Virus genome (UHGV): UHGV-0072281
DNA length: 64,000 nucleotides
Origin: a virus
Direction: 5' to 3' (one strand)
Shown: positions 1 to 64,000 of the stretch, one piece after another
Layout of the letters: each line of letters opens with the position of its first letter
Position numbering within the stretch: the first letter of the stretch is position 1
Position numbers and translations under genes: made by a program
Notes under the pieces: generated by a model
Databases searched by the model: none
What the model was told of the DNA's origin: nothing
Seen by the model: the letters and a program-made list of their open reading frames with translations, nothing else

Positions 1-44
1 TTAAGAAATACGTAGCTACGGTTAATTAATTTAAGGAGTCTGTC

Positions 45-455
45 ATGAAAACGTTTATCAAAACTTTACTCGTTGCTGTAACTGTTCTGTTCTCTCTTAA
101 CGTAGCAGCAAAAACAGTAAAACTACCGGCGGGTATCAAATACGTCAACAGTACCGATGAATTCTACTGCACAGAAATTGACGGTCTGTATTGCCAGACA
201 AAGAATTTGTTTGAATACAAAGGTAACAGATATGTTTTCGTTGTTGAGCAAGGCGGTGCCTGGTGCTACGACAGCCCTATGTCGGTACTCAACCTGGAAA
301 CTGGGAAAGCACAGAAAATTGAATACAAAGACAACCAATTGTGTTCAGGCGAAAACAAACCGTTCTTCAAAATCAAAAATGGTGTCCCGACTGTAGGTAT
401 TATCGACACTTCTGGAGCACCAATCGTTGTAGCTCAGGACAAACTTAAAATCTAA
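45..455 (+). CDS. small secreted protein (N-terminal signal peptide, 4 Cys), function unknown
   Basis: ORF with AAGGAG RBS upstream; N-terminus MKTFIKTLLVAVTVLFSLNVAA is signal-peptide-like. Confidence 0.5.
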   Translation: MKTFIKTLLVAVTVLFSLNVAAKTVKLPAGIKYVNSTDEFYCTEIDGLYCQTKNLFEYKGNRYVFVVEQGGAWCYDSPMSVLNLETGKAQKIEYKDNQLCSGENKPFFKIKNGVPTVGIIDTSGAPIVVAQDKLKI

Positions 456-465
456 GGAGTAAACC

Positions 466-855
466 ATGCGTCTTATCTGCGCTTTGTTGGCGTTTTTCTC
501 AATCGGAGTTATGGCTTCTACACACATCGACGATTTATTACTTACCCCGGCAACGAACACAGACTATCACTACAACCCACCGGGTTTTGAAGTCTGCGAA
601 GGCGATGCAGGCGAATGCCAAGAAGTTGGCGCAGATGGACGCTATATACTCGTAAAAGCAGACGGAGGAACAACCTGCCCTGCGGGTTATTATTTCGTAC
701 TTGACTCTGTAGCAAAAGAGGTACTTCCTGTAACGACCAAAACGTGTGACCCCACGGTTGTATTAACCCTTGCGAAAAGCAAATCACGTGACCGTCATCT
801 TATCGTCATCGAAGAACGCGGTGAGATGTTAGGCGCTATCGAATTAGATTACTGA
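466..855 (+). CDS. small secreted protein, function unknown
   Basis: RBS TAAGGAG; hydrophobic N-terminus MRLICALLAFFSIGVMAS; terminator hairpin follows. Confidence 0.5.
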   Translation: MRLICALLAFFSIGVMASTHIDDLLLTPATNTDYHYNPPGFEVCEGDAGECQEVGADGRYILVKADGGTTCPAGYYFVLDSVAKEVLPVTTKTCDPTVVLTLAKSKSRDRHLIVIEERGEMLGAIELDY

Positions 856-866
856 TGTGTAGTCTT

Positions 867-905
867 GACCCCGGTTCGTGCCGATTCGTCCGGGGTCCTT
901 TTTAC
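867..905 (+). terminator. rho-independent terminator (gaccccgg...ccggggtc + T-run)
   Basis: inverted repeat followed by CTTTTTA, read from sequence. Confidence 0.5.
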
Positions 906-933
906 GACTTGTTTTACCTAAAGGAGAATTAAA

Positions 934-1410
934 ATGCGTTTGTCTAATGTTTATCAAGCAGCCCAATTCCATCATGAACTGACGGCTAAGCCTGAGTATA
1001 TTCGCCACAACTTAACGGTGGCTTGGAAACTGTTATTGATTGCTGATGCTGCACGACACAACGACCAGGAAACCATTATCAAAACCGTGCGTACTTTACG
1101 CCCTATTGACCTGGAAACAATTTGGTCGTTTGACTTAACTCGAATTTATCATCGTCGCTTTAATGCGGCGGTGGATGCGATACGTCCTTATTTCCACTAT
1201 TTGCAAGCAACATCAGACTGTGGTCCATCCTTAGAGTGGGTCTTGGTACAAAGCGTATGGAGCGATTACATTTATCTCCTATCTTTAGAGACGGGTGAAT
1301 GCATTATCGCTAACGAGGTATTCTCAACCAACGCCGAAATGTATCGTTCCCACGCTACTATCCAGGGTGTCTCACAGCCTATCTTATCACTCACGCACTT
1401 AGGGCTGTGA
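934..1410 (+). CDS. hypothetical protein
   Basis: 158-aa ORF with RBS AAAGGAG; followed by terminator. Confidence 0.5.
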   Translation: MRLSNVYQAAQFHHELTAKPEYIRHNLTVAWKLLLIADAARHNDQETIIKTVRTLRPIDLETIWSFDLTRIYHRRFNAAVDAIRPYFHYLQATSDCGPSLEWVLVQSVWSDYIYLLSLETGECIIANEVFSTNAEMYRSHATIQGVSQPILSLTHLGL

Positions 1411-1418
1411 TTAGCCCG

Positions 1419-1446
1419 GCCCCGCTGTGTACGGGGCTTCTTTTTT
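1419..1446 (+). terminator. rho-independent terminator (gccccg-loop-cggggc + TTCTTTTTT)
   Basis: GC stem plus U-tract read directly. Confidence 0.6.
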
Positions 1447-1464
1447 GCCAAAGGAAACTGAAAC

Positions 1465-2073
1465 ATGAACGAAATTACTTTGGTTCGTTTTATCGAAGCG
1501 ATGCGACTAAACGAAGCTAATCCTCACTCTCCGTTATTCATCGATTTAATGGAGGAAGAAGTCGAAGGGTTCTTAGCGTACCCGCGTTTGAAAGCGTATT
1601 TCGAACGTAAAACACCAACCGCTTACGAGAAGTTGATGTACGCGTTAGACAACCGTACTACGCTGAACACCACACCGTTTAAAGCGCTGGAAGCAATAGA
1701 CCCTACCGGGGGTGCAGGTATCCCACAACGTGTTGTGTTCTACTACATCGACAACGGCCGTATTAAAGCCGACGTTGTAAACTGGATCTCCGAAGGGGAA
1801 ATCCCAGAAACGCGTACTTTTAACCTCTGTCCGGTAGAAGAAGGTTGGGTCGCAGGAACGCATTATTCCTATCCGTATCAAAGCATCAAATCACCTTATC
1901 TGTATCCGGTGTATTTAGATGACGTTACGCCAGGAAAATGTATTCCCGTTACCAATCTGATTTGCTTACTGACGATGGAAGTTGTTGCGTCAGACGCAGG
2001 CCAGGCTTGGGTTGAGCAATCGAAAAATATCCAAAACTGGCAGCAGATGGGTTACAAACTCTACCAGCCGTAA
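1465..2073 (+). CDS. hypothetical protein
   Basis: 202-aa ORF; no recognisable motifs (no Mre11 phosphoesterase motifs). Confidence 0.5.
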   Translation: MNEITLVRFIEAMRLNEANPHSPLFIDLMEEEVEGFLAYPRLKAYFERKTPTAYEKLMYALDNRTTLNTTPFKALEAIDPTGGAGIPQRVVFYYIDNGRIKADVVNWISEGEIPETRTFNLCPVEEGWVAGTHYSYPYQSIKSPYLYPVYLDDVTPGKCIPVTNLICLLTMEVVASDAGQAWVEQSKNIQNWQQMGYKLYQP

Positions 2074-2079
2074 TACCAC

Positions 2080-2121
2080 GAGAGAACCTTCGGGTTCTCT
2101 CCCTTCTCTTTTATTTTTTTT
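2080..2121 (+). terminator. rho-independent terminator (gagagaacc ttcg ggttctctc + long T-run)
   Basis: perfect 9-bp stem, tetraloop, poly-T. Confidence 0.65.
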
Positions 2122-2146
2122 TCTTTTTACACCACGCTCCGTGAAT

Positions 2147-4663
2147 ATGGAGGTGGACATGTTAAAAGTTGAACGTATTGTACTTAAAGGATTTACCGGA
2201 ATGGGGTTACACGAAATCGAAACCTTCGATTTTACTATCCATTCCCCGACCACCATTATCCTCGGTGGTAACGGCTGCGGTAAGACCAGTTTACTGTCCG
2301 TGTTTCTACCTATCGCACCTTCGAAATCCGAATTCCGTGACGGGGGTTCTTACACCAACATCTGTTTGGTTAACGACCATCGTTACAAGTTTAAGGTTGC
2401 GCGTAAAGGCAACTCACTGGTTTGCGATATCGAGAACCTGACGACGGGTACCAAAATCGTCGAACAAGGTAATGCGAAAGTGTATAACTCTCGTGTAGAA
2501 GAAATCACGGGTATTACAAAAGAGATTAAAGAGTTACTGAACGGAGAAGTGCTTTTAACGGATGCAGGAACGGAACTGCGTCGTAAGTGGTTCTACCGTT
2601 TAAGTACGTCAGACTTAACTTACGCGTTAGGTTTTTATCAACGTTTACGAAAAAACCTGACGATGTTAAACGGCGGTGTTGAAATCACCAGCCGCAAGAT
2701 TGCAGAGTTGCGCACTCGCGTGATTGATAACGAGGAAGAACGTCAGCAGTTAGCAACACGGTTAAAAGCATTAGAAGTAGATTTACGTGAACTCAACAAA
2801 CAGATTGAACAACTGCCGGGTCTGAATCGTGACGTTACGGCGGCAACGATTCAATCGCTATTGCTTAAAATCGAAGCACCGATTAATGCTATCTTGGAAC
2901 ACCGTGGCGGATTACCTACGGAAGAACAGGTAGAGGAAGCACGACGCGTTGAAGCCACTGCCCGTGAAGCGGTGGTCTCTGCTGAAACAGAACTGTCCAT
3001 GCTAAACAAAGATTTGTCTTTGTTGATGGACGAGTCTACCCGCCAAGATTACCTGATGCGGAATCACGAGGGGTTAAAGAACACGGTTGCAAAACTGCGT
3101 GAGTTATTAAAGCAGTGGGACACCGAACATCTTTTCCCTGAACTGTTTGCGGAGACCGTTAATATCGACCAGCTTAAAGCAGCGACAGATGCGCGTGTCT
3201 GGGGACAACGTTTAGGAACAACGCTGGATGCTATTAAATCAACGGAACGGTTGAACGTACTGGAAGAGAAACTGTTGACCTTAGACCAAAACTCATCTGG
3301 GTTGCGTGACCGACTACAACGCGTTGAAAACGTATTGCAGAACCTCAACCACGAACGGAATCACTATTTGGAAACCGCCGAGGTTGATTGTCCGCAGTGT
3401 CAATTTAAATTCCGTCCGGGTGTGCGTCGTTCTTTGCCTGAATTGGAAGAAGCCATTCGTGGACAAATGGAGCAACGTAATACGTTACAGACTCAGCTTG
3501 ATTCCGTATTGCGAGACCGTACGGAATTAGAGTCGGACGTTAACTACATGCGTCAAGTACGAGAAATCGTTTTAACGTACTCGAAAGACCCGGTATTGAG
3601 TTTGTTCTTTAAACGTCTCCAGGAGCGGAATGTCTTTACGGATAACCGCAGTCAATTCGGCAGTCTGTGCGCGGAGTTTGATCATGAACTTTATTCCGCA
3701 ATTGAATACCACGAAACGAAACACCGTTTTGCTAAAGCGGAAAAAGAGTGGGCAAACGCAGTTGCAGCGGTAGGTAACGTTGATGGCGCTCTACAGCAGA
3801 AAATTGCCTTCCAGCAGGAGCGTTTGGGTAAGGCGACAGAAACGCTCTCAGAGCGCCGTAGAGAGCACGCAGTTGCTAATGATACCTTTTGTTATCTAAA
3901 CGAACTTAAAGCCACTGTAGACAATTTTAATGCGGTTTTTGAGCGTTTAGAGAACGATGTTAAGGTAACATTAACCAACACAGTGGTCGAAACGTTATTA
4001 AACGCCCGAGAAAACAAGTTGGATGCGTTCACCACAGCACGGGAACGGTACCGTCAGATGGAAAACGAACTCAACCAACTTACTGCGTTAGAAAAGGAGT
4101 TATCGGATTTACAAGCGCAGCAATTCAATAACAAACTGATGATTCAAGCGTTCTCGCCCGAGAAAGGGGTATTACGCAAATACTTCTACAACGCTATCGT
4201 GAGAATCACAGAATTAATGACGCGGTATATCGAACAAGTCTGGACCTACCCTATGCGGGTCATGCCGTGTGACTTAACCGACGGTGACTTAGACTACACG
4301 TTCCCAGTGCAGTTAAAAACCCATCCTGAACCGGTACCTGACGTGCGGAAAGGGTCGAAAGCGCAGCGGGCCATCTTTAATTTGATGTTTCGTTTAACCG
4401 CTTACAAAGCCCTGAAACTTCATCAGTATCCGCTACTGTTGGATGAACCGTCAGAAGGGATGGATGAGGAACACCGAAATAACCTCGTCGGGTTTATTAA
4501 AACCCTGGCGAATTCCGGTGAGTTCTCTCAGTTACTGGTGGTATCTCACGAAGCAGAAATTCATTCAAAACTTAACGAAGCCGCATACTGTGTTATTGAA
4601 CCTGAAGGTATAACACTGCCTGCGGTATACAACGAGGGAGTAAAAATTGTCTACGCAAACTGA
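2147..4663 (+). CDS. Rad50/SbcC-like SMC-family recombination ATPase (T4 gp46-like)
   Basis: Walker A GGNGCGKTSLL near N-terminus; long coiled-coil-like middle with CPQC zinc-hook motif (~3389-3400); C-terminal Walker B/D-loop LLLDEPSEGMD. ORF track start 1982 rejected: it overlaps the upstream terminator; in-frame ATG at 2147 or 2159 preferred. Confidence 0.75.
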   Translation: MEVDMLKVERIVLKGFTGMGLHEIETFDFTIHSPTTIILGGNGCGKTSLLSVFLPIAPSKSEFRDGGSYTNICLVNDHRYKFKVARKGNSLVCDIENLTTGTKIVEQGNAKVYNSRVEEITGITKEIKELLNGEVLLTDAGTELRRKWFYRLSTSDLTYALGFYQRLRKNLTMLNGGVEITSRKIAELRTRVIDNEEERQQLATRLKALEVDLRELNKQIEQLPGLNRDVTAATIQSLLLKIEAPINAILEHRGGLPTEEQVEEARRVEATAREAVVSAETELSMLNKDLSLLMDESTRQDYLMRNHEGLKNTVAKLRELLKQWDTEHLFPELFAETVNIDQLKAATDARVWGQRLGTTLDAIKSTERLNVLEEKLLTLDQNSSGLRDRLQRVENVLQNLNHERNHYLETAEVDCPQCQFKFRPGVRRSLPELEEAIRGQMEQRNTLQTQLDSVLRDRTELESDVNYMRQVREIVLTYSKDPVLSLFFKRLQERNVFTDNRSQFGSLCAEFDHELYSAIEYHETKHRFAKAEKEWANAVAAVGNVDGALQQKIAFQQERLGKATETLSERRREHAVANDTFCYLNELKATVDNFNAVFERLENDVKVTLTNTVVETLLNARENKLDAFTTARERYRQMENELNQLTALEKELSDLQAQQFNNKLMIQAFSPEKGVLRKYFYNAIVRITELMTRYIEQVWTYPMRVMPCDLTDGDLDYTFPVQLKTHPEPVPDVRKGSKAQRAIFNLMFRLTAYKALKLHQYPLLLDEPSEGMDEEHRNNLVGFIKTLANSGEFSQLLVVSHEAEIHSKLNEAAYCVIEPEGITLPAVYNEGVKIVYAN

Positions 4664-4847
4664 TTGGTGGCGTCAGTTACTAAGCGTTTTAGGCTTTAGC
4701 GTCATGGTGCTGGTTGCCATTCTGTACGTGCTATTTTGTATAACGGCGATTTTATGGGTGGTCTTAGCGTACGCGATTAGGCTCACCTGGGGTTCAATTT
4801 GGCACCAACGCGAATGTGAGTGGCGGTGTGTTGGAGGGAAGTCATGA
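4647..4847 (+). CDS. small membrane protein (66 aa, TTG start)
   Basis: hydrophobic core VLGFSVMVLVAILYVLFCITAILWVVLAYAI; GAGGGAG RBS; overlaps end of upstream gene. Confidence 0.35.
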   Translation: MSTQTDWWRQLLSVLGFSVMVLVAILYVLFCITAILWVVLAYAIRLTWGSIWHQRECEWRCVGGKS

Positions 4848-4954
4848 TTGAGGGTATTCTGTTAACACTTGGGTCGTTGTGGATTATTGGGAAATCCCTC
4901 AACTGGCTGATTAAAAAGCACGGATGGGCTTTCAAAGGCTCTACGTACAGTTAA
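4844..4954 (+). CDS. tiny membrane peptide (36 aa)
   Basis: hand-translated MIEGILLTLGSLWIIGKSLNWLIKKHGWAFKGSTYS; GGAGGG RBS 5 nt upstream; not in ORF track (too short). Confidence 0.25.
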   Translation: MIEGILLTLGSLWIIGKSLNWLIKKHGWAFKGSTYS

Positions 4955-4960
4955 GTTAGA

Positions 4961-4993
4961 ACCCCCTCCTGGGTAACTGGGAGGGTGTTTTAC
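4961..4993 (+). terminator. hairpin terminator (ccctcc...ggaggg + TTTTAC)
   Basis: inverted repeat read from sequence. Confidence 0.4.
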
Positions 4994-5005
4994 GAGGGAA
5001 GAACT

Positions 5006-5134
5006 ATGACTGTTGTCAATACTACCAATGCTGCAATCGGCGCTTTATATAACGCGGAACTAACATGGGGTGCGGGTTTTATTACCGTACTGCTTCTCGC
5101 CGCAGCCGCTTTTATCATTGGACGTTGGTTTTAA
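5006..5134 (+). CDS. tiny membrane peptide (42 aa)
   Basis: hand-translated MTVVNTTNAAIGALYNAELTWGAGFITVLLLAAAAFIIGRWF; GAGGGAA RBS. Confidence 0.25.
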   Translation: MTVVNTTNAAIGALYNAELTWGAGFITVLLLAAAAFIIGRWF

Positions 5135-5166
5135 TTTCATCTTTTTGCGTCTGTAAGGTCTGATAA

Positions 5167-5610
5167 ATGGAAATTTATTTGTTGAACGCACATTCTAAAA
5201 TCGGTGAGCAGCAAGCGAAAGATTTACTCGCACTCCATTACCGTTACTTAGATCACCAAGCAACGATGCTGAAAATCAAAACCGCTGTACCGAAATTAAA
5301 CGTGCGTCAACTGATCGAAGGCAACTGTGTTGTTCTGATTTATATCGACGATGTTGCGGTGGGTTATTGCAGTTACCGTAATCGCAACGGGGTACTCAAA
5401 ATTCGTTCGTTATACGTGCTGCCCGATTACCGTCAGCGTGGGGTAATGAAAGAAATCTTCAAAGCGATAGCCACTGATGAAACATTCGGTGAAATTGCAA
5501 TTGGGATGTACACGAAGTGCAAAGAAGCGAAAGAGTATTTCATTCGTCGTGGCTACAAAGCAACCTATTCTCACGATAAAGAATGGGTGGAATTCAGTAA
5601 AACTTTCTAA
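5167..5610 (+). CDS. GNAT-family N-acetyltransferase (putative)
   Basis: motif-A-like YVLPDYRQRGVMKEIF after a beta-strand-like VGYCSY segment; size 147 aa typical for GNAT. Confidence 0.5.
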   Translation: MEIYLLNAHSKIGEQQAKDLLALHYRYLDHQATMLKIKTAVPKLNVRQLIEGNCVVLIYIDDVAVGYCSYRNRNGVLKIRSLYVLPDYRQRGVMKEIFKAIATDETFGEIAIGMYTKCKEAKEYFIRRGYKATYSHDKEWVEFSKTF

Positions 5611-5676
5611 AACAATAAAGGCTCTCTTGACGTTCCTCACTATGAGTGTGAGAATTTTACGTCAGGAGAGCTACTT

Positions 5677-5913
5677 ATGTTAAACAGTTTCGGTGTAGGT
5701 GGAATGGATACAAGCATTTGCTGGAAAGAATACGAACGTGCAAATGCATTTCTCCAGCATCCCAACGTGGGTAAGATCGGTCAGGTGTGTTTTGGTAAAC
5801 CTGCACTGACAGCCTGTATTCAAGGTGCGTTAGGAACGCTGCCACCTGAATCACCTTTCGAGCCTAAGGAGAATCCAGATGTTACCAGGAACCCAAACCC
5901 CGTATCTATTTAG
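5677..5913 (+). CDS. hypothetical small protein
   Basis: 78-aa ORF; overlaps next ORF. Confidence 0.3.
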   Translation: MLNSFGVGGMDTSICWKEYERANAFLQHPNVGKIGQVCFGKPALTACIQGALGTLPPESPFEPKENPDVTRNPNPVSI

Positions 5914-6253
5914 TGAACCACTGGATAACAGCGACATCTTACAAATCTGTTATCAGTGTCACGAAATCGGTGGTAGTGAACTTACGCGGGTTAATAAACT
6001 GCTGTGGCTGATTCCAGAAATCGAATTACCGTTCGTTAAACCGAGTTTGTGGCGTCGTGGTGCGTGTCGCGAAGCGTATATGCTGTCAAAGTTTAACATT
6101 AATCTGGAGAAGGTCTGGGAGAAGATGAACGACGGCCAAACCAGAGAACAGATTACTCACACGCTGGAATTGCACCTTGCCATGAAACGCCTCGGTCTCG
6201 AACACGAAGGACTGGAGTCCGTTATCAGTCAATGGGTGAAAAGGAATCGTTAA
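5879..6253 (+). CDS. hypothetical protein
   Basis: 124-aa ORF, start uncertain. Confidence 0.4.
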   Translation: MLPGTQTPYLFSEPLDNSDILQICYQCHEIGGSELTRVNKLLWLIPEIELPFVKPSLWRRGACREAYMLSKFNINLEKVWEKMNDGQTREQITHTLELHLAMKRLGLEHEGLESVISQWVKRNR

Positions 6254-6326
6254 TGTCTAAAACGTATATAGCGATTTTGGTTGAGTTGGCGATTGGTGGA
6301 ACGCGGTTTATCCCTGTGCATCAATT

Positions 6327-6851
6327 ATGCTTACCTCACTCGGTAAGACCGTTATGCTAACGATACTTCCAGAATCGGTTATTGACAACGACCTGTTTAA
6401 CGCCCCTGAGCGCTTCAAGGTCGTTACGATAAATTGTGTAGGGGCAATGGGTCGGGGTATCGCTTTAGCGTGCAGAGAACGCTATCCTGGGCTTTATCAG
6501 GACTACCGAGAACGTTGCTTCGCTAACGAGATACGAATAGGGAATGTGTACGTTTATCCCGAGGAAAACTGCATTCTCTTACCAACTAAAACACATTGGA
6601 AACTGAAATCCCAGGTTTCTTATGTTATCGCGGGTATCACCGCGTTGGCAGATGCCGCAGAAAACTTAGAGGGTGGGGTGGCTTTACCGCCGTTAGGGAT
6701 GGCCAACGGTTGGTTGACAAAAGCTGAATGTCAACAAATCTTTTTGTTTATCGAAAAGAAACTCGTACCGAGGAGACAACAATACTGTTTCTATTTACCT
6801 GATCCGCTTTACCAAGAAGCAAAACCTTTAATTCCAAACCTTTTTAAATAG
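6327..6851 (+). CDS. macrodomain protein, TARG1/DarG-like (ADP-ribose-processing hydrolase)
   Basis: NDLFNAP...INCVGAMGRGIALA...LLPTKTHWKLK...LPPLGMANGW matches, from memory, the TARG1/DarG pattern GDLF..P...MGAGIA...ITKK..HK...MPRIGCGLD; alternative in-frame start at 6354. Confidence 0.6.
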   Translation: MLTSLGKTVMLTILPESVIDNDLFNAPERFKVVTINCVGAMGRGIALACRERYPGLYQDYRERCFANEIRIGNVYVYPEENCILLPTKTHWKLKSQVSYVIAGITALADAAENLEGGVALPPLGMANGWLTKAECQQIFLFIEKKLVPRRQQYCFYLPDPLYQEAKPLIPNLFK

Positions 6852-6858
6852 ATATTAT
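6849..6858 (+). promoter_or_regulatory. recurring motif TAGATATTAT (copy 1), candidate phage promoter element
   Basis: same 10-mer at 16321-16330 and near-identical CAGATATTAT at 25421-25430, each just upstream of a gene start. Confidence 0.2.
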
Positions 6859-6951
6859 CATTAGGGCACACAACAAAGGAGTACCAGCTGTCCGCGCCGT
6901 GATTTCGTTCTACGGAATACGGAAATGTATAAATCCAACTGGAGAACTAGT

Positions 6952-7638
6952 ATGTTTCGTATCTTCTTTCTTTTACTGGTAACACTTTTCGCGTTTAACG
7001 CATACGCATCCAAATCCGCGCCCAGTACCAAACACCATCGTGAATTCGAAATGATTCAAGACCGTTTCGAACGGGTAAAACCGTTGATTGTGGAAATCTC
7101 TCGAAAGCAGGGTGTTGATCCTAATTTGATGACCACGCTAATCTATCGAGAGTCACGGTTTAATCCGAAAGCGTATAATCGAACGTCTAAAGCGCACAGT
7201 CTGGTTCAGATGCTGCCGAGCACAAAGCGTAATTTGCTAAAACTCTACGGTGCCGAAATCGGACTTAGCCGCAATGCAGATTTGTACAATCCTCGTAATG
7301 CGGTGCTATTGGCTTCCGTCTACGTTAAACATTTAGAAAAGGGGTTAACTAAACGACTCAAACGCAAGCCCACTATTGCAGAAATAGCATTGGCTTATCA
7401 CTGGGGTGAAAGCGGTGCACACGCCAGGATTAAAAGCAAGTCTCGGGCAGCACAACGAGAAATGGCGAGCTTTATGAAAGATGCAACGTTCTACAGTGCA
7501 AAAATCAACAAGCCTGTAGCATCTCGTCAGCTTGCGTTTGCGAAGAAACCAGAACGCCAGATTCAGTTAGCAGAAGTTAACCGAATTTGGGATACGATAA
7601 ACACCAGTTTTCCATTTAAACAAGGAGTCACCCTTTGA
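6952..7638 (+). CDS. secreted soluble lytic transglycosylase (SLT-domain, endolysin-like)
   Basis: signal-peptide-like MFRIFFLLLVTLFAFNAYAS; SLT-like motifs ESRFNPKA...SKAHSLVQMLPST; start moved to 6952 (GGAG RBS) instead of 6925. Confidence 0.55.
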   Translation: MFRIFFLLLVTLFAFNAYASKSAPSTKHHREFEMIQDRFERVKPLIVEISRKQGVDPNLMTTLIYRESRFNPKAYNRTSKAHSLVQMLPSTKRNLLKLYGAEIGLSRNADLYNPRNAVLLASVYVKHLEKGLTKRLKRKPTIAEIALAYHWGESGAHARIKSKSRAAQREMASFMKDATFYSAKINKPVASRQLAFAKKPERQIQLAEVNRIWDTINTSFPFKQGVTL

Positions 7639-8144
7639 GCATCGTTGTAACCGATTGGTATAAAGGTATCACTAAGGCTACCCAAATTACTGCCCAGGAC
7701 GTGTACAGTATCGTTCGTAGCAGTAGCGAAGACCAGATAAAGTCCGACGAAGACTTTGCAACGCGTCATGAGTTTTACGATGCCCTTAAAACGGCTTTCG
7801 GTGATGACGAAGAAGAAGGCTTAGAGTTTGACTGGAACGTCAACCTTGCCTTGTTGTGGATTTGCGGATTACGTCCGAGTGTGAAAGACACGGAGCAAGG
7901 GAAAGTTCTGTTGTGGCACTACACCGGTAAATACAATCCGAACCAGGTCTTTAAAGAAGCGTATATGGAAGCCACTGTAGAGTTACAGAATCTGCTGTTG
8001 GGTGAGAACACCTACTGTCAACGCAGCTTCCTGACGATTCTGGAGAAACTGGCGTCTACACACAAAATCTGGCGTCAGGCAGATGCCCCTGAACACATCT
8101 TCGTTCTGGAATTTGCTGTGATTCCAAACCAGCCGTTCTTTTAA
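7635..8144 (+). CDS. hypothetical protein
   Basis: 169-aa ORF overlapping upstream stop by 4 nt (coupled). Confidence 0.5.
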   Translation: MSIVVTDWYKGITKATQITAQDVYSIVRSSSEDQIKSDEDFATRHEFYDALKTAFGDDEEEGLEFDWNVNLALLWICGLRPSVKDTEQGKVLLWHYTGKYNPNQVFKEAYMEATVELQNLLLGENTYCQRSFLTILEKLASTHKIWRQADAPEHIFVLEFAVIPNQPFF

Positions 8145-8150
8145 TACTTG

Positions 8151-8188
8151 CCCCTAATCCGATTGGATTAGGGGTACTTTTATTTATT
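8151..8188 (+). terminator. rho-independent terminator (cccctaatcc gatt ggattagggg + T-rich)
   Basis: perfect 10-bp stem. Confidence 0.6.
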
Positions 8189-8207
8189 CCCCTAAAGGAG
8201 AAAAGGT

Positions 8208-8687
8208 ATGTTGAAGTTTATCTGGCGTTACCCAACCCGATTTTGGTTCGTGGTATTAGAGGTAATCACCGTTCTACTGTTAGTGACATTCGTAAACGCC
8301 CCTACGAAACAAATGGTGATTTTCTGTGTATTCGTCGCTATACCGTTGTGGGTATTTGCAAAGATTATTAAGTTTTACATGATAAGCTGGGCGAACTACA
8401 CCTGTCCATTTAAACCCAGAGAAATCATGAACTGGTTGATGTATATCGAAGACCGTTTACCCGCTCAGTCTAAAACGTTAGGCTGGCAATCGATGTTGGA
8501 TATTGCGCTAGAAACAAACGCAAAATTCCCTGGGTCAAAGAATCCTTATTTGCTGCTGGCTGTTATTGTTGCCCAGCAGAAACGTGCAGGCGAACGTTGG
8601 TTACCGAAAGAAGCGAAAGAGTATATTCGTAAACATCCGAAGGCTTTCTATTCCGTAGGTCAATGGCGTAACCTCCCACTCTTTTAA
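8208..8687 (+). CDS. membrane protein with two N-terminal TM helices (holin-like topology, unproven)
   Basis: hydrophobic segments FWFVVLEVITVLLLVTFV and MVIFCVFVAIPLWVFAKII. Confidence 0.45.
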   Translation: MLKFIWRYPTRFWFVVLEVITVLLLVTFVNAPTKQMVIFCVFVAIPLWVFAKIIKFYMISWANYTCPFKPREIMNWLMYIEDRLPAQSKTLGWQSMLDIALETNAKFPGSKNPYLLLAVIVAQQKRAGERWLPKEAKEYIRKHPKAFYSVGQWRNLPLF

Positions 8688-8740
8688 CTTTTTTACAAAA
8701 CCCTTAGTTGATTTGAATAAACCTAAAGAGGACTATTAAA

Positions 8741-9676
8741 ATGACTTTTCCATCTGAAGTAATTTACGAACTGGCTAACACACTACGTCGTCACTATAGC
8801 GCCAAGATGATGCAAACCCATGTGGGTGCGACCGCTGACTTTTTGCGCGGCCATTTCCTGGGCAATAACCCGCCATCTATTACACAGGAAACGGTTTTCT
8901 CTATCGATCGTGCCTCCTTAATTCTTCCAATCGACCACGCCATTGCGGTTCAAGAAGGGAATACGTTCAACTTCTCTATGGGAATGCGACGTTCGTCTAT
9001 CGCCGTTAACTCAAACATGGGAAATAACCAGTCTTTCGTACAGAACACGCACTCTGCAGAACACGGTAACTGGTTCGTTGTTGTAGAACAAGGCGTGAAT
9101 CAGTATGACGTTGTTGCAGCTCGCGATGAATCTTTCTTTGAGCTGGGACAGATTTCTCGCCGTCGTGAAATTGCGCTTGACCTACGTCAAGGTAATATCG
9201 GATTAAGTGGGACCAGTGTCTATTTCATCCTGAGCAGTTGGGCACATGTAAGTTATGTGCTGAAAAATGCCAGTCCGACGTTCCACGCAACGACGGTAGA
9301 ATTTCGTGGCCTTGAGATAGAATATCGTGACGAAGAAGAAACGGTACCTGGCACAGAGGTCGCCATTTGTGAAAACTACGATGATCTGAAATCTGTGCTT
9401 GTTAAGCGTGATGTTTTCGAATCGTTAAACTTGGATTTCCCCGGCGATGAAAATGAAATATCCGTAGCTGACCTGGTAGAAACATTGTGTCAGAAAGACC
9501 AAGCTAACGAAATTAGCGACGAAGAAGCAGAACTCTTCCAAGTTCAACAACTCATCAGCAAGGTTATCGGCGGTCAGGAAATTGTTGACACCCTTATGGC
9601 TTTACCACCGAAGAAACGTACTCAAAAGTACATTCGTGAACTGGTTCTTGAAAACCTGGGTCAAGCCAAAAAGTAA
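8741..9676 (+). CDS. hypothetical protein, paralog family A (long member)
   Basis: N-terminus MTFPSEVIYELANTLRRH and C-terminal SGTSVYFILSSWAHV resemble the next gene. Confidence 0.55.
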   Translation: MTFPSEVIYELANTLRRHYSAKMMQTHVGATADFLRGHFLGNNPPSITQETVFSIDRASLILPIDHAIAVQEGNTFNFSMGMRRSSIAVNSNMGNNQSFVQNTHSAEHGNWFVVVEQGVNQYDVVAARDESFFELGQISRRREIALDLRQGNIGLSGTSVYFILSSWAHVSYVLKNASPTFHATTVEFRGLEIEYRDEEETVPGTEVAICENYDDLKSVLVKRDVFESLNLDFPGDENEISVADLVETLCQKDQANEISDEEAELFQVQQLISKVIGGQEIVDTLMALPPKKRTQKYIRELVLENLGQAKK

Positions 9677-9684
9677 TTTAAATC

Positions 9685-9718
9685 CCCTACTCCCGGAGGA
9701 GTAGGGTTAATTCTTTTT
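9685..9718 (+). terminator. terminator hairpin ccctactcc-cgga-ggagtaggg + T-run
   Basis: same stem recurs at 10298 and 29620. Confidence 0.6.
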
Positions 9719-9737
9719 CCATCTTAGGAGTATTAAA

Positions 9738-10286
9738 ATGTTTCCATCATCTGAATATTTAACCCACCTGGCTTACGGTATTCGTCGAGGTTCTGTTTTC
9801 CGTACACGTTTAAAGGACGTAAATTTCCTGGCTAATTTCTTATTTAACCATTTGGGAGATGGAACTAACGTTTACAAAAAGATCACCACAACACAACTTT
9901 ATTCCCTTATAGCGGCGTCTGAAATTGTACCTACAGATATTTGGCGATTCAAGCGTTATAACGGAGATATTACGATCAGTTTTCTTGATCATTCTCCTAT
10001 TACCGTTGAAATCGTCGAACGCGTTGATATTAATAGTGAAGTGTCTGGTTGGAAGATTCTGTTTGATTGTGGCAATCGTTATGCGGTACTTGGCTCCTCT
10101 GATGAACGTGACTTCCCATTCGACAAACCCTACTACTACCTCAGCGAAGATGATTTCCCGGATAAAGAATCCAATATCTTTTTAAACGGGGATACCGTTT
10201 ACTTCATTTTTCGTACTTGGAACGATGTTGCTGCTATGATTGCTCAAGGTGTCATCGATTACCGTAAACTAGAAGTCGACATTTAA
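9738..10286 (+). CDS. hypothetical protein, paralog family A (short member)
   Basis: MFPSSEYLTHLAYGIRRG... and GDTVYFIFRTWNDV parallel the upstream gene. Confidence 0.55.
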   Translation: MFPSSEYLTHLAYGIRRGSVFRTRLKDVNFLANFLFNHLGDGTNVYKKITTTQLYSLIAASEIVPTDIWRFKRYNGDITISFLDHSPITVEIVERVDINSEVSGWKILFDCGNRYAVLGSSDERDFPFDKPYYYLSEDDFPDKESNIFLNGDTVYFIFRTWNDVAAMIAQGVIDYRKLEVDI

Positions 10287-10297
10287 AATAAAAGCTA

Positions 10298-10332
10298 CCC
10301 TACTCCTTTTCGGGAGTAGGGTAATTTCTTTT
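10298..10332. terminator. bidirectional terminator between convergent genes (ccctactcc ttttcg ggagtaggg)
   Basis: hairpin flanked by T-rich on both strands; lies between + gene end 10286 and - gene end 10331. Confidence 0.6.
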
Positions 10333-10954
10333 AGTTAACTAACCCGTTAGCTTTAAGAATCTCTAACATCTGGTTGTTTAACTCTTTTAATTTTTTGTTT
10401 TCGTTTGTCAACGAAATAACTTGTTCCGACAACGGAATAGCCTCTCGAATTTTCTTTTTCCGAGCCGCTTCCATTTGTAGGTGTTGCTCCTCCGTCACCT
10501 TCCCTTCATACTCCATGGTCGTGATTTCGACTTTCGGGTCGATACCCAACGTACGGGTGAGAATATCCGAAACGTCTTTAGTCATCACCGACACATCTAC
10601 ATAATCCGGTACAAACGATAAGTCCACCACCATCACATTACGCTGGTACGCGATTCCCGATAAACCGGGACACGATTCTACGTAAGTGTCGGGGATATAA
10701 ACGACTTGACCATCGCGTGATTTAAACGTAAGTATTGACGCGTTAACAGTGGCATCAGCAAGATATTCTTCTCGCTCCAACCCAACGGGCTTGTAATACT
10801 CGTTGTAAACATCAATATTCTGACGTACTAAATCTGGGAAGGTACGTGATGCCTCCACCGTGAAGATAACCGTTTCGGCTAACGTAAACGGTGTTTTTAC
10901 CTTAAATAAACCCGTTGTATTAACGGGAACCAAAAGAGGTAAACGCGTAGCCAT
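10331..10954 (-). CDS. hypothetical protein
   Basis: 207-aa minus-strand ORF immediately downstream of the 458-aa minus gene. Confidence 0.5.
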   Translation of the reverse strand: MATRLPLLVPVNTTGLFKVKTPFTLAETVIFTVEASRTFPDLVRQNIDVYNEYYKPVGLEREEYLADATVNASILTFKSRDGQVVYIPDTYVESCPGLSGIAYQRNVMVVDLSFVPDYVDVSVMTKDVSDILTRTLGIDPKVEITTMEYEGKVTEEQHLQMEAARKKKIREAIPLSEQVISLTNENKKLKELNNQMLEILKANGLVN

Positions 10955-10957
10955 TCA

Positions 10958-12331
10958 TTACTCCTCGTCGATTTCAGTATACCATTTCGCTTTACGAGAC
11001 AGTATGCGATATTCGACGTTATCGTATTCAAACACCCAGAAGTAGTTATCTGGATCGGCTTCATCAACGAGTTTCACGACGTCCAGACTGGTCTGATACG
11101 GATGGTATTCTTCCGCTGCTATTAACGCCTGGAAGAACAACGCTAACCACTCTGTGGTGGATTTCGACATTCGTGCAATGTCTGGGTTTGTTGTTGCAAT
11201 CAGTGCGTAGTCTGGTAACGTTTCGTGTAAGGTATTCTTACGAGTGTCGTTTTCAGGACCACTGATAACCACCATGTTCAGTGATTTATACACAGTAGGT
11301 AAATCGGTAACATCCGTTGTCGGTTTGCTTACCGTATTACTATTTCTTTCTGCAACAGACTGATCAGACCATTCCCCAAACTTTGTAATGGCTTTGACCC
11401 AGAAATCATATGGAAGGATGGGGGAATAGAGAGCCGCCACGTCTTCCTCATTCGGTATACCACGGATTTTCCACCCCGGAACCATTGTGAATTTCGTAGT
11501 GGTAAAGATCTCAGGGAATACCTTCACCCCAATCGGAACCGTAAAGCTGGAGTTTGCAAGAATATGTTCACGCAACGCTTGCTTTATTTTCGTTGGGTTT
11601 TTTCCTGCACGTCCGTAAATGATAACCGACATTGGAACAACCAGTGTTGACTCGTAGTTTTCTTGGTCATGCCAGGTGTAGTAGTTAGTTTGGATGGCAG
11701 TATACGGGAACCCTGCCATTAACTCGTTGATTTTCTTATGGTGTTCGGTAAGGTTAAACCCTTCCATCGCTTTTTCAACGACTGACTTTGTGGCCAAGAA
11801 TGTGTCGATTGGCTCAATCGGCATCTGTACTTCGATTTCAAAACCCGTGTAGTCCTGGTCGAAGTCTTCATCCGAGAACCAAACTATGATTTGGTTATCT
11901 ACATCAGTGTCATCTTGTACTTGATCTGCTGTTGCTTCATATTTCCAGCTCACCCAACGTGGGAACCAGTTACTGTTCGTCTGGATCATCGCACCGGACT
12001 GAACACCGGAAATGGTTGTTTGGAATTGGCCTAATAATAGGCGCTGGAATTCAAGTTCGTCATTTCTCAGATTCCCCAAGATGGCTTGCTGGTAAATCCA
12101 TTGAGAAACGGTTAGAATATGATCAGAAAACTCGGCTGGAACAACAACCGTCTGTTTTTCTCGTTTAGACGTAAATGTCACCAACTGCACTTGCAGATTG
12201 GATTTAGTAAACGTCTGTTTACTCTTCGCGTACGAGAGGGTCAGATCAGACAGCTCACCTACCGGAGCGGTGACGCCGTCCTGATTGTCAAACAGAGCCG
12301 GTATCTGAATAAAACCTTGTAAGTCTAACAT
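10958..12331 (-). CDS. hypothetical protein (possible virion/structural)
   Basis: start placed at internal Met (MLDLQGF, codon at 12329-12331) with GGAG RBS; track start 12391 would overlap the divergent gene. Confidence 0.5.
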   Translation of the reverse strand: MLDLQGFIQIPALFDNQDGVTAPVGELSDLTLSYAKSKQTFTKSNLQVQLVTFTSKREKQTVVVPAEFSDHILTVSQWIYQQAILGNLRNDELEFQRLLLGQFQTTISGVQSGAMIQTNSNWFPRWVSWKYEATADQVQDDTDVDNQIIVWFSDEDFDQDYTGFEIEVQMPIEPIDTFLATKSVVEKAMEGFNLTEHHKKINELMAGFPYTAIQTNYYTWHDQENYESTLVVPMSVIIYGRAGKNPTKIKQALREHILANSSFTVPIGVKVFPEIFTTTKFTMVPGWKIRGIPNEEDVAALYSPILPYDFWVKAITKFGEWSDQSVAERNSNTVSKPTTDVTDLPTVYKSLNMVVISGPENDTRKNTLHETLPDYALIATTNPDIARMSKSTTEWLALFFQALIAAEEYHPYQTSLDVVKLVDEADPDNYFWVFEYDNVEYRILSRKAKWYTEIDEE

Positions 12332-12356
12332 AATTAAAAATACTCCGAGGTGAGCA

Positions 12357-12860
12357 ATGGGTTCATTTCTTAAAGTGCTTCCGTTCTTCATTCAGATGTT
12401 GATGGAAGCATTTAAACCAGGAGAAGGAGAAAACGTATCAAGAGCAAACAAGATAATGACTTTAATCATCACGGTCTTGTTATCCTACTCGGCTTTCGTC
12501 TCCTATGCGTACGTAGTGCAGTTTCACAAGCTCGTTACAGTACAATCGCATGATCAATACATGTCGCAATCTTACCAAGAGATGAAGCAAGATCGTGACA
12601 AACTGAAAGATGATAATGGTAGATTATACGACAAGCTCTTTATTTGCCTCGGCCAGAAACCGCCATATGAAAGCGGGTACAGCTCGGTAAAAGAAGACGT
12701 CTCTGCCAAAGATTTAACACCTAAGAAACCAGAAACTCCTGTTAGCCCAGCTTCAACACCAGAACAACGCAAAGAAGCTTCGGCACGACCTGTTGGTAGT
12801 CAAGACGCTAACAGTTTCCGTCAGGAGATCATAAAGACGTTATCGTCACCTAAGGAGTAA
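12357..12860 (+). CDS. membrane protein with one TM helix, coiled-coil and Pro-rich tail (i-spanin-like architecture, speculative)
   Basis: TM IMTLIITVLLSYSAFVSYAYVV, then charged helical segment, then PKKPETPVSPASTPEQ. Confidence 0.4.
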   Translation: MGSFLKVLPFFIQMLMEAFKPGEGENVSRANKIMTLIITVLLSYSAFVSYAYVVQFHKLVTVQSHDQYMSQSYQEMKQDRDKLKDDNGRLYDKLFICLGQKPPYESGYSSVKEDVSAKDLTPKKPETPVSPASTPEQRKEASARPVGSQDANSFRQEIIKTLSSPKE

Positions 12861-12863
12861 CTG

Positions 12864-13319
12864 ATGAAATCGCTGTTATTCATCATGATTTTGTGCGTGG
12901 GTTTGGTGAGTAATAGCTATGGAGAACCCGGTAAACGGTCATCCTATACTGCGTTACAGCCTCCGCCAGCGCCACCTATCATGTTAAATTGGAAAATTGA
13001 TAAAGACGCGATGCGGGAATATGTTGCGGATGTGAATACATACGCTTATTACGTTTATCTCTACACACGAAACTTAAATCAGCAAGCAGTCAAACGCGGG
13101 TGGAATCCACCGATGTTAGCACCTATCTGCGAACGGTTTGAAATTCCTAAATTACATTCCGTTCCAGAAAAGATGCTATTAGACGAGAAAGCGTTAACGC
13201 CACAAGAAATCAGTCGGGATTTATCACGTAAACTGAATTCGTTGTTGTGGAATTATCGCTCTGACCGGCAAGCTTTATTAGACGCCTACGATCAGTATCT
13301 GACAACGTGTTTGAACTGA
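12864..13319 (+). CDS. secreted/periplasmic protein
   Basis: signal-peptide-like MKSLLFIMILCVGLVSNSYG; no canonical lipobox. Confidence 0.45.
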   Translation: MKSLLFIMILCVGLVSNSYGEPGKRSSYTALQPPPAPPIMLNWKIDKDAMREYVADVNTYAYYVYLYTRNLNQQAVKRGWNPPMLAPICERFEIPKLHSVPEKMLLDEKALTPQEISRDLSRKLNSLLWNYRSDRQALLDAYDQYLTTCLN

Positions 13320-13324
13320 CAACG

Positions 13325-13368
13325 CCTCCTGTATCCTTCGGGGTACAGGAGGTATTTTCTTTTTAACG
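13325..13368 (+). terminator. rho-independent terminator (cctcctgtatcc ttcg gggtacaggagg + T-run)
   Basis: 12-bp stem with one mismatch, then ATTTTCTTTTT. Confidence 0.6.
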
Positions 13369-13406
13369 TTTAACCCCCTTCTAATGTATAGAGAAAGGAG
13401 CTTAAC

Positions 13407-14141
13407 ATGACATACCCGAAAACGATTCAACCCACCTTACCGACGCTGGTAATTGGTGCTGACGCAGAAACCAAATCACTGCGTCCTGATGCGTATTTGT
13501 TAACCACAGGCTTAGTTGCCTTTGACGTACCGACTTTAAAAATGGTAGGGTCGTCGTATATGCGTATTGATCCTAACGACCCTAAAGCAAAAGCTGTGTT
13601 CCACGAAGACCCGCAAACCGTGGGGTGGTGGGAAGGTAAAGGAGAACCTGAATACGCACCGTCTCGTGAAGCCTACACGGAAGCATGGGGTGGTACAACT
13701 CCTATGCCGGAAGCGCTGTGGGCAATGCGGAAGTGGTTAGACGAAATCACCGGCAAACACAATTTCGTTATTACCATGCGTGGGCCAGATTTCGATTCTC
13801 CAATTTTCATGAACGCGTTCGCACAATGTGACGTCCCTCCAGGTAAGTTCCGTAAGTTTAGTGCGTTAGACAGCGACCGCACCGCAGAGCGTTTAGCGCT
13901 GGCGTTTGGTTTTGAGCCTGACTTGACCGTTGAGCAAGTTTACTGGACGCGGGGTAAACCGGCATTTGAACACCATGCTTTGTGGGACGCTGCGAAAGAA
14001 GCGTACACCACCGCACGTATTTATCACCTTGCACTGATTACCCGCGAGTATGGGTACGAACGTGCTAAAGCCTGTCACGAAGAACTGAAAACCGGTGAGT
14101 ATATTCCACCACAGATTCGTGATCAGTTAACCAGGGATTAA
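13407..14141 (+). CDS. DnaQ-like DEDDh 3'-5' exonuclease
   Basis: Exo I-like LVIGADAET, Exo II-like GPDFDSPIF, Exo III HHALWDA (H-x-A-x-x-D). Confidence 0.55.
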   Translation: MTYPKTIQPTLPTLVIGADAETKSLRPDAYLLTTGLVAFDVPTLKMVGSSYMRIDPNDPKAKAVFHEDPQTVGWWEGKGEPEYAPSREAYTEAWGGTTPMPEALWAMRKWLDEITGKHNFVITMRGPDFDSPIFMNAFAQCDVPPGKFRKFSALDSDRTAERLALAFGFEPDLTVEQVYWTRGKPAFEHHALWDAAKEAYTTARIYHLALITREYGYERAKACHEELKTGEYIPPQIRDQLTRD

Positions 14142-14143
14142 GA

Positions 14144-15655
14144 ATGAAGAACGTTGATGTTGCTGTACTTTATACCGACGGTAGCCATTTAACCTCACCG
14201 ATGGGAACAGGCGGTGGGATTCACGGCTACCTGTTTAACAAGGAAGAGATTGTTGACGGTGGCGTTTATCGCCACCCTACCATTCCCGAAGGGATTACGA
14301 CCTCTGGTTATCGTCAGATTAACAAAGAGGAAAAACTTCCTGCGTTACCAGACTCCGTTGAGTTTGTGGACTGCGTTATTCCAGTACCGAAACACCACCA
14401 CTCCGATGTTGCAGAGATTGTTGCTTTTTTAACCGTTTTCGAAAAAGCACCATTCGTTGCAAAAAACTACGTTATCTATATCGACGCGTCTTACGTTGTG
14501 AATACGTTTAACGATTGGATTGACGGTTGGGCTAAGCGGGACTGGCGACGGGCTGATGGAACCCCTATCGCGAACCTTGAGCTGGTTCAACGGATGTGGG
14601 AAATTAAGAAACGTCTGAAGAGAGAAGGGAAAGGGATTCGTGTTCTTAAAATCAAAGGACACTCTGGTCACTACGGTAACGAACGAGCTGACGGGCTGGC
14701 ACGAAAAGGATCATCCATCTCTGCGCACGGAGAAGGTTTAGATTATCAGGCGTACTGGTCAGCAGATGAAATCCCGGAAGAACAGCAGGAAGAAATCGTC
14801 AGTGAAGGCGTTAACGTTGCCGCGTTTCCTGATATTTGCGTAACTAAGTTCTGTTACCCGATGGTAAATGAGCAGCACCCTACAGTTAAAGTAAACGGTG
14901 AAAATCTCTATTACATGTTCGGGGGTAACCACGCAAAACAGAAGGACGATATTGTCTTCGTTGGGAAATACATTCCTGATGCGCAGTTTTGTGTGATGTT
15001 TACACGTGAGCCGTGGACGAACGTTTACGATTTGGTTAACACCCACGCTGCTAAAGCCTGGGAGGGCGTACCACGTTTGCGTCAGTTTGACCCTATCGCT
15101 GTTGTGTTCAACCTGTTCGTAAAACGTAAGAAGTTTGCGGAAGCAGCGGCTAACGGTATCCCGGTTGACAAAATGCACTTTAGCGAAGACAAAAACCTGT
15201 GGATGTACGAAGACTTGTCTATCAGTCGTATTCTGCGTCCCGCGTTATTGTCATACCGCTGCGTAACCATTCGTGATGAACTGGCAGAGTGGCTGCGTGA
15301 CTGTTTGGAAGGCAAATCGAACGTTGTCTTAAATGACATTACCGATTTGCTTTATGACGAAAAAGGTAAACCCACCAAAGACTTTTACCGAAACGTGGAT
15401 AAAGGGTTTGACGTTTCCATTAAAATTCCTAACGGGAAGGTTGACGTTAAAACTATTCTGACGCGTGCTATCGACATACCGACACGTACGGAAATCAACC
15501 GTATTAAAGAACCAAACGGGCGATTCTACATTGCTGTACGTCGTCCAGAACGTCAGTATATTGAATACGCGTTAGTGTATATCGGTGAGAAGTATCATGG
15601 TCTGTGGTGTGGTTATTATTCAAACAAACGAATATTGACCGATAAGGAACTTTGA
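14144..15655 (+). CDS. RNase HI-like domain (N-terminal ~190 aa) fused to ~300-aa domain of unknown function
   Basis: LYTDGS (Asp), AEIVAF (Glu), IDASYVV (Asp), KGHSGHYGNERADGLA matches RNase HI KGHAGHPENERCDELA. Confidence 0.65.
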   Translation: MKNVDVAVLYTDGSHLTSPMGTGGGIHGYLFNKEEIVDGGVYRHPTIPEGITTSGYRQINKEEKLPALPDSVEFVDCVIPVPKHHHSDVAEIVAFLTVFEKAPFVAKNYVIYIDASYVVNTFNDWIDGWAKRDWRRADGTPIANLELVQRMWEIKKRLKREGKGIRVLKIKGHSGHYGNERADGLARKGSSISAHGEGLDYQAYWSADEIPEEQQEEIVSEGVNVAAFPDICVTKFCYPMVNEQHPTVKVNGENLYYMFGGNHAKQKDDIVFVGKYIPDAQFCVMFTREPWTNVYDLVNTHAAKAWEGVPRLRQFDPIAVVFNLFVKRKKFAEAAANGIPVDKMHFSEDKNLWMYEDLSISRILRPALLSYRCVTIRDELAEWLRDCLEGKSNVVLNDITDLLYDEKGKPTKDFYRNVDKGFDVSIKIPNGKVDVKTILTRAIDIPTRTEINRIKEPNGRFYIAVRRPERQYIEYALVYIGEKYHGLWCGYYSNKRILTDKEL

Positions 15656-16323
15656 TGCTGATTGTTTTTAGTCAAGCGTTATCGATGGCACCGAGTTATA
15701 TCCAGATACGCTTTTCAGCAATTGCGCGTCAGCAGTGGGGCTTTAAAGCCCCCTATTCTGACGATCACTATACACTCGGTGAAGTAGCACTTGAACTTGC
15801 TTTACGTTCATTGTGGGAAATCATTGCATTATACAATGCAGGTTGTGATATACCGAAAGATTGTTTCCCACAGCGGGTGATTGCACAAAGCACTACGAAC
15901 ACTTACGGTAATCCGGCATTGGTAGAAGAGTGCTTAGGCTACGCTAACCAATCCGGGGAACTGCAACACAACTTTAATCTGGTGATTAACAAAGTCTGGA
16001 GTGAGTTGGAAAGCTACCCTGAAAAGATTATCTGGTTTGATCGTAACCAATTCGTTAAGGAGGCGGCCAGTAAACGACCCGTACGTTTAGTTGCCTTAAA
16101 GCCCACCGACCTTGATTTGAAACAAACGTATCCCTTCCCGGAAGAAATTCGACTTTCTCCAGAAACCGTAGGACACACTATTTTCAAACAAGGTGACGCC
16201 TGGATACTTCCTCACGATCTAGACCGTTTCCTGCTCAACTCCGATCAGATTCACTCCGGCTATGATTCTCTCGTGAAAGAGTTTCACATCGATCCCTATT
16301 TCGCTAAAAATTTTCTTAGATAG
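15652..16323 (+). CDS. hypothetical protein
   Basis: 223-aa ORF, coupled overlap with upstream gene. Confidence 0.5.
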   Translation: MMLIVFSQALSMAPSYIQIRFSAIARQQWGFKAPYSDDHYTLGEVALELALRSLWEIIALYNAGCDIPKDCFPQRVIAQSTTNTYGNPALVEECLGYANQSGELQHNFNLVINKVWSELESYPEKIIWFDRNQFVKEAASKRPVRLVALKPTDLDLKQTYPFPEEIRLSPETVGHTIFKQGDAWILPHDLDRFLLNSDQIHSGYDSLVKEFHIDPYFAKNFLR

Positions 16324-16330
16324 ATATTAT
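16321..16330 (+). promoter_or_regulatory. recurring motif TAGATATTAT (copy 2)
   Basis: overlaps stop codon of upstream gene, about 30 bp before next ATG. Confidence 0.2.
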
Positions 16331-16360
16331 TCAGGTGTAGAACCCTCGGAGTTAATCACC

Positions 16361-17098
16361 ATGTTGAAAGTTTATGTCCCTCAATTACAACGTATTAATC
16401 CCTCGTTGTTCGAGGGATTCTTTTATAAATTTTGGCCACAATACTTCAATGAACATTTGAAGGACCCGAGGTGGTCAACCGCACAAGGAGAATTCTTTTA
16501 TACCGCACAGACTGCCTGCACAAACGTCTTTACTCGTCTCATCGCTGAGGTTATTGACGCTGTCAACACCAACCGAAACTTTGACCTTCGTGACGTCGTA
16601 ATAGATCTCTCAGCGATCTTCGATAACTACGATTGCGATGACGCAGTATTCGAACATTTCTCCTCTGAAGATGTGTGGGAGGCCGTTTATCAATGGCTAG
16701 AATACTACGTGAATTTTCTACTTTCCTCGAACATGTTAGAAAATTACAATAAAGCACTCTTTCCCATTTATAACGACTTAGTGAACGTTAAACTGACAAA
16801 GAATCTCGTTGGTTTTTGGTATTCGACCTACGACGCTGAAAGCAGATTGTGGGAAAAAGAAATGATCGCTTACGGCATCGAGCGCGGCGATTATGATGAA
16901 TTATATCGATGTTATTGGCCGTTCAATCATTACGAAAAAGGGTGTCAAGGCGATCCGTATTTGTGGTCTTTTTATTTCTGTAATCAGACTGGTGTTATTT
17001 ATCTTGAAGACACCGGTGTACGAATCCCTAACGGTACTGATGTAACATACTGCCAATTACGTAAAGACCGGGCTGACGCCATTTATCAGGATTATTAA
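16361..17098 (+). CDS. hypothetical protein
   Basis: 245-aa ORF. Confidence 0.5.
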   Translation: MLKVYVPQLQRINPSLFEGFFYKFWPQYFNEHLKDPRWSTAQGEFFYTAQTACTNVFTRLIAEVIDAVNTNRNFDLRDVVIDLSAIFDNYDCDDAVFEHFSSEDVWEAVYQWLEYYVNFLLSSNMLENYNKALFPIYNDLVNVKLTKNLVGFWYSTYDAESRLWEKEMIAYGIERGDYDELYRCYWPFNHYEKGCQGDPYLWSFYFCNQTGVIYLEDTGVRIPNGTDVTYCQLRKDRADAIYQDY

Positions 17099-17099
17099 C

Positions 17100-17642
17100 A
17101 TGAAATTACTTATCGATTTTTCCCTGAGTTTGTCACGCGACAGGCTAAATAAAATACTTACTGAAATGCGAAGTAAAGTGACGTTAGAATTGCACGATGC
17201 GATAGCGGTATACGAGAGAAAGCTAACGAAAGAGAACAACGGGGAGACCGTGGTGATCTTAGACGCTAAAGCGATGGTGGATTTTCTGGTGGACGTTTTA
17301 GAAAGGCGGATACACGCAGTGATAGAACGACCCTACCTGGTTCGTGTAACCGACCCAGACACTACGGTAGATTCGATACTGGAAAAAGCATTCGTTGACG
17401 CAGCACACTATTTACAAAATCATTCCCCGGACGATTTCGAAACGATTTACGTTGGTGTTATACAGCAACAGAATGCTGAAACCAATATAGTCGATACTGT
17501 GTGTTGGAGCGATATTCTTACTAATGAAACCATGTCTCGCATTCGAGATATCTTTATTGAAAATTTGGCATTAGTAAAAAGGGTGTGTAGTTCCGAGATT
17601 ATTTATTTATCATCGAAATACGAAAAATCTAAAGGAGTATAA
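17100..17642 (+). CDS. hypothetical protein
   Basis: 180-aa ORF. Confidence 0.5.
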   Translation: MKLLIDFSLSLSRDRLNKILTEMRSKVTLELHDAIAVYERKLTKENNGETVVILDAKAMVDFLVDVLERRIHAVIERPYLVRVTDPDTTVDSILEKAFVDAAHYLQNHSPDDFETIYVGVIQQQNAETNIVDTVCWSDILTNETMSRIRDIFIENLALVKRVCSSEIIYLSSKYEKSKGV

Positions 17643-17644
17643 TC

Positions 17645-18169
17645 GTGGATATTTTAATTCAACTTCGTAAGAAAACAACCGTCGTTACACCGATTGGGTT
17701 AGAGGAGAAAATCTCTGGCGCGGTTGCACGCAAGCTCTGTGGTGCTCACGGCTTTAGCAGTCATCAGGAACAGGTCGTTACTGCCGCCACATTACACAAC
17801 TTACGACACACAGTACATTACTGTCTAGTTGACAATGTTACTATCACTATTGATGGCGACGCAACTGCTGACCAACTGCGTCGTGAAATTGACCACAAAA
17901 TCGGCGTTTATAAAAGACGTTTCGATCGCGCCTGCGCACGTTTAACTGACGACGAAGCACTATGGAAACGTTTGAAACTTGAAATTGAGTACGCGGCACA
18001 ACGTTACGGGATTGGCGGTACCGAACCGTTGCTGACTGAACAAGAAATCATGTTAGCAATTGAAGTTTACATCACCGTTTGTCTCGCTATCCTGAAAGAG
18101 ACCAACTACGAAATTACAAAAGCGTTGTTAAACACCGCAGATGGACTATCCCCAATTTTAGGACAGTAA
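17645..18169 (+). CDS. hypothetical protein (GTG start)
   Basis: 174-aa ORF with AAGGAG RBS. Confidence 0.5.
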   Translation: MDILIQLRKKTTVVTPIGLEEKISGAVARKLCGAHGFSSHQEQVVTAATLHNLRHTVHYCLVDNVTITIDGDATADQLRREIDHKIGVYKRRFDRACARLTDDEALWKRLKLEIEYAAQRYGIGGTEPLLTEQEIMLAIEVYITVCLAILKETNYEITKALLNTADGLSPILGQ

Positions 18170-18170
18170 A

Positions 18171-18656
18171 ATGAACGTAAACGCAATCATTAATCTTTCT
18201 AATAGCGATATTATCCACGAGTTTCTAAACCACTGCGATCGGACGGAACAATCTATCCGTAACATGTTGGCACCGAAAACTGTGGATGCTATCTGGATGG
18301 CTTCGCAAGTAGCGAGTGTTGTTGCGGGCAGATATCGCGTATCCTTAGTGATGTGTCTGGACAATTTCTTCAACCAACCGGGACGTATTACCCAGACAGG
18401 TATCGGTAGAAGACTTTATGATGTTCGCATCGGAGCTTTCCATTCGATGATCACCGACTGGCACAACGGATACATGCCTGGTGCAATTATACCGTATACC
18501 GAACCAGAATGGCGTCGCTTTTATAGCCAAATCTTGGGTAATGAAAGCACGATTCATGAGATGATGACTATTATCAGTGCTGACCAAAGCCAACTTGCAT
18601 ACCAGCTATGGGAGTGGCTAAAAGCTAATTATCCTGATTACGTCAAAATCGACTAA
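18171..18656 (+). CDS. hypothetical protein
   Basis: 161-aa ORF; terminator follows. Confidence 0.5.
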   Translation: MNVNAIINLSNSDIIHEFLNHCDRTEQSIRNMLAPKTVDAIWMASQVASVVAGRYRVSLVMCLDNFFNQPGRITQTGIGRRLYDVRIGAFHSMITDWHNGYMPGAIIPYTEPEWRRFYSQILGNESTIHEMMTIISADQSQLAYQLWEWLKANYPDYVKID

Positions 18657-18662
18657 TACACA

Positions 18663-18694
18663 CCCTAGCTTCGGCTAGGGTTACTTTATATTTA
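18663..18694 (+). terminator. rho-independent terminator (ccctagc ttcg gctaggg + T-rich)
   Basis: 7-bp stem, TTCG loop. Confidence 0.55.
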
Positions 18695-18715
18695 ACCATT
18701 TTAGGAGAATATACC

Positions 18716-19648
18716 ATGTATTTGTACAAAAGTAAAAAAGTAAAAGGTATTAAAGACTGCCTTAGACAAATGGGGAGTCAGCATCTAGAAAATGTCATGG
18801 AAGAAAATCAAACAAAAGAAAATCCTGTCTCGAAATGGATAAAAAAGAATCGTAATCATCTAACCAATAGCTTTATACCGTATAATGAAGATTTAGGTCT
18901 CAAAGATCCACGTTCCCTTCACGCTCAAACATTGGCAATTGGATGGCTATACGGTGGTTCTTCCTTAATATCCGATCGAGCACTTAGAGAACTTGTTTTT
19001 GAGACTGAGATGCCCAGTAAATTCCCTGAAGAGTGGTTAGACTTTATACCTACTTGGACTGTAGCAATCGATGTAGGTAAAGAAGATGAGACTTTCTTTC
19101 TCGGCTATCGAAAAAATGGGAAGAGAAGGTTTATTATAATTGCTACAAATACTGATTACGGGTTAACAGAAGGCGTTACCACGATTGCCACTTGTTCGTT
19201 AGAGCTTCGTAGTGCAGGAAACGGACTTGTGGAAATCGACTATGCCGACGGTGTGGAGAACGAACAAGAAAAGATGCTATGGTTATCTCTGGCCAAAGCC
19301 GCCACATCGATGATATTTCTGTGCACCCTAATCCCACCTAATCTCAAAGCGTCTTACAATGACGTTAAGTTCAAAGAAATCAAAAAGAACGGCAGTATTA
19401 GCTACGAAGTCAAACCACGTGAACGTGATGTTAAAGTGGATATCACACCAGGACAAGTAAAATATCTGAAAGGATTCAACACCGACTTGAAAGCCATGCA
19501 AGGTATCAAACACGCTAAAGCTGCGCACATTCGTCGTGCCCACTGGCGTAGATACTGGGTTGGCCCAAGAAACGGTGAAAGAAAAAGAAAACTTTGCTGG
19601 ATTCCACCGACATTTGTTCGCGGCTACGTACCCCACACGCAAGACTAG
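18716..19648 (+). CDS. hypothetical protein, paralog family B, conserved basic C-terminal HIRRAHWRR motif
   Basis: C-terminus KAAHIRRAHWRRYWVGP...W.PP.F; internal LGWLYGG..ISD segment shared with next gene. Confidence 0.55.
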   Translation: MYLYKSKKVKGIKDCLRQMGSQHLENVMEENQTKENPVSKWIKKNRNHLTNSFIPYNEDLGLKDPRSLHAQTLAIGWLYGGSSLISDRALRELVFETEMPSKFPEEWLDFIPTWTVAIDVGKEDETFFLGYRKNGKRRFIIIATNTDYGLTEGVTTIATCSLELRSAGNGLVEIDYADGVENEQEKMLWLSLAKAATSMIFLCTLIPPNLKASYNDVKFKEIKKNGSISYEVKPRERDVKVDITPGQVKYLKGFNTDLKAMQGIKHAKAAHIRRAHWRRYWVGPRNGERKRKLCWIPPTFVRGYVPHTQD

Positions 19649-19658
19649 GAGAATTATA

Positions 19659-20543
19659 ATGTTAAGACGCAGAATTTATGGAGACACGCTTCGACGTATT
19701 AGTGAAGCTATAGAGACTGCACACAAAGACTTGTTTGGTCTGAAAGAAGATCGTTTTCTAACGTTTGTCAGGGAACACAAGAGGCAACTTCCCGTAACCT
19801 TTCTGCCCGTTAACGACCCAACGTACCGTGTGTTCGGCACCACCAAACAGGTGCCGTATTCTATCCGTCAATCGTTAGGTTTGGGCTGGCAATACGCAGG
19901 TATTGAAATTATCTCTGATAACGAGTTGATGGCGTTACTTGCAGACACTGAACGTTTAACGGATATTCCGTACGCGTGGATTGAAGCCATCCCTTCGTTC
20001 ACCTTTTCCGTGACTGTCAAGATTAACGAACTTCCTGCTACACTCTTTATCGGTCGTCGTAAATTCGAAGGTGAAGAAGTATTGTTCGTTTTACGATGGG
20101 TGGAGATAAATCAGCGGCACTGTTGGACAACCAAGATTTATCGGTTCAACAGAAAGGCAGATGACTTTGTTAGTTTAGAGCCTTACTTTGCTAACGAGTC
20201 AAAGGACGAGGAACTTCTGGATGAGGTACATATCGGTTTATATCTTTCCTCGCGGGTGAAGAAATCAGAACGCGAGCGACGGGAATACCGTGGTAGAACG
20301 ACACGTTACGTACCTGATACAGAAATCCTTCCACGCAGAGAACCTGTCGTTGTTGACGTAAGTCCAGTACAACGCGAAGACTTAGAGAAACAACGCAGGG
20401 AAGGCAGGAGAATCTGTTTAACGCCGCATCGCGCAGCACACATACGCAGGGCACATTGGAAACGGGTCTGGTGTGGGCCAATGACAGGCCCACGCTGGCA
20501 GGAGTGGCGATGGATTGCACCCGCCTTTATTTCCGGATTTTAG
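19659..20543 (+). CDS. hypothetical protein, paralog family B
   Basis: C-terminus RAAHIRRAHWKRVWCGP...W.AP.F; start moved to internal ATG 19659 with AGGAG RBS (track start 19536 overlaps upstream gene). Confidence 0.55.
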   Translation: MLRRRIYGDTLRRISEAIETAHKDLFGLKEDRFLTFVREHKRQLPVTFLPVNDPTYRVFGTTKQVPYSIRQSLGLGWQYAGIEIISDNELMALLADTERLTDIPYAWIEAIPSFTFSVTVKINELPATLFIGRRKFEGEEVLFVLRWVEINQRHCWTTKIYRFNRKADDFVSLEPYFANESKDEELLDEVHIGLYLSSRVKKSERERREYRGRTTRYVPDTEILPRREPVVVDVSPVQREDLEKQRREGRRICLTPHRAAHIRRAHWKRVWCGPMTGPRWQEWRWIAPAFISGF

Positions 20544-20560
20544 CGTGAAAATAAAGATTA

Positions 20561-20607
20561 CCCCTAGACCTTGTGGTCTAGGGGTAGCTTTTACTTTTTA
20601 TTTTTTG
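20561..20607. terminator. bidirectional terminator (cccctagacc ttgt ggtctagggg + T-run) between convergent genes
   Basis: perfect 10-bp stem; T-run overlaps stop of minus gene. Confidence 0.6.
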
Positions 20608-21353
20608 TTTGCCTTCAGAGCTTTCAGGCGTTCAGCCGTCACGTTCAGACATTCAATCAATTCGTTCACCTGTTTCATGAACAAACCAAACAGTTCAACC
20701 CAATCGGATGCAAAGTCTAACATCGCTGTCAGTTCTTTTGCCACGTTAGGATGAATGTTTTGTTCAGACAGAATCGTTGCAGAGGCTTTAATAGACTCGA
20801 TGGATTTGTCGATGTTCGTACGAAGTTTCTTCGTGATTTCAACGTTCAGTGCTTTTGCGCGGTTAAACGCAATATCGATCTCCGTAGCACTGTGGTACGT
20901 TTTCTCAATCGGGCGCTGGTCAATAACGTTGTTGGTGTAAGACTTAGCCAACTGGTTAACCAGGTCTTTCGGATTCACGTTACGTAACGGAATGTTAACG
21001 TTTTTATAACGGAAACCGATAGGTAATGACAGTACGCCCACATCATGTGTAAGGGCGGAAAGTTGCAACTCAACAGGTAAAAGGACACCGTCGTAGATCT
21101 TCTGTAGGGAACTCCACACCGATTCTAAGCGGTTAATGTGATCCATTACATAGGTATTGAAGCCTGGCGGTACAATAACCAACATGCCTGCAAAGTGTAA
21201 GAATTTTTCCTGTTGCATCCACTTGGAAACGTCTGACATGTCGTCGTAAGTGGTTAATGCAATCTCTTGTTGAGGGCCACTGAACCCTTTGGGTAAGATT
21301 GCAGACGCTTTAGCGGCAAAGCTAGTTAACGCTGCAAGTGGATTTACGTTCAT
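20598..21353 (-). CDS. hypothetical protein
   Basis: 251-aa minus-strand ORF, divergent from the recombinase operon. Confidence 0.5.
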   Translation of the reverse strand: MNVNPLAALTSFAAKASAILPKGFSGPQQEIALTTYDDMSDVSKWMQQEKFLHFAGMLVIVPPGFNTYVMDHINRLESVWSSLQKIYDGVLLPVELQLSALTHDVGVLSLPIGFRYKNVNIPLRNVNPKDLVNQLAKSYTNNVIDQRPIEKTYHSATEIDIAFNRAKALNVEITKKLRTNIDKSIESIKASATILSEQNIHPNVAKELTAMLDFASDWVELFGLFMKQVNELIECLNVTAERLKALKANKK

Positions 21354-21450
21354 TTAAAACCTCGGATTATAAGTCAGGGTTACATAGTAAAGTCTTTTTA
21401 CAGTTCATCCTGAACTTATGACCGAGATTATCTCACAAAGGTAAAGCTCG

Positions 21451-21750
21451 ATGAAAATCAAATTACTGACTCGAAACACCACGCCTCGTCTGGAACCGGA
21501 AATCTATCTTACCCCGGTGAAAAAAGACAAAGAAGGTAAGCCTATTCAAGTAGGTAAGATTCTTAGCGTGACCTCTTTACCTAACGGTAAGCGCGTGATG
21601 GAATTAGAAATCGACGAGCGCAACAAACGTCGTTTCGAGTCTATTGAGAACCCCTATCCTGAAAAATCGGAAGAAGTCACCGAGTGGGCAGAGACCTACT
21701 TTGAATTCTGGCACAAACGTCGCCTTCTTCTTCCGACCAAGAATCGTTAA
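21451..21750 (+). CDS. hypothetical small protein
   Basis: 99-aa ORF preceding the recombinase. Confidence 0.45.
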   Translation: MKIKLLTRNTTPRLEPEIYLTPVKKDKEGKPIQVGKILSVTSLPNGKRVMELEIDERNKRRFESIENPYPEKSEEVTEWAETYFEFWHKRRLLLPTKNR

Positions 21751-21765
21751 TTATTGGAGCGCTAA

Positions 21766-23262
21766 ATGGCAGGCCCAACTAAGCAAGTTATCGGTGAAGT
21801 AATTCGTCCTCGTTTTAACGTTTATACCATCATGGACCACGCCTTAGGCAACTACGAAAGAGGCGAAGATGGTTTATACTACCTTAACGGTGGTTTTGCC
21901 CACATCATGGGTTTCGCGGGTCGTGGTAACACCTTCAAATCCACACTGTTGGATTTCTGTATCTTCCAAATCCTGCAACGCTATAAAGCAGAGTGGGGTT
22001 CGAAATACGATACCGAAGTGTCTGCTGCCCTCGATCGCTTAGAGACCGGTTATATTTCTGCCATGCACGCCAACGGTATTGACGATGGAACTTCGGTACT
22101 GGAACTTATTCACGAAGGTCGTTATAACCTCGTTGGTTCTGACGTGATGCCCGGGGAACAGTATTACAGTGACTATATTCGTGATGAAGTGGAAAAACGC
22201 TTCAAGCAGTATATGTCTGGTAAAACGCGTGTAACGCCGTTCCTTGACCCGGTTCGTCGTAAGCAAAAAGAAATCCTTGACCCGTGGCTGTATTCTATCG
22301 ACTCCCTGTCGGAGTGGCACTCGTCTTCTCTGGAAGACAAGCACGCTAAAACGGATATCGGTGATTCCGATCAGAACATCCTCAACGCCCACGACGCCTT
22401 ACAGAAATCGAACATGATGAGCCGTTGGCCGTCTGCGTTTGCCCGTGGTGGTTTCTACATGGGCTTTGTTGCACAGATGGCCGATGACTCCGGTAAGGCG
22501 ATGGCGGGCGGTCGTCAAGGGCAGAAAGCAAACGCGAAACTGCTGGACGATGCGAACGACGATCTCAAATTCGCAGGGATTCCTCGTCGTCAGTTAAGCT
22601 TCCTGACTAACTCGTTTATTGTTGCGACAAAATCAGGCGAGCTGAAAAAAGACCAGAGTTATAACGCCCAGACCGGTGTTAACGAAGAACTTTACCCAAC
22701 CGCACGTTCAAAAGCCATGAACGCATCGGTTAACGACCTGAAAGTTATCACCTTTACGCAGTACCGTGCTAAAGGTGGACACACGGGTGTGAAGTTCCAG
22801 ATGATCTTCTCGCAAGAGATGGGTCTACTGTACCACCTGAGCCTGTGGCATTACCTGAGTGACACTCTGAAAAAATCCGAATTTGGATTTACATCCAGCG
22901 GTAGCGGTGGTTCCATTAAAGAACTCCAGATTCTTCCTGGAGTTAAATTCCAGCGTACGACGATTCGCGACATGATCGACGATAACCCGAAACTGCGTCG
23001 GGCGTTAGAAATCACGGCCGCGATTGCGTACATGCAGAACAACTACCATCGTTTAGAGGTTAAATACCACCTCACGATGGAAGAAATCTACAAACTCATT
23101 GATGAAAAATGGGATTGGAATGAGATTCTGGAGAACACCGTAGAATACTGGATGTTTAAAGACCAAGAAACGAAAGGTGGTAAACGCACGTTAACTGCCC
23201 GTACGATTCTGGGTATGGTCGTGGACGGCCTGGAACCGAAGTTCCTCACCAAAAAGAAATAA
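21766..23262 (+). CDS. UvsX/RecA-like recombinase (divergent)
   Basis: unusual P-loop FAGRGNTFKS parallels T4 UvsX AGPSKSFKS (recalled); Walker-B-like LYSIDSLS; DIGDSD and AMAGGRQ parallel RecA EIGDSHMG and UvsX MGGGTG. Confidence 0.6.
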   Translation: MAGPTKQVIGEVIRPRFNVYTIMDHALGNYERGEDGLYYLNGGFAHIMGFAGRGNTFKSTLLDFCIFQILQRYKAEWGSKYDTEVSAALDRLETGYISAMHANGIDDGTSVLELIHEGRYNLVGSDVMPGEQYYSDYIRDEVEKRFKQYMSGKTRVTPFLDPVRRKQKEILDPWLYSIDSLSEWHSSSLEDKHAKTDIGDSDQNILNAHDALQKSNMMSRWPSAFARGGFYMGFVAQMADDSGKAMAGGRQGQKANAKLLDDANDDLKFAGIPRRQLSFLTNSFIVATKSGELKKDQSYNAQTGVNEELYPTARSKAMNASVNDLKVITFTQYRAKGGHTGVKFQMIFSQEMGLLYHLSLWHYLSDTLKKSEFGFTSSGSGGSIKELQILPGVKFQRTTIRDMIDDNPKLRRALEITAAIAYMQNNYHRLEVKYHLTMEEIYKLIDEKWDWNEILENTVEYWMFKDQETKGGKRTLTARTILGMVVDGLEPKFLTKKK

Positions 23263-23270
23263 AAGCGTTA

Positions 23271-23291
23271 GGGTAGGGGATTACCCTACCC
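23271..23291 (+). other. intergenic stem-loop (gggtaggg gatta ccctaccc) without U-tract, directly before RBS
   Basis: read from sequence; may be processing/stability element or weak terminator. Confidence 0.3.
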
Positions 23292-23307
23292 TAGCTAAGG
23301 AGTCGTT

Positions 23308-23607
23308 ATGCGTTATCAAACGGAGATTGTGGAGCGCTTAAGCGAAGGTTTAGCCAGCGTCAGTCTGGAAACAGCAGCGGCATTTCGTGAGACTTTCGCT
23401 ACTTTCTTTCCCGATCGTGAATCTTTTTGTTTAAAGGTCGGTGAATATTATTCCAAGTTACTCGAACACTACGGTTACCCGCCGGTGAAATTCGACGTAC
23501 CTGAAAACACCGACGACATCAGTTATTGGATTGAAACCCTCGAAGCAGGGACACTTTCCAACTTGCGTAAGGCGGTAGAAAATGAAACTCGATCCAGCGC
23601 GGCGTAA
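23308..23607 (+). CDS. hypothetical small protein
   Basis: 99-aa ORF with AAGGAG RBS. Confidence 0.5.
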   Translation: MRYQTEIVERLSEGLASVSLETAAAFRETFATFFPDRESFCLKVGEYYSKLLEHYGYPPVKFDVPENTDDISYWIETLEAGTLSNLRKAVENETRSSAA

Positions 23608-24250
23608 AAAAGCAGAAGCTTACGCCTTACAAATCTTAAACCTGGTTGACCCCTCTGGGATTAACGCAGAGGCAGCAAAGAAAGCTTTTGCTCGAATGAC
23701 AGACGAACAGTTTAATCGTCTTCGTGAAGGGCTACCGATTTACAACCCGGTTGGCAGTAAAGTTAAAATAGACCACATGCGAAACGTTGAGCTATGTCGC
23801 GTTTTAGGTCTGAACCTGGAACAGCGGTTGTGGTTAACTGAGCCGAAAACGGGTGTTTTCCATCGTACCCGCTACCCACATCTGGTATTGCGCTTGCCTG
23901 CGCGTCGACAAACGCAGATGCAAGAAAAGAAAATGGCAGTAGCGAAGAACGACAAAGTTCGTGATAAACTCTCCGGTCAGGTTGTGGGTCCTTCTAAAGC
24001 ATCAGGTGTATCTTTCCCAGAAGCGTACATCATGTACTCGGATGGCCACGACTGGACACTGAAAGAGTTTCTGTGGGCGCGTGGGGGTAACGAAGCGTTA
24101 CAACGTGCGTTCTATCAATCGTTACGTCAAACCGGTAAGGGACGTATTGACCTACCAGGGGCAGAACGTACCAGTTCAAAAGCAACACGTACCTGGTCTG
24201 CGTATCTGAAAGCGATGCACATTGGTAACAACATAGGCCATCCGTCATGA
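23582..24250 (+). CDS. hypothetical protein
   Basis: 222-aa ORF, overlaps upstream by 26 nt. Confidence 0.45.
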   Translation: MKLDPARRKKAEAYALQILNLVDPSGINAEAAKKAFARMTDEQFNRLREGLPIYNPVGSKVKIDHMRNVELCRVLGLNLEQRLWLTEPKTGVFHRTRYPHLVLRLPARRQTQMQEKKMAVAKNDKVRDKLSGQVVGPSKASGVSFPEAYIMYSDGHDWTLKEFLWARGGNEALQRAFYQSLRQTGKGRIDLPGAERTSSKATRTWSAYLKAMHIGNNIGHPS

Positions 24251-24969
24251 GATTTTCTCGACGTTTTTTGATTGATATCGATGCGTTGTTTGACACCCGA
24301 ATCGGTTGGGTCAAAGCCATCAAACCTGAAAGATTGGAAATTATGGATTACGACGTTTATCGTCGTCGTTTTACGGAGGAATGGGCGACTGTCTTGGGGT
24401 TTGAGAATTGGAAAGAGGAGTATCAGAAACGCGATAAACGCGCGTTGATGAATGCGGAACCCACCGAACTGTTGTTGACGATGAAGAACGAATTCGAATG
24501 TATGTTACTCGAAATCGAGATGCATTCGCCTATCGAAAAACCGACACTGACGATCAACACCTGGCCGTATACTGACCTTACTGACCAAGAAATGCAAACG
24601 TTCTTGCAGATGTTCCGTATCTATTACGATATGGTGCAGGTTGAGTTAGTGTCGTGGCCGCATTCGGAGCTTACGCCAGGTCGTTTAGCGACAGCTTGGG
24701 ATTGTTGGATAATGTACGATTGGTTCGAGTGGATTGAACTCAATGCGAAACATCTGAAAAAGCCTATCCCTAGCTTTACCATTACGCACCCTGCCCTGCT
24801 AACGCCGGAACTTACAAAAGAGACGGTAGAGCAGCTTAAACGCGATGGTGTGAATCCGTTCAAGGAACACATCCGGTTTATGGCAGAGTGGGTCGGTGTC
24901 GACCCACGTGATTCTGCGTTATTTAGTCTGGCTCGTCCGAAGAAGGACGCGCAAACGCCGCAGTCATAA
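24247..24969 (+). CDS. hypothetical protein
   Basis: 240-aa ORF, ATGA coupling. Confidence 0.5.
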   Translation: MRFSRRFLIDIDALFDTRIGWVKAIKPERLEIMDYDVYRRRFTEEWATVLGFENWKEEYQKRDKRALMNAEPTELLLTMKNEFECMLLEIEMHSPIEKPTLTINTWPYTDLTDQEMQTFLQMFRIYYDMVQVELVSWPHSELTPGRLATAWDCWIMYDWFEWIELNAKHLKKPIPSFTITHPALLTPELTKETVEQLKRDGVNPFKEHIRFMAEWVGVDPRDSALFSLARPKKDAQTPQS

Positions 24970-25387
24970 TGGACTTCACGTCAATTTGTTCGCCAACCGG
25001 AGCCAACTCCCCTTCCGAGATTTCTACGTTAGGAATGTCTGGAAGGGTGGGTTGGTAACCATTATTTTCATCAGGTTCTTCGTCGTGACGTTTTATTTTC
25101 ACGTTACCGCGTTGCATCAGAATTGTATTCAGTGCGTTAGCCAAGTCTTGGTTCGCCTCACTGTTTTTCTGGGCAGCGGCAACACGTCGTTTAGAAATGA
25201 TCTGCTTATCTAGGTCGTTTAATAACGTCCCGATACGATCCACGGTCTTTAAGTCTTTGTGAGCATTAGGATCGTCTAAGATTAGATTGACAATTCTGAC
25301 ACGGGCTTGTTGCGTTTGGCGGAGAAGCGATTCTTCGTCGTCTACTTCACCATCTAACGCCTGGTATTTCACTTCTTCTTCAGCCAT
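24923..25387 (-). CDS. acidic hypothetical protein
   Basis: 154-aa ORF with strong GAGGTGG RBS on minus strand; 3' end overlaps convergent + gene by about 47 nt. Confidence 0.45.
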   Translation of the reverse strand: MAEEEVKYQALDGEVDDEESLLRQTQQARVRIVNLILDDPNAHKDLKTVDRIGTLLNDLDKQIISKRRVAAAQKNSEANQDLANALNTILMQRGNVKIKRHDEEPDENNGYQPTLPDIPNVEISEGELAPVGEQIDVKSIMTAAFARPSSDEPD

Positions 25388-25420
25388 TTAAAACCACCTC
25401 ATTTTCAAAAAGAAGTCAGA

Positions 25421-25430
25421 CAGATATTAT
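25421..25430 (+). promoter_or_regulatory. recurring motif CAGATATTAT (copy 3) in divergent intergenic region
   Basis: same core AGATATTAT as copies at 6849 and 16321. Confidence 0.2.
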
Positions 25431-25459
25431 TTACGTGAGACATTCTTTCGGAGTGAATT

Positions 25460-26008
25460 ATGTTTACAGGATTAATAACACGTTTTAAGAAACGTCTACA
25501 GCAAAAGCGTTTACAGGCTCTCAGAGAGTCTCTAAGGCAGGAGTTTCATAAGAACATCCATAACCCCTGCGCGAGAACGTTTAGCGGCTTACGGTTGCTT
25601 ACGTTGCCTATAAACGTAGATACCGAACCCTACCACCCCAGCTTACGTGGTAATCTCGAGTTACGTATCGCTAATCTCGATATTCTTTACCAACGTCTTG
25701 CTTTTTATATCAACGAATACCAACGCACGATTAATGGAACCTCTATCGAGTGGTTATCATTGCCAGAGTCGTTAAGTAAACAAAAAGACTCATCAGAAAA
25801 CCGCTGGTTAGACACTTATTTTGGGACGTCCAATCCGGCGGTTGCCTATTATAAGCTAACGCAGTTACTCGAGCTTATCGAACCTTACGAAGACATTTTC
25901 TTAAAGCCCAAGACCGATGAAGATCGGGCATTGGTAAATCACTGTGCACATTTGTTTCGTGAAATGGAGGTACTCATCGAACACTACCTTTTAAACCGAC
26001 CTGTTTAA
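25460..26008 (+). CDS. hypothetical protein
   Basis: 182-aa ORF. Confidence 0.5.
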   Translation: MFTGLITRFKKRLQQKRLQALRESLRQEFHKNIHNPCARTFSGLRLLTLPINVDTEPYHPSLRGNLELRIANLDILYQRLAFYINEYQRTINGTSIEWLSLPESLSKQKDSSENRWLDTYFGTSNPAVAYYKLTQLLELIEPYEDIFLKPKTDEDRALVNHCAHLFREMEVLIEHYLLNRPV

Positions 26009-26038
26009 TAATCAGTTAACCCCTTGTAACAAGGTGAA

Positions 26039-26854
26039 GTGATGGATAACGAAGCAAAAGCAAAACTGCAACGAGACGAAGAAGAACGTGCGGGTAAACC
26101 GTTGCAAAAACTTTACTGGGAATATAAAACTCAGATTGGGTGGGAACCTAAAGATTATAAGCTTGCAGTTGCAAGACACATCCTGTCCCCTGATTTCCGC
26201 ACACGTTCGAAGGCCGTTCTCGAAGATCGAGTACAACGCATCTCAACGAAACTTACCTCAGGTAACAACCGTGACTTACCAGTTGACCTTACGTGGCGAG
26301 GTTTCACGGAAGGGTTAGTGATTACCGGGGTGGAATCGTTGAGAATCTGTATAACGACTTACCGTGGACGTTTCCAGACAAAAACCATTTCTGAAGTTAC
26401 CACACGAGTGCGTGACGATCTTATCCGCTACGATTTTGAAGACTGTAACGAGAAACCGACTGCCAGTGCTAGTACGGAACTGAATCGTTTCTTCCGAGAT
26501 TGTGCGGGGACAGCAAAGACGATGGAGCACCCCCTTTCGAGACTCCTGTGGACAATCTTTGCGAATATCAAAATGACTTCGGATTGGTGGCATCGACTTT
26601 CAACGAACTATGTTAATAATCCAGAGAACTGTCTTCCTATCGCTTCTAAACGCAACGACATGCGGCACAATATGCAGCACAACATGCGACTGAAAAAGAA
26701 GCTGTCTTGGAAATGGTTTATGAGGATACTCAAGGCAATTGATGTGAAGAAATTCGATATTCTGTTGACGTTAAAACGCAAGAACGACAACAAGATTTAC
26801 GAAGTCGTTCACACGGTTGACCTCGAGGCTTATCAATTTCGGAGTACAGAATGA
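26039..26854 (+). CDS. hypothetical protein
   Basis: 271-aa ORF. Confidence 0.5.
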   Translation: MMDNEAKAKLQRDEEERAGKPLQKLYWEYKTQIGWEPKDYKLAVARHILSPDFRTRSKAVLEDRVQRISTKLTSGNNRDLPVDLTWRGFTEGLVITGVESLRICITTYRGRFQTKTISEVTTRVRDDLIRYDFEDCNEKPTASASTELNRFFRDCAGTAKTMEHPLSRLLWTIFANIKMTSDWWHRLSTNYVNNPENCLPIASKRNDMRHNMQHNMRLKKKLSWKWFMRILKAIDVKKFDILLTLKRKNDNKIYEVVHTVDLEAYQFRSTE

Positions 26855-28125
26855 AACTCGATCAGATAACCAGCCAGATTAACAAAGGTCAATCGGCTAT
26901 CGATAACTCGGTTAATACCGCGAAGAATGCGGTTAACCGAGTACAGTCTACGGTAGAGAACGCCGAACGTGGCATTCAGAATACCGTAGATAAAGTCAGC
27001 CAGCTTTCCGATCGTGCCGGTGAAACCTTTAACAAACTCATCAGCGGTGGAAGTGAACTGACCTCAAAAATCGGTAACCTATTCGGCGGTAGTGACATTG
27101 CCAGCGTGGGGGGTACCAAAACAGCAGGCAGCTCCACCTCCGGTGTTTCCCCAGGACAAAAAGTTCCTGGGTTTGCTTCTAACACTAAAGAGACACTACC
27201 TGTTCTCGATCCGCAGAAGCGTGATGTTTCAGAACCTTTCAAAAAGGTTAATGAGGAAGGGCTTAAAGCACTAGGGTATCTGTCACCCGGTGACTCAGGA
27301 AGTTTACTGGGCAAAGGTTGGGACAGCATTTCGTCGCTGAGTGATTCTCTTCTATCAGGAATTGGTACTGACTTCTCCTCCGTGAAGAAGCGTCTCGAAG
27401 GAACGCTGAATATCGCAGGTCAACTGGCTAAGCTTCCTTCAGAAATCAGTCATGAAGTCAACAACTTTATGTCTGAAGTCAACAGTATGCGTTACCAGAT
27501 AACCTCGGTTATTGATGACGTACAACACACGTTTGACAGCTATAAAGACCTTGACGATTTCTTAGCCATCGACAACTTGATTAACAGTTTCAAAGGCAGC
27601 GACAGTTTTTCAGCGTTAGACATTAACACGTCGTCTGCTTTGATCTACGGTCTGTCTACGAAACTTAACAGTTACGGATTGCCTGCAAAAATCGACCCGA
27701 TGATTCAGGCTATCAGTGACGATCAAGCAAAAGAGGCGCTTTACGGGGAGCTGATGATTCAAGCTGCTGCTACCGGTAACTTGGACTCAACAGAATATTA
27801 CCTGAACAAACTTCAGGAAGGTCAGGGCAAACAGATTGCGGAAACCGTGATTCAAAACATCATGGCTAACTTGCGTGTGGAAACCGGTACGAGTTTTAGT
27901 ACGTACGGTACACGAATGTTAGCGTTGTTTAAAGCACTGGATGCCAAATGGGATAAAACGAAAAACGTTACTCCTGAAACCACCGAACTGAAACTTTATA
28001 CTTACGCAGGCGCTAACGCGATACAAGCGCTGATGACCACCGAAAAACGTAACTACGTTTTAGCGGCAGGTAGTGTAAGTTATCAGTCTACCGATGAAAT
28101 CGTGGAAGGCTACTTTGCAATCTAA
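26851..28125 (+). CDS. hypothetical protein with N-terminal helical region and Gly/Ser-rich linker (possibly virion-associated)
   Basis: 424-aa ORF; composition only. Confidence 0.5.
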   Translation: MKLDQITSQINKGQSAIDNSVNTAKNAVNRVQSTVENAERGIQNTVDKVSQLSDRAGETFNKLISGGSELTSKIGNLFGGSDIASVGGTKTAGSSTSGVSPGQKVPGFASNTKETLPVLDPQKRDVSEPFKKVNEEGLKALGYLSPGDSGSLLGKGWDSISSLSDSLLSGIGTDFSSVKKRLEGTLNIAGQLAKLPSEISHEVNNFMSEVNSMRYQITSVIDDVQHTFDSYKDLDDFLAIDNLINSFKGSDSFSALDINTSSALIYGLSTKLNSYGLPAKIDPMIQAISDDQAKEALYGELMIQAAATGNLDSTEYYLNKLQEGQGKQIAETVIQNIMANLRVETGTSFSTYGTRMLALFKALDAKWDKTKNVTPETTELKLYTYAGANAIQALMTTEKRNYVLAAGSVSYQSTDEIVEGYFAI

Positions 28126-28135
28126 GAGGCCGGAT

Positions 28136-28957
28136 ATGTCCGAACCACAATTACTGCGCTCCGTATTAAAGAAAATCAAAAGTCAAAGTGAAGACATTCA
28201 ATCACTGGCTTTAACGCTCGGTTATGCACCGGGTGACTTACGTTCTAAATCCTACGTGAACGCGTCAAGCATTGTACTCACGCCTGATGAGCGCCTTGCT
28301 TATGTCCTATACCTGAGACGGTTAGGCTATGTTTGTGCTTTACCTGAACAACTCCCGTTTACCGATGGGGTGAACCACATCAACTTTTACTCCAACGGTC
28401 GTACTACCGTGGGTAAGATGATCAGTAACTTCTACGCGAAACCCGACGGGTCAAAATTTGACACGATACACGGTCAGTTCCTGACGTTAGAAGGTTACTA
28501 TCACTACTTGCGTATCGTTGACTACATGTTACACATGGGTTACTCGATTAAAACGATGGGACGTCTGGAGACTGAGTTTCCTGATATTCTTCGTTTACGT
28601 ACGTTAACAGGTACTGAGTGTATTCAGTTAGGTCGTCGATTAAAAGCGGCAATTTACGGGAAAACGGATTACCGTCCCGGTGAGTTTAGTAGCTACGCGA
28701 CTGGCGCATTTAAGAATGCACTGCTGCGTAAGTTGCACCAGTTGCAATACGACGGGTCTTGTTTAGGTAATACCCTGTCTTACTGCCATTCGATGAATCT
28801 TCCGTTCTTGCATTATTACGTCATGAACGGTCGGGTGATTACACCACCACATTCTGAATGGCTTCCTAATCTGGTGGTTTCTATTATTGAAAACATCGAC
28901 TATAACGACTCGACGTTCGATATTACGGACGTCAGTGAACGTATGGGATTAATCTAA
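28136..28957 (+). CDS. hypothetical protein
   Basis: start at internal ATG 28136 with RBS; track start 28094 overlaps upstream gene. Confidence 0.5.
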   Translation: MSEPQLLRSVLKKIKSQSEDIQSLALTLGYAPGDLRSKSYVNASSIVLTPDERLAYVLYLRRLGYVCALPEQLPFTDGVNHINFYSNGRTTVGKMISNFYAKPDGSKFDTIHGQFLTLEGYYHYLRIVDYMLHMGYSIKTMGRLETEFPDILRLRTLTGTECIQLGRRLKAAIYGKTDYRPGEFSSYATGAFKNALLRKLHQLQYDGSCLGNTLSYCHSMNLPFLHYYVMNGRVITPPHSEWLPNLVVSIIENIDYNDSTFDITDVSERMGLI

Positions 28958-29616
28958 TGGGATTGTTCGATACCCTAGCGCGGCTGGATAAAGCGCAGGA
29001 AGAAGAAATCATTCGTGTTGCTGGTGAGTCCATTAAACACGAAGTCGAAAAGGAATACTGCGTTTGGGTAAAACCTACGCAAGCGGGATGGGATTGGCTC
29101 CACGCACAAGAAGCCAAGATGTTCATGGACATTCTCATGCCGATAGAAGGTGGGCGTCGTCGTATCCGTATTAAAGAAGACGGTACGGCACAGCTAACGC
29201 TTAAACGTAAATTCCAGGACGGAAAGGTTGAAGAGAATTCGGATATCGGTATTAGTTCTGCACTCTCTTTTTACAAAGACGGTTATTTGGCACACCTGGT
29301 GAAACGTATTCACTTAGAGCCGGGTGAATTAGCCGATAAAGGGGCTAAGCATTGGGATATTGATATTTTCACTATCACCACCGGACACCCTGCAATTGAA
29401 GTTTCAGCTGACTTTAACGATCTTATCACCGAGATGCGTAGTAGTACCAGCGTTGGTGACTGGGTGAAAGTTGAACTGGAAGTCGAACGTTACGAGATTG
29501 CAGATGTTCTGTCTGTGATTCCGTTTGAGTTTGACGGCCATATTCCGGCTACGCCGAAAGATCCTGAAGACCAAGAATATCTTCGTGATTACTGGGATTC
29601 AGTTACCCGTATGTAA
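28957..29616 (+). CDS. hypothetical protein
   Basis: 219-aa ORF. Confidence 0.5.
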   Translation: MGLFDTLARLDKAQEEEIIRVAGESIKHEVEKEYCVWVKPTQAGWDWLHAQEAKMFMDILMPIEGGRRRIRIKEDGTAQLTLKRKFQDGKVEENSDIGISSALSFYKDGYLAHLVKRIHLEPGELADKGAKHWDIDIFTITTGHPAIEVSADFNDLITEMRSSTSVGDWVKVELEVERYEIADVLSVIPFEFDGHIPATPKDPEDQEYLRDYWDSVTRM

Positions 29617-29619
29617 CAC

Positions 29620-29660
29620 CTACCCTACTCCTAGACAGGAGTAGGGTATTTTCATTTTTT
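29620..29660 (+). terminator. terminator hairpin taccctactcc tagaca ggagtagggta + T-run
   Basis: third copy of the ccctactcc/ggagtaggg stem family. Confidence 0.6.
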
Positions 29661-29680
29661 ACCCTAAAGGAGAATTTACC

Positions 29681-30034
29681 ATGCAAGCTCAGTTTTTTAA
29701 TACCCCCAACGGGTTCGGTTTTAGATTCCCTGAATTTGTTATTGAAGTACCACTCACACGTGGTGTGCTATTAAAACTACGCACCGTACTGGCCAACTTC
29801 TCAGGAAAGACTGTGGAAATTCGTGTGTGGGAAGGTTCGGAAAATCCTGACGGTGTTATGTTTGTCGATTACAATTGGATTAAAAGAACTGGTTTTCCGC
29901 TTGTACGAATTGTTGAGGCTGTTCATGGTTTACCCTTCCACAGTCTGCTGGGAAATATAACATTACCTGAAACCGGCAATTATTCTTCCCCTGCTGATGA
30001 TGAATACCAAATTCATCTTGTTTTGTTGAAATAA
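29681..30034 (+). CDS. hypothetical protein
   Basis: 117-aa ORF after CCTAAAGGAG leader. Confidence 0.5.
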   Translation: MQAQFFNTPNGFGFRFPEFVIEVPLTRGVLLKLRTVLANFSGKTVEIRVWEGSENPDGVMFVDYNWIKRTGFPLVRIVEAVHGLPFHSLLGNITLPETGNYSSPADDEYQIHLVLLK

Positions 30035-30094
30035 TTTTTACAGTTGGGAACAAACTTATGTCTCCCAAGGCTACGTTTAAGCGGAGAAACAATT

Positions 30095-30637
30095 ATGCGT
30101 GGATATATTCTCGATCTTGCAATTTCTGTAGAAGAACTTGTGGAAAAACTCGGCGGTACTGGTCGCGGACTTCATGAGAAGACCAAAAGCATAGCCTATC
30201 TTCTCGAACCAAAATACGAACGGAAACTCCACATGATTGCCTCCGTTCGCAACAAATCCAACCACAGGAGAATTCTCCCCGATCGCATAGACGTCTATGA
30301 ACAGGCTGTGGAAGAAACGAGGCTCTATTTAGAAGATCTGATCAGAAAAATTGAAGAACGGAAACGTCGATATGAAACGGAAATAAATTCGGCGGAAATA
30401 AATACTCGCTATCTAACACGTGAAGAGGCGTGGAGAAAACTAGCAGACGAGATCGAACGTCATGATAAGGATGTGGCGCGTATGGGGGAGTATGCCAGGA
30501 CAACGGGTATAGACCCGGCTACTGCGAAAGAGAAGAAATGGTCTGATTTGACTGTAGTAGAAAAGATAGGTTGGGGTGCCGGTATTGCAATCATGGGAGC
30601 TGCGGTTGCGTACCTTAAAATAAAGTCTCGTGACTAA
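30095..30637 (+). CDS. coiled-coil protein with C-terminal TM anchor
   Basis: charged helical N-terminal part; C-terminal IGWGAGIAIMGAAVAYLKI; start at internal ATG with GGAG RBS. Confidence 0.45.
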   Translation: MRGYILDLAISVEELVEKLGGTGRGLHEKTKSIAYLLEPKYERKLHMIASVRNKSNHRRILPDRIDVYEQAVEETRLYLEDLIRKIEERKRRYETEINSAEINTRYLTREEAWRKLADEIERHDKDVARMGEYARTTGIDPATAKEKKWSDLTVVEKIGWGAGIAIMGAAVAYLKIKSRD

Positions 30638-30651
30638 ATCGGGTATCGGAA

Positions 30652-31197
30652 ATGAAACAAAAACAGTTAACTGATCACGTTAATGCGTTTAAACACTTTC
30701 TGGATAACGCGGGTATAAAACCTGGCGAACAGGCAGACGCATGGACTGCACGTCTATACGGAAGTATCGGCAAAGTCTGTGAATCCACGACAACACACGA
30801 CGGATTGTTTGTTGCTAAAGCAGTAGGCATTGCCTTGTGGGATATTGCCGCTTTAGTTTACGTGATGAATAACGGGGATTTACGCCCCCTTGAAAAATCG
30901 TTACACCGACTACTGGCCATTAAGAAATGGAAAAATGAACATCCTGAGTCAATCGCGGTTACGTTGATACCAGAAGCGGTACTTGCTATCAAAGCGGTAC
31001 GCAGTTGTACCGCCCGTGCACAAATGGAGCGTCGATTACATCTCACGACGCTCTTTTATCAATTGGCCAGAATTGTAAAAATGAACGGCCTAATCTTCGA
31101 CCGGGTTCTACAGAACGGACGTATAAGTTGGACAGAAGAACTAAGTAGTTCTCCGTTCTATACAAAACTAAAACTTAAAGACATTTTGAAGGGTTAA
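30652..31197 (+). CDS. hypothetical protein
   Basis: 181-aa ORF. Confidence 0.5.
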   Translation: MKQKQLTDHVNAFKHFLDNAGIKPGEQADAWTARLYGSIGKVCESTTTHDGLFVAKAVGIALWDIAALVYVMNNGDLRPLEKSLHRLLAIKKWKNEHPESIAVTLIPEAVLAIKAVRSCTARAQMERRLHLTTLFYQLARIVKMNGLIFDRVLQNGRISWTEELSSSPFYTKLKLKDILKG

Positions 31198-31198
31198 C

Positions 31199-31507
31199 AT
31201 GGAAAACTATTCAGGTTGGGCAATTTCGCAGTGCATTGGCTATTCTTTACGTTCTTTAGTGCGTACACTTTATAACAAAAACTCGGGCGAAGCTATTACA
31301 CCGCAGTTATTGGGCAAATTGGAAGTCGAAGTTAACTATAAACTAAAACAGTTACTCGATAATCACGTAAGAACAATGCGTTGGGAGTTCTTGCTACGTG
31401 GTAAGAAGCCTTCAATTACCGTTGTAGCAGAAGGCAGTGAAATCGTTCTCCAATCCAACGCAGACCTGTTTGAAATTTTAACTGAACTCGAAAAGGACAA
31501 AATCTAA
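31199..31507 (+). CDS. hypothetical protein
   Basis: 102-aa ORF. Confidence 0.45.
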   Translation: MENYSGWAISQCIGYSLRSLVRTLYNKNSGEAITPQLLGKLEVEVNYKLKQLLDNHVRTMRWEFLLRGKKPSITVVAEGSEIVLQSNADLFEILTELEKDKI

Positions 31508-31827
31508 TGACTGTGAACGACAATATAAAGAAAAAGATTGACGAGATTATAAGCGTCAGTTTAGATAGAATCGAGTTAATTCCCGAGACTAAGGAAATCA
31601 AATACTACGTTCCCGCAGACGAACTATTTCCAGGTCTTCTTAGAATCTCACCAAAAAAGGTTGAAGAGGCTAAACGCCAATTCGAAGTTCGTGGCCTTAA
31701 GGTTGACATTGTTAACAAAAAACATTTTCATGTAACGTATAGCCAGGAAAACATTATTTTTAGTCCTGAGCAAGCGCAACGTAATTTAGATATTTTAACG
31801 AAACGAATGGGGAATAATAACAAATGA
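31507..31827 (+). CDS. hypothetical protein
   Basis: 106-aa ORF. Confidence 0.45.
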
Positions 31828-32864
31828 AACAGTATTTAGCGTTAATGCAAGACATTCTGGATAACGGCGTTGTCAAAAAAGACCGTACAGGTGTAGGGAC
31901 ACTTTCTGTATTTGGTCGCCAACTACGTTTTGACCTGAAAGAAGGTTTCCCATTAGTTACTACGAAAAAGGTTCACCTGAAAAGTATCATTCATGAACTG
32001 TTGTGGTTCTTAAACGGTGACACTAACGTGAAGTACCTGCAAGAGAATGGGGTAAGAATCTGGAACGAGTGGGCGAATGAAGAAGGGGAATTAGGCCCTG
32101 TCTACGGGCAGCAGTGGCGGGAATGGATGGATACCAAACTGGTTTATCTTTGGGACGAGCGTAGCAAAGACGTATTGAGAGAACGAGGATATCGCTACAT
32201 TGGGACTATCGCAAAGGACGATCCTGAAGAAAGTATCGTTATTTATCGCAAATCTCACGACCAGATCAGTAAAGTTATTCAACAACTTCGTGAAGACCCA
32301 GATTCACGACGCATTATTGTTAGTGCCTGGAACGTAGGTGATCTGGACGATATGGCACTTAACCCATGCCATAATTACTTCCAATTCTACACAACAGAAA
32401 TGACGTTGCTTGAACGACTGGATTGGTACGAAGTAAACGAACCGGAAAAATTTGCGAACGCACCACTTATTACTCACGAAGATATCGATAGCGAAGAACG
32501 ACTTCACGAAATTTTAGATCGTGAGGGCATTCCACGCCGTAAGCTTTCATGTTTTTACATGATGCGGAGCAACGATTACCTACTCGGCGCACCGTTTAAC
32601 GTCGCTTCTTACGCGTTGTTAACCCACATGATTGCTCAACAACTCAATATGGTTCCAGACGAGTTGGTTTATAGTGGCGTAGATGTTCATCTTTACTCTA
32701 ACCATCTGGAGCAGGCAAAACTTCAACTTACACGCGAACCTTACCCGCTACCTAAACTGGTTATCAAACGTAAACCTGATTCTATCTTCGATTACAAATA
32801 CGAAGACTTCGAATTGGTTGGGTATCAATCACACGACACAATTAAAGCTCCCATAGCTGTCTAA
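31824..32864 (+). CDS. thyA: thymidylate synthase (ThyA-type) with two internal insertions
   Basis: near-identical blocks to E. coli ThyA as recalled: [56 protein letters not shown] (catalytic Cys), [29 protein letters not shown]; 346 aa vs about 264. Confidence 0.9.
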
Positions 32865-32871
32865 GGGGTAC

Positions 32872-33168
32872 ATGATGATTAATGAGAAAACGCACGCAGA
32901 GTTAACTTCTTTCGGTATTAGTCGATTAGCTGAACTAAAAACTATCACCGAACGTGCCGGAATAGCATTGCAGGCCAAAGGTAAGTTTGATCAAGCTGAT
33001 ATCGAAATCTTAGAGAAGATTTCGGCAACGTTAAAAGACTTACGTGTATTGAATATTCTTGTTGGTAAATTGGGTGGTCTAAGTAACAAGAAATTGGCCG
33101 AAATACACGGGGTGACGCCAAGCCGAATATCTCAAATCATCAGCAAGGCCAAACGAGATTTTCAATAA
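32872..33168 (+). CDS. small sigma-70 region-4-like / GerE-type HTH protein
   Basis: C-terminal LRVLNILVGKLGGLSNKKLAEIHGVTPSRISQIISKAKRDF resembles sigma70 region 4.2 (L..RE..VL..RFG...TLEEVG..FGVTRERIRQIE.KALRKL). Confidence 0.45.
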   Translation: MMINEKTHAELTSFGISRLAELKTITERAGIALQAKGKFDQADIEILEKISATLKDLRVLNILVGKLGGLSNKKLAEIHGVTPSRISQIISKAKRDFQ

Positions 33169-33202
33169 AGTTATTTCGCTTGTAATTAAAAGGAACAATG
33201 AA

Positions 33203-33649
33203 ATGTCTAAAACTCATGTTAACTATAACATCGTAGTAGAAGAATTATCAAAAGGTTTAACTGATCTGGATTCTAAAGATAATCCATTTACCGATCGTTA
33301 TGGACCTAAAGCTTTATCTGAATTCCGTACTATTCGATATGGTACAGGTAGACAGACGGGGCTTACAGACTTCGGTGTCGAGTTAGCTAAGAACCATAAA
33401 GGGAAGGTATTATTCGTTAATCCAAAAGGGTTCTTAGAGGACGATGTGTTATTCCGTTTGGGTCTCGAAGACTTACCGGAGAATATCACGCAAATCATTG
33501 GCTATCAAATGGGTACAGAAAAAGAAAAATACAGCCTTGTTATTGTAGACAACGCTGGGGTTTTCTTTAATATTTTCCGTTACATGAAATTCTTCCGCTT
33601 ACTAGCAAACTCAGTAACTAAAGACGTCGTAATACATTTAATGGGTTAA
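33203..33649 (+). CDS. hypothetical protein
   Basis: 148-aa ORF. Confidence 0.5.
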   Translation: MSKTHVNYNIVVEELSKGLTDLDSKDNPFTDRYGPKALSEFRTIRYGTGRQTGLTDFGVELAKNHKGKVLFVNPKGFLEDDVLFRLGLEDLPENITQIIGYQMGTEKEKYSLVIVDNAGVFFNIFRYMKFFRLLANSVTKDVVIHLMG

Positions 33650-33666
33650 TCGATGAGGTTGGTTGT

Positions 33667-33837
33667 ATGGAAGAATTAGAGACAGTTTCCTGTTACATTC
33701 CTAGAAGACGCGTTATAAAAGAATGTTACATCGATAAAATTTTAATCTCTCGTATCAAGAAAGGTCCACGAAAACATCGAACCAAGAAAGTGTTTATTTA
33801 TAAACACTTCGAAAAGGTTCTAATCCGACCTTACTGA
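33667..33837 (+). CDS. tiny basic protein with KKGPRKHR motif (paralog 1 of 3)
   Basis: hand-translated MEELETVSCYIPRRRVIKECYIDKILISRIKKGPRKHRTKKVFIYKHFEKVLIRPY; GAGG RBS. Confidence 0.35.
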   Translation: MEELETVSCYIPRRRVIKECYIDKILISRIKKGPRKHRTKKVFIYKHFEKVLIRPY

Positions 33838-33865
33838 TTAAATTAACTCATGGAGTAAATTTGTT

Positions 33866-34063
33866 ATGCTGAACGATGTTCTTAGTTTCTCGATAATGTA
33901 TTTCGAACCGAAGAAATTCCGTACCATTGTTACACGTTGTCGGAAAGGGCCGCGTAAAGGACGTAAACGTTTCCAAGTAATTCAACTTTCTTATTCTGCG
34001 CTCCTTGAAGCTAACCCATTCGAGATGAAACCTAATGAAGAAACCGGATTTACTCAACATTGA
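33866..34063 (+). CDS. small basic protein with RKGPRKGRKR motif (paralog 2 of 3)
   Basis: IVTRCRKGPRKGRKRFQV aligns with ILISRIKKGPRKHRTKKVF of the preceding ORF. Confidence 0.4.
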   Translation: MLNDVLSFSIMYFEPKKFRTIVTRCRKGPRKGRKRFQVIQLSYSALLEANPFEMKPNEETGFTQH

Positions 34064-34274
34064 TTACGTGATCGGCGGTATAATCCTCGTCGGATATGCC
34101 CGCAAACGTAAAGGGCCCGGCAGCAACAAATTCTTCGGTAAACGTGTTGTAAAATCAATGGCATGTCTCAGACCGCAGAAATATTGGCCCCTAATGTACT
34201 TCAATAGTATGCACGATGCGGCCGACAAACGTATGGCTCTGTGTATAAGAAAATTAGAGGGTAAAAATGACTGA
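34035..34274 (+). CDS. small basic protein with RKRKGPGS motif (paralog 3 of 3)
   Basis: ILVGYARKRKGPGSNKFFGKRVV shares the [KR]KGP[RG] core. Confidence 0.4.
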   Translation: MKKPDLLNIDYVIGGIILVGYARKRKGPGSNKFFGKRVVKSMACLRPQKYWPLMYFNSMHDAADKRMALCIRKLEGKND

Positions 34275-34410
34275 AGAAGTTAAAGTAGAAACCATTAAAG
34301 AATCTGACGAATTTGCAATCCCTGGCTTAGACCCGGAAACAACCGTAGAGAAGGGTGCTGACCCAACTACGGAAGACGATAACTGCTCAGGCGGGGCTTG
34401 CAAAATTTAA
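34267..34410 (+). CDS. tiny acidic peptide (47 aa) ending CSGGACKI
   Basis: hand-translated; GAGGG RBS 6 nt upstream; followed by terminator. Confidence 0.3.
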   Translation: MTEEVKVETIKESDEFAIPGLDPETTVEKGADPTTEDDNCSGGACKI

Positions 34411-34418
34411 CAGTTCAT

Positions 34419-34458
34419 GGGGTGCTTATGTAGCACCCCTAATCCTTATTCTTTTTGT
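34419..34458 (+). terminator. rho-independent terminator (ggggtgct tatgt agcacccc + T-rich)
   Basis: 8-bp stem. Confidence 0.5.
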
Positions 34459-34478
34459 TAATCTAATGGAGTTTTAAA

Positions 34479-35309
34479 ATGGGCGAACGTTTTGACATCA
34501 ACACTATTTACAACATCGTGGTTAATCCTGGTCAACACCTGGAAGAAGTTAACGCACAACTGCGTGCTCTGAATGAAAAAGCAATGCAGTTCGATGCTAT
34601 TTACACAATTGGTGTAAATCCTGGCACCAACCGTGTTCGTGTAGAAGGTAAACGCCACACCGGTAATCAAGAACTGGATATCGAAACGATCGAAGCACCG
34701 ATTAAACTTACAGGTGCCGAATATAACGGTACAGTAATGCACACCGTATCGGTTCCGGTCTACTCTATCGAGAACTGTGTAGAACGTGTTAAAGGTTGGT
34801 CTAAAGAACGTGGTATTCTCGACAACGGTAAACTGGAAACACAAATCACAAAGTTCTTTGAAGAGTTTGGTGAAATCGCAACAGGTATCAGCAAAAACAA
34901 ACCTGAACTGATCATGGACGGTATCGGCGATGCGTTAGTGGTTCTGGTGAACATTCTGGAACTGGGTAAAGAATACCATGACGAATACTTAACAACGGCC
35001 GATATTATTAGTAGCGGTTTAACTATGCAACTTCGTGATGTTGCAAATGTTGAAGCTTGTGCAAACGATCATAAATTCCCACATCGAAAATACCTGGAAG
35101 CAACTAAATCTTTTTCCACGTCTTTCTTAAATACTAACAAAGACGATAACCTGTTCGATCATGGTTTGTATTGCCTTGCTTGTCTCGCGCTGTATTACAA
35201 ACTGGACATTCGCCATTGTTTCTCTTTAGCCTGGCATGAAATCAAAGACCGTAAAGGTTACCTGAACGCCGACGGCATCTTTGTAAAAGATGCAGACTTG
35301 GCGAAATAA
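34479..35309 (+). CDS. MazG-like nucleotide pyrophosphohydrolase domain (C-terminal) with N-terminal extension
   Basis: FFEEFGEIATGI...DGIGDALVVLVNILE...WHEIKDRKG fits the all-alpha NTP-PPase EExxE...D..GD...L...K.R pattern. Confidence 0.5.
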   Translation: MGERFDINTIYNIVVNPGQHLEEVNAQLRALNEKAMQFDAIYTIGVNPGTNRVRVEGKRHTGNQELDIETIEAPIKLTGAEYNGTVMHTVSVPVYSIENCVERVKGWSKERGILDNGKLETQITKFFEEFGEIATGISKNKPELIMDGIGDALVVLVNILELGKEYHDEYLTTADIISSGLTMQLRDVANVEACANDHKFPHRKYLEATKSFSTSFLNTNKDDNLFDHGLYCLACLALYYKLDIRHCFSLAWHEIKDRKGYLNADGIFVKDADLAK

Positions 35310-35317
35310 ATAAAAGT

Positions 35318-35370
35318 ACCTACCTCCTTTCGGAGGTAGGTTAACTTTCTTATTTTTTTTTCTTTTTTTT
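35318..35370. terminator. bidirectional terminator (acctacctcc tttcg ggaggtaggt + long T-run), repeat copy 1
   Basis: near-identical element at 59033-59074; sits between convergent gene ends. Confidence 0.65.
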
Positions 35371-35932
35371 AAGCGCCAGGAACAATTCCAGAAGAGATAT
35401 ACGTCAAACCGTCAAGTTCGGTGACTTTAATCAACTTCGAAATGTCCTTACCGTCAGACGGCAGCTCTGTTAAGTACACCTCCAGCCGACCTGTCCACGC
35501 CAAAGATCTCCCATTCATGATAATGATAGTTTTATCTTTGCTGTCTGGTGCAGCTGTTGGGTTCTCAACTTCGTCGTCGGTAATCTGTAAATTGTACTTA
35601 TTGCGGAAAAGTTGTAGTACCTCAGATACCGTAGTCGCATTAACACCCGCAACAGAAACTACAAAGTCACCTAAGAGGTGCTCTAAATCCAATCGACGAT
35701 AAATAACGTCGATTTTACCAAATGTTTTCTGCTCGATGATACCCTGGACGCTAAGTTGAGTATTTAATCGTGTAAATTGAGTTTCTGGTGTTTCTACCGC
35801 AGGAATATGTGACGGCGTGCCAAAATCCAACTTATCGATTGTAATACCTTTATCTACCAAACCTGGATTCTTTTTTACTAATAACTCATAAACCAGTTGT
35901 TTTCCTGATTTACCTAATAGCGTATTAGCCAT
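35369..35932 (-). CDS. hypothetical protein (virion-module gene)
   Basis: 187-aa ORF in minus-strand block. Confidence 0.5.
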   Translation of the reverse strand: MANTLLGKSGKQLVYELLVKKNPGLVDKGITIDKLDFGTPSHIPAVETPETQFTRLNTQLSVQGIIEQKTFGKIDVIYRRLDLEHLLGDFVVSVAGVNATTVSEVLQLFRNKYNLQITDDEVENPTAAPDSKDKTIIIMNGRSLAWTGRLEVYLTELPSDGKDISKLIKVTELDGLTYISSGIVPGA

Positions 35933-35957
35933 TGCCTTCCCTCAGACTTTAATAACG

Positions 35958-38159
35958 TTATCGCGCTTGCGGTAGGAAGATGTTCGCGATTTGTCGTGCC
36001 GGGATAACATCCAACGCAGCGTTGATGAAACTCCCCTGCGACCACGCAGATGCCCAGTTCTGCGCCCAGATAGAAGCGTTAATCTTAGCGCGGGCGATAC
36101 CGTTAGTACGTTCGTACAACGTAGCACCACCTAAACACGCCATAAACTCACTGAACTTGTTATCGTCATCCCAGACCTTAGTGTCGGTCACAATCGGCAT
36201 GTACATGACGCGAGTCAAATCACGAATAGTAACAGAAATATCGCAGGACAGTGGAACACTATCACCAGGACGCCAACCTAGACCACCTACACCGAACTGT
36301 AAGGACATCGACGTTACCATTGCATTACGGAACGAGAAACGTCCTTGAGAGTAACACTCTAAGTAAAACGGATGGGTAAAGGTTTGTTTACCGGTTGCGA
36401 TCGGACACACTGCTGCAATCCAAAACGAGAGCGGGACTAACAAATCCTGGAAAATGTCCAGGTCGTTACCCGACCAACAACGTAAAGGAATGGTTAAAGT
36501 AATGTCATCTCCCGATGCGTCAGAACTATCCCAGACTTCTGGGAAGTCTATCACTGAGGAGTTGTACAACGACATTATCCCCGTCAAATGTAGGGTGTCT
36601 GCAACGCCTCGCATCGCTGACTTAATACCGGAAACTAAAGCATCGACCGCACTAAAACCGGTTTGACCGCCAGACAGGTTAACTTCCAGCGAACGTGCTT
36701 TTGCTGTTGCGGAGTTTACCATCCCGGAAATTTCAGGTTCTTTCGTGGAGTTAGAGAACGAACGCGAAACGGTGTCTTTACCGTCAATACGCCAAGTAAC
36801 CCACTGTGAACCGTTCTTAATCTCCGACAAGACGTTATCGCCAACGTCTGCAACCATATCGGTAAACTCTTTAAAGAACGTTCCTACTTTGGATTCATCT
36901 TTACCTTTGTTCATCCAATCTTGAACTTCAGCAATATCTCCTTCGGTAAGATCTTCTGGATTCTTTTCATCCAACGTAGAGTTCAGCTGCTTAGCTGCCG
37001 CTGCACGTTTCTCCATAGCCTGACGGGTTTTCTCCTGCTCTGACTGAATCTCTGCTGCTCGCTGCTGTAATTCAGTAGCAGTCCCCCCGACCACCAAGCT
37101 ATTACTCATCTGGCCAATCAATTGGTCTTCCTGAGTATCAATGTCCTGTATAGAGGAGGCATACCCACCCTTTTCACTTCTGGCAACTTTCTCCAAGTCG
37201 TATAACGAAACTTCAAATCCTTCTGCTTTCTGTCGTACACGATCGCTATAAGTAGCATTATAGTAAAACGCGCGCAAACGACTGGCAAACAACTCTTCAT
37301 CGTCGCCGGATTCTACACGAATCATATCGATGGTTTTAGCCTGATAGTTCGCCAAGGTCTGGTAACGGTTAATCATTCGGTAAATGTCAAACTCACCATT
37401 CGCTTTCCAGACTTCTGGTAAGGATTTATACCACTCTTCACGATCTTTATGGTAGCTATTTTCTTTGCTTTCGGTATCGTAACCCAACGCAAAAGTCCCT
37501 AACACACCCGTTGGCACTAAACGACGATAAATTAGCTGGGTGTTCAGGATGTTTTGCACAGCGCGTAAATACAGATGCATTGCGGGCTTAACGTAATAGT
37601 ATCTTGACGTTTCTTTATTCAGTGCTGCCGAAAGAATCCTCGGTGTAATCAGAATCACCGCGAATGCTACAGTACCAACCGTCGCCCAAATAGCGGCCGC
37701 ACCGATATACGAAGCTGCTGTTCGAATAATTCCTGGATAGTCACCTGTACGTGCGAGGTATGCCAGGTTAGAATCGTACATGTTCGCAAAGAACGAAGCC
37801 ATACCCAGATACTTCGGCTTACCGAAACGACAATGAACGTAAAATGAGTTTTGGCTAATGCTTTCGTAGTAATACGTCCCTAAACGATAAGACCCTGCGG
37901 CTGAGGAGTTATAAAAGGATTCACTACCGCTCTTAGTCGCATCGGGTTGTGCAAACGCGCCTGTTGAGGAAGGGTCTGCAAAAAGTGTAAACTGGGGCGG
38001 ACTATTAATCGCTTTACTGCCACCGACTGTGGTGTCTTCAAACGACAACATACCACCGGAATAGCGGCGCAAGGCCAGGAAACGTTCATCTCGACCATCG
38101 ACTGCGCCATTAAATAGGTTTTTGACCCAGCTTGAGTCGTTAACTGTTCTAGCGTCCAC
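35958..38159 (-). CDS. hypothetical large protein (733 aa, probably structural)
   Basis: long ORF directly downstream of the giant gene on the same strand. Confidence 0.55.
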   Translation of the reverse strand: MDARTVNDSSWVKNLFNGAVDGRDERFLALRRYSGGMLSFEDTTVGGSKAINSPPQFTLFADPSSTGAFAQPDATKSGSESFYNSSAAGSYRLGTYYYESISQNSFYVHCRFGKPKYLGMASFFANMYDSNLAYLARTGDYPGIIRTAASYIGAAAIWATVGTVAFAVILITPRILSAALNKETSRYYYVKPAMHLYLRAVQNILNTQLIYRRLVPTGVLGTFALGYDTESKENSYHKDREEWYKSLPEVWKANGEFDIYRMINRYQTLANYQAKTIDMIRVESGDDEELFASRLRAFYYNATYSDRVRQKAEGFEVSLYDLEKVARSEKGGYASSIQDIDTQEDQLIGQMSNSLVVGGTATELQQRAAEIQSEQEKTRQAMEKRAAAAKQLNSTLDEKNPEDLTEGDIAEVQDWMNKGKDESKVGTFFKEFTDMVADVGDNVLSEIKNGSQWVTWRIDGKDTVSRSFSNSTKEPEISGMVNSATAKARSLEVNLSGGQTGFSAVDALVSGIKSAMRGVADTLHLTGIMSLYNSSVIDFPEVWDSSDASGDDITLTIPLRCWSGNDLDIFQDLLVPLSFWIAAVCPIATGKQTFTHPFYLECYSQGRFSFRNAMVTSMSLQFGVGGLGWRPGDSVPLSCDISVTIRDLTRVMYMPIVTDTKVWDDDNKFSEFMACLGGATLYERTNGIARAKINASIWAQNWASAWSQGSFINAALDVIPARQIANIFLPQAR

Positions 38160-38204
38160 TTTCTACCTCTTTAAGATGGGGGTGGTTTCCCACCCCCGTG
38201 TTTA

Positions 38205-41200
38205 TTAACCCGCACGTCTAACGTTAAGCTGTCGTGCTGGCTGTTCAACGGACATTTGTCGTGATGCTGAGCCTGCTGGTGCCATAGGTTGGGTCGATAC
38301 GGTGTTTTGTACCGGCTGCGGACGTTGTTTAAGAATCGTGACAATCTCTCTGAGATACCCCGCCGATTCTTTCGCAACAGCCAACTGCTGGACACTAATC
38401 GGATCACCGCTACTGAGTGTAGGCCCGTTTTGTGCATCAGAAGTAACCGCAGGTGCCGGTTTACTCGTTGCTGCTACGCGCTGCACAGCGCCTTCTTTCA
38501 CCTTCTCGACATCTTCTTCAGGCAACCCTTCGTTTCTAGCTCCAGCCGCAACGGTCTCCGCAATCGTAGAGGCGTCGCCGCCAGCACTACTACCGCCAGG
38601 TGACGGTACTGCCGGACCACCACTGGTTGCAGCTTTGACATTGTCTGCACCCATCGCACCTTTCTCTGCTAACGCATCGTCACGACGCGCAGCATTCGAT
38701 GCGGGCAAGTTATCCGTCGCTCCAGAAATTGATGGATCGTTAGCTGCTCCTGCTGCTACCGCTGGAGAGGAGGCAACCGCAGGCGTTAGCCCTTTCACCA
38801 TGTCTTTCGTTGAAGCTGGGTTAGCCGCAATTTCGTTTGTCGCCACAGCACCCATACGGCGGTTCAGTTCATTAATAACTTCGCCAACAGTACGAATACG
38901 AACAATCTGTTCGCCTCGCATTTCGTAGAAGACTCCCTTATTACCTCTAAGGATTTGAGGAGTAATACCTTCTGCTTTGTCGGCTGGCATGTTCGGATTC
39001 TGCCGCCATGCATTAAGGAACTTCTTACCACCGCCTGGACCCAAGAAGTGATACAGATACGCAACAGCCGGGGGCGGTTCTACACCACCCAGGTCTTTCT
39101 GCGCCTGCATGATATTATCACGAATAAACTGTACCCCGAGGATGGTATTTGCCCACGGGTCATACTGGTTTACTTGCGGAATACCGTACCGACGAGAATA
39201 CCCCTTCATCATTCCAGACCACGTACTGTCGATGAACTGGAACAACCCTGCTGCTGACGCACCTGGGTTCTTGACGCCGTATCTGAAACCAGATTCAGCT
39301 TTCGCCATCGCAATCGCAATCGCAGGCGGAACACCTAAGGTATTTGCGACATCTGCAATCATTGCTTTAACGCCTTCTACGTTAGGTGTCTTACCACTAC
39401 CCAGTTTACTGATTGGATATTTCTCAGCCAAGGTTTTGTAATCACCTTCTTTGACGTCCCCGAGTTTAATCCCGGATTGGCCCGTAGAGAACTTCGCGTA
39501 ATTGCTGATCCCCATCTCACCCACAACTTGAGATAAGTCACCCGGTGTACCGTAAGACGACCCACCGTTTGGCAAGTACCCATCGTTAGACGCTGTACCC
39601 CAATCAACGACACCTTTAAAGCGTTCTTTGCCATCTTCGTCGGTTTGGTACATTCTCGTCGCACGATCGGCTTTCTGCCACTTCGCACGTTTACCTGCTG
39701 CGGGAGTAGAGCGCAGGGTGTTACGAACAGCCAGGTCAGGTTCTTTTGACAGTTCTTTCAGGTTGGCAAGTTCAGTAGCAACAGAACCTGCATCAGTGTT
39801 TGCTTCCTCGCCTAGCGGGTTGAATGGAATCTCCCACACGGACTGTCGAATACCGCCCTTCATGTTGTAAGCGCCACGAATCATCAACGCCAATTCGTAC
39901 ATGAACCCACCGGATACTTTCAATTCGGTAGGGTCTGCTTGCGGAATGTAACGTTTCAGACCAACGACGTAGGTCATATACGCCGGTAAGAAACGGTTGT
40001 AGAACCAGTTCTTACAACGCTCCTCTTTAGGACCACCTATCAAGTCAGGCGAGATAACCGCAATGGCTTCTTTCCAGTTGCCTTTATAGGTACAGTTCTT
40101 CACATCAATGTCTTTCAACACGTTCTTCTCTAACAACGTGAAAAGATTACGCGTTGTTTGGTTGATAGTAACCGCACCGTAGGTTTTCCACCTGACCGAT
40201 TCCAGGTCTTCCAAATCGCTTTTCTTCGGTAATGAATGCCAGTCAACTTGGATTTGAACCTGCTCAGTCCCGTCTTCCCATCCTTCAACCTTCGCAACTT
40301 TCTCGTTACGTTCAGCATCCGCATTCGCCAATACCTGACTGGTTTCAGCAACGGACGCAATTTTGTGGCCTTCGACAGCGTCACGCATACCTGAACGTTG
40401 TTTCCGTTTGTCGTCAGTACGCATGTTGATTGACCGCCACACACGTTCCTGTGCTTCGACAACCTCTTCCCCTGACAAGAACTCTGCCGGAGTAAAGGTA
40501 ACGAAATCCCACGCTTTAGAGAACCAACCCTGGTTAACTTTACGCGGGTCAGTCAACGAACGGAATTCCGCAGAATCTTTACCCATCTTCATTTTGTTGT
40601 AGAGGGTAATCATATCCGCTTTCGACACTTTCTTCGGATCACCAACATCTGCCAAAGCGATATCGTTATCCATAGACTTCAGTGCTGAAATCCAACGGAG
40701 GTAAATCGGTGCGAAACGTTGTAACATAAACGCAGTAAATGCTAACATCTCACCACGTTCTTCCAAGTTTACACCAAACCCTTCTGCGAGTTTCTTCACG
40801 TCTTCGGAAGACAAGCCACGTAATTGTGCTTCACCCCCTTCGGTATACGAGACGTAAGGTTTCAAAGCGTCTTCTAAATAACGGGCTTTCATACCGTCTT
40901 CAGAAGACCACTGGTCGTAGTCACGGAAACCGTATTGTGCCAGACGCATATAGTCGAGGTACTGCGCTTTCACACGGGTAGCGCATTTATACGCCCAATA
41001 ACCCAGACCAGCGGCAGTCGCACCGATCACAATTGCAGGCCAACCCACCGCAGCTACCACCGTAGATGCAGCCGAGGCTACCGCAGTCACCGCCGGAACC
41101 GCTAAACGCTGTACGGCAAACTTACCAACATTCCACGCTGCTTTACCGAGGAACCCGGTAGGTTTAAAAATACCCCACTTCGCAACTTTACCCAGTATGG

Positions 41201-44200
41201 AACCCACCGTACCTAAGATACTCACGATTGGTCCTACCAACGGTAGCCCTTTGAGGAAGTCCATCACCCCGCCTTTACGTCCTTTCTGTTCGGCGGATTT
41301 CTTGGCTTTCTCTTCTTCCTTAGAACGTCTACGACGACGGAAGAATTGGAAGTAGTCGCGTTTTTCATCATTGGCTGCCGGTTTGTTACGTTGTCCGAAC
41401 TTACTGAACATCGTACGAATCAAGCCATCAGGCGCACCAGCACGTTCCGCAGAGTCGCGCATGGTGTTAAACCAGGACATTTCCTGGAGGTTAACCATCC
41501 GGTTTAAACGTTCCAGTAATGCTGAACCAACACTTTTCGCTTTCTGCTTACCTTTGTTGATAACGCGTCCTGCGCTATCCGTTGCGGTTTCGAAATCCTC
41601 TTTCGCTGCGTTAATCACGCGTGTTGGAGAAACCTTACCACGGGCGTATAAGTGTTGACGGTAAAACTCAGCAACGTCATCGTCACGGCCTGCTAAACGA
41701 GACTCCGTCCGATAGCGAGTACCGATATCGTAGCGTGGATCGCGGAAGCTATCTACCGTTTCGCCAAAGCGTCCACGGAAACGGTCAAACCAGCCTTTAC
41801 CCGCAGCACCCCAACGAGACAGTCTATCACCAACTCCCTGACGGAAACGTGAGAATCGGTCACGTTGTCTGCCTCGCCAATCCCGGAAATTCTGGAAATA
41901 GTCTTTAAACCCGTCGCGGAAATCCTTAACGCGGTTAAGCATCCCTTTGATAGATTTCGACCCAACGTTTTTCTCCAGTTGCTCCGTCCAGGATTCATCT
42001 TCAGGCTCACCATCTAAACGACGGTTAAGGAGTTTATAGATGCGAATCAGGATATGGTTGGTCTTACGGCCATTCGACCAGGAGAACATGCTGAAACCGC
42101 CGCCAGAACCCCCATCCTTACGATTCTGCCACCACCGGGTAAGCGGGTTGTCGGTCGCTAACTCTTTGAATTTCTCAAAGCCACGTTTTGCATTGTTCCA
42201 CAAACGAGCGGGCATTCCCGTTACACGGGAAATCATGCTTTGTAAACGTGTTTTCTCACTGCCTTCAGGAATCTCGTTAAGCCACTCACGTGCTTTCTCG
42301 AAGATAGACGCTGCTCTTGGTGAGATTAGACCAATAAGTTTCTTCGGTAAGTTAACGGCTTTGTTTACCGCTGTACCTGCTTTACCGGAGATATACTGGA
42401 ACAGGGCCTGGAGTTTACCGCCTTTATAGAAGCGCAGTTTACCCGCAGCCGCTAAGTCCGCCGCTGCGAGAATCAAGTTCCCGGCTTCGTCAACAATATC
42501 ACGACCCAGCTTAATGTCGTCTAACGAGCTGAGTTGTACCAGCTTGTTGGTTTTAGGGTCAGCCTGATAATACTCACCTGCCTCTAAACGGCTTCCTTGT
42601 AAAACAACATTGCCTTTCTCGTCGTAGATGTCTCGAACACCAAGAACGCCTTTCCCGAACGCTACTGCTGAATTCCAGCCTGTGGACAGCGTACCAGTAA
42701 CTAAACCTTTCAGTCGTTCAAAAACACCTGGACCGTCAGAAGACCCACCGGAGAATTTCCCACGGATAAAACTGCCCAGTGACTGTAAACGCCCTTTCCC
42801 TCTCAGGAACATGTTCTTCGCAAAACGACCAGCGCCCGTACCGGTGTCCCAAAGTACACCCGCCCAACGACGGAACAGCCCACTTTCACCAAGCACAATG
42901 CGCTTACGTTTGCGTTTGTTACCGGTACTACCCGCGTCTTCAGATGCGTCACCCTCACCGTCACGACCACCACCTAAGCTTGCCAACAGAATACCTTCTT
43001 CATCCATGTTCTTGACATGTTTCAGAATTTCCTGCACGGTGTTGGATTCGGATTTGTTACGGATAGCATCAACGATTCTATCAAACTGTTGCTCTAAACC
43101 CGCATTAGTGTCAGGCCGTTCGCTTAACAGTTCAACAAAGTTGGTGGATTTTTCACCGTAGAGGACAGCAGCAAGTTGTCGTGCTGACAGCCCACGGCCA
43201 CCACGTCCACCTTTACCTTTAACGGTGTCAATAGTCGACTCGTCACCGGTTACGGAAGCGTCTACACCCAAACGACGTAAGTAGTCACCTAGCGCAGAAC
43301 CGTTTTTCAGTTTGCGCTGGATTTCTTGCTCACGGGTTAACGAACGACCAGAGCGAGTTTTCCCCATGGCCAGGTCGTTGTATAGCGTATACGGATCGTT
43401 AATGTCTTTATCTACATCAAACCGATCGTTCTTCGCATCGTACTTAAAGATACCTGCGTCACGTAACGCATTCTCGCCGTAGATAATTGAGGCTTCGTCT
43501 ACCGTGTTTTGACGTGCACGAATTGTTGACTGAATAGCTGAAATCTTACCAGCAATCTCGTTGCTCAGTTCGTGATGACCGCCTGCCAGTTCTGAAGACC
43601 GTGCTTCTAAGACCGCCTGAATCGCTTCTACCGCGTTCGCATTCATGTAACGATACATGTGCATCGGGTCTTTCAGCAGACTGCCTACGTCGAATGCCTT
43701 ACCTTCAGACGCACGGGATTCGATATAGTCCGCCAGCGCCTGGCGAGTTTTCGAATCCAGAGTTTTGTCTTTGTCGATAAAGTCAACGGTTTCGTTAATG
43801 TACTGCTGTAAACGTTTACGCTGTTCGTCATTAGCAACTGCCTTACGTACGCGATTGCCAATAACTTTACGATCCACCATACCTCGCGTGGTCAGGTCAT
43901 AAACCTGATCGTGGTGTTCGCCATATCCACGACGAATAGATTTGTTAATCTCCGTCAGCAAGGTCGGGATGACTTCCGTGATGCTAAGATATGCTTTACG
44001 GTCGAACTTCGCTGCTGCTGATAACGCCTCTGCTGAACGTTCTTCTAAAGCTAATCCCTCACGACGCAGCGGTGTCACTAACCCCATCTCGTGCATTAAA
44101 CGGAAGACAGTGGCCAATGGACCATCTATCTCACCAGCAATCGCTGAGTTAGAGATAGAAGATAAGTTACCGAACCCGTAGCGTGCCAACTGAAGCCGTT

Positions 44201-45338
44201 TCATGACTTCTGGGTTCTTTTCTAACTCACTGCGTGTCCAGTTCTGTAAACGTTCTACTTGCGGTTGTAAGAATCGTTTTGCTAACCAACCACCGGCAAA
44301 CCCTACGACTTTACCTCGGCTATTCGTACGACGACGTTCTGGCGACAGTGAAGAACTGTCTTCCATGTCGAAGTCGTCTTCCTGACCCATTGACAGAACT
44401 TGTTCTAATAGCCCACGTCCGTCACTGAAGATATTCGAAATCTTTTTCTTCGCGTTCTCACGGATTTGTTCAACGAACGAATCTGCGTAACGTAAGGGGT
44501 TCATCCATTCGGCAGCTTTACGTTTTACGTTAGCCCAACGAATTTCAGAGAATTCCTCTTTTGCATAATCCGGCAACGCGGTGTTTTTAACAATCGCTTC
44601 AAGTGCCGGAGTGTTACGGCTAAACTCGTCCTGTTTAAGTTTAGCAATATCTTGCAACGCGAATAACGTACGGTATTGCAGCTCTAGCTGTTTACGCTGA
44701 ACGTTAAGCATCACCCCACGACTTAAACTGGTCGTCAGGTTAACGTCTTTCGCAATACCGATAACCGTCTGGAACAGCGCATCGGACTTCATGTCCTTGA
44801 TGGTGTCACGAAGACGGTCTTCTACCATCCCTTCCTGAACTTCACGTTGCTGTTCAGGTGTTTGTGGGGTACCCGCAAAAACAGTGTCTAACTCACGATC
44901 CATTAATGCCTGTTTAGGATCGTAATTCCCGTAATCGTACTGGTCGCTTTTCGCCCATTTATCGATCTTACGGGTTACACTGTCAGGCAAATACCGTTTT
45001 AGGGTTGGGCCTAATTGACGAGCTTGTGCCTTCACCACGCGGGAGGTCTTTTCAATCTCGTCTTTCGTATGGGCCAGAATGTCTTGACCTGCGGCTTTGA
45101 CGTTCTTATAACCTTCATAAGCGTCAGACGCCGGTTTTGGCATTCCTTTTAAAATGACCTGATCACGTTTATTTTCGGGCCAGATAGTCGACAATGCCGA
45201 CTTACGGGCAGCACGAAATGTGTCCATGACCGGGTTACGCGATTGGTCTTGTTGACGAGGGGGCTCATCAAAATCGTCCCAGTCGTCCATGTTATCAAGA
45301 TCGATTTCATCGAAATCGTCTTTACCTTTTTTAGCCAT
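38205..45338 (-). CDS. giant virion-type protein (2377 aa) with lytic transglycosylase (SLT) domain, TM segments and low-complexity regions
   Basis: SLT motif AKAESGFRYGVKNPGASAAGLFQFIDSTW (about 38900-39330); hydrophobic block LPLVGPIVSILGTVGSILG...AIVIGATAAGLGYWAY (about 40980-41290); acidic N-terminus DDFDEIDLDNMDDWDDFDE; Arg-rich repeats; Ala/Pro/Ser-rich C-terminus. Confidence 0.7.
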   Translation of the reverse strand: MAKKGKDDFDEIDLDNMDDWDDFDEPPRQQDQSRNPVMDTFRAARKSALSTIWPENKRDQVILKGMPKPASDAYEGYKNVKAAGQDILAHTKDEIEKTSRVVKAQARQLGPTLKRYLPDSVTRKIDKWAKSDQYDYGNYDPKQALMDRELDTVFAGTPQTPEQQREVQEGMVEDRLRDTIKDMKSDALFQTVIGIAKDVNLTTSLSRGVMLNVQRKQLELQYRTLFALQDIAKLKQDEFSRNTPALEAIVKNTALPDYAKEEFSEIRWANVKRKAAEWMNPLRYADSFVEQIRENAKKKISNIFSDGRGLLEQVLSMGQEDDFDMEDSSSLSPERRRTNSRGKVVGFAGGWLAKRFLQPQVERLQNWTRSELEKNPEVMKRLQLARYGFGNLSSISNSAIAGEIDGPLATVFRLMHEMGLVTPLRREGLALEERSAEALSAAAKFDRKAYLSITEVIPTLLTEINKSIRRGYGEHHDQVYDLTTRGMVDRKVIGNRVRKAVANDEQRKRLQQYINETVDFIDKDKTLDSKTRQALADYIESRASEGKAFDVGSLLKDPMHMYRYMNANAVEAIQAVLEARSSELAGGHHELSNEIAGKISAIQSTIRARQNTVDEASIIYGENALRDAGIFKYDAKNDRFDVDKDINDPYTLYNDLAMGKTRSGRSLTREQEIQRKLKNGSALGDYLRRLGVDASVTGDESTIDTVKGKGGRGGRGLSARQLAAVLYGEKSTNFVELLSERPDTNAGLEQQFDRIVDAIRNKSESNTVQEILKHVKNMDEEGILLASLGGGRDGEGDASEDAGSTGNKRKRKRIVLGESGLFRRWAGVLWDTGTGAGRFAKNMFLRGKGRLQSLGSFIRGKFSGGSSDGPGVFERLKGLVTGTLSTGWNSAVAFGKGVLGVRDIYDEKGNVVLQGSRLEAGEYYQADPKTNKLVQLSSLDDIKLGRDIVDEAGNLILAAADLAAAGKLRFYKGGKLQALFQYISGKAGTAVNKAVNLPKKLIGLISPRAASIFEKAREWLNEIPEGSEKTRLQSMISRVTGMPARLWNNAKRGFEKFKELATDNPLTRWWQNRKDGGSGGGFSMFSWSNGRKTNHILIRIYKLLNRRLDGEPEDESWTEQLEKNVGSKSIKGMLNRVKDFRDGFKDYFQNFRDWRGRQRDRFSRFRQGVGDRLSRWGAAGKGWFDRFRGRFGETVDSFRDPRYDIGTRYRTESRLAGRDDDVAEFYRQHLYARGKVSPTRVINAAKEDFETATDSAGRVINKGKQKAKSVGSALLERLNRMVNLQEMSWFNTMRDSAERAGAPDGLIRTMFSKFGQRNKPAANDEKRDYFQFFRRRRRSKEEEKAKKSAEQKGRKGGVMDFLKGLPLVGPIVSILGTVGSILGKVAKWGIFKPTGFLGKAAWNVGKFAVQRLAVPAVTAVASAASTVVAAVGWPAIVIGATAAGLGYWAYKCATRVKAQYLDYMRLAQYGFRDYDQWSSEDGMKARYLEDALKPYVSYTEGGEAQLRGLSSEDVKKLAEGFGVNLEERGEMLAFTAFMLQRFAPIYLRWISALKSMDNDIALADVGDPKKVSKADMITLYNKMKMGKDSAEFRSLTDPRKVNQGWFSKAWDFVTFTPAEFLSGEEVVEAQERVWRSINMRTDDKRKQRSGMRDAVEGHKIASVAETSQVLANADAERNEKVAKVEGWEDGTEQVQIQVDWHSLPKKSDLEDLESVRWKTYGAVTINQTTRNLFTLLEKNVLKDIDVKNCTYKGNWKEAIAVISPDLIGGPKEERCKNWFYNRFLPAYMTYVVGLKRYIPQADPTELKVSGGFMYELALMIRGAYNMKGGIRQSVWEIPFNPLGEEANTDAGSVATELANLKELSKEPDLAVRNTLRSTPAAGKRAKWQKADRATRMYQTDEDGKERFKGVVDWGTASNDGYLPNGGSSYGTPGDLSQVVGEMGISNYAKFSTGQSGIKLGDVKEGDYKTLAEKYPISKLGSGKTPNVEGVKAMIADVANTLGVPPAIAIAMAKAESGFRYGVKNPGASAAGLFQFIDSTWSGMMKGYSRRYGIPQVNQYDPWANTILGVQFIRDNIMQAQKDLGGVEPPPAVAYLYHFLGPGGGKKFLNAWRQNPNMPADKAEGITPQILRGNKGVFYEMRGEQIVRIRTVGEVINELNRRMGAVATNEIAANPASTKDMVKGLTPAVASSPAVAAGAANDPSISGATDNLPASNAARRDDALAEKGAMGADNVKAATSGGPAVPSPGGSSAGGDASTIAETVAAGARNEGLPEEDVEKVKEGAVQRVAATSKPAPAVTSDAQNGPTLSSGDPISVQQLAVAKESAGYLREIVTILKQRPQPVQNTVSTQPMAPAGSASRQMSVEQPARQLNVRRAG

Positions 45339-45367
45339 AACGTTTAATCCGTATCAGGAGATTTAGC

Positions 45368-46993
45368 GTGAATAAACTTAATTGGGTTGACTTTTATCTG
45401 CTCAATGTAAACAAGTCTCTTGTGTCGCGATTACGACCCGTCACGACCACAGATACTTTTCAAGGGTTGACAAAAAACTTTCACCCTGAAGGGTTGTACT
45501 CCACGGAGATATTCGGTCTTACGGGAAGTGAAGCCCGAGACTCAATGTTTTCTTACATTGATATTAAATTAGATATCATTTCGCCGACGGTGTGTTTGGC
45601 GTTATTCCAACTAAAACAACTCTACGAAGAAATTTGTTCTGGAAAACGCTACGCAACCTGGAGCGAAAAAGAAAAAGATTTTGAACCGGCTTTGCCTGGC
45701 GACGCTGGCGCAGATACCGGTTTTAACTTTTTCCTTAGTCACTACAACGACTTAAAACCCGGACGTAACGAATCGTTACAACGTGACGAAACGGTGGATT
45801 TCTTCGAGAAGTTCCGTCCCGTGAGTCTTAGCCGCTATGTTCTCGTATTACCCGCGGGTTTACGTGATTTGGTGGTTAGACAAGACGGTAGGGAACAGGA
45901 AGAGGAAATCGGTGGGTTATATCGTCGTTTGATTTCTTTGGCCAGGGCGATTCCTGACCGCGCTACACGGGTTGAATTAACGAACCCTGTACGATGGAAA
46001 CTCCAACAAACCTTTAACGAAATCTGGATGTACTTCTTTAACATCCAGGACGGTAAAGGTGGCTTCCAACGTCGTAAAGTGACGTCGCGTAAACTGATGA
46101 ACGGGACACGTAACGTATTGTCCTCATTCTCCACAGGCTCTAAATGCATGGGGCGTGAGGATGCGATTCGACCGACCGACACCAAAATTGGTTTGTATCA
46201 GGGTCTGAAAGCGTTGCTACCTGTTGCGCAATACCAGATACGTGAACGTTACCTCGGTAACATTCGTGCTGGCGATGGCAACCTTTATGGCGTAAACACC
46301 AAAACGCTTAAACGCGAGTTCTTGGAGGTTGGGGGTCGTGTTTACGACACCTTTACCACAGACGACGGTATCGAAACATTAATTAACCGGATGGAAGCTC
46401 GCGAGCTTCGTCATCAACCGTTAATGATTAACGATACCCATTACGTCGCGCTGGTCTACCAAGACAACAAACATTTTAAGGTGTTCTACGATATCGACGA
46501 ACTGCCTAAAACGTTTGACCGTAAAAACGTCCACGGAATGACCCTGGTAGAATTACTCTACTTATCGGGTTACGAACTGTGGAACAATTATTTCGGTTTC
46601 GTTACACGTTATCCCGTCACCGGTCGAGGCTCGACGTACTCATCGACCATAAGATTGGAGACCACCACGTCATCTTTATACCTAAAAGAACTGGAGGATG
46701 ACTGGGAGACTGAAAAGCCACACGGAGCTATCAGTTATCCTGACAGGACGGTTCCGACCTTTGTCGAGTCGATGGCACCGCACCCGTCACGATTGGGTGG
46801 CTTAGGGGGTGACTACGATGGTGACACCGGTTCACTTAACGCGCCTATGTCGCAAGAAGCACTCGAGGAAAACCGTAACTGGATACACTCGAAGAACTAC
46901 TGGTTCGATTCTGACGGGAATTTCAAAATCAATCCTGTCAACAACGTGATTAAACGTGCGACGCAAGCGTTATTAAAGAATCCAAAAGGCTAA
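45368..46993 (+). CDS. multisubunit RNA polymerase beta-prime-like subunit, N-terminal part (split beta-prime; GTG start)
   Basis: blocks parallel E. coli beta-prime as recalled: HPEGLYSTEIFG (ERDGLFCARIFGP), VLVLPAGLRDLVVRQDGRE..GGLYRRLISL (VLPVLPPDLRP..DLNDLYRRVINR), GKGGFQRRKV (GKQGRFRQNLLGKRV), GGDYDGDTGSLNAPM (NADFDGDQMAVHVPL); zinc-ribbon cysteines absent. Confidence 0.75.
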   Translation: MNKLNWVDFYLLNVNKSLVSRLRPVTTTDTFQGLTKNFHPEGLYSTEIFGLTGSEARDSMFSYIDIKLDIISPTVCLALFQLKQLYEEICSGKRYATWSEKEKDFEPALPGDAGADTGFNFFLSHYNDLKPGRNESLQRDETVDFFEKFRPVSLSRYVLVLPAGLRDLVVRQDGREQEEEIGGLYRRLISLARAIPDRATRVELTNPVRWKLQQTFNEIWMYFFNIQDGKGGFQRRKVTSRKLMNGTRNVLSSFSTGSKCMGREDAIRPTDTKIGLYQGLKALLPVAQYQIRERYLGNIRAGDGNLYGVNTKTLKREFLEVGGRVYDTFTTDDGIETLINRMEARELRHQPLMINDTHYVALVYQDNKHFKVFYDIDELPKTFDRKNVHGMTLVELLYLSGYELWNNYFGFVTRYPVTGRGSTYSSTIRLETTTSSLYLKELEDDWETEKPHGAISYPDRTVPTFVESMAPHPSRLGGLGGDYDGDTGSLNAPMSQEALEENRNWIHSKNYWFDSDGNFKINPVNNVIKRATQALLKNPKG

Positions 46994-46996
46994 TCA

Positions 46997-49900
46997 ATGT
47001 TGCTCATTAAACAGTTTAACCAACGCTTCTCTGTGCGTAAAACAGACGAGTTTGGTAATCCGAGGATTATCCCGCTCGAGAAGCTCCAGATACCACGAGG
47101 CTCTATACTGCACGTCGTGGATCTCGATCAGGTGGTCTTAGCGCCACCTGCTACGCTGGAAATCATCCAGCCGTTGGAAAAACCTGCACAAATTCGCCAC
47201 CACTTTAAACTTCCCGAAGAAGGGATCAGTGGGCATCCACGTAACAAACCTGTGCAGGGGCAAGAACGTGCTATCTTTGCGTACCATCGCGCAAACCGTC
47301 CAATTCGTCGTCTGACTTCAGACGACCTGATTCGTAAAGACTTAAAAGTTCTCCTTATTGAGAACTATACACCGATGTTATCGCACTACTATTATCCAGA
47401 CACTCAACTAGCCTGGTACGATAGACTGCGTAACATCCAGCTGTTAATGACTAACCAGTTCAAATACGACACGCAAGAATACATGCGTCAGAACTACTTC
47501 GTGATTGTGCTGGGGTCAACGTTACCGTCTTTCCAGAAGTTCCAAACGACGTATAACGATCGTGTTAAAAGCAAGATTGAAAAGTTCCAGGACTTTAACC
47601 TGCTGTGGTTATTGGAACTGTTCGCTTGGGCATACGGTAAACAGTCTGATTCTCTGTTTGCAGGAATGGACTTAACGCAACTGTCTCGAATGAACTTCAT
47701 CTTCACCCACAACAGCGGCTTTACGTCGATGAACATGGGTGTCGTGGAGAAGATGCGTAAATCGTCCGGTGGTCGTTTAAGTGACGATCAGATGGCCAGG
47801 ATGTTCTATCGTACGTTAGTGCGTGTAATGACACAAGCACCGTCTAATGCGTACGAAGCTGAATTCCTGACACCGGAAGGTGATGAACGTATCTTTGTTA
47901 AGGACATCGAAGAGGATGCCGTTGACGTCGTTGACGATACAGACGTTGTTAACGACGCTGTGGTTGAATCGGATAACGCTTTCGATGAAAAAGAAGACCT
48001 CGTTATTGAGGAGCCGAAAGAAGACGTTAAGCCGACGACTATCGTTATCGAAAAAACGATTGCTCACGATGACATTATCAAACAGGAAGCGCAGAAACTG
48101 GCTGAGGCGGGCCGCTTAAGCTCCAAAGCGTATCAGTTCCTGTCTGATTCGACCAAACGTTTCGTTCAGTTACCAAACCCGTACAACCCGAAAGAGACTT
48201 ACGGTGAAGCATTAACCATTCACGAAAAAGACATTGCCGTGAAAGCGGAACCGAAGAAAGTCCAGCGACTGGTTACGGATGAAGGTTGGGCAGAAAACGT
48301 TACCGACCAAATGGTGAAACAATACAACCAGACCATGATGAGTAAAGACGTACTGGCAGCAGTCGCCAGTTCTCAACGTCTTGGTTTGGCTATTCACAAC
48401 CACACGATCGAGAAAGAGATTTCCGTTACGGGAACTATCGAACACCACACCCTGCGTGTTCAACCGATTGGCGGTGAACCGACGACGGTACGTTTCTCTA
48501 TCCCTGGCTTAACTGAAGATGGTACCTGGGTAGCGAACGGTGTTGAATACACCATGCGTCGTCAGCGTGTAGACGTTCCGATTCGTAAGGTCGCCCCAGA
48601 CACCGTAGCGTTAACTACCGCTTACGGTAAAAACTTCGTACGTCGTAGTGACAAAGTCGCAAACGACTACGGCCGTTGGTTAACGAACGCGATTATCACG
48701 CGTGCCGTAGACCCGACCAACACGGAGATCACCGACGCACGACTCGCGAACGTTTTCGATCCTACTGAGAAACTTCCTCGTCAGTATACGGAGATTGCAC
48801 GTCGTATCGCCAGCTTTAATGCAGGCGGGTATATGTGGAATTTCGATTATAAAGAAGCGGTTAACTTCTTTAATGACGAACAGCTTACTGACGCAAACAA
48901 CGTTGAGATGTTACCGGTTGCGAAACGTCCACGCAGTGAAGTTATTGTGGTGATGGATACCAAGTCCATGCTCTATACCGTTAAGGGTAAAGAGTGTACA
49001 CCGCTGGGCACCATCTCTGAAGTGCTTGGTTTCAGTAGCCAGAAAGCGCCAAGAGAGATGACCGAGCTTTCACTGATGGGCAAATCGCTCTCACTGGGCT
49101 TCATCTTCTCGTTCTATTTAGGTCTGCAAGGGATGCTTAAACATTTCGGCATTCAGTACGAAATCGTCCCCGTTGGCCAACGTGTAGATAAGAGCACGTA
49201 CGATTCTATTATTCGTCTCCAGGACAGTAAGTTCCTGGTAACGTGTGATAACGATCAGCAACGAATGATTCTACACGGTCTGGATAAGTACCTGAAACAC
49301 CTGGTAGCTTATACCGAGTCCGAAGTCGACCGCGAAGACATTTACCTGAACTTAATACGTGATGCAGATGGGCTAACTCCACGCTACATCAACGAGCTGA
49401 AACAAATGCGGGCCGCGTTTGTTGATGACATGCACGCACGTATCCTCAGGAAAATGGGTGAACCGGAAACCTTTATCGGGCTATTGGAACGTTCTAACGA
49501 ACTGTTACAAACCGACCACTCTTTACCGGAGATTAACGGTGATGAGATGATGTTCTTAGGGAACCAACGTATTTCCTACCACATCTACACTGCGATGGTC
49601 AGGGCGATGCGTAACTACAACAACGCACCGAACAGTAACCGTAAGTTCGAACTTACTCAGGACATGATTTGGGGCGCAATTAACTCCGACCCGTCTGTTC
49701 TGTTAGCGCCGGGTGCTAACCCTATCCAGTCGATTAAAGAGAAAGACGTTATCACCATGGGTGGTACGGGTGGCCGTAACCGTAAAACAATGGTTTATCA
49801 CACGCGTGAGTTCCAACCGAGTGACCTGGGTATTGTTTCCGGTAACACGGTGGATAACGGTGATGTAGGTATTACTGCTTTCGCCACTAACAACCCACGT

Positions 49901-51163
49901 TTCGATACCGTTGACGGCACAACCTATAAACGGGATGAAAAGAACCTGAAACCGAGCGATACTCTGTCATTTATAGATGGTCTCGTACCAGATACCCTGA
50001 TGGACGACGCTAAACGTCAAAACTTCGTTGGGATTCAGTTAGGTTCTGCCACCAGTTGTAACGGCGCTACCACTACCCCTTATCGTACCGAACAGGAGAA
50101 ATTTGTCGCTCACCGTACGTCGGTGAAACACGCACGCGTTATTGATAAAGCAGGTAAAATCACCGGTCTGTCTAAAGACCATATCGAAATTACGTACGAA
50201 GATGGAAGTAAAGAAGCCTTTCCTCTAGGGCGCTGGTTCGGCCCCCACGAAGGTACCTTCTATCCGCACACCCTGGTGACTCGCTGGAAAGCCGGTGACA
50301 AACTCCCGGCCGGGGCAGTCATCACTTATAACGAGCAACACTTTGAACCCGATATCTACGACCCTACTCAGGTTTCCTGGAAAAACGGGGTGCTGGCTAC
50401 CGTCGCTTTAATCGAGGCTGAAGAAGTAATCGAAGACTCCAATGCTATTTCTGAACGGTTCGCGAAGAAAATGGTTGGGCAGGTTACTAAGCTGAAAGAA
50501 GTGGTGATTAACAGCAACCAGATGCTCCTGGAAATCGTTAACGAAGGGGAACACGTTGACGTCGACACAATCCTATGCACATTTACTGACGACCTTACGG
50601 GGGATATGAGTACCTTTAGTAAGGAAGCAGCACAAACGTTGCAAAGTTTAAGTTCGTACGCACCTCGTGCTGGGGTTCGTGGTATCGTGGATAAAATCGA
50701 AGTCGTGTATCACGGTGAAACCGAAGACATGACGCCTTCACTGGCAGAACTGGTACGCAAATACGATCGTATTCGTCGTAAAGCAGCGTTGGCTGTTAAT
50801 CGTGGCGATCCGGTATCAGGGAGTGTTAATGGGGATTACCGTGTAGAGGGTGTACCGTTAGCCTTTAACTCGCTTTGTGTTCGATTCTTTATTACGCACG
50901 AAGTTGAAATGGCCGCAGCGGATAAGATGGTTATTGCTAACCAGCTGAAAACCACTGTACAAGAAGTGATGTACGGGGAAAACAAAACAGAAGATGGCGA
51001 CGACATTGACATTTTGTTCGGTCGCGATTCTGTCGACGCACGTATCGTAGGTTCTATCCAACGAATCGGTACCGCAAATGCTGTGGGTGAACAAGCAGGG
51101 ATTCTTATCGGTCGTATTCTCGACGGCGAGTCCGTGCCTGAGTTACCAGCGACGCTTAAATAA
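46997..51163 (+). CDS. large hypothetical protein (1388 aa) co-transcribed with beta-prime-N; possibly another RNAP subunit or virion protein
   Basis: starts 4 nt after beta-prime-N stop; no unambiguous RNAP motif found by eye. Confidence 0.55.
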   Translation: MLLIKQFNQRFSVRKTDEFGNPRIIPLEKLQIPRGSILHVVDLDQVVLAPPATLEIIQPLEKPAQIRHHFKLPEEGISGHPRNKPVQGQERAIFAYHRANRPIRRLTSDDLIRKDLKVLLIENYTPMLSHYYYPDTQLAWYDRLRNIQLLMTNQFKYDTQEYMRQNYFVIVLGSTLPSFQKFQTTYNDRVKSKIEKFQDFNLLWLLELFAWAYGKQSDSLFAGMDLTQLSRMNFIFTHNSGFTSMNMGVVEKMRKSSGGRLSDDQMARMFYRTLVRVMTQAPSNAYEAEFLTPEGDERIFVKDIEEDAVDVVDDTDVVNDAVVESDNAFDEKEDLVIEEPKEDVKPTTIVIEKTIAHDDIIKQEAQKLAEAGRLSSKAYQFLSDSTKRFVQLPNPYNPKETYGEALTIHEKDIAVKAEPKKVQRLVTDEGWAENVTDQMVKQYNQTMMSKDVLAAVASSQRLGLAIHNHTIEKEISVTGTIEHHTLRVQPIGGEPTTVRFSIPGLTEDGTWVANGVEYTMRRQRVDVPIRKVAPDTVALTTAYGKNFVRRSDKVANDYGRWLTNAIITRAVDPTNTEITDARLANVFDPTEKLPRQYTEIARRIASFNAGGYMWNFDYKEAVNFFNDEQLTDANNVEMLPVAKRPRSEVIVVMDTKSMLYTVKGKECTPLGTISEVLGFSSQKAPREMTELSLMGKSLSLGFIFSFYLGLQGMLKHFGIQYEIVPVGQRVDKSTYDSIIRLQDSKFLVTCDNDQQRMILHGLDKYLKHLVAYTESEVDREDIYLNLIRDADGLTPRYINELKQMRAAFVDDMHARILRKMGEPETFIGLLERSNELLQTDHSLPEINGDEMMFLGNQRISYHIYTAMVRAMRNYNNAPNSNRKFELTQDMIWGAINSDPSVLLAPGANPIQSIKEKDVITMGGTGGRNRKTMVYHTREFQPSDLGIVSGNTVDNGDVGITAFATNNPRFDTVDGTTYKRDEKNLKPSDTLSFIDGLVPDTLMDDAKRQNFVGIQLGSATSCNGATTTPYRTEQEKFVAHRTSVKHARVIDKAGKITGLSKDHIEITYEDGSKEAFPLGRWFGPHEGTFYPHTLVTRWKAGDKLPAGAVITYNEQHFEPDIYDPTQVSWKNGVLATVALIEAEEVIEDSNAISERFAKKMVGQVTKLKEVVINSNQMLLEIVNEGEHVDVDTILCTFTDDLTGDMSTFSKEAAQTLQSLSSYAPRAGVRGIVDKIEVVYHGETEDMTPSLAELVRKYDRIRRKAALAVNRGDPVSGSVNGDYRVEGVPLAFNSLCVRFFITHEVEMAAADKMVIANQLKTTVQEVMYGENKTEDGDDIDILFGRDSVDARIVGSIQRIGTANAVGEQAGILIGRILDGESVPELPATLK

Positions 51164-51169
51164 TCTCAA

Positions 51170-51189
51170 GGGGTGGGTCGCTCCCACCC
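51170..51189 (+). other. stem-loop (ggggtggg tcgct cccaccc) without U-tract after the large gene
   Basis: read from sequence. Confidence 0.3.
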
Positions 51190-51210
51190 TGATAAACTCC
51201 GGAGTAGAGA

Positions 51211-51504
51211 ATGTCTATTTTAGATAAAATCAAACAGCGACACGGTATTCCGACTGGGAAAAATATTACCCAGCAAAGCGTGGAGGGCTATAGCCCTATC
51301 CAACGTACTAACTACGTGTCTTTGGGCAACACGGTTGAACTGGCGACCGAAATCGTGCACGGGTTGATTCGTGGCAATTCTGGAATGTCTGACCGTATCG
51401 GCGATCAGAAACTGCTGAAACGCGATATCGCTGACCTGGTGGGAGCTCGTTTGTACACGAAGCTTCAGGATGCCGTCACCACCAATAATGAGGTTAAACA
51501 ATGA
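51211..51504 (+). CDS. hypothetical small protein
   Basis: 97-aa ORF. Confidence 0.45.
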   Translation: MSILDKIKQRHGIPTGKNITQQSVEGYSPIQRTNYVSLGNTVELATEIVHGLIRGNSGMSDRIGDQKLLKRDIADLVGARLYTKLQDAVTTNNEVKQ

Positions 51505-52961
51505 TCAGTTTATACTCGCTGAACGCAGTTACCAACGCCATGAAGCTGTGCAAACAGCACAACATTCAACTCGGCACCGAGGTTGACTCTCCGGTTGATC
51601 TGTTAAACCGTGCGGTAGACCCATCGCGTGTTTTCGATACCACCATTACTGACGAACAGTTCTTCCAGGAACTGCCAGCAATCACTCAGCTGAAACGTCC
51701 GACGGAGGCAACGTCAGAAGCGTCCGTTATCCGTGACGGTGCCATTGAGCCAGAAGCGCTGCGTGTTGACGATCATGAAACTACGCTGTTCGAACTGAAG
51801 AACATGGCAATTCAACGCTGCAACGGGATGCTTGATTTCGCCCGTAACGTGGTACAGCCGTTCGTTCAGTTGGTTATTCAGAACAACGTTATCGACGAAG
51901 TTAAACCGTTGGTAGAAGACTGGAACCTGATTCCGGTGGGTATCGACAGCTGTGTTGATTCTCCAGTTGTCCAGGCACTGGTTCAGGAAATCGCTAACCC
52001 GATGGGTAACGGGACGACTTACGACCCGATTAATTTCGACGTTCCAACCAACATCGAAATCCCAGAAACGGGTGTTAAGGCGTACGACGAATTAGTACGT
52101 AGCCTGCTTAACGATTTGGATATTAGTATTTACGATGCGGCTAAACTGATCCTGGCCGGTAACAACACCGTACCAGTTGCAAGCAACGCACCGATGATTC
52201 TGAAAGAGCGTGTGCTGGTTCTGCTGCTGTCTTCCTACTACATCGAACGTCCTTGGCCTGACTCAGGCGTCGACGCGTTGAAGTGGAAAGCTGAAATGGG
52301 TCGTGCTTACTACACCTCTATCGGCTGGGTTTACGGTTTCGAAAGAGAAATCCTGAACCGTGTCGCGACAGGTAACATCATCTACAGCTACGACACCGAT
52401 AAGAAAGACGTGTATATCTGTCAGGAAACGATGGATGACTACCTGTCTAAAGGTGGTATCGTTGAAGGTCTGCTGGGCGCTATTTATCTGATGGACGAAG
52501 GCGACTATAACGTTTCTGCGCGCGTTCCTGCACTGTTGGAAAACCAGAATACTTACGTCGATGCTTATAACCGTCGTGCGATTATTACGCAGAAGAAAAA
52601 CGAGCAGGACTGGGTAACACGTAACCGTCAGTCACTGAAAACAGCATTCTCTCTGGCTATCGACCAGCTTGACCAGGGATACTTCGATAACGGAGAAGAC
52701 CAGCGTACGCGTGAAGATGTGAAGCGTTGGGTCATGGCAAGTTGCGACACCTTCTTTAGCAATGCTGATGACGACATCACGCTCTTTATTATCCAAACCG
52801 CGTGTAACGACGTGTTCCGCGTATGGGAAATTGGCCCACTGATGCGGACGATTCACCAGGCGATGTTGGATAATCAAGACCCGTCACAAGCAGCAACCAG
52901 TTGGATGATTGACTACGTTCTGGACTGGATTTCAGGTTCTGTGTTTGTTGACAAACTCTAA
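51501..52961 (+). CDS. hypothetical protein (486 aa)
   Basis: ATGA-coupled ORF. Confidence 0.55.
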   Translation: MISLYSLNAVTNAMKLCKQHNIQLGTEVDSPVDLLNRAVDPSRVFDTTITDEQFFQELPAITQLKRPTEATSEASVIRDGAIEPEALRVDDHETTLFELKNMAIQRCNGMLDFARNVVQPFVQLVIQNNVIDEVKPLVEDWNLIPVGIDSCVDSPVVQALVQEIANPMGNGTTYDPINFDVPTNIEIPETGVKAYDELVRSLLNDLDISIYDAAKLILAGNNTVPVASNAPMILKERVLVLLLSSYYIERPWPDSGVDALKWKAEMGRAYYTSIGWVYGFEREILNRVATGNIIYSYDTDKKDVYICQETMDDYLSKGGIVEGLLGAIYLMDEGDYNVSARVPALLENQNTYVDAYNRRAIITQKKNEQDWVTRNRQSLKTAFSLAIDQLDQGYFDNGEDQRTREDVKRWVMASCDTFFSNADDDITLFIIQTACNDVFRVWEIGPLMRTIHQAMLDNQDPSQAATSWMIDYVLDWISGSVFVDKL

Positions 52962-52972
52962 TGCAATAGGAG

Positions 52973-53707
52973 GTGATCGTGAGTGCGATTGAAACAGCCC
53001 GTCGTGATCCCACTAAGATTCATGCGGACTTGGTAAATAACGGCACGGTCACCACTACCAAAGGGGGATGTTACATTTACATCCCCGTTGGGTTTGTGGC
53101 GAAAGAGTTGGCGGTTATTTCTTCTACGGTAACGATTGTAGGTATTTTTGCTATCTCAACGGACCGTAAAACTTACGGGGTTTCCAGTGTCACTACACTG
53201 ATTGAGATTACCCCAACGGCGTTTGAAGAGATTGACGTCTTTGGCGTCCCTTATTACGAATTTCGTTTTGACCCCGGCACAGTGGTTTTCCCCAACCGCA
53301 ATTTACAGGTGTTGTCCGCACCGATATACAACATTGCGTCGTATATTTACGACTTTGGTAACCGTCCTTTCTGGTTTACCGCTTACGACGATGCTGAACT
53401 ATTAGCACCGGATAAGGTAAAGCGATGGAACGGTTTTACTGTATTTGCCGATCAGATTACCGCTGACGTTTATGCTGCACACACGCAGCGTAAAGTGGGT
53501 GATCCAAAAACGTTTTTCCGTTATACCTTGAAAAAAGACAGTGACTTAAACAACCCTGTCCAATTCATCCCGCTACGTAGTGGGTCTCTTAACAAAACGT
53601 CGAGACTGGCGAAGCTTGCTGACGTAGAACTGAAACGTGGTATTCGTTCTGCGCTACAAGTTGACCCAGTACGTGCCGAACCGCTCGAAGATTTGTTTAT
53701 GAGGTAA
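52973..53707 (+). CDS. hypothetical protein (GTG start)
   Basis: AGGAGGTG RBS upstream. Confidence 0.5.
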   Translation: MIVSAIETARRDPTKIHADLVNNGTVTTTKGGCYIYIPVGFVAKELAVISSTVTIVGIFAISTDRKTYGVSSVTTLIEITPTAFEEIDVFGVPYYEFRFDPGTVVFPNRNLQVLSAPIYNIASYIYDFGNRPFWFTAYDDAELLAPDKVKRWNGFTVFADQITADVYAAHTQRKVGDPKTFFRYTLKKDSDLNNPVQFIPLRSGSLNKTSRLAKLADVELKRGIRSALQVDPVRAEPLEDLFMR

Positions 53708-53738
53708 TTTACCTTTTTACTTTCACTCGGGGAAAACA

Positions 53739-54542
53739 ATGGACAACTTGACCCTACGTTACAATTGCGTAGCGTTAGCCGGTGTTAATGCTCCAGCCAC
53801 TCTGGAGAAAGACGCGGATGGTTATTACCGCGTATTATTGGGTGCTCTGAATATTTTTAACTCGGAAGGGATTTTCTACGCCTATAACGAGTCTAAGCAC
53901 GTATTCGAGCGCTCTAACATTTTCATGCGTAAAGTAAAAGCCGGTAACCTGTTCGGGGAAGAAGACCACCCTGCACCGCAACCGGGAATGACCGAAGCGC
54001 AGTGGATTGACCGTAACGAATGGATTGAGACGAAAAACGTCTGTATGCACATTCGTGAAGTCGAAGTTATTCCAACCGATCAGACCTGTAACGGTTTGCC
54101 AGTAATGGAAATCTGGGGCTGGATTAAACCGAACCGCGAACGTGGTCCGTATCTGGCAGAAGCGTTAGAGAATCCACATCAAAACGTTTGCTTCTCTCTG
54201 CGTGCTATCGTACGTGAAGGGTATGTTGGTGGGGTGAAAACGCGTCGCCTGGATCGTCTGGTCACCTTCGACTGGGTTATCGAAGATGGGCTTCAGATTT
54301 GCAACAAATACTCCGCAATTCAGCGTGGTAGCAAAGTGGCTCAGGAATCTACCCGTGTACTGCTGGACCGCCGTGTGTCGCTTCAGGCGCTGGAAGACAT
54401 CCTGCGTAACCCAAGCACCACTTCAGCTATCGCAACGGAATCTCGTCGCGGTGAAGTCCGTGCTTTAGCTCAGGAGTATCTGGCAATTGCCAACAAACGC
54501 ACCAACCTGCGGGTTATGGGCTTAGGGAACGGGAAGTGGTAA
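53739..54542 (+). CDS. hypothetical protein
   Basis: 267-aa ORF. Confidence 0.5.
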   Translation: MDNLTLRYNCVALAGVNAPATLEKDADGYYRVLLGALNIFNSEGIFYAYNESKHVFERSNIFMRKVKAGNLFGEEDHPAPQPGMTEAQWIDRNEWIETKNVCMHIREVEVIPTDQTCNGLPVMEIWGWIKPNRERGPYLAEALENPHQNVCFSLRAIVREGYVGGVKTRRLDRLVTFDWVIEDGLQICNKYSAIQRGSKVAQESTRVLLDRRVSLQALEDILRNPSTTSAIATESRRGEVRALAQEYLAIANKRTNLRVMGLGNGKW

Positions 54543-55181
54543 ATGGCTGATAATGTCGAACCTTCGCTGGTAAAGTGGTTGGAGCAACAGTTGCCACGTA
54601 CCGCGAAAAAAGTTTCGTTGAAAAAACTGGATACTGCTCCACTCCATATCAGCGATAAAAAAATCCCGGTCTTTACGCCCAGGATTCCTCATAGCGTTTA
54701 CAGCGACGAAGACAAAACGGTTCCCCGTATTTGTTGTTCAGTCGATTTAGAAAAATGTTTGCGCGGCGTTCGACGTTACTTCGTACCGAGTCCTTATGAG
54801 GACATGAGACACCGTTACTATCTTCATGCATTTGATGAGCGTGACGTTGTTCAACCATCGGTAGAACTCTCAAGTGAACCTTTCCGTGCGAACGAGGTTT
54901 GGATTGTTCCACATCGTTTATCGAACTGGGAAATCAAACCCTCCGTTATCGGTGAGTTGCGCCTAGTTCGATTAGCAGATAACGGATATAAACACACACT
55001 CGCTGTTGCATTACACGAAGACGTTCGTCTAAACAGTAACCAGCTGTTAAAGGCAGGTAAGTTTTACGAAATCACGGTGACTATCTCTGAACGGGAACCG
55101 TTGATTGTTGTTAGTGATGCGGTAGAAATCTCGCGTGGTATTTTTGACGCTGCGTTAAACGAATACACTGTAACTCCATAA
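54543..55181 (+). CDS. hypothetical protein
   Basis: 212-aa ORF. Confidence 0.5.
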   Translation: MADNVEPSLVKWLEQQLPRTAKKVSLKKLDTAPLHISDKKIPVFTPRIPHSVYSDEDKTVPRICCSVDLEKCLRGVRRYFVPSPYEDMRHRYYLHAFDERDVVQPSVELSSEPFRANEVWIVPHRLSNWEIKPSVIGELRLVRLADNGYKHTLAVALHEDVRLNSNQLLKAGKFYEITVTISEREPLIVVSDAVEISRGIFDAALNEYTVTP

Positions 55182-55230
55182 TCGCCCAGTTCATGGTCTG
55201 CAACCCGAATTTGTCGATTGTGAGGGAAGC

Positions 55231-55530
55231 ATGAAAGTGGTTAACATTGCCATACCTCCGACTTTGCAAACTTTAACGCCTGAGGAATTGAAAGCGCTAA
55301 CAATCTTTGCCGTCCAAGGACGTGCAGGAAAGGAAGTGCTTTCCGAAATACTCGCTGAACGTTTCGACACCAAACGTAAAGTAAACAACATTGTCGCAGG
55401 TATTTCACAACAAGATATCGCAAAGTTTTATTGCGACGTCCGTAAAGCTGGAACCGAAATCGACTTTACGCGTACGTATCTCTTGTTAACTGAACCTTGT
55501 CGGTTCATTCTTTCGATTAAGCAGACTTAA
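55231..55530 (+). CDS. hypothetical small protein
   Basis: 99-aa ORF. Confidence 0.45.
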   Translation: MKVVNIAIPPTLQTLTPEELKALTIFAVQGRAGKEVLSEILAERFDTKRKVNNIVAGISQQDIAKFYCDVRKAGTEIDFTRTYLLLTEPCRFILSIKQT

Positions 55531-55587
55531 TTTTTACAATTTCTACCGTTTACTGTGTCGGAGGAAAATTACAAAGGATAACCAAAT

Positions 55588-56139
55588 ATGTTTAATTTAG
55601 ACAGCGACGGCGTTTTCGCAAACTGGCGTGGTTACGTTTTGGAACACCACCTTAAAGGAATGAGTATAGAAGAATTTCACGGAATGCCAGAGTTGCATCG
55701 TCGTGCTTTGATGCGGGAAATCTATTTAAACGACCCGGATCTTTTTTATAAACTAGACCCGATACCCGAGGCCGTTAAAATCCTCGAAACAGTAGAAAGT
55801 CTGGGAGAATGCTGGGCGATTTTAACGTCAGGTTCAGAGGATCATTTCGATCACGACCGTGTTGTAGAAAGCAAAAAATTATTCTTCGAAAAACACTTCG
55901 GTGTCCCTGGCCATAAAGTCATCGTTACAACTTCCTCTGCGGAGAAAGCGTCCTACGCAGATAAGGGAAGATTGCTAGTTGACGATTATGGACGTAATTG
56001 CCGTGAGTGGGTGTTAAAGGGCGGGGCCGCAATTTATACGCGGACGAACGAACCTGAGGTCGATGCGATTTGCCGACAAATCAGGACGTTTGCAGAAAGT
56101 CCCTTAGAATACTCAGGTCAAATTTTGTGCGTGCAGTAA
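55588..56139 (+). CDS. HAD-superfamily 5'(3')-deoxyribonucleotidase-like protein
   Basis: N-terminal FNLDSDGVF (DxDGV motif I) and LLVDDYGRN (DD motif IV). Confidence 0.45.
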   Translation: MFNLDSDGVFANWRGYVLEHHLKGMSIEEFHGMPELHRRALMREIYLNDPDLFYKLDPIPEAVKILETVESLGECWAILTSGSEDHFDHDRVVESKKLFFEKHFGVPGHKVIVTTSSAEKASYADKGRLLVDDYGRNCREWVLKGGAAIYTRTNEPEVDAICRQIRTFAESPLEYSGQILCVQ

Positions 56140-56148
56140 AAACCTTTC

Positions 56149-56189
56149 GGGTAGTCTATCCAGTGGATAGACTACCCTACCTATTTTTA
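56149..56189 (+). terminator. rho-independent terminator (gggtagtctatcc agt ggatagactaccc + T-run)
   Basis: 13-bp perfect stem. Confidence 0.65.
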
Positions 56190-56282
56190 ACCCTATTGAA
56201 AAATATCTCAGATATATATTACTTAGGTGAGCGTTGTAGAATTACACGCTATTCGACTTGTTAACCTAAAGGAGTATTAAAG

Positions 56283-56672
56283 ATGAAAAACGAATTATTC
56301 AAAGACCCGTTTGTTGTATTACTGATTTCTACTCGTGCTATCATGCGTCCAGATGACCTGGAACGATTAATTACAGACGAAGCTTATCTGTGCGAGCAGC
56401 GTGACAAACTACTGAACAAAGAATGTCCAGATGAGTTAATCGAACCTTTTGTACGTATCATTCGCGATGAAGAATGGCGTAAGAAAAATCAACTGTCTGA
56501 AAACATCGCCGTATCAGTTGGATGTCTGTTTATGGTTTTTAAGTTCGACAAAGACATCTGGTACCTCTTTACTGACGAAGAACGCAAAGTCTTAATGGAC
56601 GATCTTCAACTTGCCACAAAACGTGTTAACAAATTCGTCGCTAACCGTACGCAGGTAAATCTGGAAAGATAA
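56283..56672 (+). CDS. hypothetical protein, paralog family C
   Basis: 129 aa; FKDPFVVLLISTR parallels CRDPFTLWLLCSLR in the next gene. Confidence 0.5.
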   Translation: MKNELFKDPFVVLLISTRAIMRPDDLERLITDEAYLCEQRDKLLNKECPDELIEPFVRIIRDEEWRKKNQLSENIAVSVGCLFMVFKFDKDIWYLFTDEERKVLMDDLQLATKRVNKFVANRTQVNLER

Positions 56673-56673
56673 A

Positions 56674-57063
56674 ATGAAATGGTCAAAAGAACTTATCGAG
56701 GTCTGTCGTGACCCGTTCACACTGTGGTTGCTGTGCAGCCTACGACGTGACGACAGATTCTATACTTTCGTCAAAGACCCTCAAGCGTTAGTCAATCACG
56801 TAAAACGTGAGGAGACGCGTTTAGAGACGCTTAAAGAGGAAAGTAATACCCTAGAACCAGCTGATGCGTTTTATGTCCGTATGATGTCTCCTACGTGGCG
56901 TAAAACACATCGGTTAAAGGCACCGACGTTAGCAGACATGGTACAAGAACTTGCCCGTGCGGTGAGTTCTGACCATCTGCTCTATCGGAATATCATTCAA
57001 CAACCTGACAGTTGGCACGACTTACGTCTGATGTTAATCCGCTGTCAGTTCACTTTCTCCTAA
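56674..57063 (+). CDS. hypothetical protein, paralog family C
   Basis: 129 aa, same length and N-terminal motif as upstream gene. Confidence 0.5.
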   Translation: MKWSKELIEVCRDPFTLWLLCSLRRDDRFYTFVKDPQALVNHVKREETRLETLKEESNTLEPADAFYVRMMSPTWRKTHRLKAPTLADMVQELARAVSSDHLLYRNIIQQPDSWHDLRLMLIRCQFTFS

Positions 57064-57084
57064 TCGACATGTAAGGTTTTATAA

Positions 57085-57756
57085 ATGGAAGCTATCGAAA
57101 TTAACAAATTCTGGGAACAAGTCATTGCTCAATTCCGCGATTTCTATCGCTACACAGACAGCGCCCACCGTATCGACCACATCCAGTCAGTGAAGTCTAA
57201 TGCCATCCGCATTGCTTATCTGCTGGGTGAGTCTAAGCACCTTAAAAATATCCTGGTCGCTGTTGCGGCACATGACATATTCTCAACTAAAGCCGATCGT
57301 GCTTCACATCACATCAAAGCCTTCAACTACGTTCTGGATTCTGCGCCGATTCTAAAACGTCGCTTTAAGCTTACCTGTGATGACATTACCGAGATAGCTT
57401 ACGCGGTACTAGAACATCGCAGTTCACACAAAGGCGGGTACAACTCTATTGTATCTGAAATTGTCGCGGCTGCGGACCGTGGTATCCCTTCTATCGATGA
57501 AGTGAAAAATTACATGTACCGCTCTTACTTATACGCACGTGACCATGGAAAATCCGTTACCGATTCGAAGTTCCATGCGATTCGTCACGTACAAGAAAAG
57601 TTCGGTCGTAATGGCAAATCTCGCGTTCCAGAGTGGTACGAGAAACTCTTCGCGAAAGAGATTCTGGAACGTCAAGAGTACGTAGAGATGCTCGGCCTCG
57701 AGCACTTTACTTTTGAAATCACCAACGACTTAGAAAGTCGTATCCAAAACCAGTAA
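57085..57756 (+). CDS. HD-domain phosphohydrolase (putative)
   Basis: HRIDH ... VAVAAHDIF consistent with the H...HD metal-binding motif. Confidence 0.45.
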   Translation: MEAIEINKFWEQVIAQFRDFYRYTDSAHRIDHIQSVKSNAIRIAYLLGESKHLKNILVAVAAHDIFSTKADRASHHIKAFNYVLDSAPILKRRFKLTCDDITEIAYAVLEHRSSHKGGYNSIVSEIVAAADRGIPSIDEVKNYMYRSYLYARDHGKSVTDSKFHAIRHVQEKFGRNGKSRVPEWYEKLFAKEILERQEYVEMLGLEHFTFEITNDLESRIQNQ

Positions 57757-57777
57757 TAACTTGAAGGAATAAAACCA

Positions 57778-58260
57778 ATGGCTAAAGTAACTTCTATCAA
57801 AGACCTGGCTGCAATGATTGATGCACTGGAAACTCCAGCAATGACCATGAACGACGACCTGGTGGTCAACGCTGACCCTATGGTAAAAATTTATGAAGAA
57901 ACGCTGCCGGTTATCAAAGTTAACGATACTGACTATCGCTTAACGCTGAAAGACGCCGACGCGGTTCGTCAACACGATGCTAACTTCCTGGAAGTGTACG
58001 GGAAAGTCGCTTCTGGTCTGATTGTGGAAAAAGCGAAAGCCGATGCTGAGATGGCCGCGATGAACATCACCACCGAAATCGGTAACGCATCGTTCTCCAC
58101 GGTGTTCTCTCGCCCGACCGGGGACACCATCAGCCAGAAAGAATGGGCTGCATCCATCGGTTTCGGTTACGGTGTGCCGAAGTCTAAAGCACTGGAAGGC
58201 AAGCTTCGTAAGCAATTCGCTGCGGACATGATGGCTTCCGATGACGAAGACGACGAATAA
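57778..58260 (+). CDS. hypothetical protein with acidic C-terminal tail (SDDEDDE)
   Basis: 160-aa ORF with GGAAT RBS region. Confidence 0.5.
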   Translation: MAKVTSIKDLAAMIDALETPAMTMNDDLVVNADPMVKIYEETLPVIKVNDTDYRLTLKDADAVRQHDANFLEVYGKVASGLIVEKAKADAEMAAMNITTEIGNASFSTVFSRPTGDTISQKEWAASIGFGYGVPKSKALEGKLRKQFAADMMASDDEDDE

Positions 58261-58416
58261 GGTTGCGATACTCGGAGGGAAGGTAAAACATACCTATATC
58301 CCTCCTACACCGATTAACCCTACGGCCTGGCAGAATCCGCTCTCCAGAACGTTAGGGTTACCTAAACCGATTGACGGTTTGGTGTATCTGTCGCATCGAC
58401 GGAGAAAATAAAAGTT

Positions 58417-58448
58417 AAGGCGGTTTTATGACCGCCTTATTTTTTTTG
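58417..58448 (+). terminator. rho-independent terminator (aaggcggt tttatg accgcctt + TTTTTTTT)
   Basis: 8-bp stem with U-tract. Confidence 0.65.
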
Positions 58449-58465
58449 ATCTCGGGAGATATAAA

Positions 58466-59026
58466 ATGTCAAACCCTAACCTTTTTGGTGGGCCTGTTAC
58501 GCCAGGACATCAGATTGTCGACGATGTAAAACCGTTACCTAACGTCATGACGCGTACTGAGGTTATTAATCGCCTAAACCAAATCGGTGAAGTCTTTACG
58601 TTGTCAATGAAATCTGTGTTGGAAGATGCGTTCCCACACATTGCAGGCTGGCCTGCTGAAACCATCCCCCACACCATCAACGGATATCAACGTTTCCTAA
58701 CTGAAATCAGATCAACGGCTTCAGGTAACGTTATCGCCGGTTTTGTTATTCGTTTCAAACAGTTACTGTTAATTGAATTCGGTAAAGATGTTATCGATTC
58801 CCTTGAACGTGAACTGGTTTCGTTACACGACAACGAAATCGTACGTAACGAAAAAGGTGAGGGTTCCAACGAATTAACGCTGTGGAAACTCGCTTATCCT
58901 GACGATATCACCAACAGCCCACCGACCACTTACGATTTAATTTCAACCTTCCTGTTGTTGATGCAAATGAAAAACTTAATCATCCGTGCATCCGCATCGA
59001 AAGTCCTAGGAACGGAAGAAAAATAA
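58466..59026 (+). CDS. hypothetical protein
   Basis: 186-aa ORF. Confidence 0.5.
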   Translation: MSNPNLFGGPVTPGHQIVDDVKPLPNVMTRTEVINRLNQIGEVFTLSMKSVLEDAFPHIAGWPAETIPHTINGYQRFLTEIRSTASGNVIAGFVIRFKQLLLIEFGKDVIDSLERELVSLHDNEIVRNEKGEGSNELTLWKLAYPDDITNSPPTTYDLISTFLLLMQMKNLIIRASASKVLGTEEK

Positions 59027-59032
59027 AAAAGT

Positions 59033-59074
59033 ACCTACCTCCTTTACGGAGGTAGGTAAACTTATTTTTTTCTT
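59033..59074. terminator. bidirectional terminator (acctacctcc tttac ggaggtaggt + T-run), repeat copy 2
   Basis: about 45-bp near-identical copy of the 35318 element. Confidence 0.65.
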
Positions 59075-59948
59075 AACGAAGCTGATTGGCCATCTGCTCG
59101 TCGGACACAGAACGATAACCGCCAGCCGTAGCATCGACGTCTGGGTTGATACCGTCGGTCTGTTGAGACGGAGTGAGCCACAGTTTGCGCTCGTAAGGAC
59201 GCAGACCGTACAGTTTCATACGTTCCAGTTCCTTCTGCGCTGCCTGCATCGGGCCCCAACCTGTCCATTGCTGGGAGGTAAAGGTGATGGACAGTTCGTT
59301 AGTTTGCGGACCGGTGTTCGGGTCACGTTCACCGATATCCTGACCGTTAGACTCAGGAGCCATGTTGGTCAGCCACCATGCGTTCTGCGGTTTACGTTGA
59401 TACGCATCCGGTTCGAAGTACAGCACAGTCATGCTGTACATATCCGGCAGGTGGTCAGGAACGTTCGGGTTGATTGCCGCCAGACCAGGGTGGCCTGTGT
59501 GCGGGTCACAAACACCGTATACCAGCCACGCCCAGAGCATGTTCTGATACACTTTACCCAACTTATCCGGGGTAGTGTGCGTAACAGAAGACAGAGCTTC
59601 CGTTACCAGACCAGCTTCATACTGGACGCGGTTGTTACGACCCTGTTGGGTCTGCACGTACTCAGCACTCAGGGATTTATCCAAACCGGTAATCGTGGTG
59701 TGAACCTCGATAAACGATTTGATTGCCTGACGCCACAGTTGTGGGTTCGGCATGTAATCAACCCAGCGAGGGAATTCCATCACGCGGGCGATTACGTTAC
59801 GACGCAGACGGTGGGCGTTGGTAACAAACTTACCAACCTGCCCGACCGGACCGTTTTGACCCGAGCTGAACGGGTTGACCATGTCGTACTGACCACCGTC
59901 AACATGCAAGCCCTGGTCAGGTAAAATCATGCGTTCTTTGATGGACAT
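59073..59948 (-). CDS. virion structural protein (candidate tail tube; speculative)
   Basis: 291-aa ORF immediately downstream of the 685-aa gene on the same strand. Confidence 0.45.
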   Translation of the reverse strand: MSIKERMILPDQGLHVDGGQYDMVNPFSSGQNGPVGQVGKFVTNAHRLRRNVIARVMEFPRWVDYMPNPQLWRQAIKSFIEVHTTITGLDKSLSAEYVQTQQGRNNRVQYEAGLVTEALSSVTHTTPDKLGKVYQNMLWAWLVYGVCDPHTGHPGLAAINPNVPDHLPDMYSMTVLYFEPDAYQRKPQNAWWLTNMAPESNGQDIGERDPNTGPQTNELSITFTSQQWTGWGPMQAAQKELERMKLYGLRPYERKLWLTPSQQTDGINPDVDATAGGYRSVSDEQMANQLR

Positions 59949-59951
59949 CTA

Positions 59952-62009
59952 TTAGCTCTCCGTACTGTCGCGACGATAAACTTTGATCGTCGTGTTGAAC
60001 TGCGTCAACAGTACACCGCCTTCAGCTTTAATGTCCAGCGTGATGGAATAGCCGTTAGCTTTGTCATCCGCTGTCATGTACGCACTCGGAGTAATGTTGG
60101 CAATACTATCCAGGCGACCTTCCAAACGCTCGGTGATTTTGTTCTCAATCATTTTCGCGCGTTCGTCGTCCGTCATACGGCTCTCACCGGACATATCTGC
60201 CCAAACTTGATCACTGACACGATAAACGTAGGTCATGATGAAGTTAAACAGTGCGTTATTCAGCACTGAACGTTCTTCGCTATAGATGGACTGAAGTGCT
60301 GGGATGAACAAACGATAGTAGTCGCGGGAACGTGCAGTAACCAGAGACACATCCCAGTCGGATGCGTAAATCTCGTTACCTTTCCACGGCATACTCAGAT
60401 CGTACAGATCTTCGATAATCGTCTCTTCACCACGGCTGAAGCGATAAGCAGGTTTAGCGCGACCTTCACCGGAACCCAAATACTTCGAGAAGAAGTTCGC
60501 GATGCTGTAACACATCGGAACCGGTTTCTTGTAAGAGGAGTTACGGATGTAGGCGTCCTGACCACAAATCATCCCACGGCACGCTGGGGTACCGTAATAA
60601 GACGATTCAGGTACAGACGTGATCATTTCGATCAGCGCTGTTTTCACGTTCTCTTCCGTTTGCAGATCGTTACGACCTTGATTGTAAACGTGGGTGCAAA
60701 GAGTCAGGAACGTGTTACGAGAACGACCGATGAAGTTCGTCAGGGCTTTCTTGGTATCCATGCTGAAGCCGGAGTCCCAGAAGCAACCCAGAGAGTATTT
60801 CAGTTCGTTATCGTAGCGGACTTTACCGCCGTCCGGGAACAGAGACATTTCACGGCGAACCAGTTCGTCGTAAACATCGTTGTTCATGGTCCCGTTACTA
60901 CCGCCTTGCAGGTAGTGGATATTCGAAGCAGAGAAAACAATTTTACCTACTTCTTCAGACGGGTTAACTTGTAAACCGTCGTAGAGCTGACCGGTTAAGT
61001 CAACGCCACCGAAAATATCGACCATATACGGATCGGTAATTGCCGGTTTTGCGTTTTGAATCTTAGATTGGGCCAGTTTCAGCACCGTTTCCAGGTTTTC
61101 ACGGTAGATGTAAAACTCTTCGAACGGGCCGTAATCCGGCAGACCACCGATATCCGGCATCGTCTGACGATACGCATCTGGAACGACGACTTCGAAGTCC
61201 AGCTGGGTGCTCATCGGCTGATAGTATGCATCGGGCTTGAAGCTAACATTGATGCTGCTAAGACCTTTGAGGGTCTTCCAAATCACCGGTGATGTTACCC
61301 CTGCTAAGGTCTCGAACCATTGCAGTGCGTACATACGTCCGCCTACATTCGTCTGATAAGCAGACGCAATAGACGGGCTGGATTTTTCGTTCAGCGGAAC
61401 CAGTTTGAAACCAAATCCGTTGACATCAGAACCCGCGTACGGACCTTTGATATCAAAAATCGGATAGAGTTTTGATTTCGCCTGAGTCTCGGTATCAGTC
61501 ATCGTACCTTCGGTGACGGTGCCCGCTTTTACGTTGCTGACATCATCGATGACGGACAGACGGAAGACGATTTTCAGACCGTCTACCTGTTCTCTGACTT
61601 TCGGCTTACCGCTTACGTCGTACTGAATCACGCCGTTCTCACGCTCATAAGCGGGAACTTTCGTTTCCAGTACGTCAGCAACCAGACGGATAGCTGCGGT
61701 TTTCGCATCATCCGGTACCAGGCGCTGATACATGCAATCGTTACCGTTAGCGTTGAACATCGCCTGGAAAGGTGTGTTAAACGTCGCGTAATCGCCACGC
61801 AGGTCGAACAGATCGCGACCAAGCAGAGACAATGCATTATCCCCGGATAACGGGAACGCCTCGTCGTCTACCCCGCGTGAAGCAAAGGTGAAGATCAGCG
61901 GCTTATGAATCGGATCACCCGTGGGGGTCCGAACAAGCTCAGGGACAGAATTGTCCTGCCACCCCTGCTTGTTATTCAACGGCGCGCCGTTTCGTGGAAT
62001 AAAACTCAT
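59952..62009 (-). CDS. virion structural protein (candidate tail sheath or major capsid; speculative)
   Basis: 685-aa ORF; size and pairing with a 291-aa downstream gene resemble a sheath-tube pair. Confidence 0.5.
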   Translation of the reverse strand: MSFIPRNGAPLNNKQGWQDNSVPELVRTPTGDPIHKPLIFTFASRGVDDEAFPLSGDNALSLLGRDLFDLRGDYATFNTPFQAMFNANGNDCMYQRLVPDDAKTAAIRLVADVLETKVPAYERENGVIQYDVSGKPKVREQVDGLKIVFRLSVIDDVSNVKAGTVTEGTMTDTETQAKSKLYPIFDIKGPYAGSDVNGFGFKLVPLNEKSSPSIASAYQTNVGGRMYALQWFETLAGVTSPVIWKTLKGLSSINVSFKPDAYYQPMSTQLDFEVVVPDAYRQTMPDIGGLPDYGPFEEFYIYRENLETVLKLAQSKIQNAKPAITDPYMVDIFGGVDLTGQLYDGLQVNPSEEVGKIVFSASNIHYLQGGSNGTMNNDVYDELVRREMSLFPDGGKVRYDNELKYSLGCFWDSGFSMDTKKALTNFIGRSRNTFLTLCTHVYNQGRNDLQTEENVKTALIEMITSVPESSYYGTPACRGMICGQDAYIRNSSYKKPVPMCYSIANFFSKYLGSGEGRAKPAYRFSRGEETIIEDLYDLSMPWKGNEIYASDWDVSLVTARSRDYYRLFIPALQSIYSEERSVLNNALFNFIMTYVYRVSDQVWADMSGESRMTDDERAKMIENKITERLEGRLDSIANITPSAYMTADDKANGYSITLDIKAEGGVLLTQFNTTIKVYRRDSTES

Positions 62010-62071
62010 GGAACGTCTCCATATTCAGTCTTTAAGACCTTGAAAAAGGGTCATACTAAGGTATCATACTC

Positions 62072-62977
62072 ATGGCACTCAAAAACGCTTACAACGGCAC
62101 TCCCTTTAATACCATAGACCTTACCCGCTTACACGCGGACTTGGAATTGGCTCGTAAGGTTAACCAAACTGTTGCTCAGTCTGAAGAAGTCCATTACGTT
62201 ATCGAAACAGCCGATGTAAAACCGTTCCCGTTACCTATCGTCATTGGTGATGACGTGTACGTTGACGCACGAACTTTTACGACGCTCGATAAAAACGGCG
62301 AGTTAAAAATTCGTAACCCCATTGAGCACCAATTACGTCTAGACGAAGCACGTTGGGAATTAGTGTGGAAACGGAACAATGATAAGCTCGGTGCGTTGAT
62401 GGCCCGAATGTCTTATCACCATGAGATCTTCAGCAGGTGGATTAGCGATGCGATTGAACACACCTATGCACTTGCTCCATATCAAAGCGGTCAAGTCAAG
62501 GCACTCGCAGCGCTGTTTTCCGTAGGACAGTTCTATAACAACTTCGAAGATGAAGTAAAAATGCTGCGTATGCAGCAGCAGTTGGAACGTGAACTGCGAC
62601 TCTCGCCACAGTTTTTCGAAACCGTCACCGGTAATACCGAGTTTCTGTTCCCGCGTAATATCGGTGAATTCGTTGAGATGGTTAAAGCAGCGGGTATCCC
62701 GCGTCTTAATGAACTGAGCGTGGTTAGCTTGCAGTCAATGCTGGCGACCAGCTTAGGCAGCTACATCAGCTACGACCGCCAGTTGGTGACCAGCGCCATC
62801 GAATATCCGCCATCGCTGTTTGTGATTGTCCGCACCTGTTTAGAAAACTCGGTGTTCAACCGTTCACGTTTGGGTGGGCTGATTAAGAAATGTGACGTGG
62901 CAAAACGTAAAGATGCGTTTACTATCGCTTACGATACATTACTGAACCAGAATACCAAACCCTTAAATATCCAGTAA
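62072..62977 (+). CDS. hypothetical protein
   Basis: 301-aa ORF divergent from the structural gene. Confidence 0.5.
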   Translation: MALKNAYNGTPFNTIDLTRLHADLELARKVNQTVAQSEEVHYVIETADVKPFPLPIVIGDDVYVDARTFTTLDKNGELKIRNPIEHQLRLDEARWELVWKRNNDKLGALMARMSYHHEIFSRWISDAIEHTYALAPYQSGQVKALAALFSVGQFYNNFEDEVKMLRMQQQLERELRLSPQFFETVTGNTEFLFPRNIGEFVEMVKAAGIPRLNELSVVSLQSMLATSLGSYISYDRQLVTSAIEYPPSLFVIVRTCLENSVFNRSRLGGLIKKCDVAKRKDAFTIAYDTLLNQNTKPLNIQ

Positions 62978-62987
62978 GAGGTCCACT

Positions 62988-64000
62988 ATGGAGAACTGGC
63001 TGGTCGCCCACGCCATCCAAAAAGCGTGGCAGCGTCCATATCTCGACGGGGTGTTGAACATTGCACCCTTCCGTCTTTCACCCAAGACCGGGGCGATCGG
63101 CTTTTTCAAACACGGTCGGACACCGGTAGCGCTACCGAAAGAAAATACCTGGTGGCACGCATTCGCTATTGATAAACTTCACGTAAACTGGGGGAACTTA
63201 GCCATTCCCCTAAACCGCTGGAAGAAACTTTCAACGTGTGTGAACGGCTTCAGTACCTGGATGCTGGTCTACAACGAGAACGGAGTTTCGATCCCCTCTG
63301 AGTATGTCTACTTTTACCGCACCAGCACTGGGATGGTTTACATGGCTATCCCACAATCCGATCGCTATAGCTGGTTAGAAGAAGACATCTGCTACCTGCG
63401 AATTTATCCGGGTTACAGTGGGGGTGAAAACGCGCCGTACATTAACCCAACCACCGTTGAGTATTTCTCACCGCCCAACCGCGAACAGGTTCAGAGAGTC
63501 GTCGATCGGTATAACCTACTTAAGCAACAGAATAAAGGTTACGTTGAGTTCTGGTTAAACGGTGAATTAATCGACTCACCGAAAACGCAAGACATTAAAG
63601 TCTGGGACGATATCGACATTCGTGTTGATGGACGTGTACGCCGCATCGTTGAATTCCGTTGTGGTGACTTACCGACGTTTATGTCTACGCTCGACAGCAA
63701 GCGTAAGTATTTGCTCCACATTCCGAAAAAAGACGGGATTTGGATTTTCAACAACGACGCCGAAATTCAGCTGTTCTGGAAAGGTCGCGGTCGTTATTAC
63801 CATCGTCATCGACACCAAGCGATGCGTCAGCTAACGTGGAACGATTTGGCTATCCCGACTGAACGTATTGCAAAATACCGTAATGTCTTTAACGAGTCTA
63901 TCACCGACTTAGATGAACTGGTCATTCGTCTTATTATCCGTGACGACTATCTCGACATTACGCCGCTGTATAACTCGTCCCACGTCCACGATTTGTATCG
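62988..64000 (+). CDS. hypothetical protein, 3'-truncated by window end
   Basis: hand-translated open frame from ATG 62988 (AAGAGG RBS) to the window edge, no stop. Confidence 0.45.
   Translation, partial: MENWLVAHAIQKAWQRPYLDGVLNIAPFRLSPKTGAIGFFKHGRTPVALPKENTWWHAFAIDKLHVNWGNLAIPLNRWKKLSTCVNGFSTWMLVYNENGVSIPSEYVYFYRTSTGMVYMAIPQSDRYSWLEEDICYLRIYPGYSGGENAPYINPTTVEYFSPPNREQVQRVVDRYNLLKQQNKGYVEFWLNGELIDSPKTQDIKVWDDIDIRVDGRVRRIVEFRCGDLPTFMSTLDSKRKYLLHIPKKDGIWIFNNDAEIQLFWKGRGRYYHRHRHQAMRQLTWNDLAIPTERIAKYRNVFNESITDLDELVIRLIIRDDYLDITPLYNSSHVHDLY

Follow-up and report, generated by a model that had tools for sequence, protein, structure and literature searches.

The GRF zinc finger (zf-GRF, PF06839), present in APE2, NEIL3 and TOP3A, is a module of about 40–50 amino acids that forms a C-terminal domain of eukaryotic repair and topology enzymes and has basic residues around its motif. 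It folds as a three-stranded sheet and binds single-stranded DNA (ssDNA) by the face that carries its motif, K-x-G-P-N..G-R-x-F, in which the phenylalanine of GRxF is a key potential DNA-binding residue (PMC9369019). The C-terminal repeats of topoisomerase I (Topo_C_Rpt, PF13368, and Topo_Zn_Ribbon, PF08272) are related modules: they too are small ssDNA-binding beta-sheets arranged in tandem, with a signature of glycine, arginine, an aromatic residue and Gly-Pro, and they tolerate the loss of zinc ligands, ssDNA binding being kept after the cysteines have gone (PMC9369019). An element of a different kind is the C-terminal tail of the R1 subunit of class Ia ribonucleotide reductase (RNR), which re-reduces the active site via thioredoxin (Trx) or glutaredoxin (Grx) (PMC9669993; PMC4078304). 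In the Escherichia coli enzyme, NrdA, this tail ends a chain of 761 amino acids and bears the cysteines C754 and C759.

Positions 33667–34410 of the window, by which we mean the whole 64-kb stretch of viral DNA that was analysed, contain three small basic open reading frames that share a KGP motif, followed by the gene of a short acidic peptide. The features of this region and of its immediate downstream flank are:

33667..33837, plus strand: ORF1, 56 aa, pI 10.1; KGP mini-protein of the Goslar gp137 type.
33757..33771, plus strand: KKGPR motif of ORF1, located by six-frame motif scan.
33866..34063, plus strand: ORF2, 65 aa, pI 10.0; KGP mini-protein, nearest to Goslar gp139.
33941..33955, plus strand: RKGPR motif of ORF2; the whole conserved block is RKGPRKGRKRF.
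34035..34274, plus strand: ORF3, 79 aa, pI 10.1; the N-terminal 33 aa are conserved and the C-terminus is variable.
34107..34121, plus strand: RKGPG motif of ORF3, located by six-frame motif scan.
34267..34410, plus strand: acidic peptide, 47 aa, pI 4.05, net charge −9.5; phrog_14561, phrog_38753, phrog_24014.
34372..34407, plus strand: last 12 codons of the acidic peptide, EDDNCSGGACKI, from the comparison with the end of E. coli NrdA.
34419..34456, plus strand: GC-rich hairpin GGGGTGCT / AGCACCCC with a 5-nt loop, followed by a T-rich tract; read from the sequence.

The original prediction of three short ORFs of 56, 65 and 79 amino acids holds in coordinates, lengths and encoded peptides, and the overlap that it described between the third ORF and the start of the acidic peptide is seen as 8 nt. 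ORF2 and ORF3 overlap by 29 nt, and the three ORFs occupy three different plus-strand frames. Their products carry net charges of +6 to +11 (+10.6 for ORF3) at a pI of about 10, and the conserved N-terminal pattern of ORF3 reads MKKP..hydrophobic..GYxRxRKGPG. The hairpin at 34419..34456 recurs in L005, Caitlin and SPN3US, where its inner stem has changed in a compensatory manner. It is not among the sites reported by a simple consensus scan; we regard it as a terminator-like site that closes the gene string running from ThyA to the peptide. A sigma-70 promoter scan of the region gave nothing above expectation, and Rfam and tRNA scans of the trio region returned sub-threshold chance matches only. 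The possibility that the three motifs are copies of a DNA repeat was rejected, the repeats found being short and at chance level only.

ORF1–ORF3 are real genes. The pattern [KR]KGP[RKGH] occurs exactly three times in the six-frame translation of the window, each time within ORF1–ORF3, against an expectation of 0.35 ± 0.62 from Markov-2 shuffles, none of which (0/300) had even two occurrences within 450 nt. A relaxed form of the motif, searched for in 362 kb of other loci, matched family members and two strays only. Over the 69 alignable codons of ORF2 and ORF3, the annotated plus frame alone is free of stops, with pN/pS of 0.40–0.46, and the substitutions that separate relatives cluster at codon position 3. 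Indels of the relatives within the trio are multiples of 3. The codon-usage log-likelihood is positive in the annotated frames only (0.08, 0.22 and 0.27 for ORF1, ORF2 and ORF3), and these values were reached by 0/2000 off-frame windows. The support is weakest for ORF1, which differs from its counterpart in L075 at 18 positions with a pN/pS of 0.46 and has atypical codon usage. Its annotated frame is the only one without stops, and it is conserved in at least five other contigs, with homologues P0097, P0104, P0110 and P0174. Frame-specific selection, codon usage and motif conservation thus bear out the earlier claim that these plus-strand ORFs are real, related and united by the KGP motif, which is kept in L005–L007 (IMG/VR), in L071–L075 and in the distant phage Goslar.

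The family to which these genes belong may be defined by a length of 40–80 amino acids, a pI of about 10 and the motif R-x-[KR]-K-G-[PCYV]-x-K-G-[KR] between two hydrophobic stretches. Its architecture comprises a hydrophobic strand with a conserved aromatic residue, a further hydrophobic strand, a turn of almost constant sequence (R-x-[KR]-K-G-P-x-K-G-[KR]) and a third strand, which usually opens with an aromatic or aliphatic residue; a C-terminal P-[FYMW] is often present, and in gp138-type members the proline of the motif is replaced by C, Y or V. ORF1 and ORF2 show every one of the defining features, including the tandem position downstream of thymidylate synthase (ThyA) in a jumbo phage. 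ORF3 agrees with the family in motif, size, charge and position, and is not detected by the family HMM (A5). In profile comparisons with hhalign, ORF1 scored 95.7% over 33 columns against the gp137 subfamily, ORF2 scored 84% against gp139, and ORF3 reached 72.7% with other subfamilies over about 23 columns. We take ORF1 to be the counterpart of Goslar gp137; ORF2 is probably the counterpart of gp139, and ORF3 appears to share with the other members the motif region only.

When 5.8 billion proteins were screened with a profile, 112 matched; they are small and unnamed, and their contigs measure about 220–250 kb. HMMER, run exhaustively on 1.84 billion representatives, contributed only three further small phage proteins together with two repeat proteins, P0173 and P0177, which were rejected as tandem-repeat false positives, and in IMG/VR the profiles of ORF2 and of ORF3 both led to the same four contigs only. 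The family was found in only two clades of Enterobacterales jumbo phages, that of the window and the Goslar-type phages, where its members occur as tandem sets of two or three paralogues immediately downstream of ThyA. This synteny holds in every context examined (the window, Goslar (L062) and L071–L075), and in the window clade the KGP genes sit between ThyA and MazG. Within these limits the set varies: the ORF1 type is present in the window and in L075-type genomes and absent from L005–L007, and in SPN3US and Caitlin the trio segment is missing, so that a 148-aa gene abuts the acidic-peptide gene. Neither the KGP motif nor the family HMM matches anywhere in the whole 240 kb of SPN3US.

No credible match for ORF1–ORF3 or their Goslar homologues was obtained from Pfam, PHROGs or NCBIfam. 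A nucleotide search of 50,697 phage genomes gave no match in the trio region, the distant matches starting at the acidic peptide and MazG, and the 98-aa gene has no similarity to Goslar gp140. By tblastn, ORF1–ORF3 found nothing significant; the match of ORF1 to Goslar, at E=0.3, acquires meaning only from synteny and profiles. A literature search found nothing on Goslar gp137–139. The KGP mini-proteins thus appear to be a previously undescribed and fast-evolving family, and their divergent tandem paralogues and allele shuffling suggest a role facing the host or competitors, under diversifying pressure.

Judged by sequence, the closest resemblance of the KGP motif appears to be to the ssDNA-binding knuckle of GRF zinc fingers (KxGPNxGRxF). 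Membership is not claimed, because the zinc ligands are absent and Pfam zf-GRF is unmatched. The pattern in common is [KR]-x-G-P-x-x-G-[RK]-x(1-2)-F between two strands, often with an aromatic residue or Trp near the C-terminus, in modules of similar size and basic surroundings. Aligned by hhalign to verified GRF zinc-finger sequences, the family scored 61.7% over IVTRCRKGPRKGRKRFQVI ~ LRTVKKAGPNCGRQFYVCA, about 19 columns; taken by subfamily, the values were 61.7%, 20.8%, 6.3% and 0.1%, and ORF3 gave no signal. Against the PDB, the family profile weakly matched the tandem GRF fingers of NEIL3 (E=2.8). The gp138-type segment KHKKGCNKGKRF aligns with VKKAGPNCGRQF at identical spacing, its KKGCNKGKRF being spaced as the GRF motif is. 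KGPRKGRKRF of ORF2 has one residue more before the phenylalanine than the GRF motif, and ORF1, gp137 and ORF3 have no F at this position. AlphaFold2 (AF2) predicts three strands for the KGP protein, at low confidence. In its model of ORF2, RKGPRKGR forms the loop of residues 26–33 at the tip of a beta-hairpin between strands 17–25 and 34–42; the mean pLDDT of this model is only 59.5, and this hairpin region is its best-scored part, at 72–74.

The differences from GRF fingers are considerable. Instead of a conserved CHCC site, the alignments of the ORF2, gp138 and gp137/ORF1 subfamilies contain no invariant Cys or His, and among the gp137-type proteins several members have Y or R in place of C54 and C63. 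Pfam zf-GRF matches 0/31 family members, the likeness covers about 19 columns only, and the KGP proteins are free-standing and in tandem, whereas GRF fingers are domains at the C-terminus of larger enzymes. The topoisomerase I repeats differ in the order of their signature (GR[FY]GPY, as against KGPxKGR..F), in forming part of a large enzyme and in the lack of any match of the KGP proteins to their Pfam models. Nucleic-acid binding by the KGP proteins is plausible from their charge and from the resemblance to the GRF knuckle.

The second element of the locus is of another kind. The end of the acidic peptide, EDDNCSGGACKI, is identical at 8/12 residues to the end of E. coli NrdA, QDDGCESGACKI, which was read directly from MG1655 nrdA, and the shared residues include both redox-shuttle cysteines, at equal spacing, and the terminal GACKI. 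With blastp-short, peptide and NrdA align end to end over 15 aa at 60–67% identity (pairwise E 3e-5 to 1e-4). The 1083 other ORFs of the window agree with the NrdA end at no more than 3/12 residues, and the peptide is the unique outlier among 1084. A phmmer search of the PDB with the peptide did not report NrdA, because the match is too short. The tail match spans 12–15 residues only.

What the two ends share is the sequence DD-x-C-x-x-G-A-C-K-I-stop, equal in residues, cysteine spacing and terminal position, together with an acidic and predicted disordered context; the AF2 model of the acidic peptide is disordered at low pLDDT, and the neighbours of its gene are nucleotide-metabolism genes. 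They differ in that the peptide is a protein of 43–120 aa, either free-standing or fused to a KGP protein, whereas the NrdA tail terminates a 761-aa enzyme. Before the last ~15 residues the peptide has no similarity to NrdA, its family having an IPGLDP..VEGGVD block of its own. The conserved core of that family reads IPGLDP..V..G.DP..EDDNCSGGACKI, and other members end in DEGGCESGACKL or DDSGCEGGACKI. The Cys-x4-Cys pair is invariant in four aligned phage peptides and present in the natural-end members inspected.

The peptide was found in the records of 74 phages, each an enterobacterial jumbo phage, and its carriers encode their own ThyA, DHFR, Tmk and MazG. A tblastn search with NrdA and NrdB found no class Ia RNR either in the window or across the genome of SPN3US, the one carrier genome that was searched completely. 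Since it is a free-standing ORF of 47 aa, and since no class Ia RNR was found in either of these, the peptide would appear to be a mimic or derivative of the RNR tail and not an RNR. Free-standing homologues also occur on Neisseria chromosomes, away from nrd genes. The peptide is therefore not purely a phage device directed against the host, and the Neisseria homologues suggest that bacteria themselves use free tails. A literature search found nothing on free R1-tail peptides.

Our preferred explanation of the locus, which we hold tentatively and rate somewhat short of probable, is that the KGP trio are polyanion-binding mini-proteins and that the peptide reproduces the host R1 tail as a separate protein acting in trans. 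The locus would then consist of two different things that have repeatedly been joined in evolution. In the KGP proteins, we infer, a Gly-Pro turn would present a Lys/Arg-rich beta-hairpin knuckle, parallel to the KxGPNxGRxF knuckle of GRF fingers and without zinc, which may bind a polyanion, most likely ssDNA or RNA; that they bind nucleic acid is our best guess. The peptide would be a free copy of the disordered redox tail of the host class Ia RNR alpha subunit (Cys-x4-Cys-Lys-Ile-stop). Its putative redox or RNR activity would lie in engaging the partners of the R1 tail in trans, that is thioredoxin/glutaredoxin and/or the R1 active site, and its action would tune the host dNTP supply. It is conceivable, and in our estimation rather unlikely, that the whole of 33667–34410 is a device for taking over host dNTP synthesis. 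Here, jumbo phages devoid of an RNR would express the tail copy, which would act in trans on host NrdAB or on Trx/Grx, either shuttling additional electrons and so raising turnover or serving as a decoy that diverts reducing power, and the zinc-less GRF-like KGP knuckles, one of them repeatedly fused to the tail, would anchor these reactions on single-stranded nucleic acid at sites of phage replication or transcription.

In L007, in L071–L073 and in P0115–P0126, ORF3 continues in frame into the acidic peptide, and in several relatives the fusion is a single protein of 120 aa; other junctions are 8-nt or ATGA overlaps. The 8-nt overlap in the window suggests that ORF3 is translationally coupled to the peptide there, and the overlap and the fusions together indicate that ORF3 probably acts together with the peptide. 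Programmed frameshifting between the two was rejected, as their relative frames vary (−1 in L006, +1 in the window, none in L075). Such coupling would fit a reading, to our minds somewhat unlikely, in which the KGP proteins are protein-binding adaptors of the phage nucleotide-precursor machinery and not nucleic-acid binders: the basic hairpin would dock on an acidic surface (the NrdA/NrdB tails, thioredoxin, or the phage ThyA or MazG), and ORF3 would bring the R1-tail mimic, whether fused to it or co-translated, to the target of that mimic. The constant adjacency to ThyA, with MazG on the other side in the window clade, is consistent with adaptors, as are the fusions in many genomes and the complementary charges of ORF3 (+10.6) and the peptide (−9.5). 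However, phage gene neighbourhoods often mirror timing rather than function, and in the AF2 model of the fusion, itself of low confidence, the tail is not docked on the N-terminal part. The two families moreover occur independently. Goslar has the KGP trio and yields no match to the acidic peptide by tblastn at E≤1, and SPN3US has the peptide without KGP genes, so that the fusion might have arisen simply because the two genes happened to be neighbours.

Doubtful, and less likely than adaptors, is a reading that builds on the original prediction, in which the motif was called AT-hook-like and a role in compacting DNA or targeting the host nucleoid was proposed; the peptides would then bind AT-rich double-stranded DNA in its minor groove. 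AT-hooks are a precedent for the binding of DNA by basic Gly/Pro peptides. The AT-hook (PF02178) and the KGP motif are both short basic elements rich in Gly, Pro, Arg and Lys, and the KGP proteins are strongly basic with Gly-Pro adjoining Arg/Lys. The GRP/RGRP core is missing, however: the GRP tripeptide is present in no family member, the motif being K-G-P-[RGKHN]-K, and the Pfam AT_hook model matches neither ORF1–ORF3 at E≤1 nor the 31 family members at E≤10, so that the AT-hook label is not borne out. The KGP motif is also embedded between conserved hydrophobic strands, in a structured hairpin as predicted with low confidence, and not in a disordered linker as the AT-hook is. A further point in favour of groove binding comes from archaeal Cren7 (2jtm), a verified basic chromatin protein of 60 aa. 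Its fold is all-beta, and its PKGRKG segment is a hairpin loop that contacts the DNA minor groove; this segment is followed by K-I-G-L-F-K, which may be compared with GKGRQKKVGIYK in gp137. Homology to Cren7 was rejected at an hhalign probability of 0.7%, and the similarity is an analogy at most. A resemblance to ribosomal protein L34, noticed by eye, was likewise set aside for want of Pfam support.

The preferred reading of the trio as polyanion-binding proteins has also to be weighed against a membrane location. At least ORF3 might be a small membrane-associated peptide, anchored by a hydrophobic helix and a positive-inside RKRKGPG, with KGP as a juxtamembrane feature. ORF3 is the most hydrophobic member of the family, starting with MKKP and a hydrophobic stretch, and residues 9–24 form a helix in the AF2 model of the fusion. 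The maximal 19-residue Kyte-Doolittle value, though, is 1.25 for ORF3 of the window and 0.46 for that of L071, both below the roughly 1.6 that is typical of transmembrane helices; relatives carry Arg, His and Asp within the hydrophobic stretch, and ORF1 and ORF2 have no hydrophobic helix segment. We consider a membrane peptide improbable.

That the ORFs are non-functional, as decayed remnants of a mobile element or homing endonuclease or as chance ORFs in a hypervariable spacer, is very improbable: the absence of the segment from SPN3US and Caitlin, its low local GC (0.366), the imperfect 18-nt direct repeat near its ends, the three differing frames and the atypical codon usage of ORF1 would suit such an origin, but purifying selection and coding potential are specific to the annotated frames, indels come in multiples of 3, the family is kept at the same genomic position in a distant clade, and a homing-endonuclease remnant in particular was rejected, the ORFs being under selection, no endonuclease motifs or Pfam matches having been found, and no larger protein with a KGP module being present among the 1.84 billion representatives.

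In phage genomes annotation is poorest for the small proteins, and two testable cases of these are found here. The KGP family combines a sharp motif with a fixed address beside ThyA, tandem paralogy and allele shuffling, and its function is directly testable, since Goslar carries a KGP set and is experimentally studied. The acidic peptide, treated as incidental in the original prediction, is more informative than the trio, since its end reproduces the redox tail at the C-terminus of R1 from host RNR, and it matters more than the KGP family; it is annotated as a 'hypothetical protein' in at least 74 sequenced enterobacterial jumbo phages. If the peptide acts on host RNR or on Trx/Grx, it would represent a new means by which a virus governs the supply of dNTPs, and would likewise offer a natural tool, acting in trans, for the study of electron shuttling by the R1 tail, a step that the disorder of the tail makes difficult to follow. 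Should the whole region prove to be a device that takes over host dNTP synthesis, it would define a new class of viral mimicry, in which a disordered enzyme tail is copied rather than a folded protein.

The window is 100% identical to the IMG/VR contig IMGVR_UViG_3300014543_000002 and belongs to a jumbo phage for which SPN3US and Caitlin are distant relatives (72-78% nucleotide identity, in conserved genes only). The three small KGP-motif ORFs and the acidic ORF lie in the following order:

31824-32864, +, thymidylate synthase (ThyA)
between ThyA and the 148-aa gene, +, 98-aa HTH-like gene
33203-33649, +, 148-aa gene (phrog_2586)
33667-33837, +, ORF1
33866-34063, +, ORF2
34035-34274, +, ORF3
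34267-34410, +, 47-aa acidic ORF
34419-34456, +, GC-rich hairpin and T tract directly 3' of the acidic-peptide gene
34479-35309, +, MazG

The 346-aa ThyA aligns end to end with a 266-position Pfam model, so its roughly 80 extra residues are internal insertions, which are common to its relatives (339-346 aa). The hairpin at 34419-34456 is kept in SPN3US and Caitlin (L001:~3100-3140, L002:~3125-3165), where compensatory substitutions preserve the inner stem (GCT/AGC versus TCC/GGA), and is likely a terminator or processing site missed by a simple consensus scan. A perfect hairpin with a 10-bp stem (35318-35341, both strands) lies where the MazG and DUF7941 virion genes converge; it scores as a terminator in both directions and accounts for a sub-threshold Rfam 'PyrG leader' match at 35304-35378.

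ORF1 to ORF3 match the first description exactly: all three are present with the stated lengths and peptides, and the acidic ORF is overlapped by 8 nt. The original prediction that they are real + strand genes is borne out by selection, frame-specific coding potential and motif conservation. The pattern [KR]KGP[RKGH] has three matches in the six-frame translation of the 64-kb window, every one inside these ORFs; Markov-2 shuffles gave a mean of 0.35, and none of 300 placed two or more matches within 450 nt. The clustering is more than chance, and in 362 kb of other fetched loci a looser KGP pattern found only family members and two obvious strays. A repeat search ruled out that the three motifs are copies of a DNA repeat. 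ORF1 is missing from three close IMG/VR relatives that do have ORF2 and ORF3 (L005-L007, with a flanking protein at 95-98% identity). The DNA of both genes is far more diverged than the flanks, with frames open, indels in multiples of three and the motif invariant. Over 69 alignable codons, substitutions fall mostly at codon position 3, and only the annotated + frame is stop-free with pN/pS of 0.40-0.46; the antisense frame sharing third positions has stops. A codon-usage log-likelihood trained on long genes of the window phage is above zero in the annotated frames only, at values reached by 0 of 2000 off-frame windows. Direct evidence for ORF1 is weaker (18 differences from L075, atypical codon usage); it is conserved in several other contigs (P0097, P0104, P0110, P0174) and homologous to Goslar gp137. 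The three ORFs are thus very probably genuine genes.

In SPN3US and Caitlin the acidic-peptide gene begins 7-12 nt after the homologue of the 148-aa gene, and because the two nearly abut there, the trio represents some 600 extra bases in the window. An imperfect 18-nt direct repeat has one copy where ORF1 starts (33664-33681, TGTATGGAAGAATTAGAG) and the other just 5' of the acidic-peptide start codon (34242-34259, TGTATAAGAAAATTAGAG); the copies are 78% identical and 578 nt apart. The repeat could be a relic of segment insertion, or chance. Compared with L005-L007, 33650-34266 forms a hyper-divergent island between near-identical flanks. By synonymous divergence the window ORF2 groups with that of L005, while the ORF3 of L005 groups with those of L006 and L007. 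Some pairs show dS several-fold above the flanks, as for ORF2 between window and L006 (about 2.2, where the neighbouring 148-aa gene has 0.41). Together, the high dS and discordant groupings indicate that recombination has shuffled the small genes as individual cassettes.

The ORFs belong to a wider family. A weak tblastn match of ORF1 to Goslar (E=0.3) falls within a run of tiny ORFs directly downstream of the Goslar thymidylate synthase, all three of which carry the motif: KKGPRKGKWRY (48 aa), KKGCNKGKRF (67 aa) and KRGPGKGRQKK (65 aa). Searching 5.8 billion proteins with a combined profile returned 112 unnamed proteins of 40-96 aa, all without Pfam domains and all on contigs of about 220-250 kb; exhaustive HMMER across a set of 1.84 billion representatives yielded just three further small phage proteins, plus two repeat proteins that are false positives. 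The genes lie downstream of ThyA in every context examined. Loci L071-L073 have the order ThyA, ORF2-like gene, ORF3::peptide fusion, MazG; L075 is laid out like the window and L074 like Goslar. Profile comparison pairs ORF1 with gp137 (95.7%) and ORF2 with gp139 (84%), the remaining links being weaker and ORF3 and the gp138 type outliers. In the layout common to members, two hydrophobic stretches, the first with an aromatic residue, precede R-x-[KR]-K-G-P-x-K-G-[KR]; a third follows it, and P-[FYMW] often stands close to the C-terminus. The family is absent from Pfam, NCBIfam and PHROGs, and no description was found in the literature searched; the best-supported reading is that they are a new family of basic mini-proteins, fast-evolving and encoded in tandem. 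Two natural fusion variants were seen. In P0103 (83 aa, on a Logan contig of 4.8 kb) a whole ORF1-like protein follows the opening ~27 residues of the 148-aa protein, implying that the 148-aa gene has lost most of its length; P0105 (L074:4001-4291), of the gp139 type, is extended at its N-terminus by an acidic stretch of 45 residues. A more remote carrier of the KGP motif, P0112 (72 aa, NCBI, 470-bp contig; …EKRMTRVRKGPGKGRKRIVHVMRRG), has a longer, unrelated N-terminal half and hints at a third lineage.

The AT-hook likeness originally suggested for the motif did not hold: the GRP core is absent, Pfam AT_hook does not match, and the motif lies between conserved hydrophobic strands. Cren7, considered for its PKGRKG loop, was rejected as a homologue after comparison with its sequence. 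A search of PDB sequences with the KGP profile gave a weak match to the tandem GRF zinc fingers of NEIL3. Against verified APE2 and NEIL3 GRF sequences, hhalign aligned IVTRCRKGPRKGRKRFQVI to GRF LRTVKKAGPNCGRQFYVCA (probability 61.7%) and gp138-type KHKKGCNKGKRF to VKKAGPNCGRQF in the same register. The GRF finger folds as a three-stranded sheet, with the F of its GRxF motif a key potential DNA-binding residue, and related topoisomerase repeats keep ssDNA binding after cysteine loss (PMC9369019). The KGP proteins may act in the manner of a GRF knuckle that lacks zinc; they are not classed as GRF fingers because the zinc ligands are absent or unconserved, Pfam zf-GRF matches 0 of 31 members and ORF3 gives no signal. 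In the best-supported account, still a tentative one, the conserved Gly-Pro turn may hold out a basic hairpin towards a polyanion, with single-stranded nucleic acid the likeliest partner.

The window has an 8-nt overlap between ORF3 and the acidic-peptide gene, and in L006 the two share ATGA. A single 120-aa protein combines them in L007, L071-L073 and many database entries (P0115-P0126), also on contigs from Salmonella enterica isolate assemblies, and in L005 part of the fused frame survives as a remnant. These overlaps and the repeated fusion argue for functional coupling. The fusion could instead be opportunistic, since the families also occur apart: tblastn found no match to the peptide in Goslar, and SPN3US has no KGP member across 240 kb.

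The acidic peptide ends in 12 residues (EDDNCSGGACKI) that match the very end of E. coli NrdA, the class Ia RNR R1 subunit (QDDGCESGACKI, taken directly from MG1655), with 8/12 identities and a common Cys-x4-Cys spacing and terminal GACKI. Across the entire window, and likewise across the full SPN3US genome, nothing matches NrdA better than the peptide, which is also the sole outlier among 1084 window ORFs (others at most 3/12). Closer NrdA-like ends occur in Erwinia phage Phobos (...DEGGCESGACKL) and several other members (...DDSGCEGGACKI). In class I RNR this disordered tail returns the active-site disulfide to its reduced state, and thioredoxin or glutaredoxin in turn reduces the tail (PMC9669993; PMC4078304). 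The peptide is present in 74 sequenced phages of Erwinia, Salmonella, Cronobacter, Escherichia or Proteus, all of 224-267 kb, and is always annotated 'hypothetical protein'; the family is absent from Pfam and NCBIfam, and no description of such free R1-tail peptides was found in the literature searched. SPN3US encodes ThyA, DHFR, thymidylate kinase and MazG; class Ia NrdA/NrdB were found neither there nor in the window. Two adjacent radical-SAM proteins of SPN3US (gp102-gp103, L079:40024-42139) lie far from the acidic Cys-containing peptide.

Free-standing acidic proteins of 43-48 aa ending in ...VEGGVDA..EDDNC[AV]GGACKI are also encoded, as orphan genes, on Neisseria chromosomes (L082:6001-6132, L083:6001-6132, L085:6001-6132). 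Their neighbourhoods vary (DUF3079 and HxlR genes alongside, or a SulP transporter upstream). None of these sites lies near nrd genes or within a prophage, so phages are not the only carriers of the R1-tail peptide family. At the level of sequence, the phage peptide is a free-standing mimic of the redox tail of host RNR R1, and we infer that the mimicry would extend to function.

Follow-up and report, generated by a model that had tools for sequence, protein, structure and literature searches.

A 2377-residue protein of an SPN3US-like jumbo phage is probably a tail tape measure or ejection protein with a built-in lytic transglycosylase domain

The stretch of DNA analysed here (64,000 nucleotides of the UHGV virus genome UHGV-0072281, hereafter the window) contains a gene predicted to encode a protein of 263 kDa with a pI of 9.4, and the question raised by this locus is what such a large protein could do for the phage. 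A sequence-only reading had described an acidic start, an Arg-rich repeat region, a hydrophobic block, an SLT-type lytic transglycosylase domain and a low-complexity tail, and had proposed an ejected inner-body or tail protein. Our analysis leads us to conclude, with a probability of roughly three in four, that the gene encodes the tail tape measure or ejection protein of a phiKZ-like (SPN3US-type) jumbo myovirus. The features of the gene and its surroundings are listed in Table 1.

Table 1. Features of the giant tail protein gene and of its neighbourhood in the window.
Feature	Position	Strand	Basis or remark
Second RNA polymerase subunit gene	46997-51163		next after the gene at 45368-46993
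RNA polymerase beta-type subunit gene	45368-46993	+	PHROG 2986 'RNA polymerase beta subunit', E 7e-235
Divergent intergenic spacer, 29 bp	45339-45367	.	two back-to-back ribosome-binding sites
Giant tail protein gene, 2377 aa	38205-45338, including stop codon	-	ATG start; phrog_3201 match
Acidic N-terminus, aa 1-30	45249-45338	-	net charge -8
Long alpha-helix N-terminal region, aa 36-400	44139-45233	-	AF2 model
KNTALPDYAKEEF motif, aa 251-263	44550-44588	-	alignment of 57 family members
Helical domain, aa 350-690	43269-44291	-	moderately to well predicted, pLDDT about 80-92
Arg/Phe/Gly/Asp-rich stretch, aa 1132-1195	41754-41945	-	single 64-residue helix predicted (AF2)
Gly/Ala-rich hydrophobic block, aa 1357-1450, 94 residues	40989-41270	-	Kyte-Doolittle windows
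Mainly helical domain that adjoins the hydrophobic block, aa 1451-1865	39744-40988	-	pLDDT 80-94
SLT/GH23 lytic transglycosylase fold, aa 1935-2190	38769-39536	-	Pfam, AF2/Foldseek
Pfam PF01464 core, aa 1997-2082	39093-39350	-	profile match
Catalytic Glu2015 codon (putative)	39294-39296	-	alignment with gp144 E115
Ala/Ser/Gly/Pro-rich C-terminal tail, aa 2191-2377	38208-38768	-	composition; poorly conserved
Downstream co-oriented gene, 733 aa	35958-38159	-	phiKZ gp182 homologue, E 1e-37

An open reading frame of this size cannot be due to chance, because 2377 codons free of stops are expected with a probability of (61/64)^2377, i.e. about e^-114. Comparison with a public contig of 94.4% identity revealed 325 synonymous and 52 non-synonymous codon changes, and third positions hold 331 of the 401 nucleotide differences, which indicates purifying selection on the whole frame. 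Plus-strand open reading frames inside the gene, for example those at 38302-38928 and 42628-43161, were considered and dismissed as shadows, because it is the minus-strand frame that carries the third-position substitution pattern. In the context of this window there is nothing unusual about the gene, which is a conserved structural gene of an SPN3US-like phage.

Judged by sequence comparison, the gene is not new but a full-length member of the known phiKZ gp181 / SPN3US gp239 family (PHROG 3201). The phrog_3201 profile was matched over its full length with 2093 bits, the best stretch aligning aa 1-1036 with profile positions 1-1024 of 2408, and 61 phage records were covered to at least 80% by sequence match. 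Length is tightly kept in the family, the 76 database homologues measuring 2199-2572 aa (sd 94). Gp239 (SPN3US_0239) of the Salmonella phage SPN3US is 61.1% identical across 100% of the length, while gp181 of the Pseudomonas phage phiKZ is 22.8% identical in aligned pieces that make up 50% of the query and span aa 35-2181. The nearest sequences (78-98% identity) are found only in unannotated metagenomic or Logan assemblies. At the DNA level, a megablast search with the gene as query, covering 50,697 phage records, revealed no cultured close relative and returned only a 42-base match in one record; the window therefore represents a genus-level lineage different from that of SPN3US.

The SLT domain had been placed about 370 aa from the C-terminus. 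A Pfam search found PF01464 above its cutoff (34 versus 21.3 bits, E 2.3e-8), and the predicted catalytic residue, E2015, lies 362 aa from the C-terminus, the equivalent residue of relatives being located 331-367 aa from the end. The E2015-S2016 pair aligns with E115-S116 of the phiKZ endolysin gp144, and the YL-HF-GPG motif is retained. In an alignment of 57 homologues the E/S, GL-QF (GL(F/M)Q) and Y..HF.G.G columns are invariant or nearly so, the catalytic pair itself (E815/S816 in the numbering of the aligned segment) being nearly invariant. On the strength of these alignments we consider the active site to be intact. Most of the domain is modelled by AF2 with a pLDDT of about 86-96. Its best Foldseek match is gp144 (3bkh; E 8.9e-8, rmsd 3.4 A, 208 columns), and the next local matches, with a probability of about 1.0, are other lytic transglycosylases. 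When this protein and phiKZ gp181 were each compared with PDB sequences, the only structures returned were SLT domains (gp144 and phi6 P5), none of which covers the rest of the protein. The muralytic module is swappable within the family, in which SLT, GH19, or SLT together with VanY and CHAP are found. The residues from 2161 to the end contain 20% Ala, 10% Ser, 9% Gly, 9% Val and 8% Pro, in line with the Ala/Pro/Ser-rich tail that had been described, and the tail closes with a conserved QL-V...L..I...R motif region.

Further upstream, the only Kyte-Doolittle 19-residue windows of at least 1.6 in the entire protein fall inside the Gly/Ala-rich block, whose extent is close to the roughly 90 residues first estimated. 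It holds two to three candidate membrane-spanning segments. Such segments have been reported as common among tape measure proteins. The position of the block is kept across the family, from SPN3US-like phages to Goslar, Kodama and FLC1-1B, and in phiKZ gp181 itself the block is weak (maximum Kyte-Doolittle value 1.22). In the AF2 monomer model its pLDDT is below 50. The domain that follows (aa 1451-1865) is well conserved in the family. A Foldseek search of the C-terminal half against PDB and BFVD assigned no known fold to this domain; this half matched nothing but lytic transglycosylases and gp181-like proteins, the latter in their second halves.

The N-terminus is indeed acidic, with Asp accounting for 16% of aa 1-100, and its start, MAKKGKDDFDE, agrees with the family consensus MAKxDDxDD. 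According to the AF2 model, aa 36-400 are 76% helical with helices of up to 45 residues, and these helices are a candidate for an extended tape-measure segment. Over aa 1-1350 the predicted helix content is 59%, with modest confidence for the N-terminal half (mean pLDDT 60). A Foldseek search of this half against PDB gave nothing meaningful (best E 1.6). The K251-F263 columns (KNTALPDYAKEEF) are invariant or nearly invariant among the 57 family members, and the Arg-rich stretch is the least conserved portion of the gp181/gp239 family. For this stretch, which includes RDWRGRQRDRFSRFRQG at about aa 1152-1168, the earlier description stands as far as Arg enrichment is concerned (R 21%, F 14%, G 14% and D 13% in residues 1130-1200). 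The supposed repeat does not: no 12-mer self-matches were found, a BLOSUM self-comparison was negative and Tandem Repeats Finder detected no tandem repeat in the DNA, so that the bias is one of composition only.

Phages of this kind use their own RNA polymerases, and the gene on the other side of the divergent junction corresponds to SPN3US gp240 and phiKZ gp180 in both position and family. The close divergent arrangement with this RNA polymerase gene had been singled out as notable. The 29-bp spacer is real, but it is conserved and ordinary across the clade: its length is identical in SPN3US, Asesino and Machina, the gap in phiKZ being 75 bp. Such a spacer leaves little room for a promoter. 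Downstream, the 733-aa product is the positional counterpart of SPN3US gp238 and Goslar gp203. In the cryo-EM models of phiKZ and Goslar, the gp182-type protein forms a hexameric ring between the tube initiator and the hub. The gene order, with the virion RNA polymerase subunit diverging from the giant protein and the gp182-like ring following the latter, was kept in 10 of the 10 relatives examined (phiKZ, Asesino, SPN3US, Machina, CR5, pEa_SNUABM_11, Kodama, FLC1-1B, Goslar and a Logan contig).

Where the protein resides and what it does can be approached through its orthologues. SPN3US gp239, a protein of 259.1 kDa, has been named tail tape measure protein and was seen in virions by mass spectrometry; the tailless particles of one mutant lacked it, and in those of another its level was reduced more than 10-fold (PMC5105663, PMC10052503). 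The identity as a tail tape measure protein is thus present in the literature, and had not been named by the sequence-only reading. In phiKZ, gp181 is a structural peptidoglycan hydrolase and putative tape measure, and its enzymatic domain is stated to lyse outer-membrane-permeabilised Pseudomonas with 60,000 U/mg (Briers 2008, as cited in PMC5380687). No transposon insertions were recovered by Tn-seq across its 6.7 kb, so that gp181 is essential (PMC12676376). By analogy with these orthologues, the protein described here would be located in the tail, would have muralytic activity and would be essential. The proposal of a giant jumbo-phage virion protein digesting peptidoglycan at entry is well in line with the orthology to gp239 and gp181, the SLT site and the published data on relatives. 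Of the two locations suggested at that time, the tail can be retained, whereas the inner body is disfavoured by the depletion of SPN3US gp239 in tailless heads.

It may be asked how much of such a protein could act as a ruler. As a continuous helix, 2377 aa would extend over about 357 nm versus about 200 nm for the tail, and in place of one long coil the AF2 models show several compact domains (aa 350-690, 900-985, 1451-1865 and 1935-2190); at most part of the protein can therefore be a ruler. With three copies, about 38% of a lumen of 40 A x 2000 A would be occupied, which is physically possible. The same features have a bearing on the alternative that this is an ejection ('pilot') protein of the tail lumen or baseplate that, like T7 gp16 or other ejectosome proteins, delivers a lysin and a membrane-active segment, tail length being set by another factor. 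In favour of this alternative, the protein is much longer than a 200-nm ruler requires and is predicted to contain several globular domains, and its SLT domain is homologous to that of the T7-like 'internal virion protein D'. Moreover, no Pfam or NCBIfam match to a tape-measure, spike, fibre or membrane-protein family was obtained at E <= 0.1, and a larger number of tube layers is not matched by a proportionally longer protein when Goslar (46 layers, 2252 aa) is compared with phiKZ (43 layers, 2237 aa), these being two data points only. No tail-chaperone frameshift pair precedes the gene, its upstream neighbour being the RNA polymerase gene. However, no alternative tape-measure candidate has been named for SPN3US or phiKZ, the length of the family members varies within narrow limits, long helices are predicted in the N-terminal 400 aa and the gene adjoins that of the hub ring, as is usual for tape measure genes. 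We thus consider a pilot function separate from length determination unlikely.

A role as a needle-like device puncturing the cell from the baseplate centre, analogous to T4 gp5, was proposed in 2008 for phiKZ gp181. In the table of a review, gp181 appears as 'needle-like cell-puncturing device, putative trimer' (Briers 2008, Fokine 2008), and like T4 gp5 the protein has a muralytic domain. Nevertheless, the corresponding positions are taken by other proteins: the phiKZ cryo-EM atlas assigns the spike to gp164, the tip to gp163.1, the hub to gp101 and the rings to gp88 and gp182, and in the Goslar cryo-EM study (2026) other proteins account for all of the hub and spike density. In addition, the AF2 model contains 4% strand with neither an OB-fold nor a beta-helix, and no spike or hub family was matched in Pfam. 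This role is very improbable in our opinion. The main texts of the 2026 phiKZ and Goslar cryo-EM papers do not mention gp181 or gp204, and absence from the ordered parts of these models fits a symmetry-mismatched protein of the lumen. There is even less reason to favour a head-internal (inner body or ejection) protein, packaged with the DNA and injected. The genes across the junction do encode virion RNA polymerase subunits, which are head-packaged and injected, and giant ejected head proteins exist in this phage group, but the 61%-identical SPN3US orthologue is the one lost or depleted from tailless heads filled with DNA, and A/S/G-x-E motifs of the prohead-protease type number 41 versus 39 expected from composition, which points neither to selection in favour of such sites nor to selection against them. 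Finally, a tail fiber, the label found in PHROGs (phrog_3201) and in most GenBank records, has annotation alone in its favour and can hardly be correct for a protein predicted to be helical, with an enzyme domain, a hydrophobic block and no fibre-type beta structure, when the phiKZ fibres are made of gp131-type paralogues and the SPN3US authors call the protein a tape measure.

Returning to the tape measure or ejection protein, we infer its placement in the lumen, a role as length ruler, the sequence of events at ejection and the insertion into a membrane. A few copies, probably three, would lie within the tail tube of about 200 nm, the long-helix N-terminal part running along the lumen and the C-terminal part sitting at the baseplate end, beside the gp182-like ring, the product of the adjacent gene. 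Upon sheath contraction the spike complex would depart and the protein could be expelled C-terminus first, in the manner of T5 Pb2. The SLT domain, through Glu2015, would then cut the glycan strands of murein locally, and the hydrophobic block, perhaps with the conserved domain following it, may insert into a host membrane. The inserted segment could help to form a conduit for DNA and co-injected virion proteins. In nucleus-forming jumbo phages, the genome first enters an early-infection (EPI) vesicle, whose enclosing membrane comes from the inner membrane. It is tempting, though doubtful, to imagine aa 1357-1865 as more than the usual pore of a tape measure, namely as a phage factor that anchors the tip of the tube to the inner membrane and seeds or gates this vesicle; our literature search found no link between a segment of this type and the EPI vesicle. 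If true, the unusual size and extra domains of the tape measure would serve an entry specific to chimalliviruses.

The main value of these results is a correction of annotation, from 'tail fiber protein' to a probable tape measure or ejection protein that contains its own lytic transglycosylase. This is the only large tail protein on which the 2026 virion papers on phiKZ and Goslar are silent. The domain map, i.e. helical N-terminal part, hydrophobic block, post-TM domain, SLT domain and disordered tail, may help to locate the protein in asymmetric reconstructions and may also aid tests of how jumbo phages cross the cell envelope.

Several known systems may be compared with this protein. T4 gp29 is a myovirus tape measure in which a TM segment and a helical bundle domain constitute the pore for genome translocation. 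The likeness here lies in a hydrophobic block followed by the best-conserved, confidently folded and mainly helical domain; no sequence or fold match to gp29 was detected. In contrast to our protein, gp29 has 590 aa and carries no enzyme, the lysozyme of T4 sitting on the spike protein gp5. The order of modules is also that of T5 Pb2, with a helical ruler, a hydrophobic stretch (about two TM helices) and a C-terminal muralytic domain; during infection Pb2 is expelled from the tube, makes a channel in the membrane and degrades peptidoglycan (PMC10038345). However, Pb2 shows no sequence homology, is half the size and belongs to a tail that does not contract. In place of a transglycosylase it carries a zinc metallopeptidase, and proteolytic cleavage between hydrophobic stretch and enzyme is a feature known for Pb2. 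The endolysin gp144 of phiKZ (3bkh) has a homologous catalytic domain (phmmer E 2e-15, 27% identity by Foldseek), but it measures 260 aa and has a peptidoglycan-binding domain at its N-terminus, whereas here the domain is embedded in a structural protein of 2377 aa. phiKZ gp181, with 2237 aa, resembles our protein in that an SLT domain lies in its C-terminal part, at about 330-360 aa from the end, and has a much weaker hydrophobic block. The closest likeness is with the group of SPN3US gp239, gp261 of the Erwinia phage Asesino and the phiEaH2 orthologue. These proteins have nearly the same size (2372-2379 aa), and their modules follow one another as they do here; the positions of the hydrophobic block and of the SLT catalytic residue also agree. 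About 39% of the residues of SPN3US gp239 differ from those of the protein described here.

The giant protein already belongs to a known phage family, the giant tail proteins of jumbo phages that include phiKZ gp181 and SPN3US gp239. PHROG 3201 (profile length 2408) matches it full-length with 2093 bits, and a tblastn search of 50,697 phage genomes gave 61 records covering at least 80% of it. The SPN3US/Asesino/phiEaH2 group gave the best matches, aligned along 100% of the protein with about 61% identity, the SPN3US match being SPN3US_0239 (gp239). phiKZ gp181 was among the distant matches (22.8% identity, in aligned pieces that together extend over most of the query). On every point that sequence can test, the protein passes as a gp181/gp239 family member. 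At the DNA level, megablast against the phage collection gave nothing beyond 42 matching bases in a single record, and proteins 78–98% identical to the giant protein occur in metagenome and Logan assemblies. The window thus represents an undescribed lineage in a well-described phage group. In agreement with this, it also holds genes for a prohead protease, tail sheath, MazG, thymidylate synthase and two vRNAP subunits, in an order resembling that of SPN3US, and a tail-tube-like gene, assigned from its position, adjoins the tail sheath gene. No tRNA genes were found within the 64-kb window. The phrog_160 match of the thymidylate synthase covers only 276 profile positions and a second ThyA PHROG matches in two stretches, hinting at an insertion that typical phage ThyA proteins lack.

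An open frame of 2377 codons cannot arise by chance. The predicted product has a mass of 263 kDa and a pI of 9.4. A second copy, 94.4% identical in nucleotides and 98% in protein and flanked by the same genes, lies on a 111-kb Logan contig (SRR24039119). Between the two copies 325 codons differ synonymously and 52 non-synonymously, and third positions account for 331 of the 401 nucleotide differences; this preponderance of silent changes shows purifying selection over the full frame, low-complexity parts included. The 90% cluster of the contig gene has 635 member sequences, and the undescribed or uncultured lineage therefore seems common in public data. G+C content is 0.49–0.51 over the giant gene (window 36000-46000) versus about 0.42–0.46 in most of the window, and GC skew is strongly negative at 36000-46000, consistent with minus-strand coding.

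The acidic N-terminus described in the sequence-only reading is present (net charge -8 over the first 30 residues). The AF2 model shows long helices at aa 36–400 (76% helix) and a helical domain at aa 350–690 (pLDDT about 80–92), and a small beta domain is predicted at aa 900–985. The supposed Arg-rich repeat region is indeed an Arg/Phe/Gly/Asp-rich stretch with RDWRGRQRDRFSRFRQG (Arg makes up 21% of aa 1130–1200), but it is a compositional bias, since the stretch showed neither internal 12-mer matches nor a tandem repeat in its DNA. It is the family's least conserved part, and aa 1132–1195 are predicted to form one 64-residue helix. The hydrophobic Gly/Ala-rich block, expected at roughly 90 residues, measures 94 (aa 1357–1450). 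Within the giant protein, Kyte-Doolittle 19-residue windows of at least 1.6 occur only inside this block, in which two or three segments are candidates for spanning a membrane; AF2 confidence is low for it, modelled as a monomer in solution. The block lies about 57–60% along the protein in SPN3US, Asesino, Machina, pEa_SNUABM_11, Goslar gp204 (aa 1255–1335), Kodama and FLC1-1B, and is weak in phiKZ gp181. The residues that follow, aa 1451–1550, are the most conserved region outside the enzyme and belong to a mostly helical domain (aa 1451–1865) that AF2 predicts confidently (pLDDT 80–94) and for which no fold match was found. The tail noted as Ala/Pro/Ser-rich corresponds to aa 2161–2377, rich in Ala, Ser, Gly, Val and Pro. 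Two short motifs (see the table) vary little or not at all across 57 homologues otherwise only 25–60% identical; they might serve for docking, for instance of the terminator, the tube initiator or an assembly factor.

A Pfam search supported the proposed SLT domain, a GH23-type lytic transglycosylase, with a match at aa 1997–2082 (E 2.3e-8; 34 bits, gathering score 21.3). The catalytic E115-S116 of the phiKZ endolysin gp144 aligns with E2015-S2016, the downstream YL-HF-GPG motif is retained, and across 57 aligned family members the E-S, GL-QF and Y..HF.G.G columns show no or almost no variation. The AF2 model is confident over aa 1935–2190, and the best PDB match of this part is gp144 (3bkh; E 8.9e-8, rmsd 3.4 A over 208 columns), the next best local structure matches being other lytic transglycosylases. 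By every feature that sequence can test, the protein qualifies as an SLT/GH23 enzyme. The muralytic module is swapped between family lineages, the members listed being the database homologues P0042-P0045, P0084 and P0102 together with Goslar gp204. A GH19/chitinase-like domain (PF00182) replaces SLT in P0042-P0045 (confirmed for P0042), P0102 carries a phage lysozyme (PF00959), and a 3314-aa relative has SLT, VanY and CHAP. Goslar gp204 (L011:1718-8476) gives a weaker GH19-like match, below the Pfam threshold; in this one swapped member examined, the upstream hydrophobic block is kept.

The divergent neighbour, 29 bp away, is, as had been stated, an RNA-polymerase beta-type subunit gene (phrog_2986, E 7e-235). 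This adjacency, which had been regarded as notable, is conserved across relatives but unremarkable. The RNAP subunit gene, the divergent giant gene and the ring protein gene follow in this order in all ten relatives inspected, and SPN3US, Asesino and Machina share the 29-bp spacer length, against 23–32 bp in CR5 and pEa_SNUABM_11. The spacer sequence is conserved too and is made up of two Shine-Dalgarno regions placed back to back (consensus CTCCTGAATTGGAA); the gap is a conserved compact junction, not a special regulatory feature. Because two ribosome-binding sites fill the spacer, the promoters of both genes would have to lie within flanking coding sequence. The giant gene's start codon overlaps a TATG in the window. 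Both RNAP subunit ORFs are contiguous there, with no intron-type gap, whereas group I introns are annotated in the Goslar record (NC_048170, L010) at 169269-169645 and 211817-212245, beside the RNAP subunit genes gp247 and gp206/gp207. By gene position, the 733-aa protein corresponds to Goslar gp203 and to gp238 of SPN3US, an essential tail gene; in the 2026 cryo-EM models its homologue, phiKZ gp182, forms the second of the hexameric rings that lie between tube initiator and hub. Databases label this ring protein as hypothetical or of unknown function in phrog_3181. The 187-aa protein corresponds in position to SPN3US gp237 and Asesino gp259, and DUF7941 (Pfam) was matched on its identical-length Logan homologue.

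Features of the giant gene and its surroundings in the window
Feature	Window position	Strand	Giant protein residues	Remarks
Giant protein, 2377 aa	38205-45338	-	1-2377	ATG start
Motif KNTALPDYAKEEF	44550-44588		251-263	invariant or nearly so, 57 homologues
Motif ILIRIYKLLNRR	42018-42053		1096-1107	invariant or nearly so, 57 homologues
Spacer	45339-45367			29 bp
RNAP beta-type subunit ORF	45368-46993	+
RNAP subunit ORF	46997-51163
phiKZ gp182 homologue, 733 aa	35958-38159	-		25-26% identity, E 1e-37; co-oriented, downstream of giant gene
Virion structural protein, 187 aa	35369-35932	-		phrog_2935; follows ring gene
Thymidylate synthase, 346 aa	31824-32864	+

With a probability of about three in four, we consider the giant protein to be a tape measure or tail-lumen ejection protein carrying a lysin. 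Its orthologue SPN3US gp239 (259.1 kDa), named tail tape measure protein, was detected in virions by mass spectrometry. It was not detected in the tailless particles that a gp64 mutant makes, and in those of a gp255 mutant it was depleted more than 10-fold (PMC5105663, PMC10052503). phiKZ gp181 has been described as a "structural peptidoglycan hydrolase", and permeabilised Pseudomonas cells are lysed by its C-terminal domain (Briers 2008, related in PMC5380687). Its gene is essential, as it showed zero transposon insertions across 6.7 kb (PMC12676376). In the phiKZ 2026 cryo-EM atlas, gp164 is assigned as the spike, gp163.1 as the tip, gp101 as the hub and gp88 and gp182 as the two rings, and gp181 is unmentioned in the main text (PMC13250141). 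In the Goslar structure, all hub, spike and wedge density is given to other proteins, and the Goslar homologue gp204 does not appear in the main text. The family is the one large tail component unplaced in the 2026 virion structures. By elimination, a tail protein that is essential and escapes symmetric reconstruction would lie in the tube lumen, symmetry-mismatched. Such packing is physically possible, since by volume a lumen of 40 A x 2000 A would be about 38% filled by three copies.

Whether it sets tail length separates this reading from its main rival, an ejection protein of the lumen or baseplate without a measuring function, which we judge unlikely. The giant protein has the hydrophobic segment expected of the tape-measure class; its helicity is ambiguous, with long helices in the N-terminal half beside compact domains, it matched no curated tape-measure family, and the gene order usual for that class was not found either. 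It is about 1.8x the length of an all-helical 200-nm ruler and includes compact domains, so that at most part of it would measure length. At 1.5 A per residue 200 nm needs about 1333 residues, close to the start of the hydrophobic block at residue 1357, an agreement that is suggestive numerology only. Goslar and phiKZ, with 46 versus 43 tube layers and 2252 versus 2237 aa, are two phages and speak neither for nor against a ruler. The puncturing needle once proposed for phiKZ gp181 is contradicted by cryo-EM, in which spike, tip and hub are given to other proteins (PMC13250141). Of the earlier suggestion of an ejected inner-body or tail protein that digests peptidoglycan during entry, the tail part stands and the head inner body does not, given the loss or depletion of SPN3US gp239 in tailless particles (PMC5105663, PMC10052503). 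A tail fibre is contradicted by the AF2 models, the phiKZ atlas assignments and the SPN3US work.

As a tape measure or ejection protein, the giant protein would line the tube lumen with its C-terminal part toward the hub end. After contraction it would be expelled with the C-terminus leading, the SLT domain would cut murein via E2015, and aa 1357–1450 would insert into a host membrane as part of a conduit for DNA and protein. That this block and the conserved domain after it also help to form the early-infection vesicle of chimalliviruses is speculative and improbable; no literature linking either to that vesicle was found.

We propose the tape measure or ejection role because the module order matches that of T5 Pb2, with a likeness to T4 gp29 in addition. 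Membrane-spanning segments have been reported to be common in tape measures. T5 Pb2 has the same succession of helical region, hydrophobic stretch and muralytic domain; this tape measure leaves the tube, its hydrophobic stretch forms a membrane channel and its muralytic C-terminal domain is freed into the periplasm (PMC10038345). In T4 gp29, a membrane-spanning segment is followed by a helical bundle forming the translocation pore, much as the hydrophobic block of the giant protein is followed by a helical domain.

Follow-up and report, generated by a model that had tools for sequence, protein, structure and literature searches.

In jumbo phages related to phiKZ and SPN3US, the β′ N-terminal subunit (β′N) of the virion RNA polymerase (vRNAP) constitutes a well-described gene family. 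Each phiKZ virion contains about 10 copies of the family member gp180, which enters the cell by injection, whereas gp55 of the phiKZ non-virion polymerase (nvRNAP) goes into the phage nucleus and is not packaged (PMC10612078). In SPN3US, mass spectrometry of virions and of tailless heads revealed gp240, and heads of the 241(am11) mutant lose gp240 along with the other vRNAP subunits, gp241 (βN) being essential (PMC5105663). Furthermore, all five vRNAP subunits of Goslar occur in the virion (bioRxiv 10.64898/2026.04.21.720040). A vRNAP architecture devoid of the zinc ribbon is already implied in the literature, and a "longer α+β" insert specific to vRNAP has been described (PMC7824862). Among our matches to the PDB no solved vRNAP structure was found, and only nvRNAP and cellular β′ chains serve there as solved RNAP relatives.

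The window, by which we mean the entire stretch of 64,000 nucleotides (64 kb) of the UHGV virus genome UHGV-0072281, encodes a 541-aa protein that is a highly diverged β′ homologue. We are confident that this protein is the catalytic N-terminal piece (β′N) of a split virion RNA polymerase of the phiKZ/SPN3US-like jumbo-phage type, and as such the gene is a textbook member of an already known family:

45368..46993, plus strand: gene assigned to vRNAP β′N on the basis of PHROG 2986, identity to the SPN3US group, similarity to phiKZ gp180, and β′ profile and fold matches

Its open reading frame begins with a GTG codon, preceded by an AGGAG Shine-Dalgarno sequence 7 nt upstream, and ends with a TAA stop at 46991-46993. 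The match to PHROG 2986 (E 7e-235) extends over residues 3-536 and profile positions 2-538 of 539. Homologues numbered 1175 at E <= 1e-3; those from hundreds of phages and contigs share the same end point, at lengths of 534-547 aa. Considering these homologues, the invariant Asp triad described below and the Shine-Dalgarno sequence, the polymerase motifs of the 541-aa protein are far beyond chance. A 99%-identical protein in a Salmonella assembly carries the label "hypothetical protein", and the database labels of relatives vary, including "β subunit", "α chain" and "RNA polymerase III large subunit".

An earlier note on this DNA had recognised several β′ blocks in the right order within the translation, and these are found there as follows, together with TRYPV, a further proposed counterpart:

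45491..45517, plus strand: GLYSTEIFG block, residues 42-50, corresponding by HMM alignment to GLFCARIFG of E. coli β′ (54-63 region)
45845..45928, plus strand: VLPAGLR...LYRR block, residues 160-187, aligned to VLPPDLRPL...LNDLYRR of E. coli β′, which we take to be the lid region
46052..46072, plus strand: GKGGFQR block, residues 229-235, corresponding to GKQGRFR of E. coli β′ by hhalign and HMM
46604..46618, plus strand: TRYPV, residues 413-417, proposed counterpart of the NRAPTLH barrel strand of E. coli β′
46811..46825, plus strand: catalytic Asp-triad loop DYDGD, residues 482-486, aligned to D460-F-D462-G-D464 in NADFDGD of E. coli β′

The blocks are collinear with E. coli β′ (residues 36-53 with 49-66, 135-253 with 213-356, and 469-528 with 447-507) in an hmmsearch with the family profile and filters switched off, while hhalign against the single E. 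coli β′ sequence recovered the middle block only. The pattern GKxGxFR, as previously written, fails literally; the block reads GKGGFQR, one residue shorter than GKQGRFR of E. coli, but it does align to the latter in the profiles, and its K230 is invariant in the homologue alignment. T413, R414 and P416 are likewise invariant, and a strand is predicted at 409-415; the equivalence of TRYPV to the NRAPTLH strand is proposed from spacing and not from a scored alignment. The Asp triad had been read as GGDYDGDTGSL, and this sequence indeed occupies residues 480-490, with GGDYDGD representing a variant of NADFDGD aligned to E. coli β′ 458-464. Exactly 55 residues remain after DYDGD, confirming the stop estimated at about 55 residues past the loop. 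In an alignment of 44 sequences (38-86% identity), D482, D484, G485 and D486 are invariant, and position 483 is occupied by F (27/44), Y (12/44) or H (5/44). By homology, the DYDGD loop would chelate the catalytic Mg2+ via D482, D484 and D486. The 541-aa protein possesses a β′-type double-psi β-barrel with a DxDGD loop, and the polypeptide stops soon after this barrel, as is characteristic of a split β′.

Matches to proteins in the PDB required family profiles, since single-sequence searches were marginal or empty: phmmer with the 541-aa protein gave a best E of 0.06 (plastid RpoC1), and with the neighbouring 1388-aa protein no match. With the family profile, in contrast, we obtained E values of 4e-13 for β′N of the AR9 nvRNAP (7S00/7S01 chain d), 3e-10 for plastid RpoC1, 2.6e-6 for cyanobacterial γ and 6.5e-6 for E. 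coli β′, where DYDGD was aligned on NADFDGD. An AlphaFold model of β′N (pLDDT 81.3, pTM 0.53) had RNAP β′/γ chains as its best Foldseek matches. Both refutations named as possible in the earlier note, namely the lack of a profile or structural match to β′ and a position of DYDGD outside the catalytic fold, were thus tested with results in favour of its reading, the latter in the profile alignment, with low pLDDT at the modelled loop. Values below 50 occur at residues 229-246 and at 476-482, a stretch that runs up to the loop and takes in its first Asp, so that the exact geometry of the loop is not settled by this model. Pfam scans at E <= 1 returned no RNA-polymerase (RNA_pol_Rpb1) domain for the 541-aa protein and no RNA-polymerase domain for the adjacent 1388-aa and 2377-aa proteins, the only hit being SLT in the latter.

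Compared with cellular β′, several parts are missing or added. The absence of zinc-ribbon cysteines, claimed earlier for this protein, proved to be a family-wide trait: the N-terminal zinc ribbon is absent from the 541-aa protein and across the vRNAP β′N family. The three cysteines of the window protein are scattered (76, 90 and 260) and form no CxC or CxxC pair, and the site of the ribbon comprises about 11 residues (LTGSEARDSMF) versus about 36 in E. coli carrying C70, C72, C85 and C88. In 24 of the 44 homologues, the first 120 residues are entirely Cys-free, and no Cys column is conserved in this region. The rudder appears to be deleted as well, the alignment gap before GKGGFQR spanning exactly E. 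coli β′ 308-328, i.e. the rudder, in both hhalign and hmmsearch; it is also missing from phiKZ gp55 and the AR9 nvRNAP (PMC7618050). Residues 253-414, on the other hand, amount to 161 versus 69 in E. coli β′ 356-425, and include an insert:

46265..46543, plus strand: lineage-specific α+β insert of about 90 residues (approximately 300-392, boundaries approximate), inside the β′ double-psi barrel region and upstream of the active site

The AlphaFold model places strands and helices in this insert with a pLDDT of 92-97. One might speculate that ribbon loss, apparent rudder loss and the α+β insert reflect adaptation to the life of a packaged enzyme and not neutral divergence, which we consider possible but rather unlikely. 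That life would involve assembling without α, ω or σ, waiting in a head full of DNA, travelling through the tail and recognising promoters in the early-infection vesicle. If true, such adaptation would characterise the known vRNAP β′N family and not the window locus.

Further genes of the window encode putative partner subunits and head or tail proteins:

23582..24250, plus strand: βC, 222 aa (PHROG 3233, E 3e-93), orthologue of SPN3US gp218
38205..45338, minus strand: giant tail protein, 2377 aa, whose C-terminal part forms an SLT lytic transglycosylase domain (Pfam SLT, E 2e-8; PHROG 3201, E 0)
46997..51163, plus strand: βN, 1388 aa (PHROG 3148, E 0), orthologue of SPN3US gp241 and phiKZ gp178
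52973..53707, plus strand: β′C, 244 aa (PHROG 2926, E 2e-90), orthologue of SPN3US gp244 and phiKZ gp176
53739..54542, plus strand: prohead maturation protease (PHROG 3014, E 4e-104), orthologue of SPN3US gp245 and phiKZ gp175

The βN gene starts 4 nt past the β′N stop and is preceded by a separate ribosome-binding site. Its product contains the motif DKMVIANQLK (nt 50921-50950) with the two conserved lysines of the second barrel, K1310 and K1318, which are invariant, phiKZ gp178 included, and a 4-sequence βN profile matched T. thermophilus β at E 3e-8. βC is 85% identical to a 222-aa "RNA polymerase beta subunit" of SPN3US, for which the βC role has been assigned (PMC5105663). β′C shares 30% identity with phiKZ gp176 (E 1e-33); the assignment of β′C in SPN3US is based on a weak HHpred match and on its co-loss from 241(am11) heads (PMC5105663). 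The search for partner genes suggested by the earlier note was thus successful for βN, βC and β′C, but β′M, the homologue of SPN3US gp42 with about 431 aa, was not found among the ORFs checked in the 64-kb window, and 19 further window ORFs yielded neither nvRNAP subunits nor β′M. The β′M gene is expected to lie outside the window. The 2377-aa tail protein, an orthologue of phiKZ gp181 and SPN3US gp239, is encoded divergently, with 29 bp between its start and that of β′N. From here, the order of genes (38205-45338 on the minus strand, 45368-46993, 46997-51163, 51211-51504, 51501-52961, 52973-53707 and 53739-54542) equals that of phiKZ gp181-gp175 and SPN3US gp239-gp245, the prohead protease gene marking the end of this conserved head/vRNAP gene block. 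Scans of the region from 44.5 to 55.5 kb were uninformative, with 5 σ70-type promoter-like sites versus 12.4 ± 3.7 expected and terminators in the expected number, and a tRNA scan of the window found none.

The match to PHROG 2986, the similarity to phiKZ gp180 (E 4e-76) and the vRNAP synteny agree with the earlier reading of the protein as a split β′ of phiKZ-like jumbo phages. Its proposed affiliation to the virion-packaged enzyme likewise found support, which comes from orthology to gp180 and SPN3US gp240 together with synteny, and not from adjacency to the transglycosylase gene alone. From this orthology, we infer that the window β′N is packaged in the virion and active. By analogy to gp240 and gp180, it would be made in middle or late infection and would join βN, βC, β′M and β′C in an enzyme operating without α, ω or σ. 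The assembled vRNAP would then be packed into the capsid, enter the cell with the injected DNA and there transcribe the early genes of the phage without recourse to the host RNA polymerase.

The best match among solved structures, β′N of the AR9 nvRNAP, is likewise devoid of zinc ribbon and rudder (PMC7618050), which would be compatible with the 541-aa protein being a non-virion β′N subunit instead. We nevertheless consider this identity very improbable and rejected it on similarity and ribbon comparisons: the protein matches phiKZ gp180 at E 4e-76 but nvRNAP gp55 at E 0.035 (1.4% probability), and the CxC...CxxC ribbon is kept in gp55, but neither in gp180 nor in the 541-aa protein. Moreover, the gene is syntenic with the head/vRNAP block gp181-gp175 and not with the gp55/gp68/gp71-74 region, its product carries the long α+β insert described as vRNAP-specific, and mass spectrometry identified the direct orthologue, SPN3US gp240, as a head protein. 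It is extremely improbable, too, that the 541-aa protein is a decaying or catalytically inactive remnant of β′ retained for a structural role in the head. Such a remnant could account for the truncation, the lost zinc ribbon and rudder, the lack of a Pfam match and the departure of the loop from cellular NADFDGD (Y for F); yet none of the 44 homologues, down to 38% identity, deviates at the three Asp or the Gly, the second loop position varies between F, Y and H, and the active AR9 nvRNAP has DYDGD as well. Furthermore, the ORF is undamaged and more than 1000 proteins attest to its conservation, the partner βN retains both active-site lysines, and SPN3US gp241 is essential, gp240 being lost from heads with the other subunits in its amber mutant.

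Likewise, we give hardly any credence to the split being an artefact, with the ORF representing only the opening section of a longer β′ gene that an intron, frameshift or sequencing error has cut. There is precedent for interruption, as phiKZ genes 180 and 55 are broken at their DFDGD codons by segments with gp179 and the HNH endonuclease gp56, and the annotated phiKZ gp180 protein ends in "...LGAD". For the window gene, this explanation was rejected on its unbroken frame and on the junction with βN: the frame continues through DYDGD and 55 further residues, a tail of the same length as that of phiKZ exon 2, and 4 nt beyond its stop βN begins, served by a ribosome-binding site of its own. In addition, homologues from hundreds of phages and contigs share the end point at 534-547 aa, and a split after the barrel is a documented trait of the family (PMC7598289).

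With the virion β′N as the preferred reading, the correct annotation label is vRNAP β′ N-terminal subunit, and the significance beyond annotation is small. With this locus, four of the five vRNAP genes are placed in an SPN3US-like, Salmonella-associated jumbo phage that appears not to have been described, and the intron-free β′N sequence could be convenient for expressing the virion enzyme, whose structure is still unsolved, or for structural studies of it.

The closest described counterparts belong to SPN3US and its group, whose β′N proteins share about 86% amino acid identity with the window protein over 99% of its length. SPN3US gp240 has the GTG start and the DYDGD loop in common with it, and the gene order is the same: upstream lies the divergent giant SLT tail protein, and downstream follow βN, a pair of small or unknown genes, β′C and the prohead protease. 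SPN3US gp240 stems from a different phage, and nucleotide identity across this region reaches only about 74-76% with SPN3US, Asesino and phiEaH2; no functional difference was seen. phiKZ gp180 is more distant (32% identity, E 4e-76), with collinearity extending from residue 11 as far as the Asp loop, and it shares the absence of zinc-ribbon cysteines and the gp181-gp175 block. Its loop has F at the second position where the window β′N has Y, and gene 180 is broken exactly at the DFDGD codons by the gp179 segment, with exon 2 ("FDGDTVSF...") downstream, whereas the window gene is unbroken.

Among non-virion enzymes, AR9 nvRNAP β′N (448 aa in the PDB chain, 13-16% identity) also has a DYDGD loop, but does not possess the long α+β insert. 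phiKZ gp55 (PDB 7OGP chain A), by contrast, keeps the zinc ribbon (C58, C60, C73 and C76; PMC7618050) that the window β′N lacks, and its similarity to the β′N family is near noise (E 0.035). Cyanobacterial γ and plastid RpoC1, the best cellular matches, are likewise N-terminal β′ fragments with the catalytic barrel, although their enzymes include α and ω. The split sites of cyanobacterial/plastid and phage β′ have been described as coinciding (review PMC7598289). In our alignment, however, plastid RpoC1 (680 aa) runs about 158 residues past the stretch aligned to β′N 468-515, versus only 26 in β′N, and by extrapolation the phage split would lie roughly 130 residues earlier than that of plastid RpoC1. 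Relative to E. coli RpoC, finally, the window β′N represents only about the first third, without zinc ribbon or rudder and with an additional α+β insert of about 90 residues.

The 541-aa protein β′N is one piece of a split β′; it lacks the zinc ribbon, its Mg2+-binding triad is invariant, and as an orthologue it is an ordinary member of a family already characterised. A Shine-Dalgarno AGGAG lies 7 nt 5' of its GTG, and the open reading frame, Asp loop, short tail and missing ribbon cysteines described in an earlier note are all seen in the translation. The order of the β′ blocks was borne out as well, while the pattern 'GKxGxFR' proved one residue off the actual GKGGFQR:

45368-46993, plus strand: β′N gene, GTG start, 541 aa, TAA stop
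β′N residues 42-50: GLYSTEIFG
β′N residues 160-187: VLPAGLR...LYRR
β′N residues 229-235: GKGGFQR
β′N residues 480-490: GGDYDGDTGSL

Exactly 55 residues follow DYDGD (about 55 had been noted), and cysteines occur at 76, 90 and 260 only, with no CxC or CxxC pairs.

A Pfam scan of β′N gave no match, and PHROG 2986 (phrog_2986, 'RNA polymerase beta subunit') spans it end to end (E 7e-235). Used as a profile against the PDB, an alignment of 44 β′N homologues (A1; 38-86% identity) matched β′N of the AR9 non-virion polymerase, nvRNAP (7S00/7S01 chain d, E 4e-13), plastid RpoC1 (3e-10), cyanobacterial γ (2.6e-6), and dozens of bacterial β′ chains (~6e-6). Here, E. coli 447-507 pairs with β′N 469-528, so that GGDYDGD falls on NADFDGD (458-464), and with filters off the E. 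coli β′ matches are collinear (β′N/E. coli 36-53/49-66, 135-253/213-356, and 469-528/447-507). Furthermore, Foldseek of an AlphaFold2 model built from A1 (mean pLDDT 81.3, pTM 0.53) yielded 569 PDB matches at E <= 1e-3, topped by AR9 β′N (3e-15); among the matches listed (best 50 of 569), 50/50 were RNAP entries, nearly all β′ or γ chains. Both searches thus sustain the proposed β′ identity, and the alignment with NADFDGD the position of DYDGD within the β′ catalytic fold. pLDDT falls below 50 at residues 476-482 (the lead-in and first Asp of the loop), and it is the alignments, not the model geometry, that give the loop its predicted seat on the barrel.

Comparison table for β′N (values unlabelled)
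AR9 β′N: 17.8
M. tuberculosis β′: 13.3
Vaccinia rpo147: 11.9
Human Pol I RPA1: 11.3
phiKZ gp55: 9.2
Isolated double-psi β-barrel domains: about 7

Across A1 (n=44), D482, D484, G485, and D486 are invariant. The loop tyrosine is an ordinary family variant (second position F 27, Y 12, H 5), and DYDGD is common to SPN3US gp240 and the AR9 nvRNAP subunit. A1 contains no conserved Cys column, the first 120 residues being devoid of Cys in 24/44 homologues, and only ~11 residues separate IFG from the next strand versus ~36 in E. coli (with C70, C72, C85, C88); therefore, the zinc ribbon is absent family-wide. Its reported absence was hence correct, and is already implied in print: Iyer et al. 2021 found the Zn ribbon kept in nvRNAP β′ (PMC7824862), and de Martín Garrido et al. 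2024 found it present in phiKZ gp55 and absent in AR9 nvRNAP, with the rudder missing in both alike (PMC7618050). β′N seems to lack the rudder too: both hhalign and hmmsearch leave a gap opposite E. coli 308-328. Conversely, β′N 253-414 comprises 161 residues versus 69 for E. coli 356-425, the extra segment (residues ~300-392, window 46265-46543) being predicted as a compact α+β unit (pLDDT 92-97). Neither E. coli β′ nor AR9 nvRNAP β′N has this ~90-residue insert; it is the counterpart of the 'longer α+β insert' that, according to Iyer et al. 2021, is specific to the barrel of the virion polymerase, vRNAP (PMC7824862).

Sequence, gene order, and published orthologue data point to the virion enzyme. 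β′N matches phiKZ gp180 at E 4e-76 (32% identity), and the nvRNAP paralogue gp55 scores only E 0.035 with the family profile; ribbon cysteines C58, C60, C73, and C76 occur in gp55, but none in gp180. The gene order of the window equals that of phiKZ gp181-gp175 and SPN3US gp239-gp245 across the block:

38205-45338, minus strand: giant SLT tail protein (phiKZ gp181, SPN3US gp239)
45368-46993, plus strand: β′N (gp180, gp240)
46997-51163: βN (gp178, gp241)
51211-51504: small ORF, 97 aa (gp177.1, gp242)
51501-52961: 486-aa protein (gp177, gp243)
52973-53707: β′C (gp176, gp244)
53739-54542: prohead protease (gp175, gp245)

Mass spectrometry detected SPN3US gp240, labelled β′N, both in virions and in heads lacking tails; the 241(am11) mutant had lost it together with gp42, gp218, gp241, and gp244 (PMC5105663). 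About 10 copies of phiKZ gp180 are present per virion and enter the cell on infection (PMC10612078), and 5/5 vRNAP subunits were detected in Goslar virions (bioRxiv 10.64898/2026.04.21.720040). Orthology with gp180/gp240, synteny, and the orthologues seen in particles thus favour the suggestion that β′N would be part of a virion-packaged enzyme.

The 2377-aa tail protein carries its SLT domain at residues 1997-2082 and ends in ~250 low-complexity residues rich in Ala/Pro/Ser; the region of its gene is richer in G+C (0.49-0.51) than the rest (~0.45), and its GC skew is strongly negative, as fits a gene on the minus strand. The divergent starts of this gene and the β′N gene lie 29 bp apart (45339-45367), so any promoters of the two must lie within coding sequence. 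σ70-like promoter matches in 44.5-55.5 kb numbered 5, versus 12.4 ± 3.7 in shuffles, a faint hint that would fit a phage not using the host polymerase.

A search for partner subunits in the window recovered βN, βC, and β′C, but not the fifth subunit, β′M, which was not among 19 further ORFs screened and whose gene presumably lies outside the window. The β′N gene adjoins that of the β-like partner carrying the second barrel, βN (1388 aa), which matches PHROG 3148 and, as a four-sequence profile, T. thermophilus β (E 3e-8); its segment DKMVIANQLK retains both barrel lysines (K1310, K1318), which do not vary even when phiKZ gp178 is compared. The PDB profile match of βN to bacterial β starts only at ~residue 500, and the upstream region (window 46997-48200, ~400 N-terminal residues) holds an acidic low-complexity stretch at ~residues 295-345, 'EEDAVDVVDDTDVVNDAVVESDNAFDEKEDLV'. 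βC (23582-24250) matches PHROG 3233 (E 3e-93), with 85% identity to the SPN3US 222-aa subunit. From orthology and the literature, the five polypeptides would assemble without α, ω or σ, and the complex would be packaged in the head, injected with the DNA, and transcribe early genes without relying on the host polymerase (PMC7598289, PMC5105663, PMC7618050, PMC10612078, bioRxiv 10.64898/2026.04.21.720040).

In tblastn against 50,697 phage records, β′N matched 315, every named one a jumbo phage: SPN3US-group Salmonella and Escherichia phages (84-86% aa identity), Erwinia phages of the Asesino/phiEaH2 type (72-79%), phiKZ-like Pseudomonas phages (~33%), and AR9-like Bacillus and Staphylococcus phages (22-25%). 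The best nucleotide identity of the window is only 74-76% (Erwinia phages Asesino and phiEaH2, Salmonella phage SPN3US); therefore, the phage itself is absent from that (2025) collection. Five public contigs (ENA ERZ27239574 is one of them) encode the exact protein; they include a 107-kb contig from an ENA metagenome and three of 0.2-1 Mb. A 99%-identical copy is a 'hypothetical protein' on a 220.6-kb contig of a Salmonella Wangata assembly. The phage is probably a Salmonella-associated jumbo phage of SPN3US-like type that has not been described before. The window showed no tRNA genes; further genes syntenic with SPN3US, and a tandem pair, are:

1982-4663: SbcC-like nuclease subunit
14144-15655: RNase H-like ribonuclease
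21766-23262: UvsX-like recombinase
59952-62009, minus strand: tail sheath
18716-19648 and 19536-20543: tandem paralogues, both phrog_6160 (unknown function; E 2e-37 and 3e-21), overlapping by 113 nt as listed, so the second start is probably further downstream

Altogether, the initial observation is confirmed and its interpretation supported, and two small points go beyond existing annotations. Both jumbo-phage polymerases are already known to have β′ split behind the catalytic barrel (PMC7598289). First, the β′N gene of the window runs through without a break. In phiKZ, by contrast, gene 180 is split precisely at its DFDGD codons: '...LGAD' is the end of annotated gp180, and exon 2, reading 'FDGDTVSF...' ('FDGDTVSFNAVYSEE...'), is located downstream of gp179 (NC_004629.1 172000-200000 (L006), about 14100-17259, minus strand). 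Both phiKZ β′N genes (180, 55) are interrupted at catalytic-loop codons; annotated gp55 (420 aa) stops just before the published 417-DFDGD-421, with the HNH endonuclease gp56 next (L007 3924-6206). Second, extrapolating from the plastid alignment, β′N would end ~130 residues earlier than plastid RpoC1, which would render the review's 'common split site' approximate.

Follow-up and report, generated by a model that had tools for sequence, protein, structure and literature searches.

The 62-nt gap (62010-62071) between two divergent genes in the 64,000-nt stretch of virus genome UHGV-0072281 analysed here (hereafter, the window) holds a 13-nt block, GGTCATACTAAGG, that is probably a TATG-type transcription start signal for the tail sheath gene on one strand, combined with a ribosome-binding site for the opposite gene on the other. 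As judged from comparison of related phages, this would be a promoter of a known type set within a compact divergent late region. What exceeds chance in the gap is the conservation around the first of two TCATACT copies, together with the presence of three sheath-strand TATGs inside 49 nt.

The divergent gap and its flanking genes

The gap comprises the entire space between the two genes, which lead away from it on opposite strands:

59952-62009, minus strand: tail sheath gene, 685 aa (PHROG 3242, tail sheath, E=1.5e-285)
62072-62977, plus strand: 301-aa gene belonging to a family of unknown function (PHROG 3227, E=2.2e-98)

In the annotation of SPN3US, the 301-aa gene is the first of an operon that also includes two virion structural genes and the terminase large subunit. 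The window derives from an SPN3US/phiEaH2-like jumbo phage, with best nucleotide matches of ~77% over 2 kb and an identity to the best matches of ≤84% in the 400 nt around the gap. Since no phage in the August 2025 release of INPHARED exceeded ~84% around the sheath locus or ~77% over 2 kb, and since the window is about equally far from Seoulvirus and Erskinevirus, it is probably a member of a species or genus of SPN3US-like jumbo phages yet to be described. The divergent order of the sheath gene and a gene of ~300 aa is kept from SPN3US-like phages to the distant chimalliviruses Goslar and RSL2. The corresponding gap of Goslar (248-392 of the compared segment) presents TATGAC on both strands.

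Conserved elements of the gap

The gap was aligned across 17 phages including the window, covering Seoulvirus, Erskinevirus, Machinavirus, Wellingtonvirus, and Derbicusvirus, and the following elements were distinguished:

62049-62061, no strand assigned: invariant 13-nt block GGTCATACTAAGG (minus strand CCTTAGTATGACC), identical in 17 phages of five genera
62016-62023, no strand assigned: second invariant element TCTCCATA (minus strand TATGGAGA), in 17/17 phages
62056-62061, plus strand: CTAAGG, Shine-Dalgarno sequence of the plus-strand gene, 10 nt ahead of the ATG at 62072, invariant in relatives
62017-62020, minus strand: GGAG, Shine-Dalgarno sequence of the sheath gene, recognised by sequence, relatives, and the ribosome-binding context of the window
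62036-62052, no strand assigned: inverted repeat GACC-N-GGTC, with invariant arms and variable spacer
62028-62038, no strand assigned: palindrome GTCTTTAAGAC (GTCTT..AAGAC), conserved in four genera and lost in Derbicusvirus

The 13-nt block stays identical while the amino-acid identity of the sheath N-terminus falls to 56-61% (Derbicusvirus), and the intergenic bases next to GGTCATACTAAGG and TATGGAGA vary among the 17 phages. Read on the plus strand, the conserved bases adjoining the first TCATACT copy are the Shine-Dalgarno sequence of the 301-aa gene. Shine-Dalgarno sequences were recognised as purine-rich stretches complementary to the 3' end of 16S rRNA and located 5-12 nt before a start codon; TAAGG lies 10 nt before the ATG and agrees with the window context (C)CTAAGGAG, and the hexamer CTAAGG fits the ribosome-binding context (C)CTAA(A)GGAG that is usual in the window and occurs upstream of many of its genes. 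Part of the invariance of the block is accounted for by this Shine-Dalgarno sequence alone.

The spacer of the GACC/GGTC inverted repeat measures 4 nt in the relatives and 9 nt in the window, where a 5-nt insertion yields GACCTT-GAAA-AAGGGTC, lengthening the inverted repeat and creating a hexamer that resembles a sigma-70 -35 element. The insertion falls within 62040-62048, which reads TTGAAAAAG, and is missing from 16/16 relatives; it was placed according to alignment A1, in which all relatives have gap columns 68-71, and a one-column indel is flanked by 62029/62030. A further inverted repeat, AUGGAgacguUCCAU on the minus strand (62008-62022), pairs the region of the sheath Shine-Dalgarno sequence with bases up to the start codon, and is invariant in the relatives apart from a changed loop in Wellingtonvirus. 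This repeat might hide the sheath ribosome-binding site in a longer leader.

Folding of the gap gave z-scores between -0.2 and -1.4 against shuffled sequences, with weak energies in either transcript, and compensatory changes were found in 0/11 pairs. A structured RNA element was thus not supported, given these weak folds, the lack of covariation, and the absence of any Rfam match at E≤1.

Candidate start sites of the sheath gene

Three TATGs face the sheath gene within the gap:

62052-62055, minus strand: distal TATG, candidate start-site motif of the phiKZ type, invariant in 17 phages and located inside GGTCATACTAAGG
62020-62023, minus strand: proximal TATG within TATGGAGA, invariant in 17 phages, 11 nt before the sheath start codon
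62065-62068, minus strand: third TATG, made by the second TCATACT copy, not conserved

The two invariant TATGs stand in tandem, 32 nt apart, and the gene downstream of them, the tail sheath gene, is a late structural (virion) gene, a class assigned from its PHROG match. The block around the first heptamer would be constrained from both strands. Its minus strand would provide TATG (T62055 to G62052), the start-site motif recognised by the non-virion RNA polymerase (nvRNAP) of the phiKZ type on the non-template strand, at positions -3 to +1; transcription of the sheath gene would begin at G62052 and produce a 43-nt leader starting with GACC. The GGTC within the block, an arm of the inverted repeat, would be read as minus-strand GACC and supply the first bases of this predicted transcript, while the plus strand of the same block would provide CTAAGG, the Shine-Dalgarno sequence of the 301-aa gene.

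At the proximal TATG, the predicted +1 is G62020, which would give an 11-nt leader, GGAGACGUUCC, beginning on the sheath Shine-Dalgarno sequence; other TATG sites with short leaders are present in SPN3US at 234351, 38507, 161426, and 136314. The proximal TATG may act as an additional start site or even as the principal one, and, being an equally good candidate, it may leave the distal (heptamer) site in a secondary role. The SPN3US counterparts of G62052 and G62020 are positions 229224 and 229196. The third TATG, found in two lineages only, is probably irrelevant. Initiation at G62052 and G62020 is what we infer; direct observations are the conserved sequences, the motifs they contain, the orientation bias of TATG across the genome, and the nvRNAP homologs of SPN3US. 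No published mapping of 5' ends for SPN3US-like phages was found in the literature searched. Among the points against the assignment of these TATGs as start sites, the equivalent gap of RSL2 (272-383 of the compared segment) has TATG on the non-sheath strand only, the sheath strand being devoid of it, and the two conserved TATGs compete for the same role.

The main competing explanation, less likely but of some weight, is that the block is kept solely for translation of the plus-strand gene, as a Shine-Dalgarno sequence accompanied by a standby or structural element upstream of it (a GACC-N4-GGTC hairpin), with the minus-strand TATG being incidental and the sheath transcript starting only at the proximal TATGGAGA or elsewhere. 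CTAAGG is indeed a typical Shine-Dalgarno sequence for the window phage, the GACC/GGTC arms are invariant around a variable loop, the insertion in the window extends the stem rather than breaking it, and the proximal TATG is just as invariant as the distal one. However, the Shine-Dalgarno sequence covers only 5-6 of the 13 invariant bases, the remainder being exactly CATA plus GG, the hairpin folds no better than shuffled sequences and lacks covariation, and TATG presents a strong genome-wide sense bias.

The TCATACT pair

The original prediction described the gap as a divergent promoter region and drew attention to a pair of TCATACT heptamers ending at the start codon of the plus-strand gene:

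62051-62057, plus strand: first TCATACT copy (AGTATGA on the minus strand), invariant in 17/17 phages of 5 genera
62064-62070, plus strand: second TCATACT copy, lineage-specific, in the spacer that separates the Shine-Dalgarno sequence of the plus-strand gene from its ATG

Both copies were confirmed at these positions, separated by AAGGTA (6 nt), and the final base of the second lies one position ahead of the ATG at 62072. The designation as a divergent promoter region was also reasonable, given that the genes diverge, that the arrangement is conserved as far as Goslar and RSL2, and that the gap carries conserved candidate start-site motifs. The proposal that the pair is an operator or start-site repeat found no support in this form, the second copy being lineage-specific and the heptamer unenriched: a frequency no higher than random expectation had been named in advance as evidence against the repeat, and the window contains 6 copies of TCATACT where 6.04 would be expected, a count of 6 being attained in 62/100 shuffles of the window. 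Likewise, a 13-mer extended from the heptamer, with ≤3 mismatches allowed, matched the window 10 times against 13.1 expected, and neither sequence recurred elsewhere in the window beyond chance. Local direct repeats (≥7 nt, offset 7-20 nt) are common in the window, which contains 63 of them, compared with 46.6 ± 4.6 in shuffles.

Only 2/17 aligned phages, the window and SPN3US, possess the second copy; the corresponding positions of the other phages read ATCAAACTC, ATCAATCTC, ATCAACTC, AGCATCTC, AATCACCC, or A(A/T)TTTCTC. The second copy is part of a freely drifting spacer between the ribosome-binding site and the ATG of the plus-strand gene, resembling the first by chance in two lineages, and the duplication of the heptamer is, as judged from the alignment and the counts, a coincidence. 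Nor did the link between the heptamer and the plus-strand start codon withstand comparison, as the informative TATG lies in the reverse complement, AGTATGA, and faces the sheath gene instead. The original prediction was partly right: correct regarding a divergent regulatory region, and wrong regarding the element, the strand, and the repeat.

An operator role could also be imagined more broadly, with a phage regulator binding either the two heptamers or the inverted repeats GACC/GGTC and GTCTT/AAGAC and so coordinating both divergent late operons. Short repeats and palindromes are indeed crowded into this 62-nt divergent gap, and an invariance of 13 nt is more than a 4-nt promoter core requires. 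This explanation is nonetheless quite improbable: the second heptamer is missing in 15/17 phages, Derbicusvirus lacks the GTCTT/AAGAC palindrome, the arms GACC and GGTC stand 9 nt apart in the window instead of 4, a shift that a dimer site of fixed geometry would not tolerate, and neither the heptamer nor the 13-mer recurs elsewhere in the window beyond chance.

It is more improbable still that a host sigma-70 promoter, TTGAAA-16-TATCAT, drives the plus-strand gene, with the heptamers overlapping its -10 element. Such a sequence matches the consensus at 10/12 positions (62040-62067, plus strand), but its -35 hexamer originates from the window-specific insertion and is absent in 16/16 relatives, its predicted start would fall at or past the ATG, and phiKZ transcribes without the host RNA polymerase (PMC4666361). 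Overall, the gap is best read as a compact regulatory region between two divergent late units rather than as a repeat that serves as an operator.

TATG as a genome-wide signal

Strand bias was evaluated for all 256 tetramers in the non-coding DNA of the complete annotated SPN3US genome. TATG faced the downstream gene in 68 cases and did not in 24, ranking 1/256 in strand asymmetry, above the Shine-Dalgarno tetramers AGGA and GGAG. Because AATG, CATG, and GATG are symmetric in strand, the bias of TATG does not stem from stray start codons. When the analysis was restricted to intergenic regions of ≤150 nt and the sheath gap was excluded, TATG still ranked first (34 vs 9, p=3e-5). In the short intergenic regions of the window, sense TATGs numbered 6 vs 0, and 3 vs 0 without the sheath locus (p=0.12), a comparison with little statistical power. 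The raw count for the window (17 vs 2) is inflated by the stretches 4664-5166, 18657-19535, and 33650-34478. These are long stretches in which a simple gene call finds no large ORF and several sense TATGs occur; they probably hold small genes.

Intergenic regions of SPN3US and the window were paired by protein orthology to follow the conservation of TATG. Sense TATGs of SPN3US were kept at the aligned position of the window in 7/12 cases (p=0.01), other tetramers in 23%. TATG had the highest retention of all 32 sense tetramers reaching n≥12, although the sheath locus alone contributes three of these seven sites.

The flanks of SPN3US TATGs are weakly informative. The extension TATGACC is found at 5/68 sense sites of SPN3US, as well as at 21417 and 58427 of the window, and 14/68 sense TATGs of SPN3US have TT(T/A)AC 11-30 nt upstream, many of them inside (A/T)TTTACG. 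The arrangement (A/T)TTTAC(G/A)-N13-15-TATG recurs before genes at 57141, 64409, 72658, 92592, 109944, 168864, and 196297 of SPN3US, and at 5005 of the window.

A second divergent pair of genes in the window (20598-21353, minus strand; 21451-21750, plus strand) is separated by back-to-back sense TATGs at 21383 (minus) and 21417 (plus), both conserved with SPN3US 187572 and 187604; the TATG at 21417 begins TATGACC and has TTTTTAC (21395-21401) ~15 nt upstream. In SPN3US, back-to-back TATGs (TCATAcTATGA) are also found at 158704/158709, in GTTCATACTATGACCC, between a virion structural gene and a divergent gene. GTTCATACTATGACCC resembles the block of the sheath gap, but with TATG on both strands. 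The occurrence of TATG in terminator loops was not significant (3/70 in SPN3US, 1/24 in the window), the loops being mostly of the UUCG type.

Comparison with phiKZ transcription

In phiKZ, TATG is necessary but insufficient for promoter function, and the motif is short. Transcription in this phage, the best-studied relative, is independent of the host RNA polymerase (PMC4666361). Its late promoters consist of 5'-T(-3)ATG(+1)-3', all four bases being needed for transcription by the nvRNAP, with flanks that carry little information (PMC4666361; PMC7598289), and in a cryo-EM structure the beta-like subunit GP123 of the nvRNAP is bound to the four TATG bases on the non-template strand (PMC12809450). 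The middle promoters are characterised by the motif AAanTTACc near -24, some of them also having TATG (PMC4666361).

Homologs of the phiKZ nvRNAP proteins gp55, gp71-73, and gp74 are encoded by SPN3US (E 2e-29 to 9e-39). The window encodes RNAP beta-like subunits according to the PHROG search, not assigned to the non-virion or the virion polymerase, and its nvRNAP genes would lie beyond the 64-kb window. No homolog of GP123 was found among the annotated RNAP-like proteins of the window and SPN3US that were tested.

The sheath gap shares with phiKZ late promoters, such as P119L, a sense-strand TATG just upstream of a late structural gene and weakly informative flanks; the phage group, as represented by SPN3US, also shares homologous nvRNAP subunits, and its TATG is biased to the sense strand genome-wide in intergenic DNA. 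Unlike phiKZ late promoters, the start sites considered here are predicted from sequence, and they belong to an enterobacterial SPN3US-like phage rather than to a Pseudomonas Phikzvirus. The sheath site also differs in being fused back-to-back with the Shine-Dalgarno sequence of the neighbouring gene and in comprising two invariant TATGs in tandem.

The middle promoters of phiKZ are resembled by the SPN3US sites combining TT(T/A)AC and TATG, and by the window TATGs at 21417 and 5005. In contrast, the TATGs of the sheath gap are not preceded by a TTAC-type element, and for this reason their likeness is to late promoters, not to middle ones. With two divergent late units only 62 nt apart, the locus is similar to the divergent promoter regions of compact phages. 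The back-to-back TATG pairs at SPN3US 158704/158709 and window 21383/21417 are comparable arrangements, whereas the sheath gap has TATG on the sheath strand only.

A possible start site for the plus-strand operon

No plus-strand TATG that could serve the 301-aa gene is present within the 62-nt gap. A speculative candidate lies inside the sheath coding region:

61891-61910, plus strand: invariant 20-nt run containing a plus-strand TATG at 61904-61907, speculative start site

Over the opening 450 nt of the sheath gene, no other invariant nucleotide stretch is as long as this run, the next longest being 9 nt. All 14 phages of four genera have it, with the rarer of the two His codons (CAT 20, CAC 55), whereas Derbicusvirus lacks it although the encoded amino acids are the same. 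The TATG at 61904-61907, 165 nt upstream of the ATG of the plus-strand gene, might, speculatively, be an intragenic start site of the plus-strand operon. Face-to-face initiation, in which the sheath mRNA (from G62052) and the terminase-containing mRNA of the plus-strand operon (from G61907) would overlap antisense for ~146 nt, is an unlikely extension of this idea. If true, tail and packaging genes would be linked in their expression through this antisense overlap, by transcriptional interference or an RNA duplex.

Implications for SPN3US-like phages

According to a 2020 review, the middle and late promoters of this class of phages escape bioinformatic prediction (PMC7598289), and the promoters of SPN3US-like enterobacterial jumbo phages are apparently unmapped in the literature searched. 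The sequence evidence gathered here suggests that the TATG start-site code of phiKZ also operates in SPN3US-like phages. This is an extension of known biology rather than a new mechanism, of modest interest and mainly relevant to annotation. The TATG code leaves a detectable strand-bias signature, has been retained at the sheath gene in all five genera, and may be of use in the annotation and engineering of SPN3US-like phages, for instance in the choice of late promoters.
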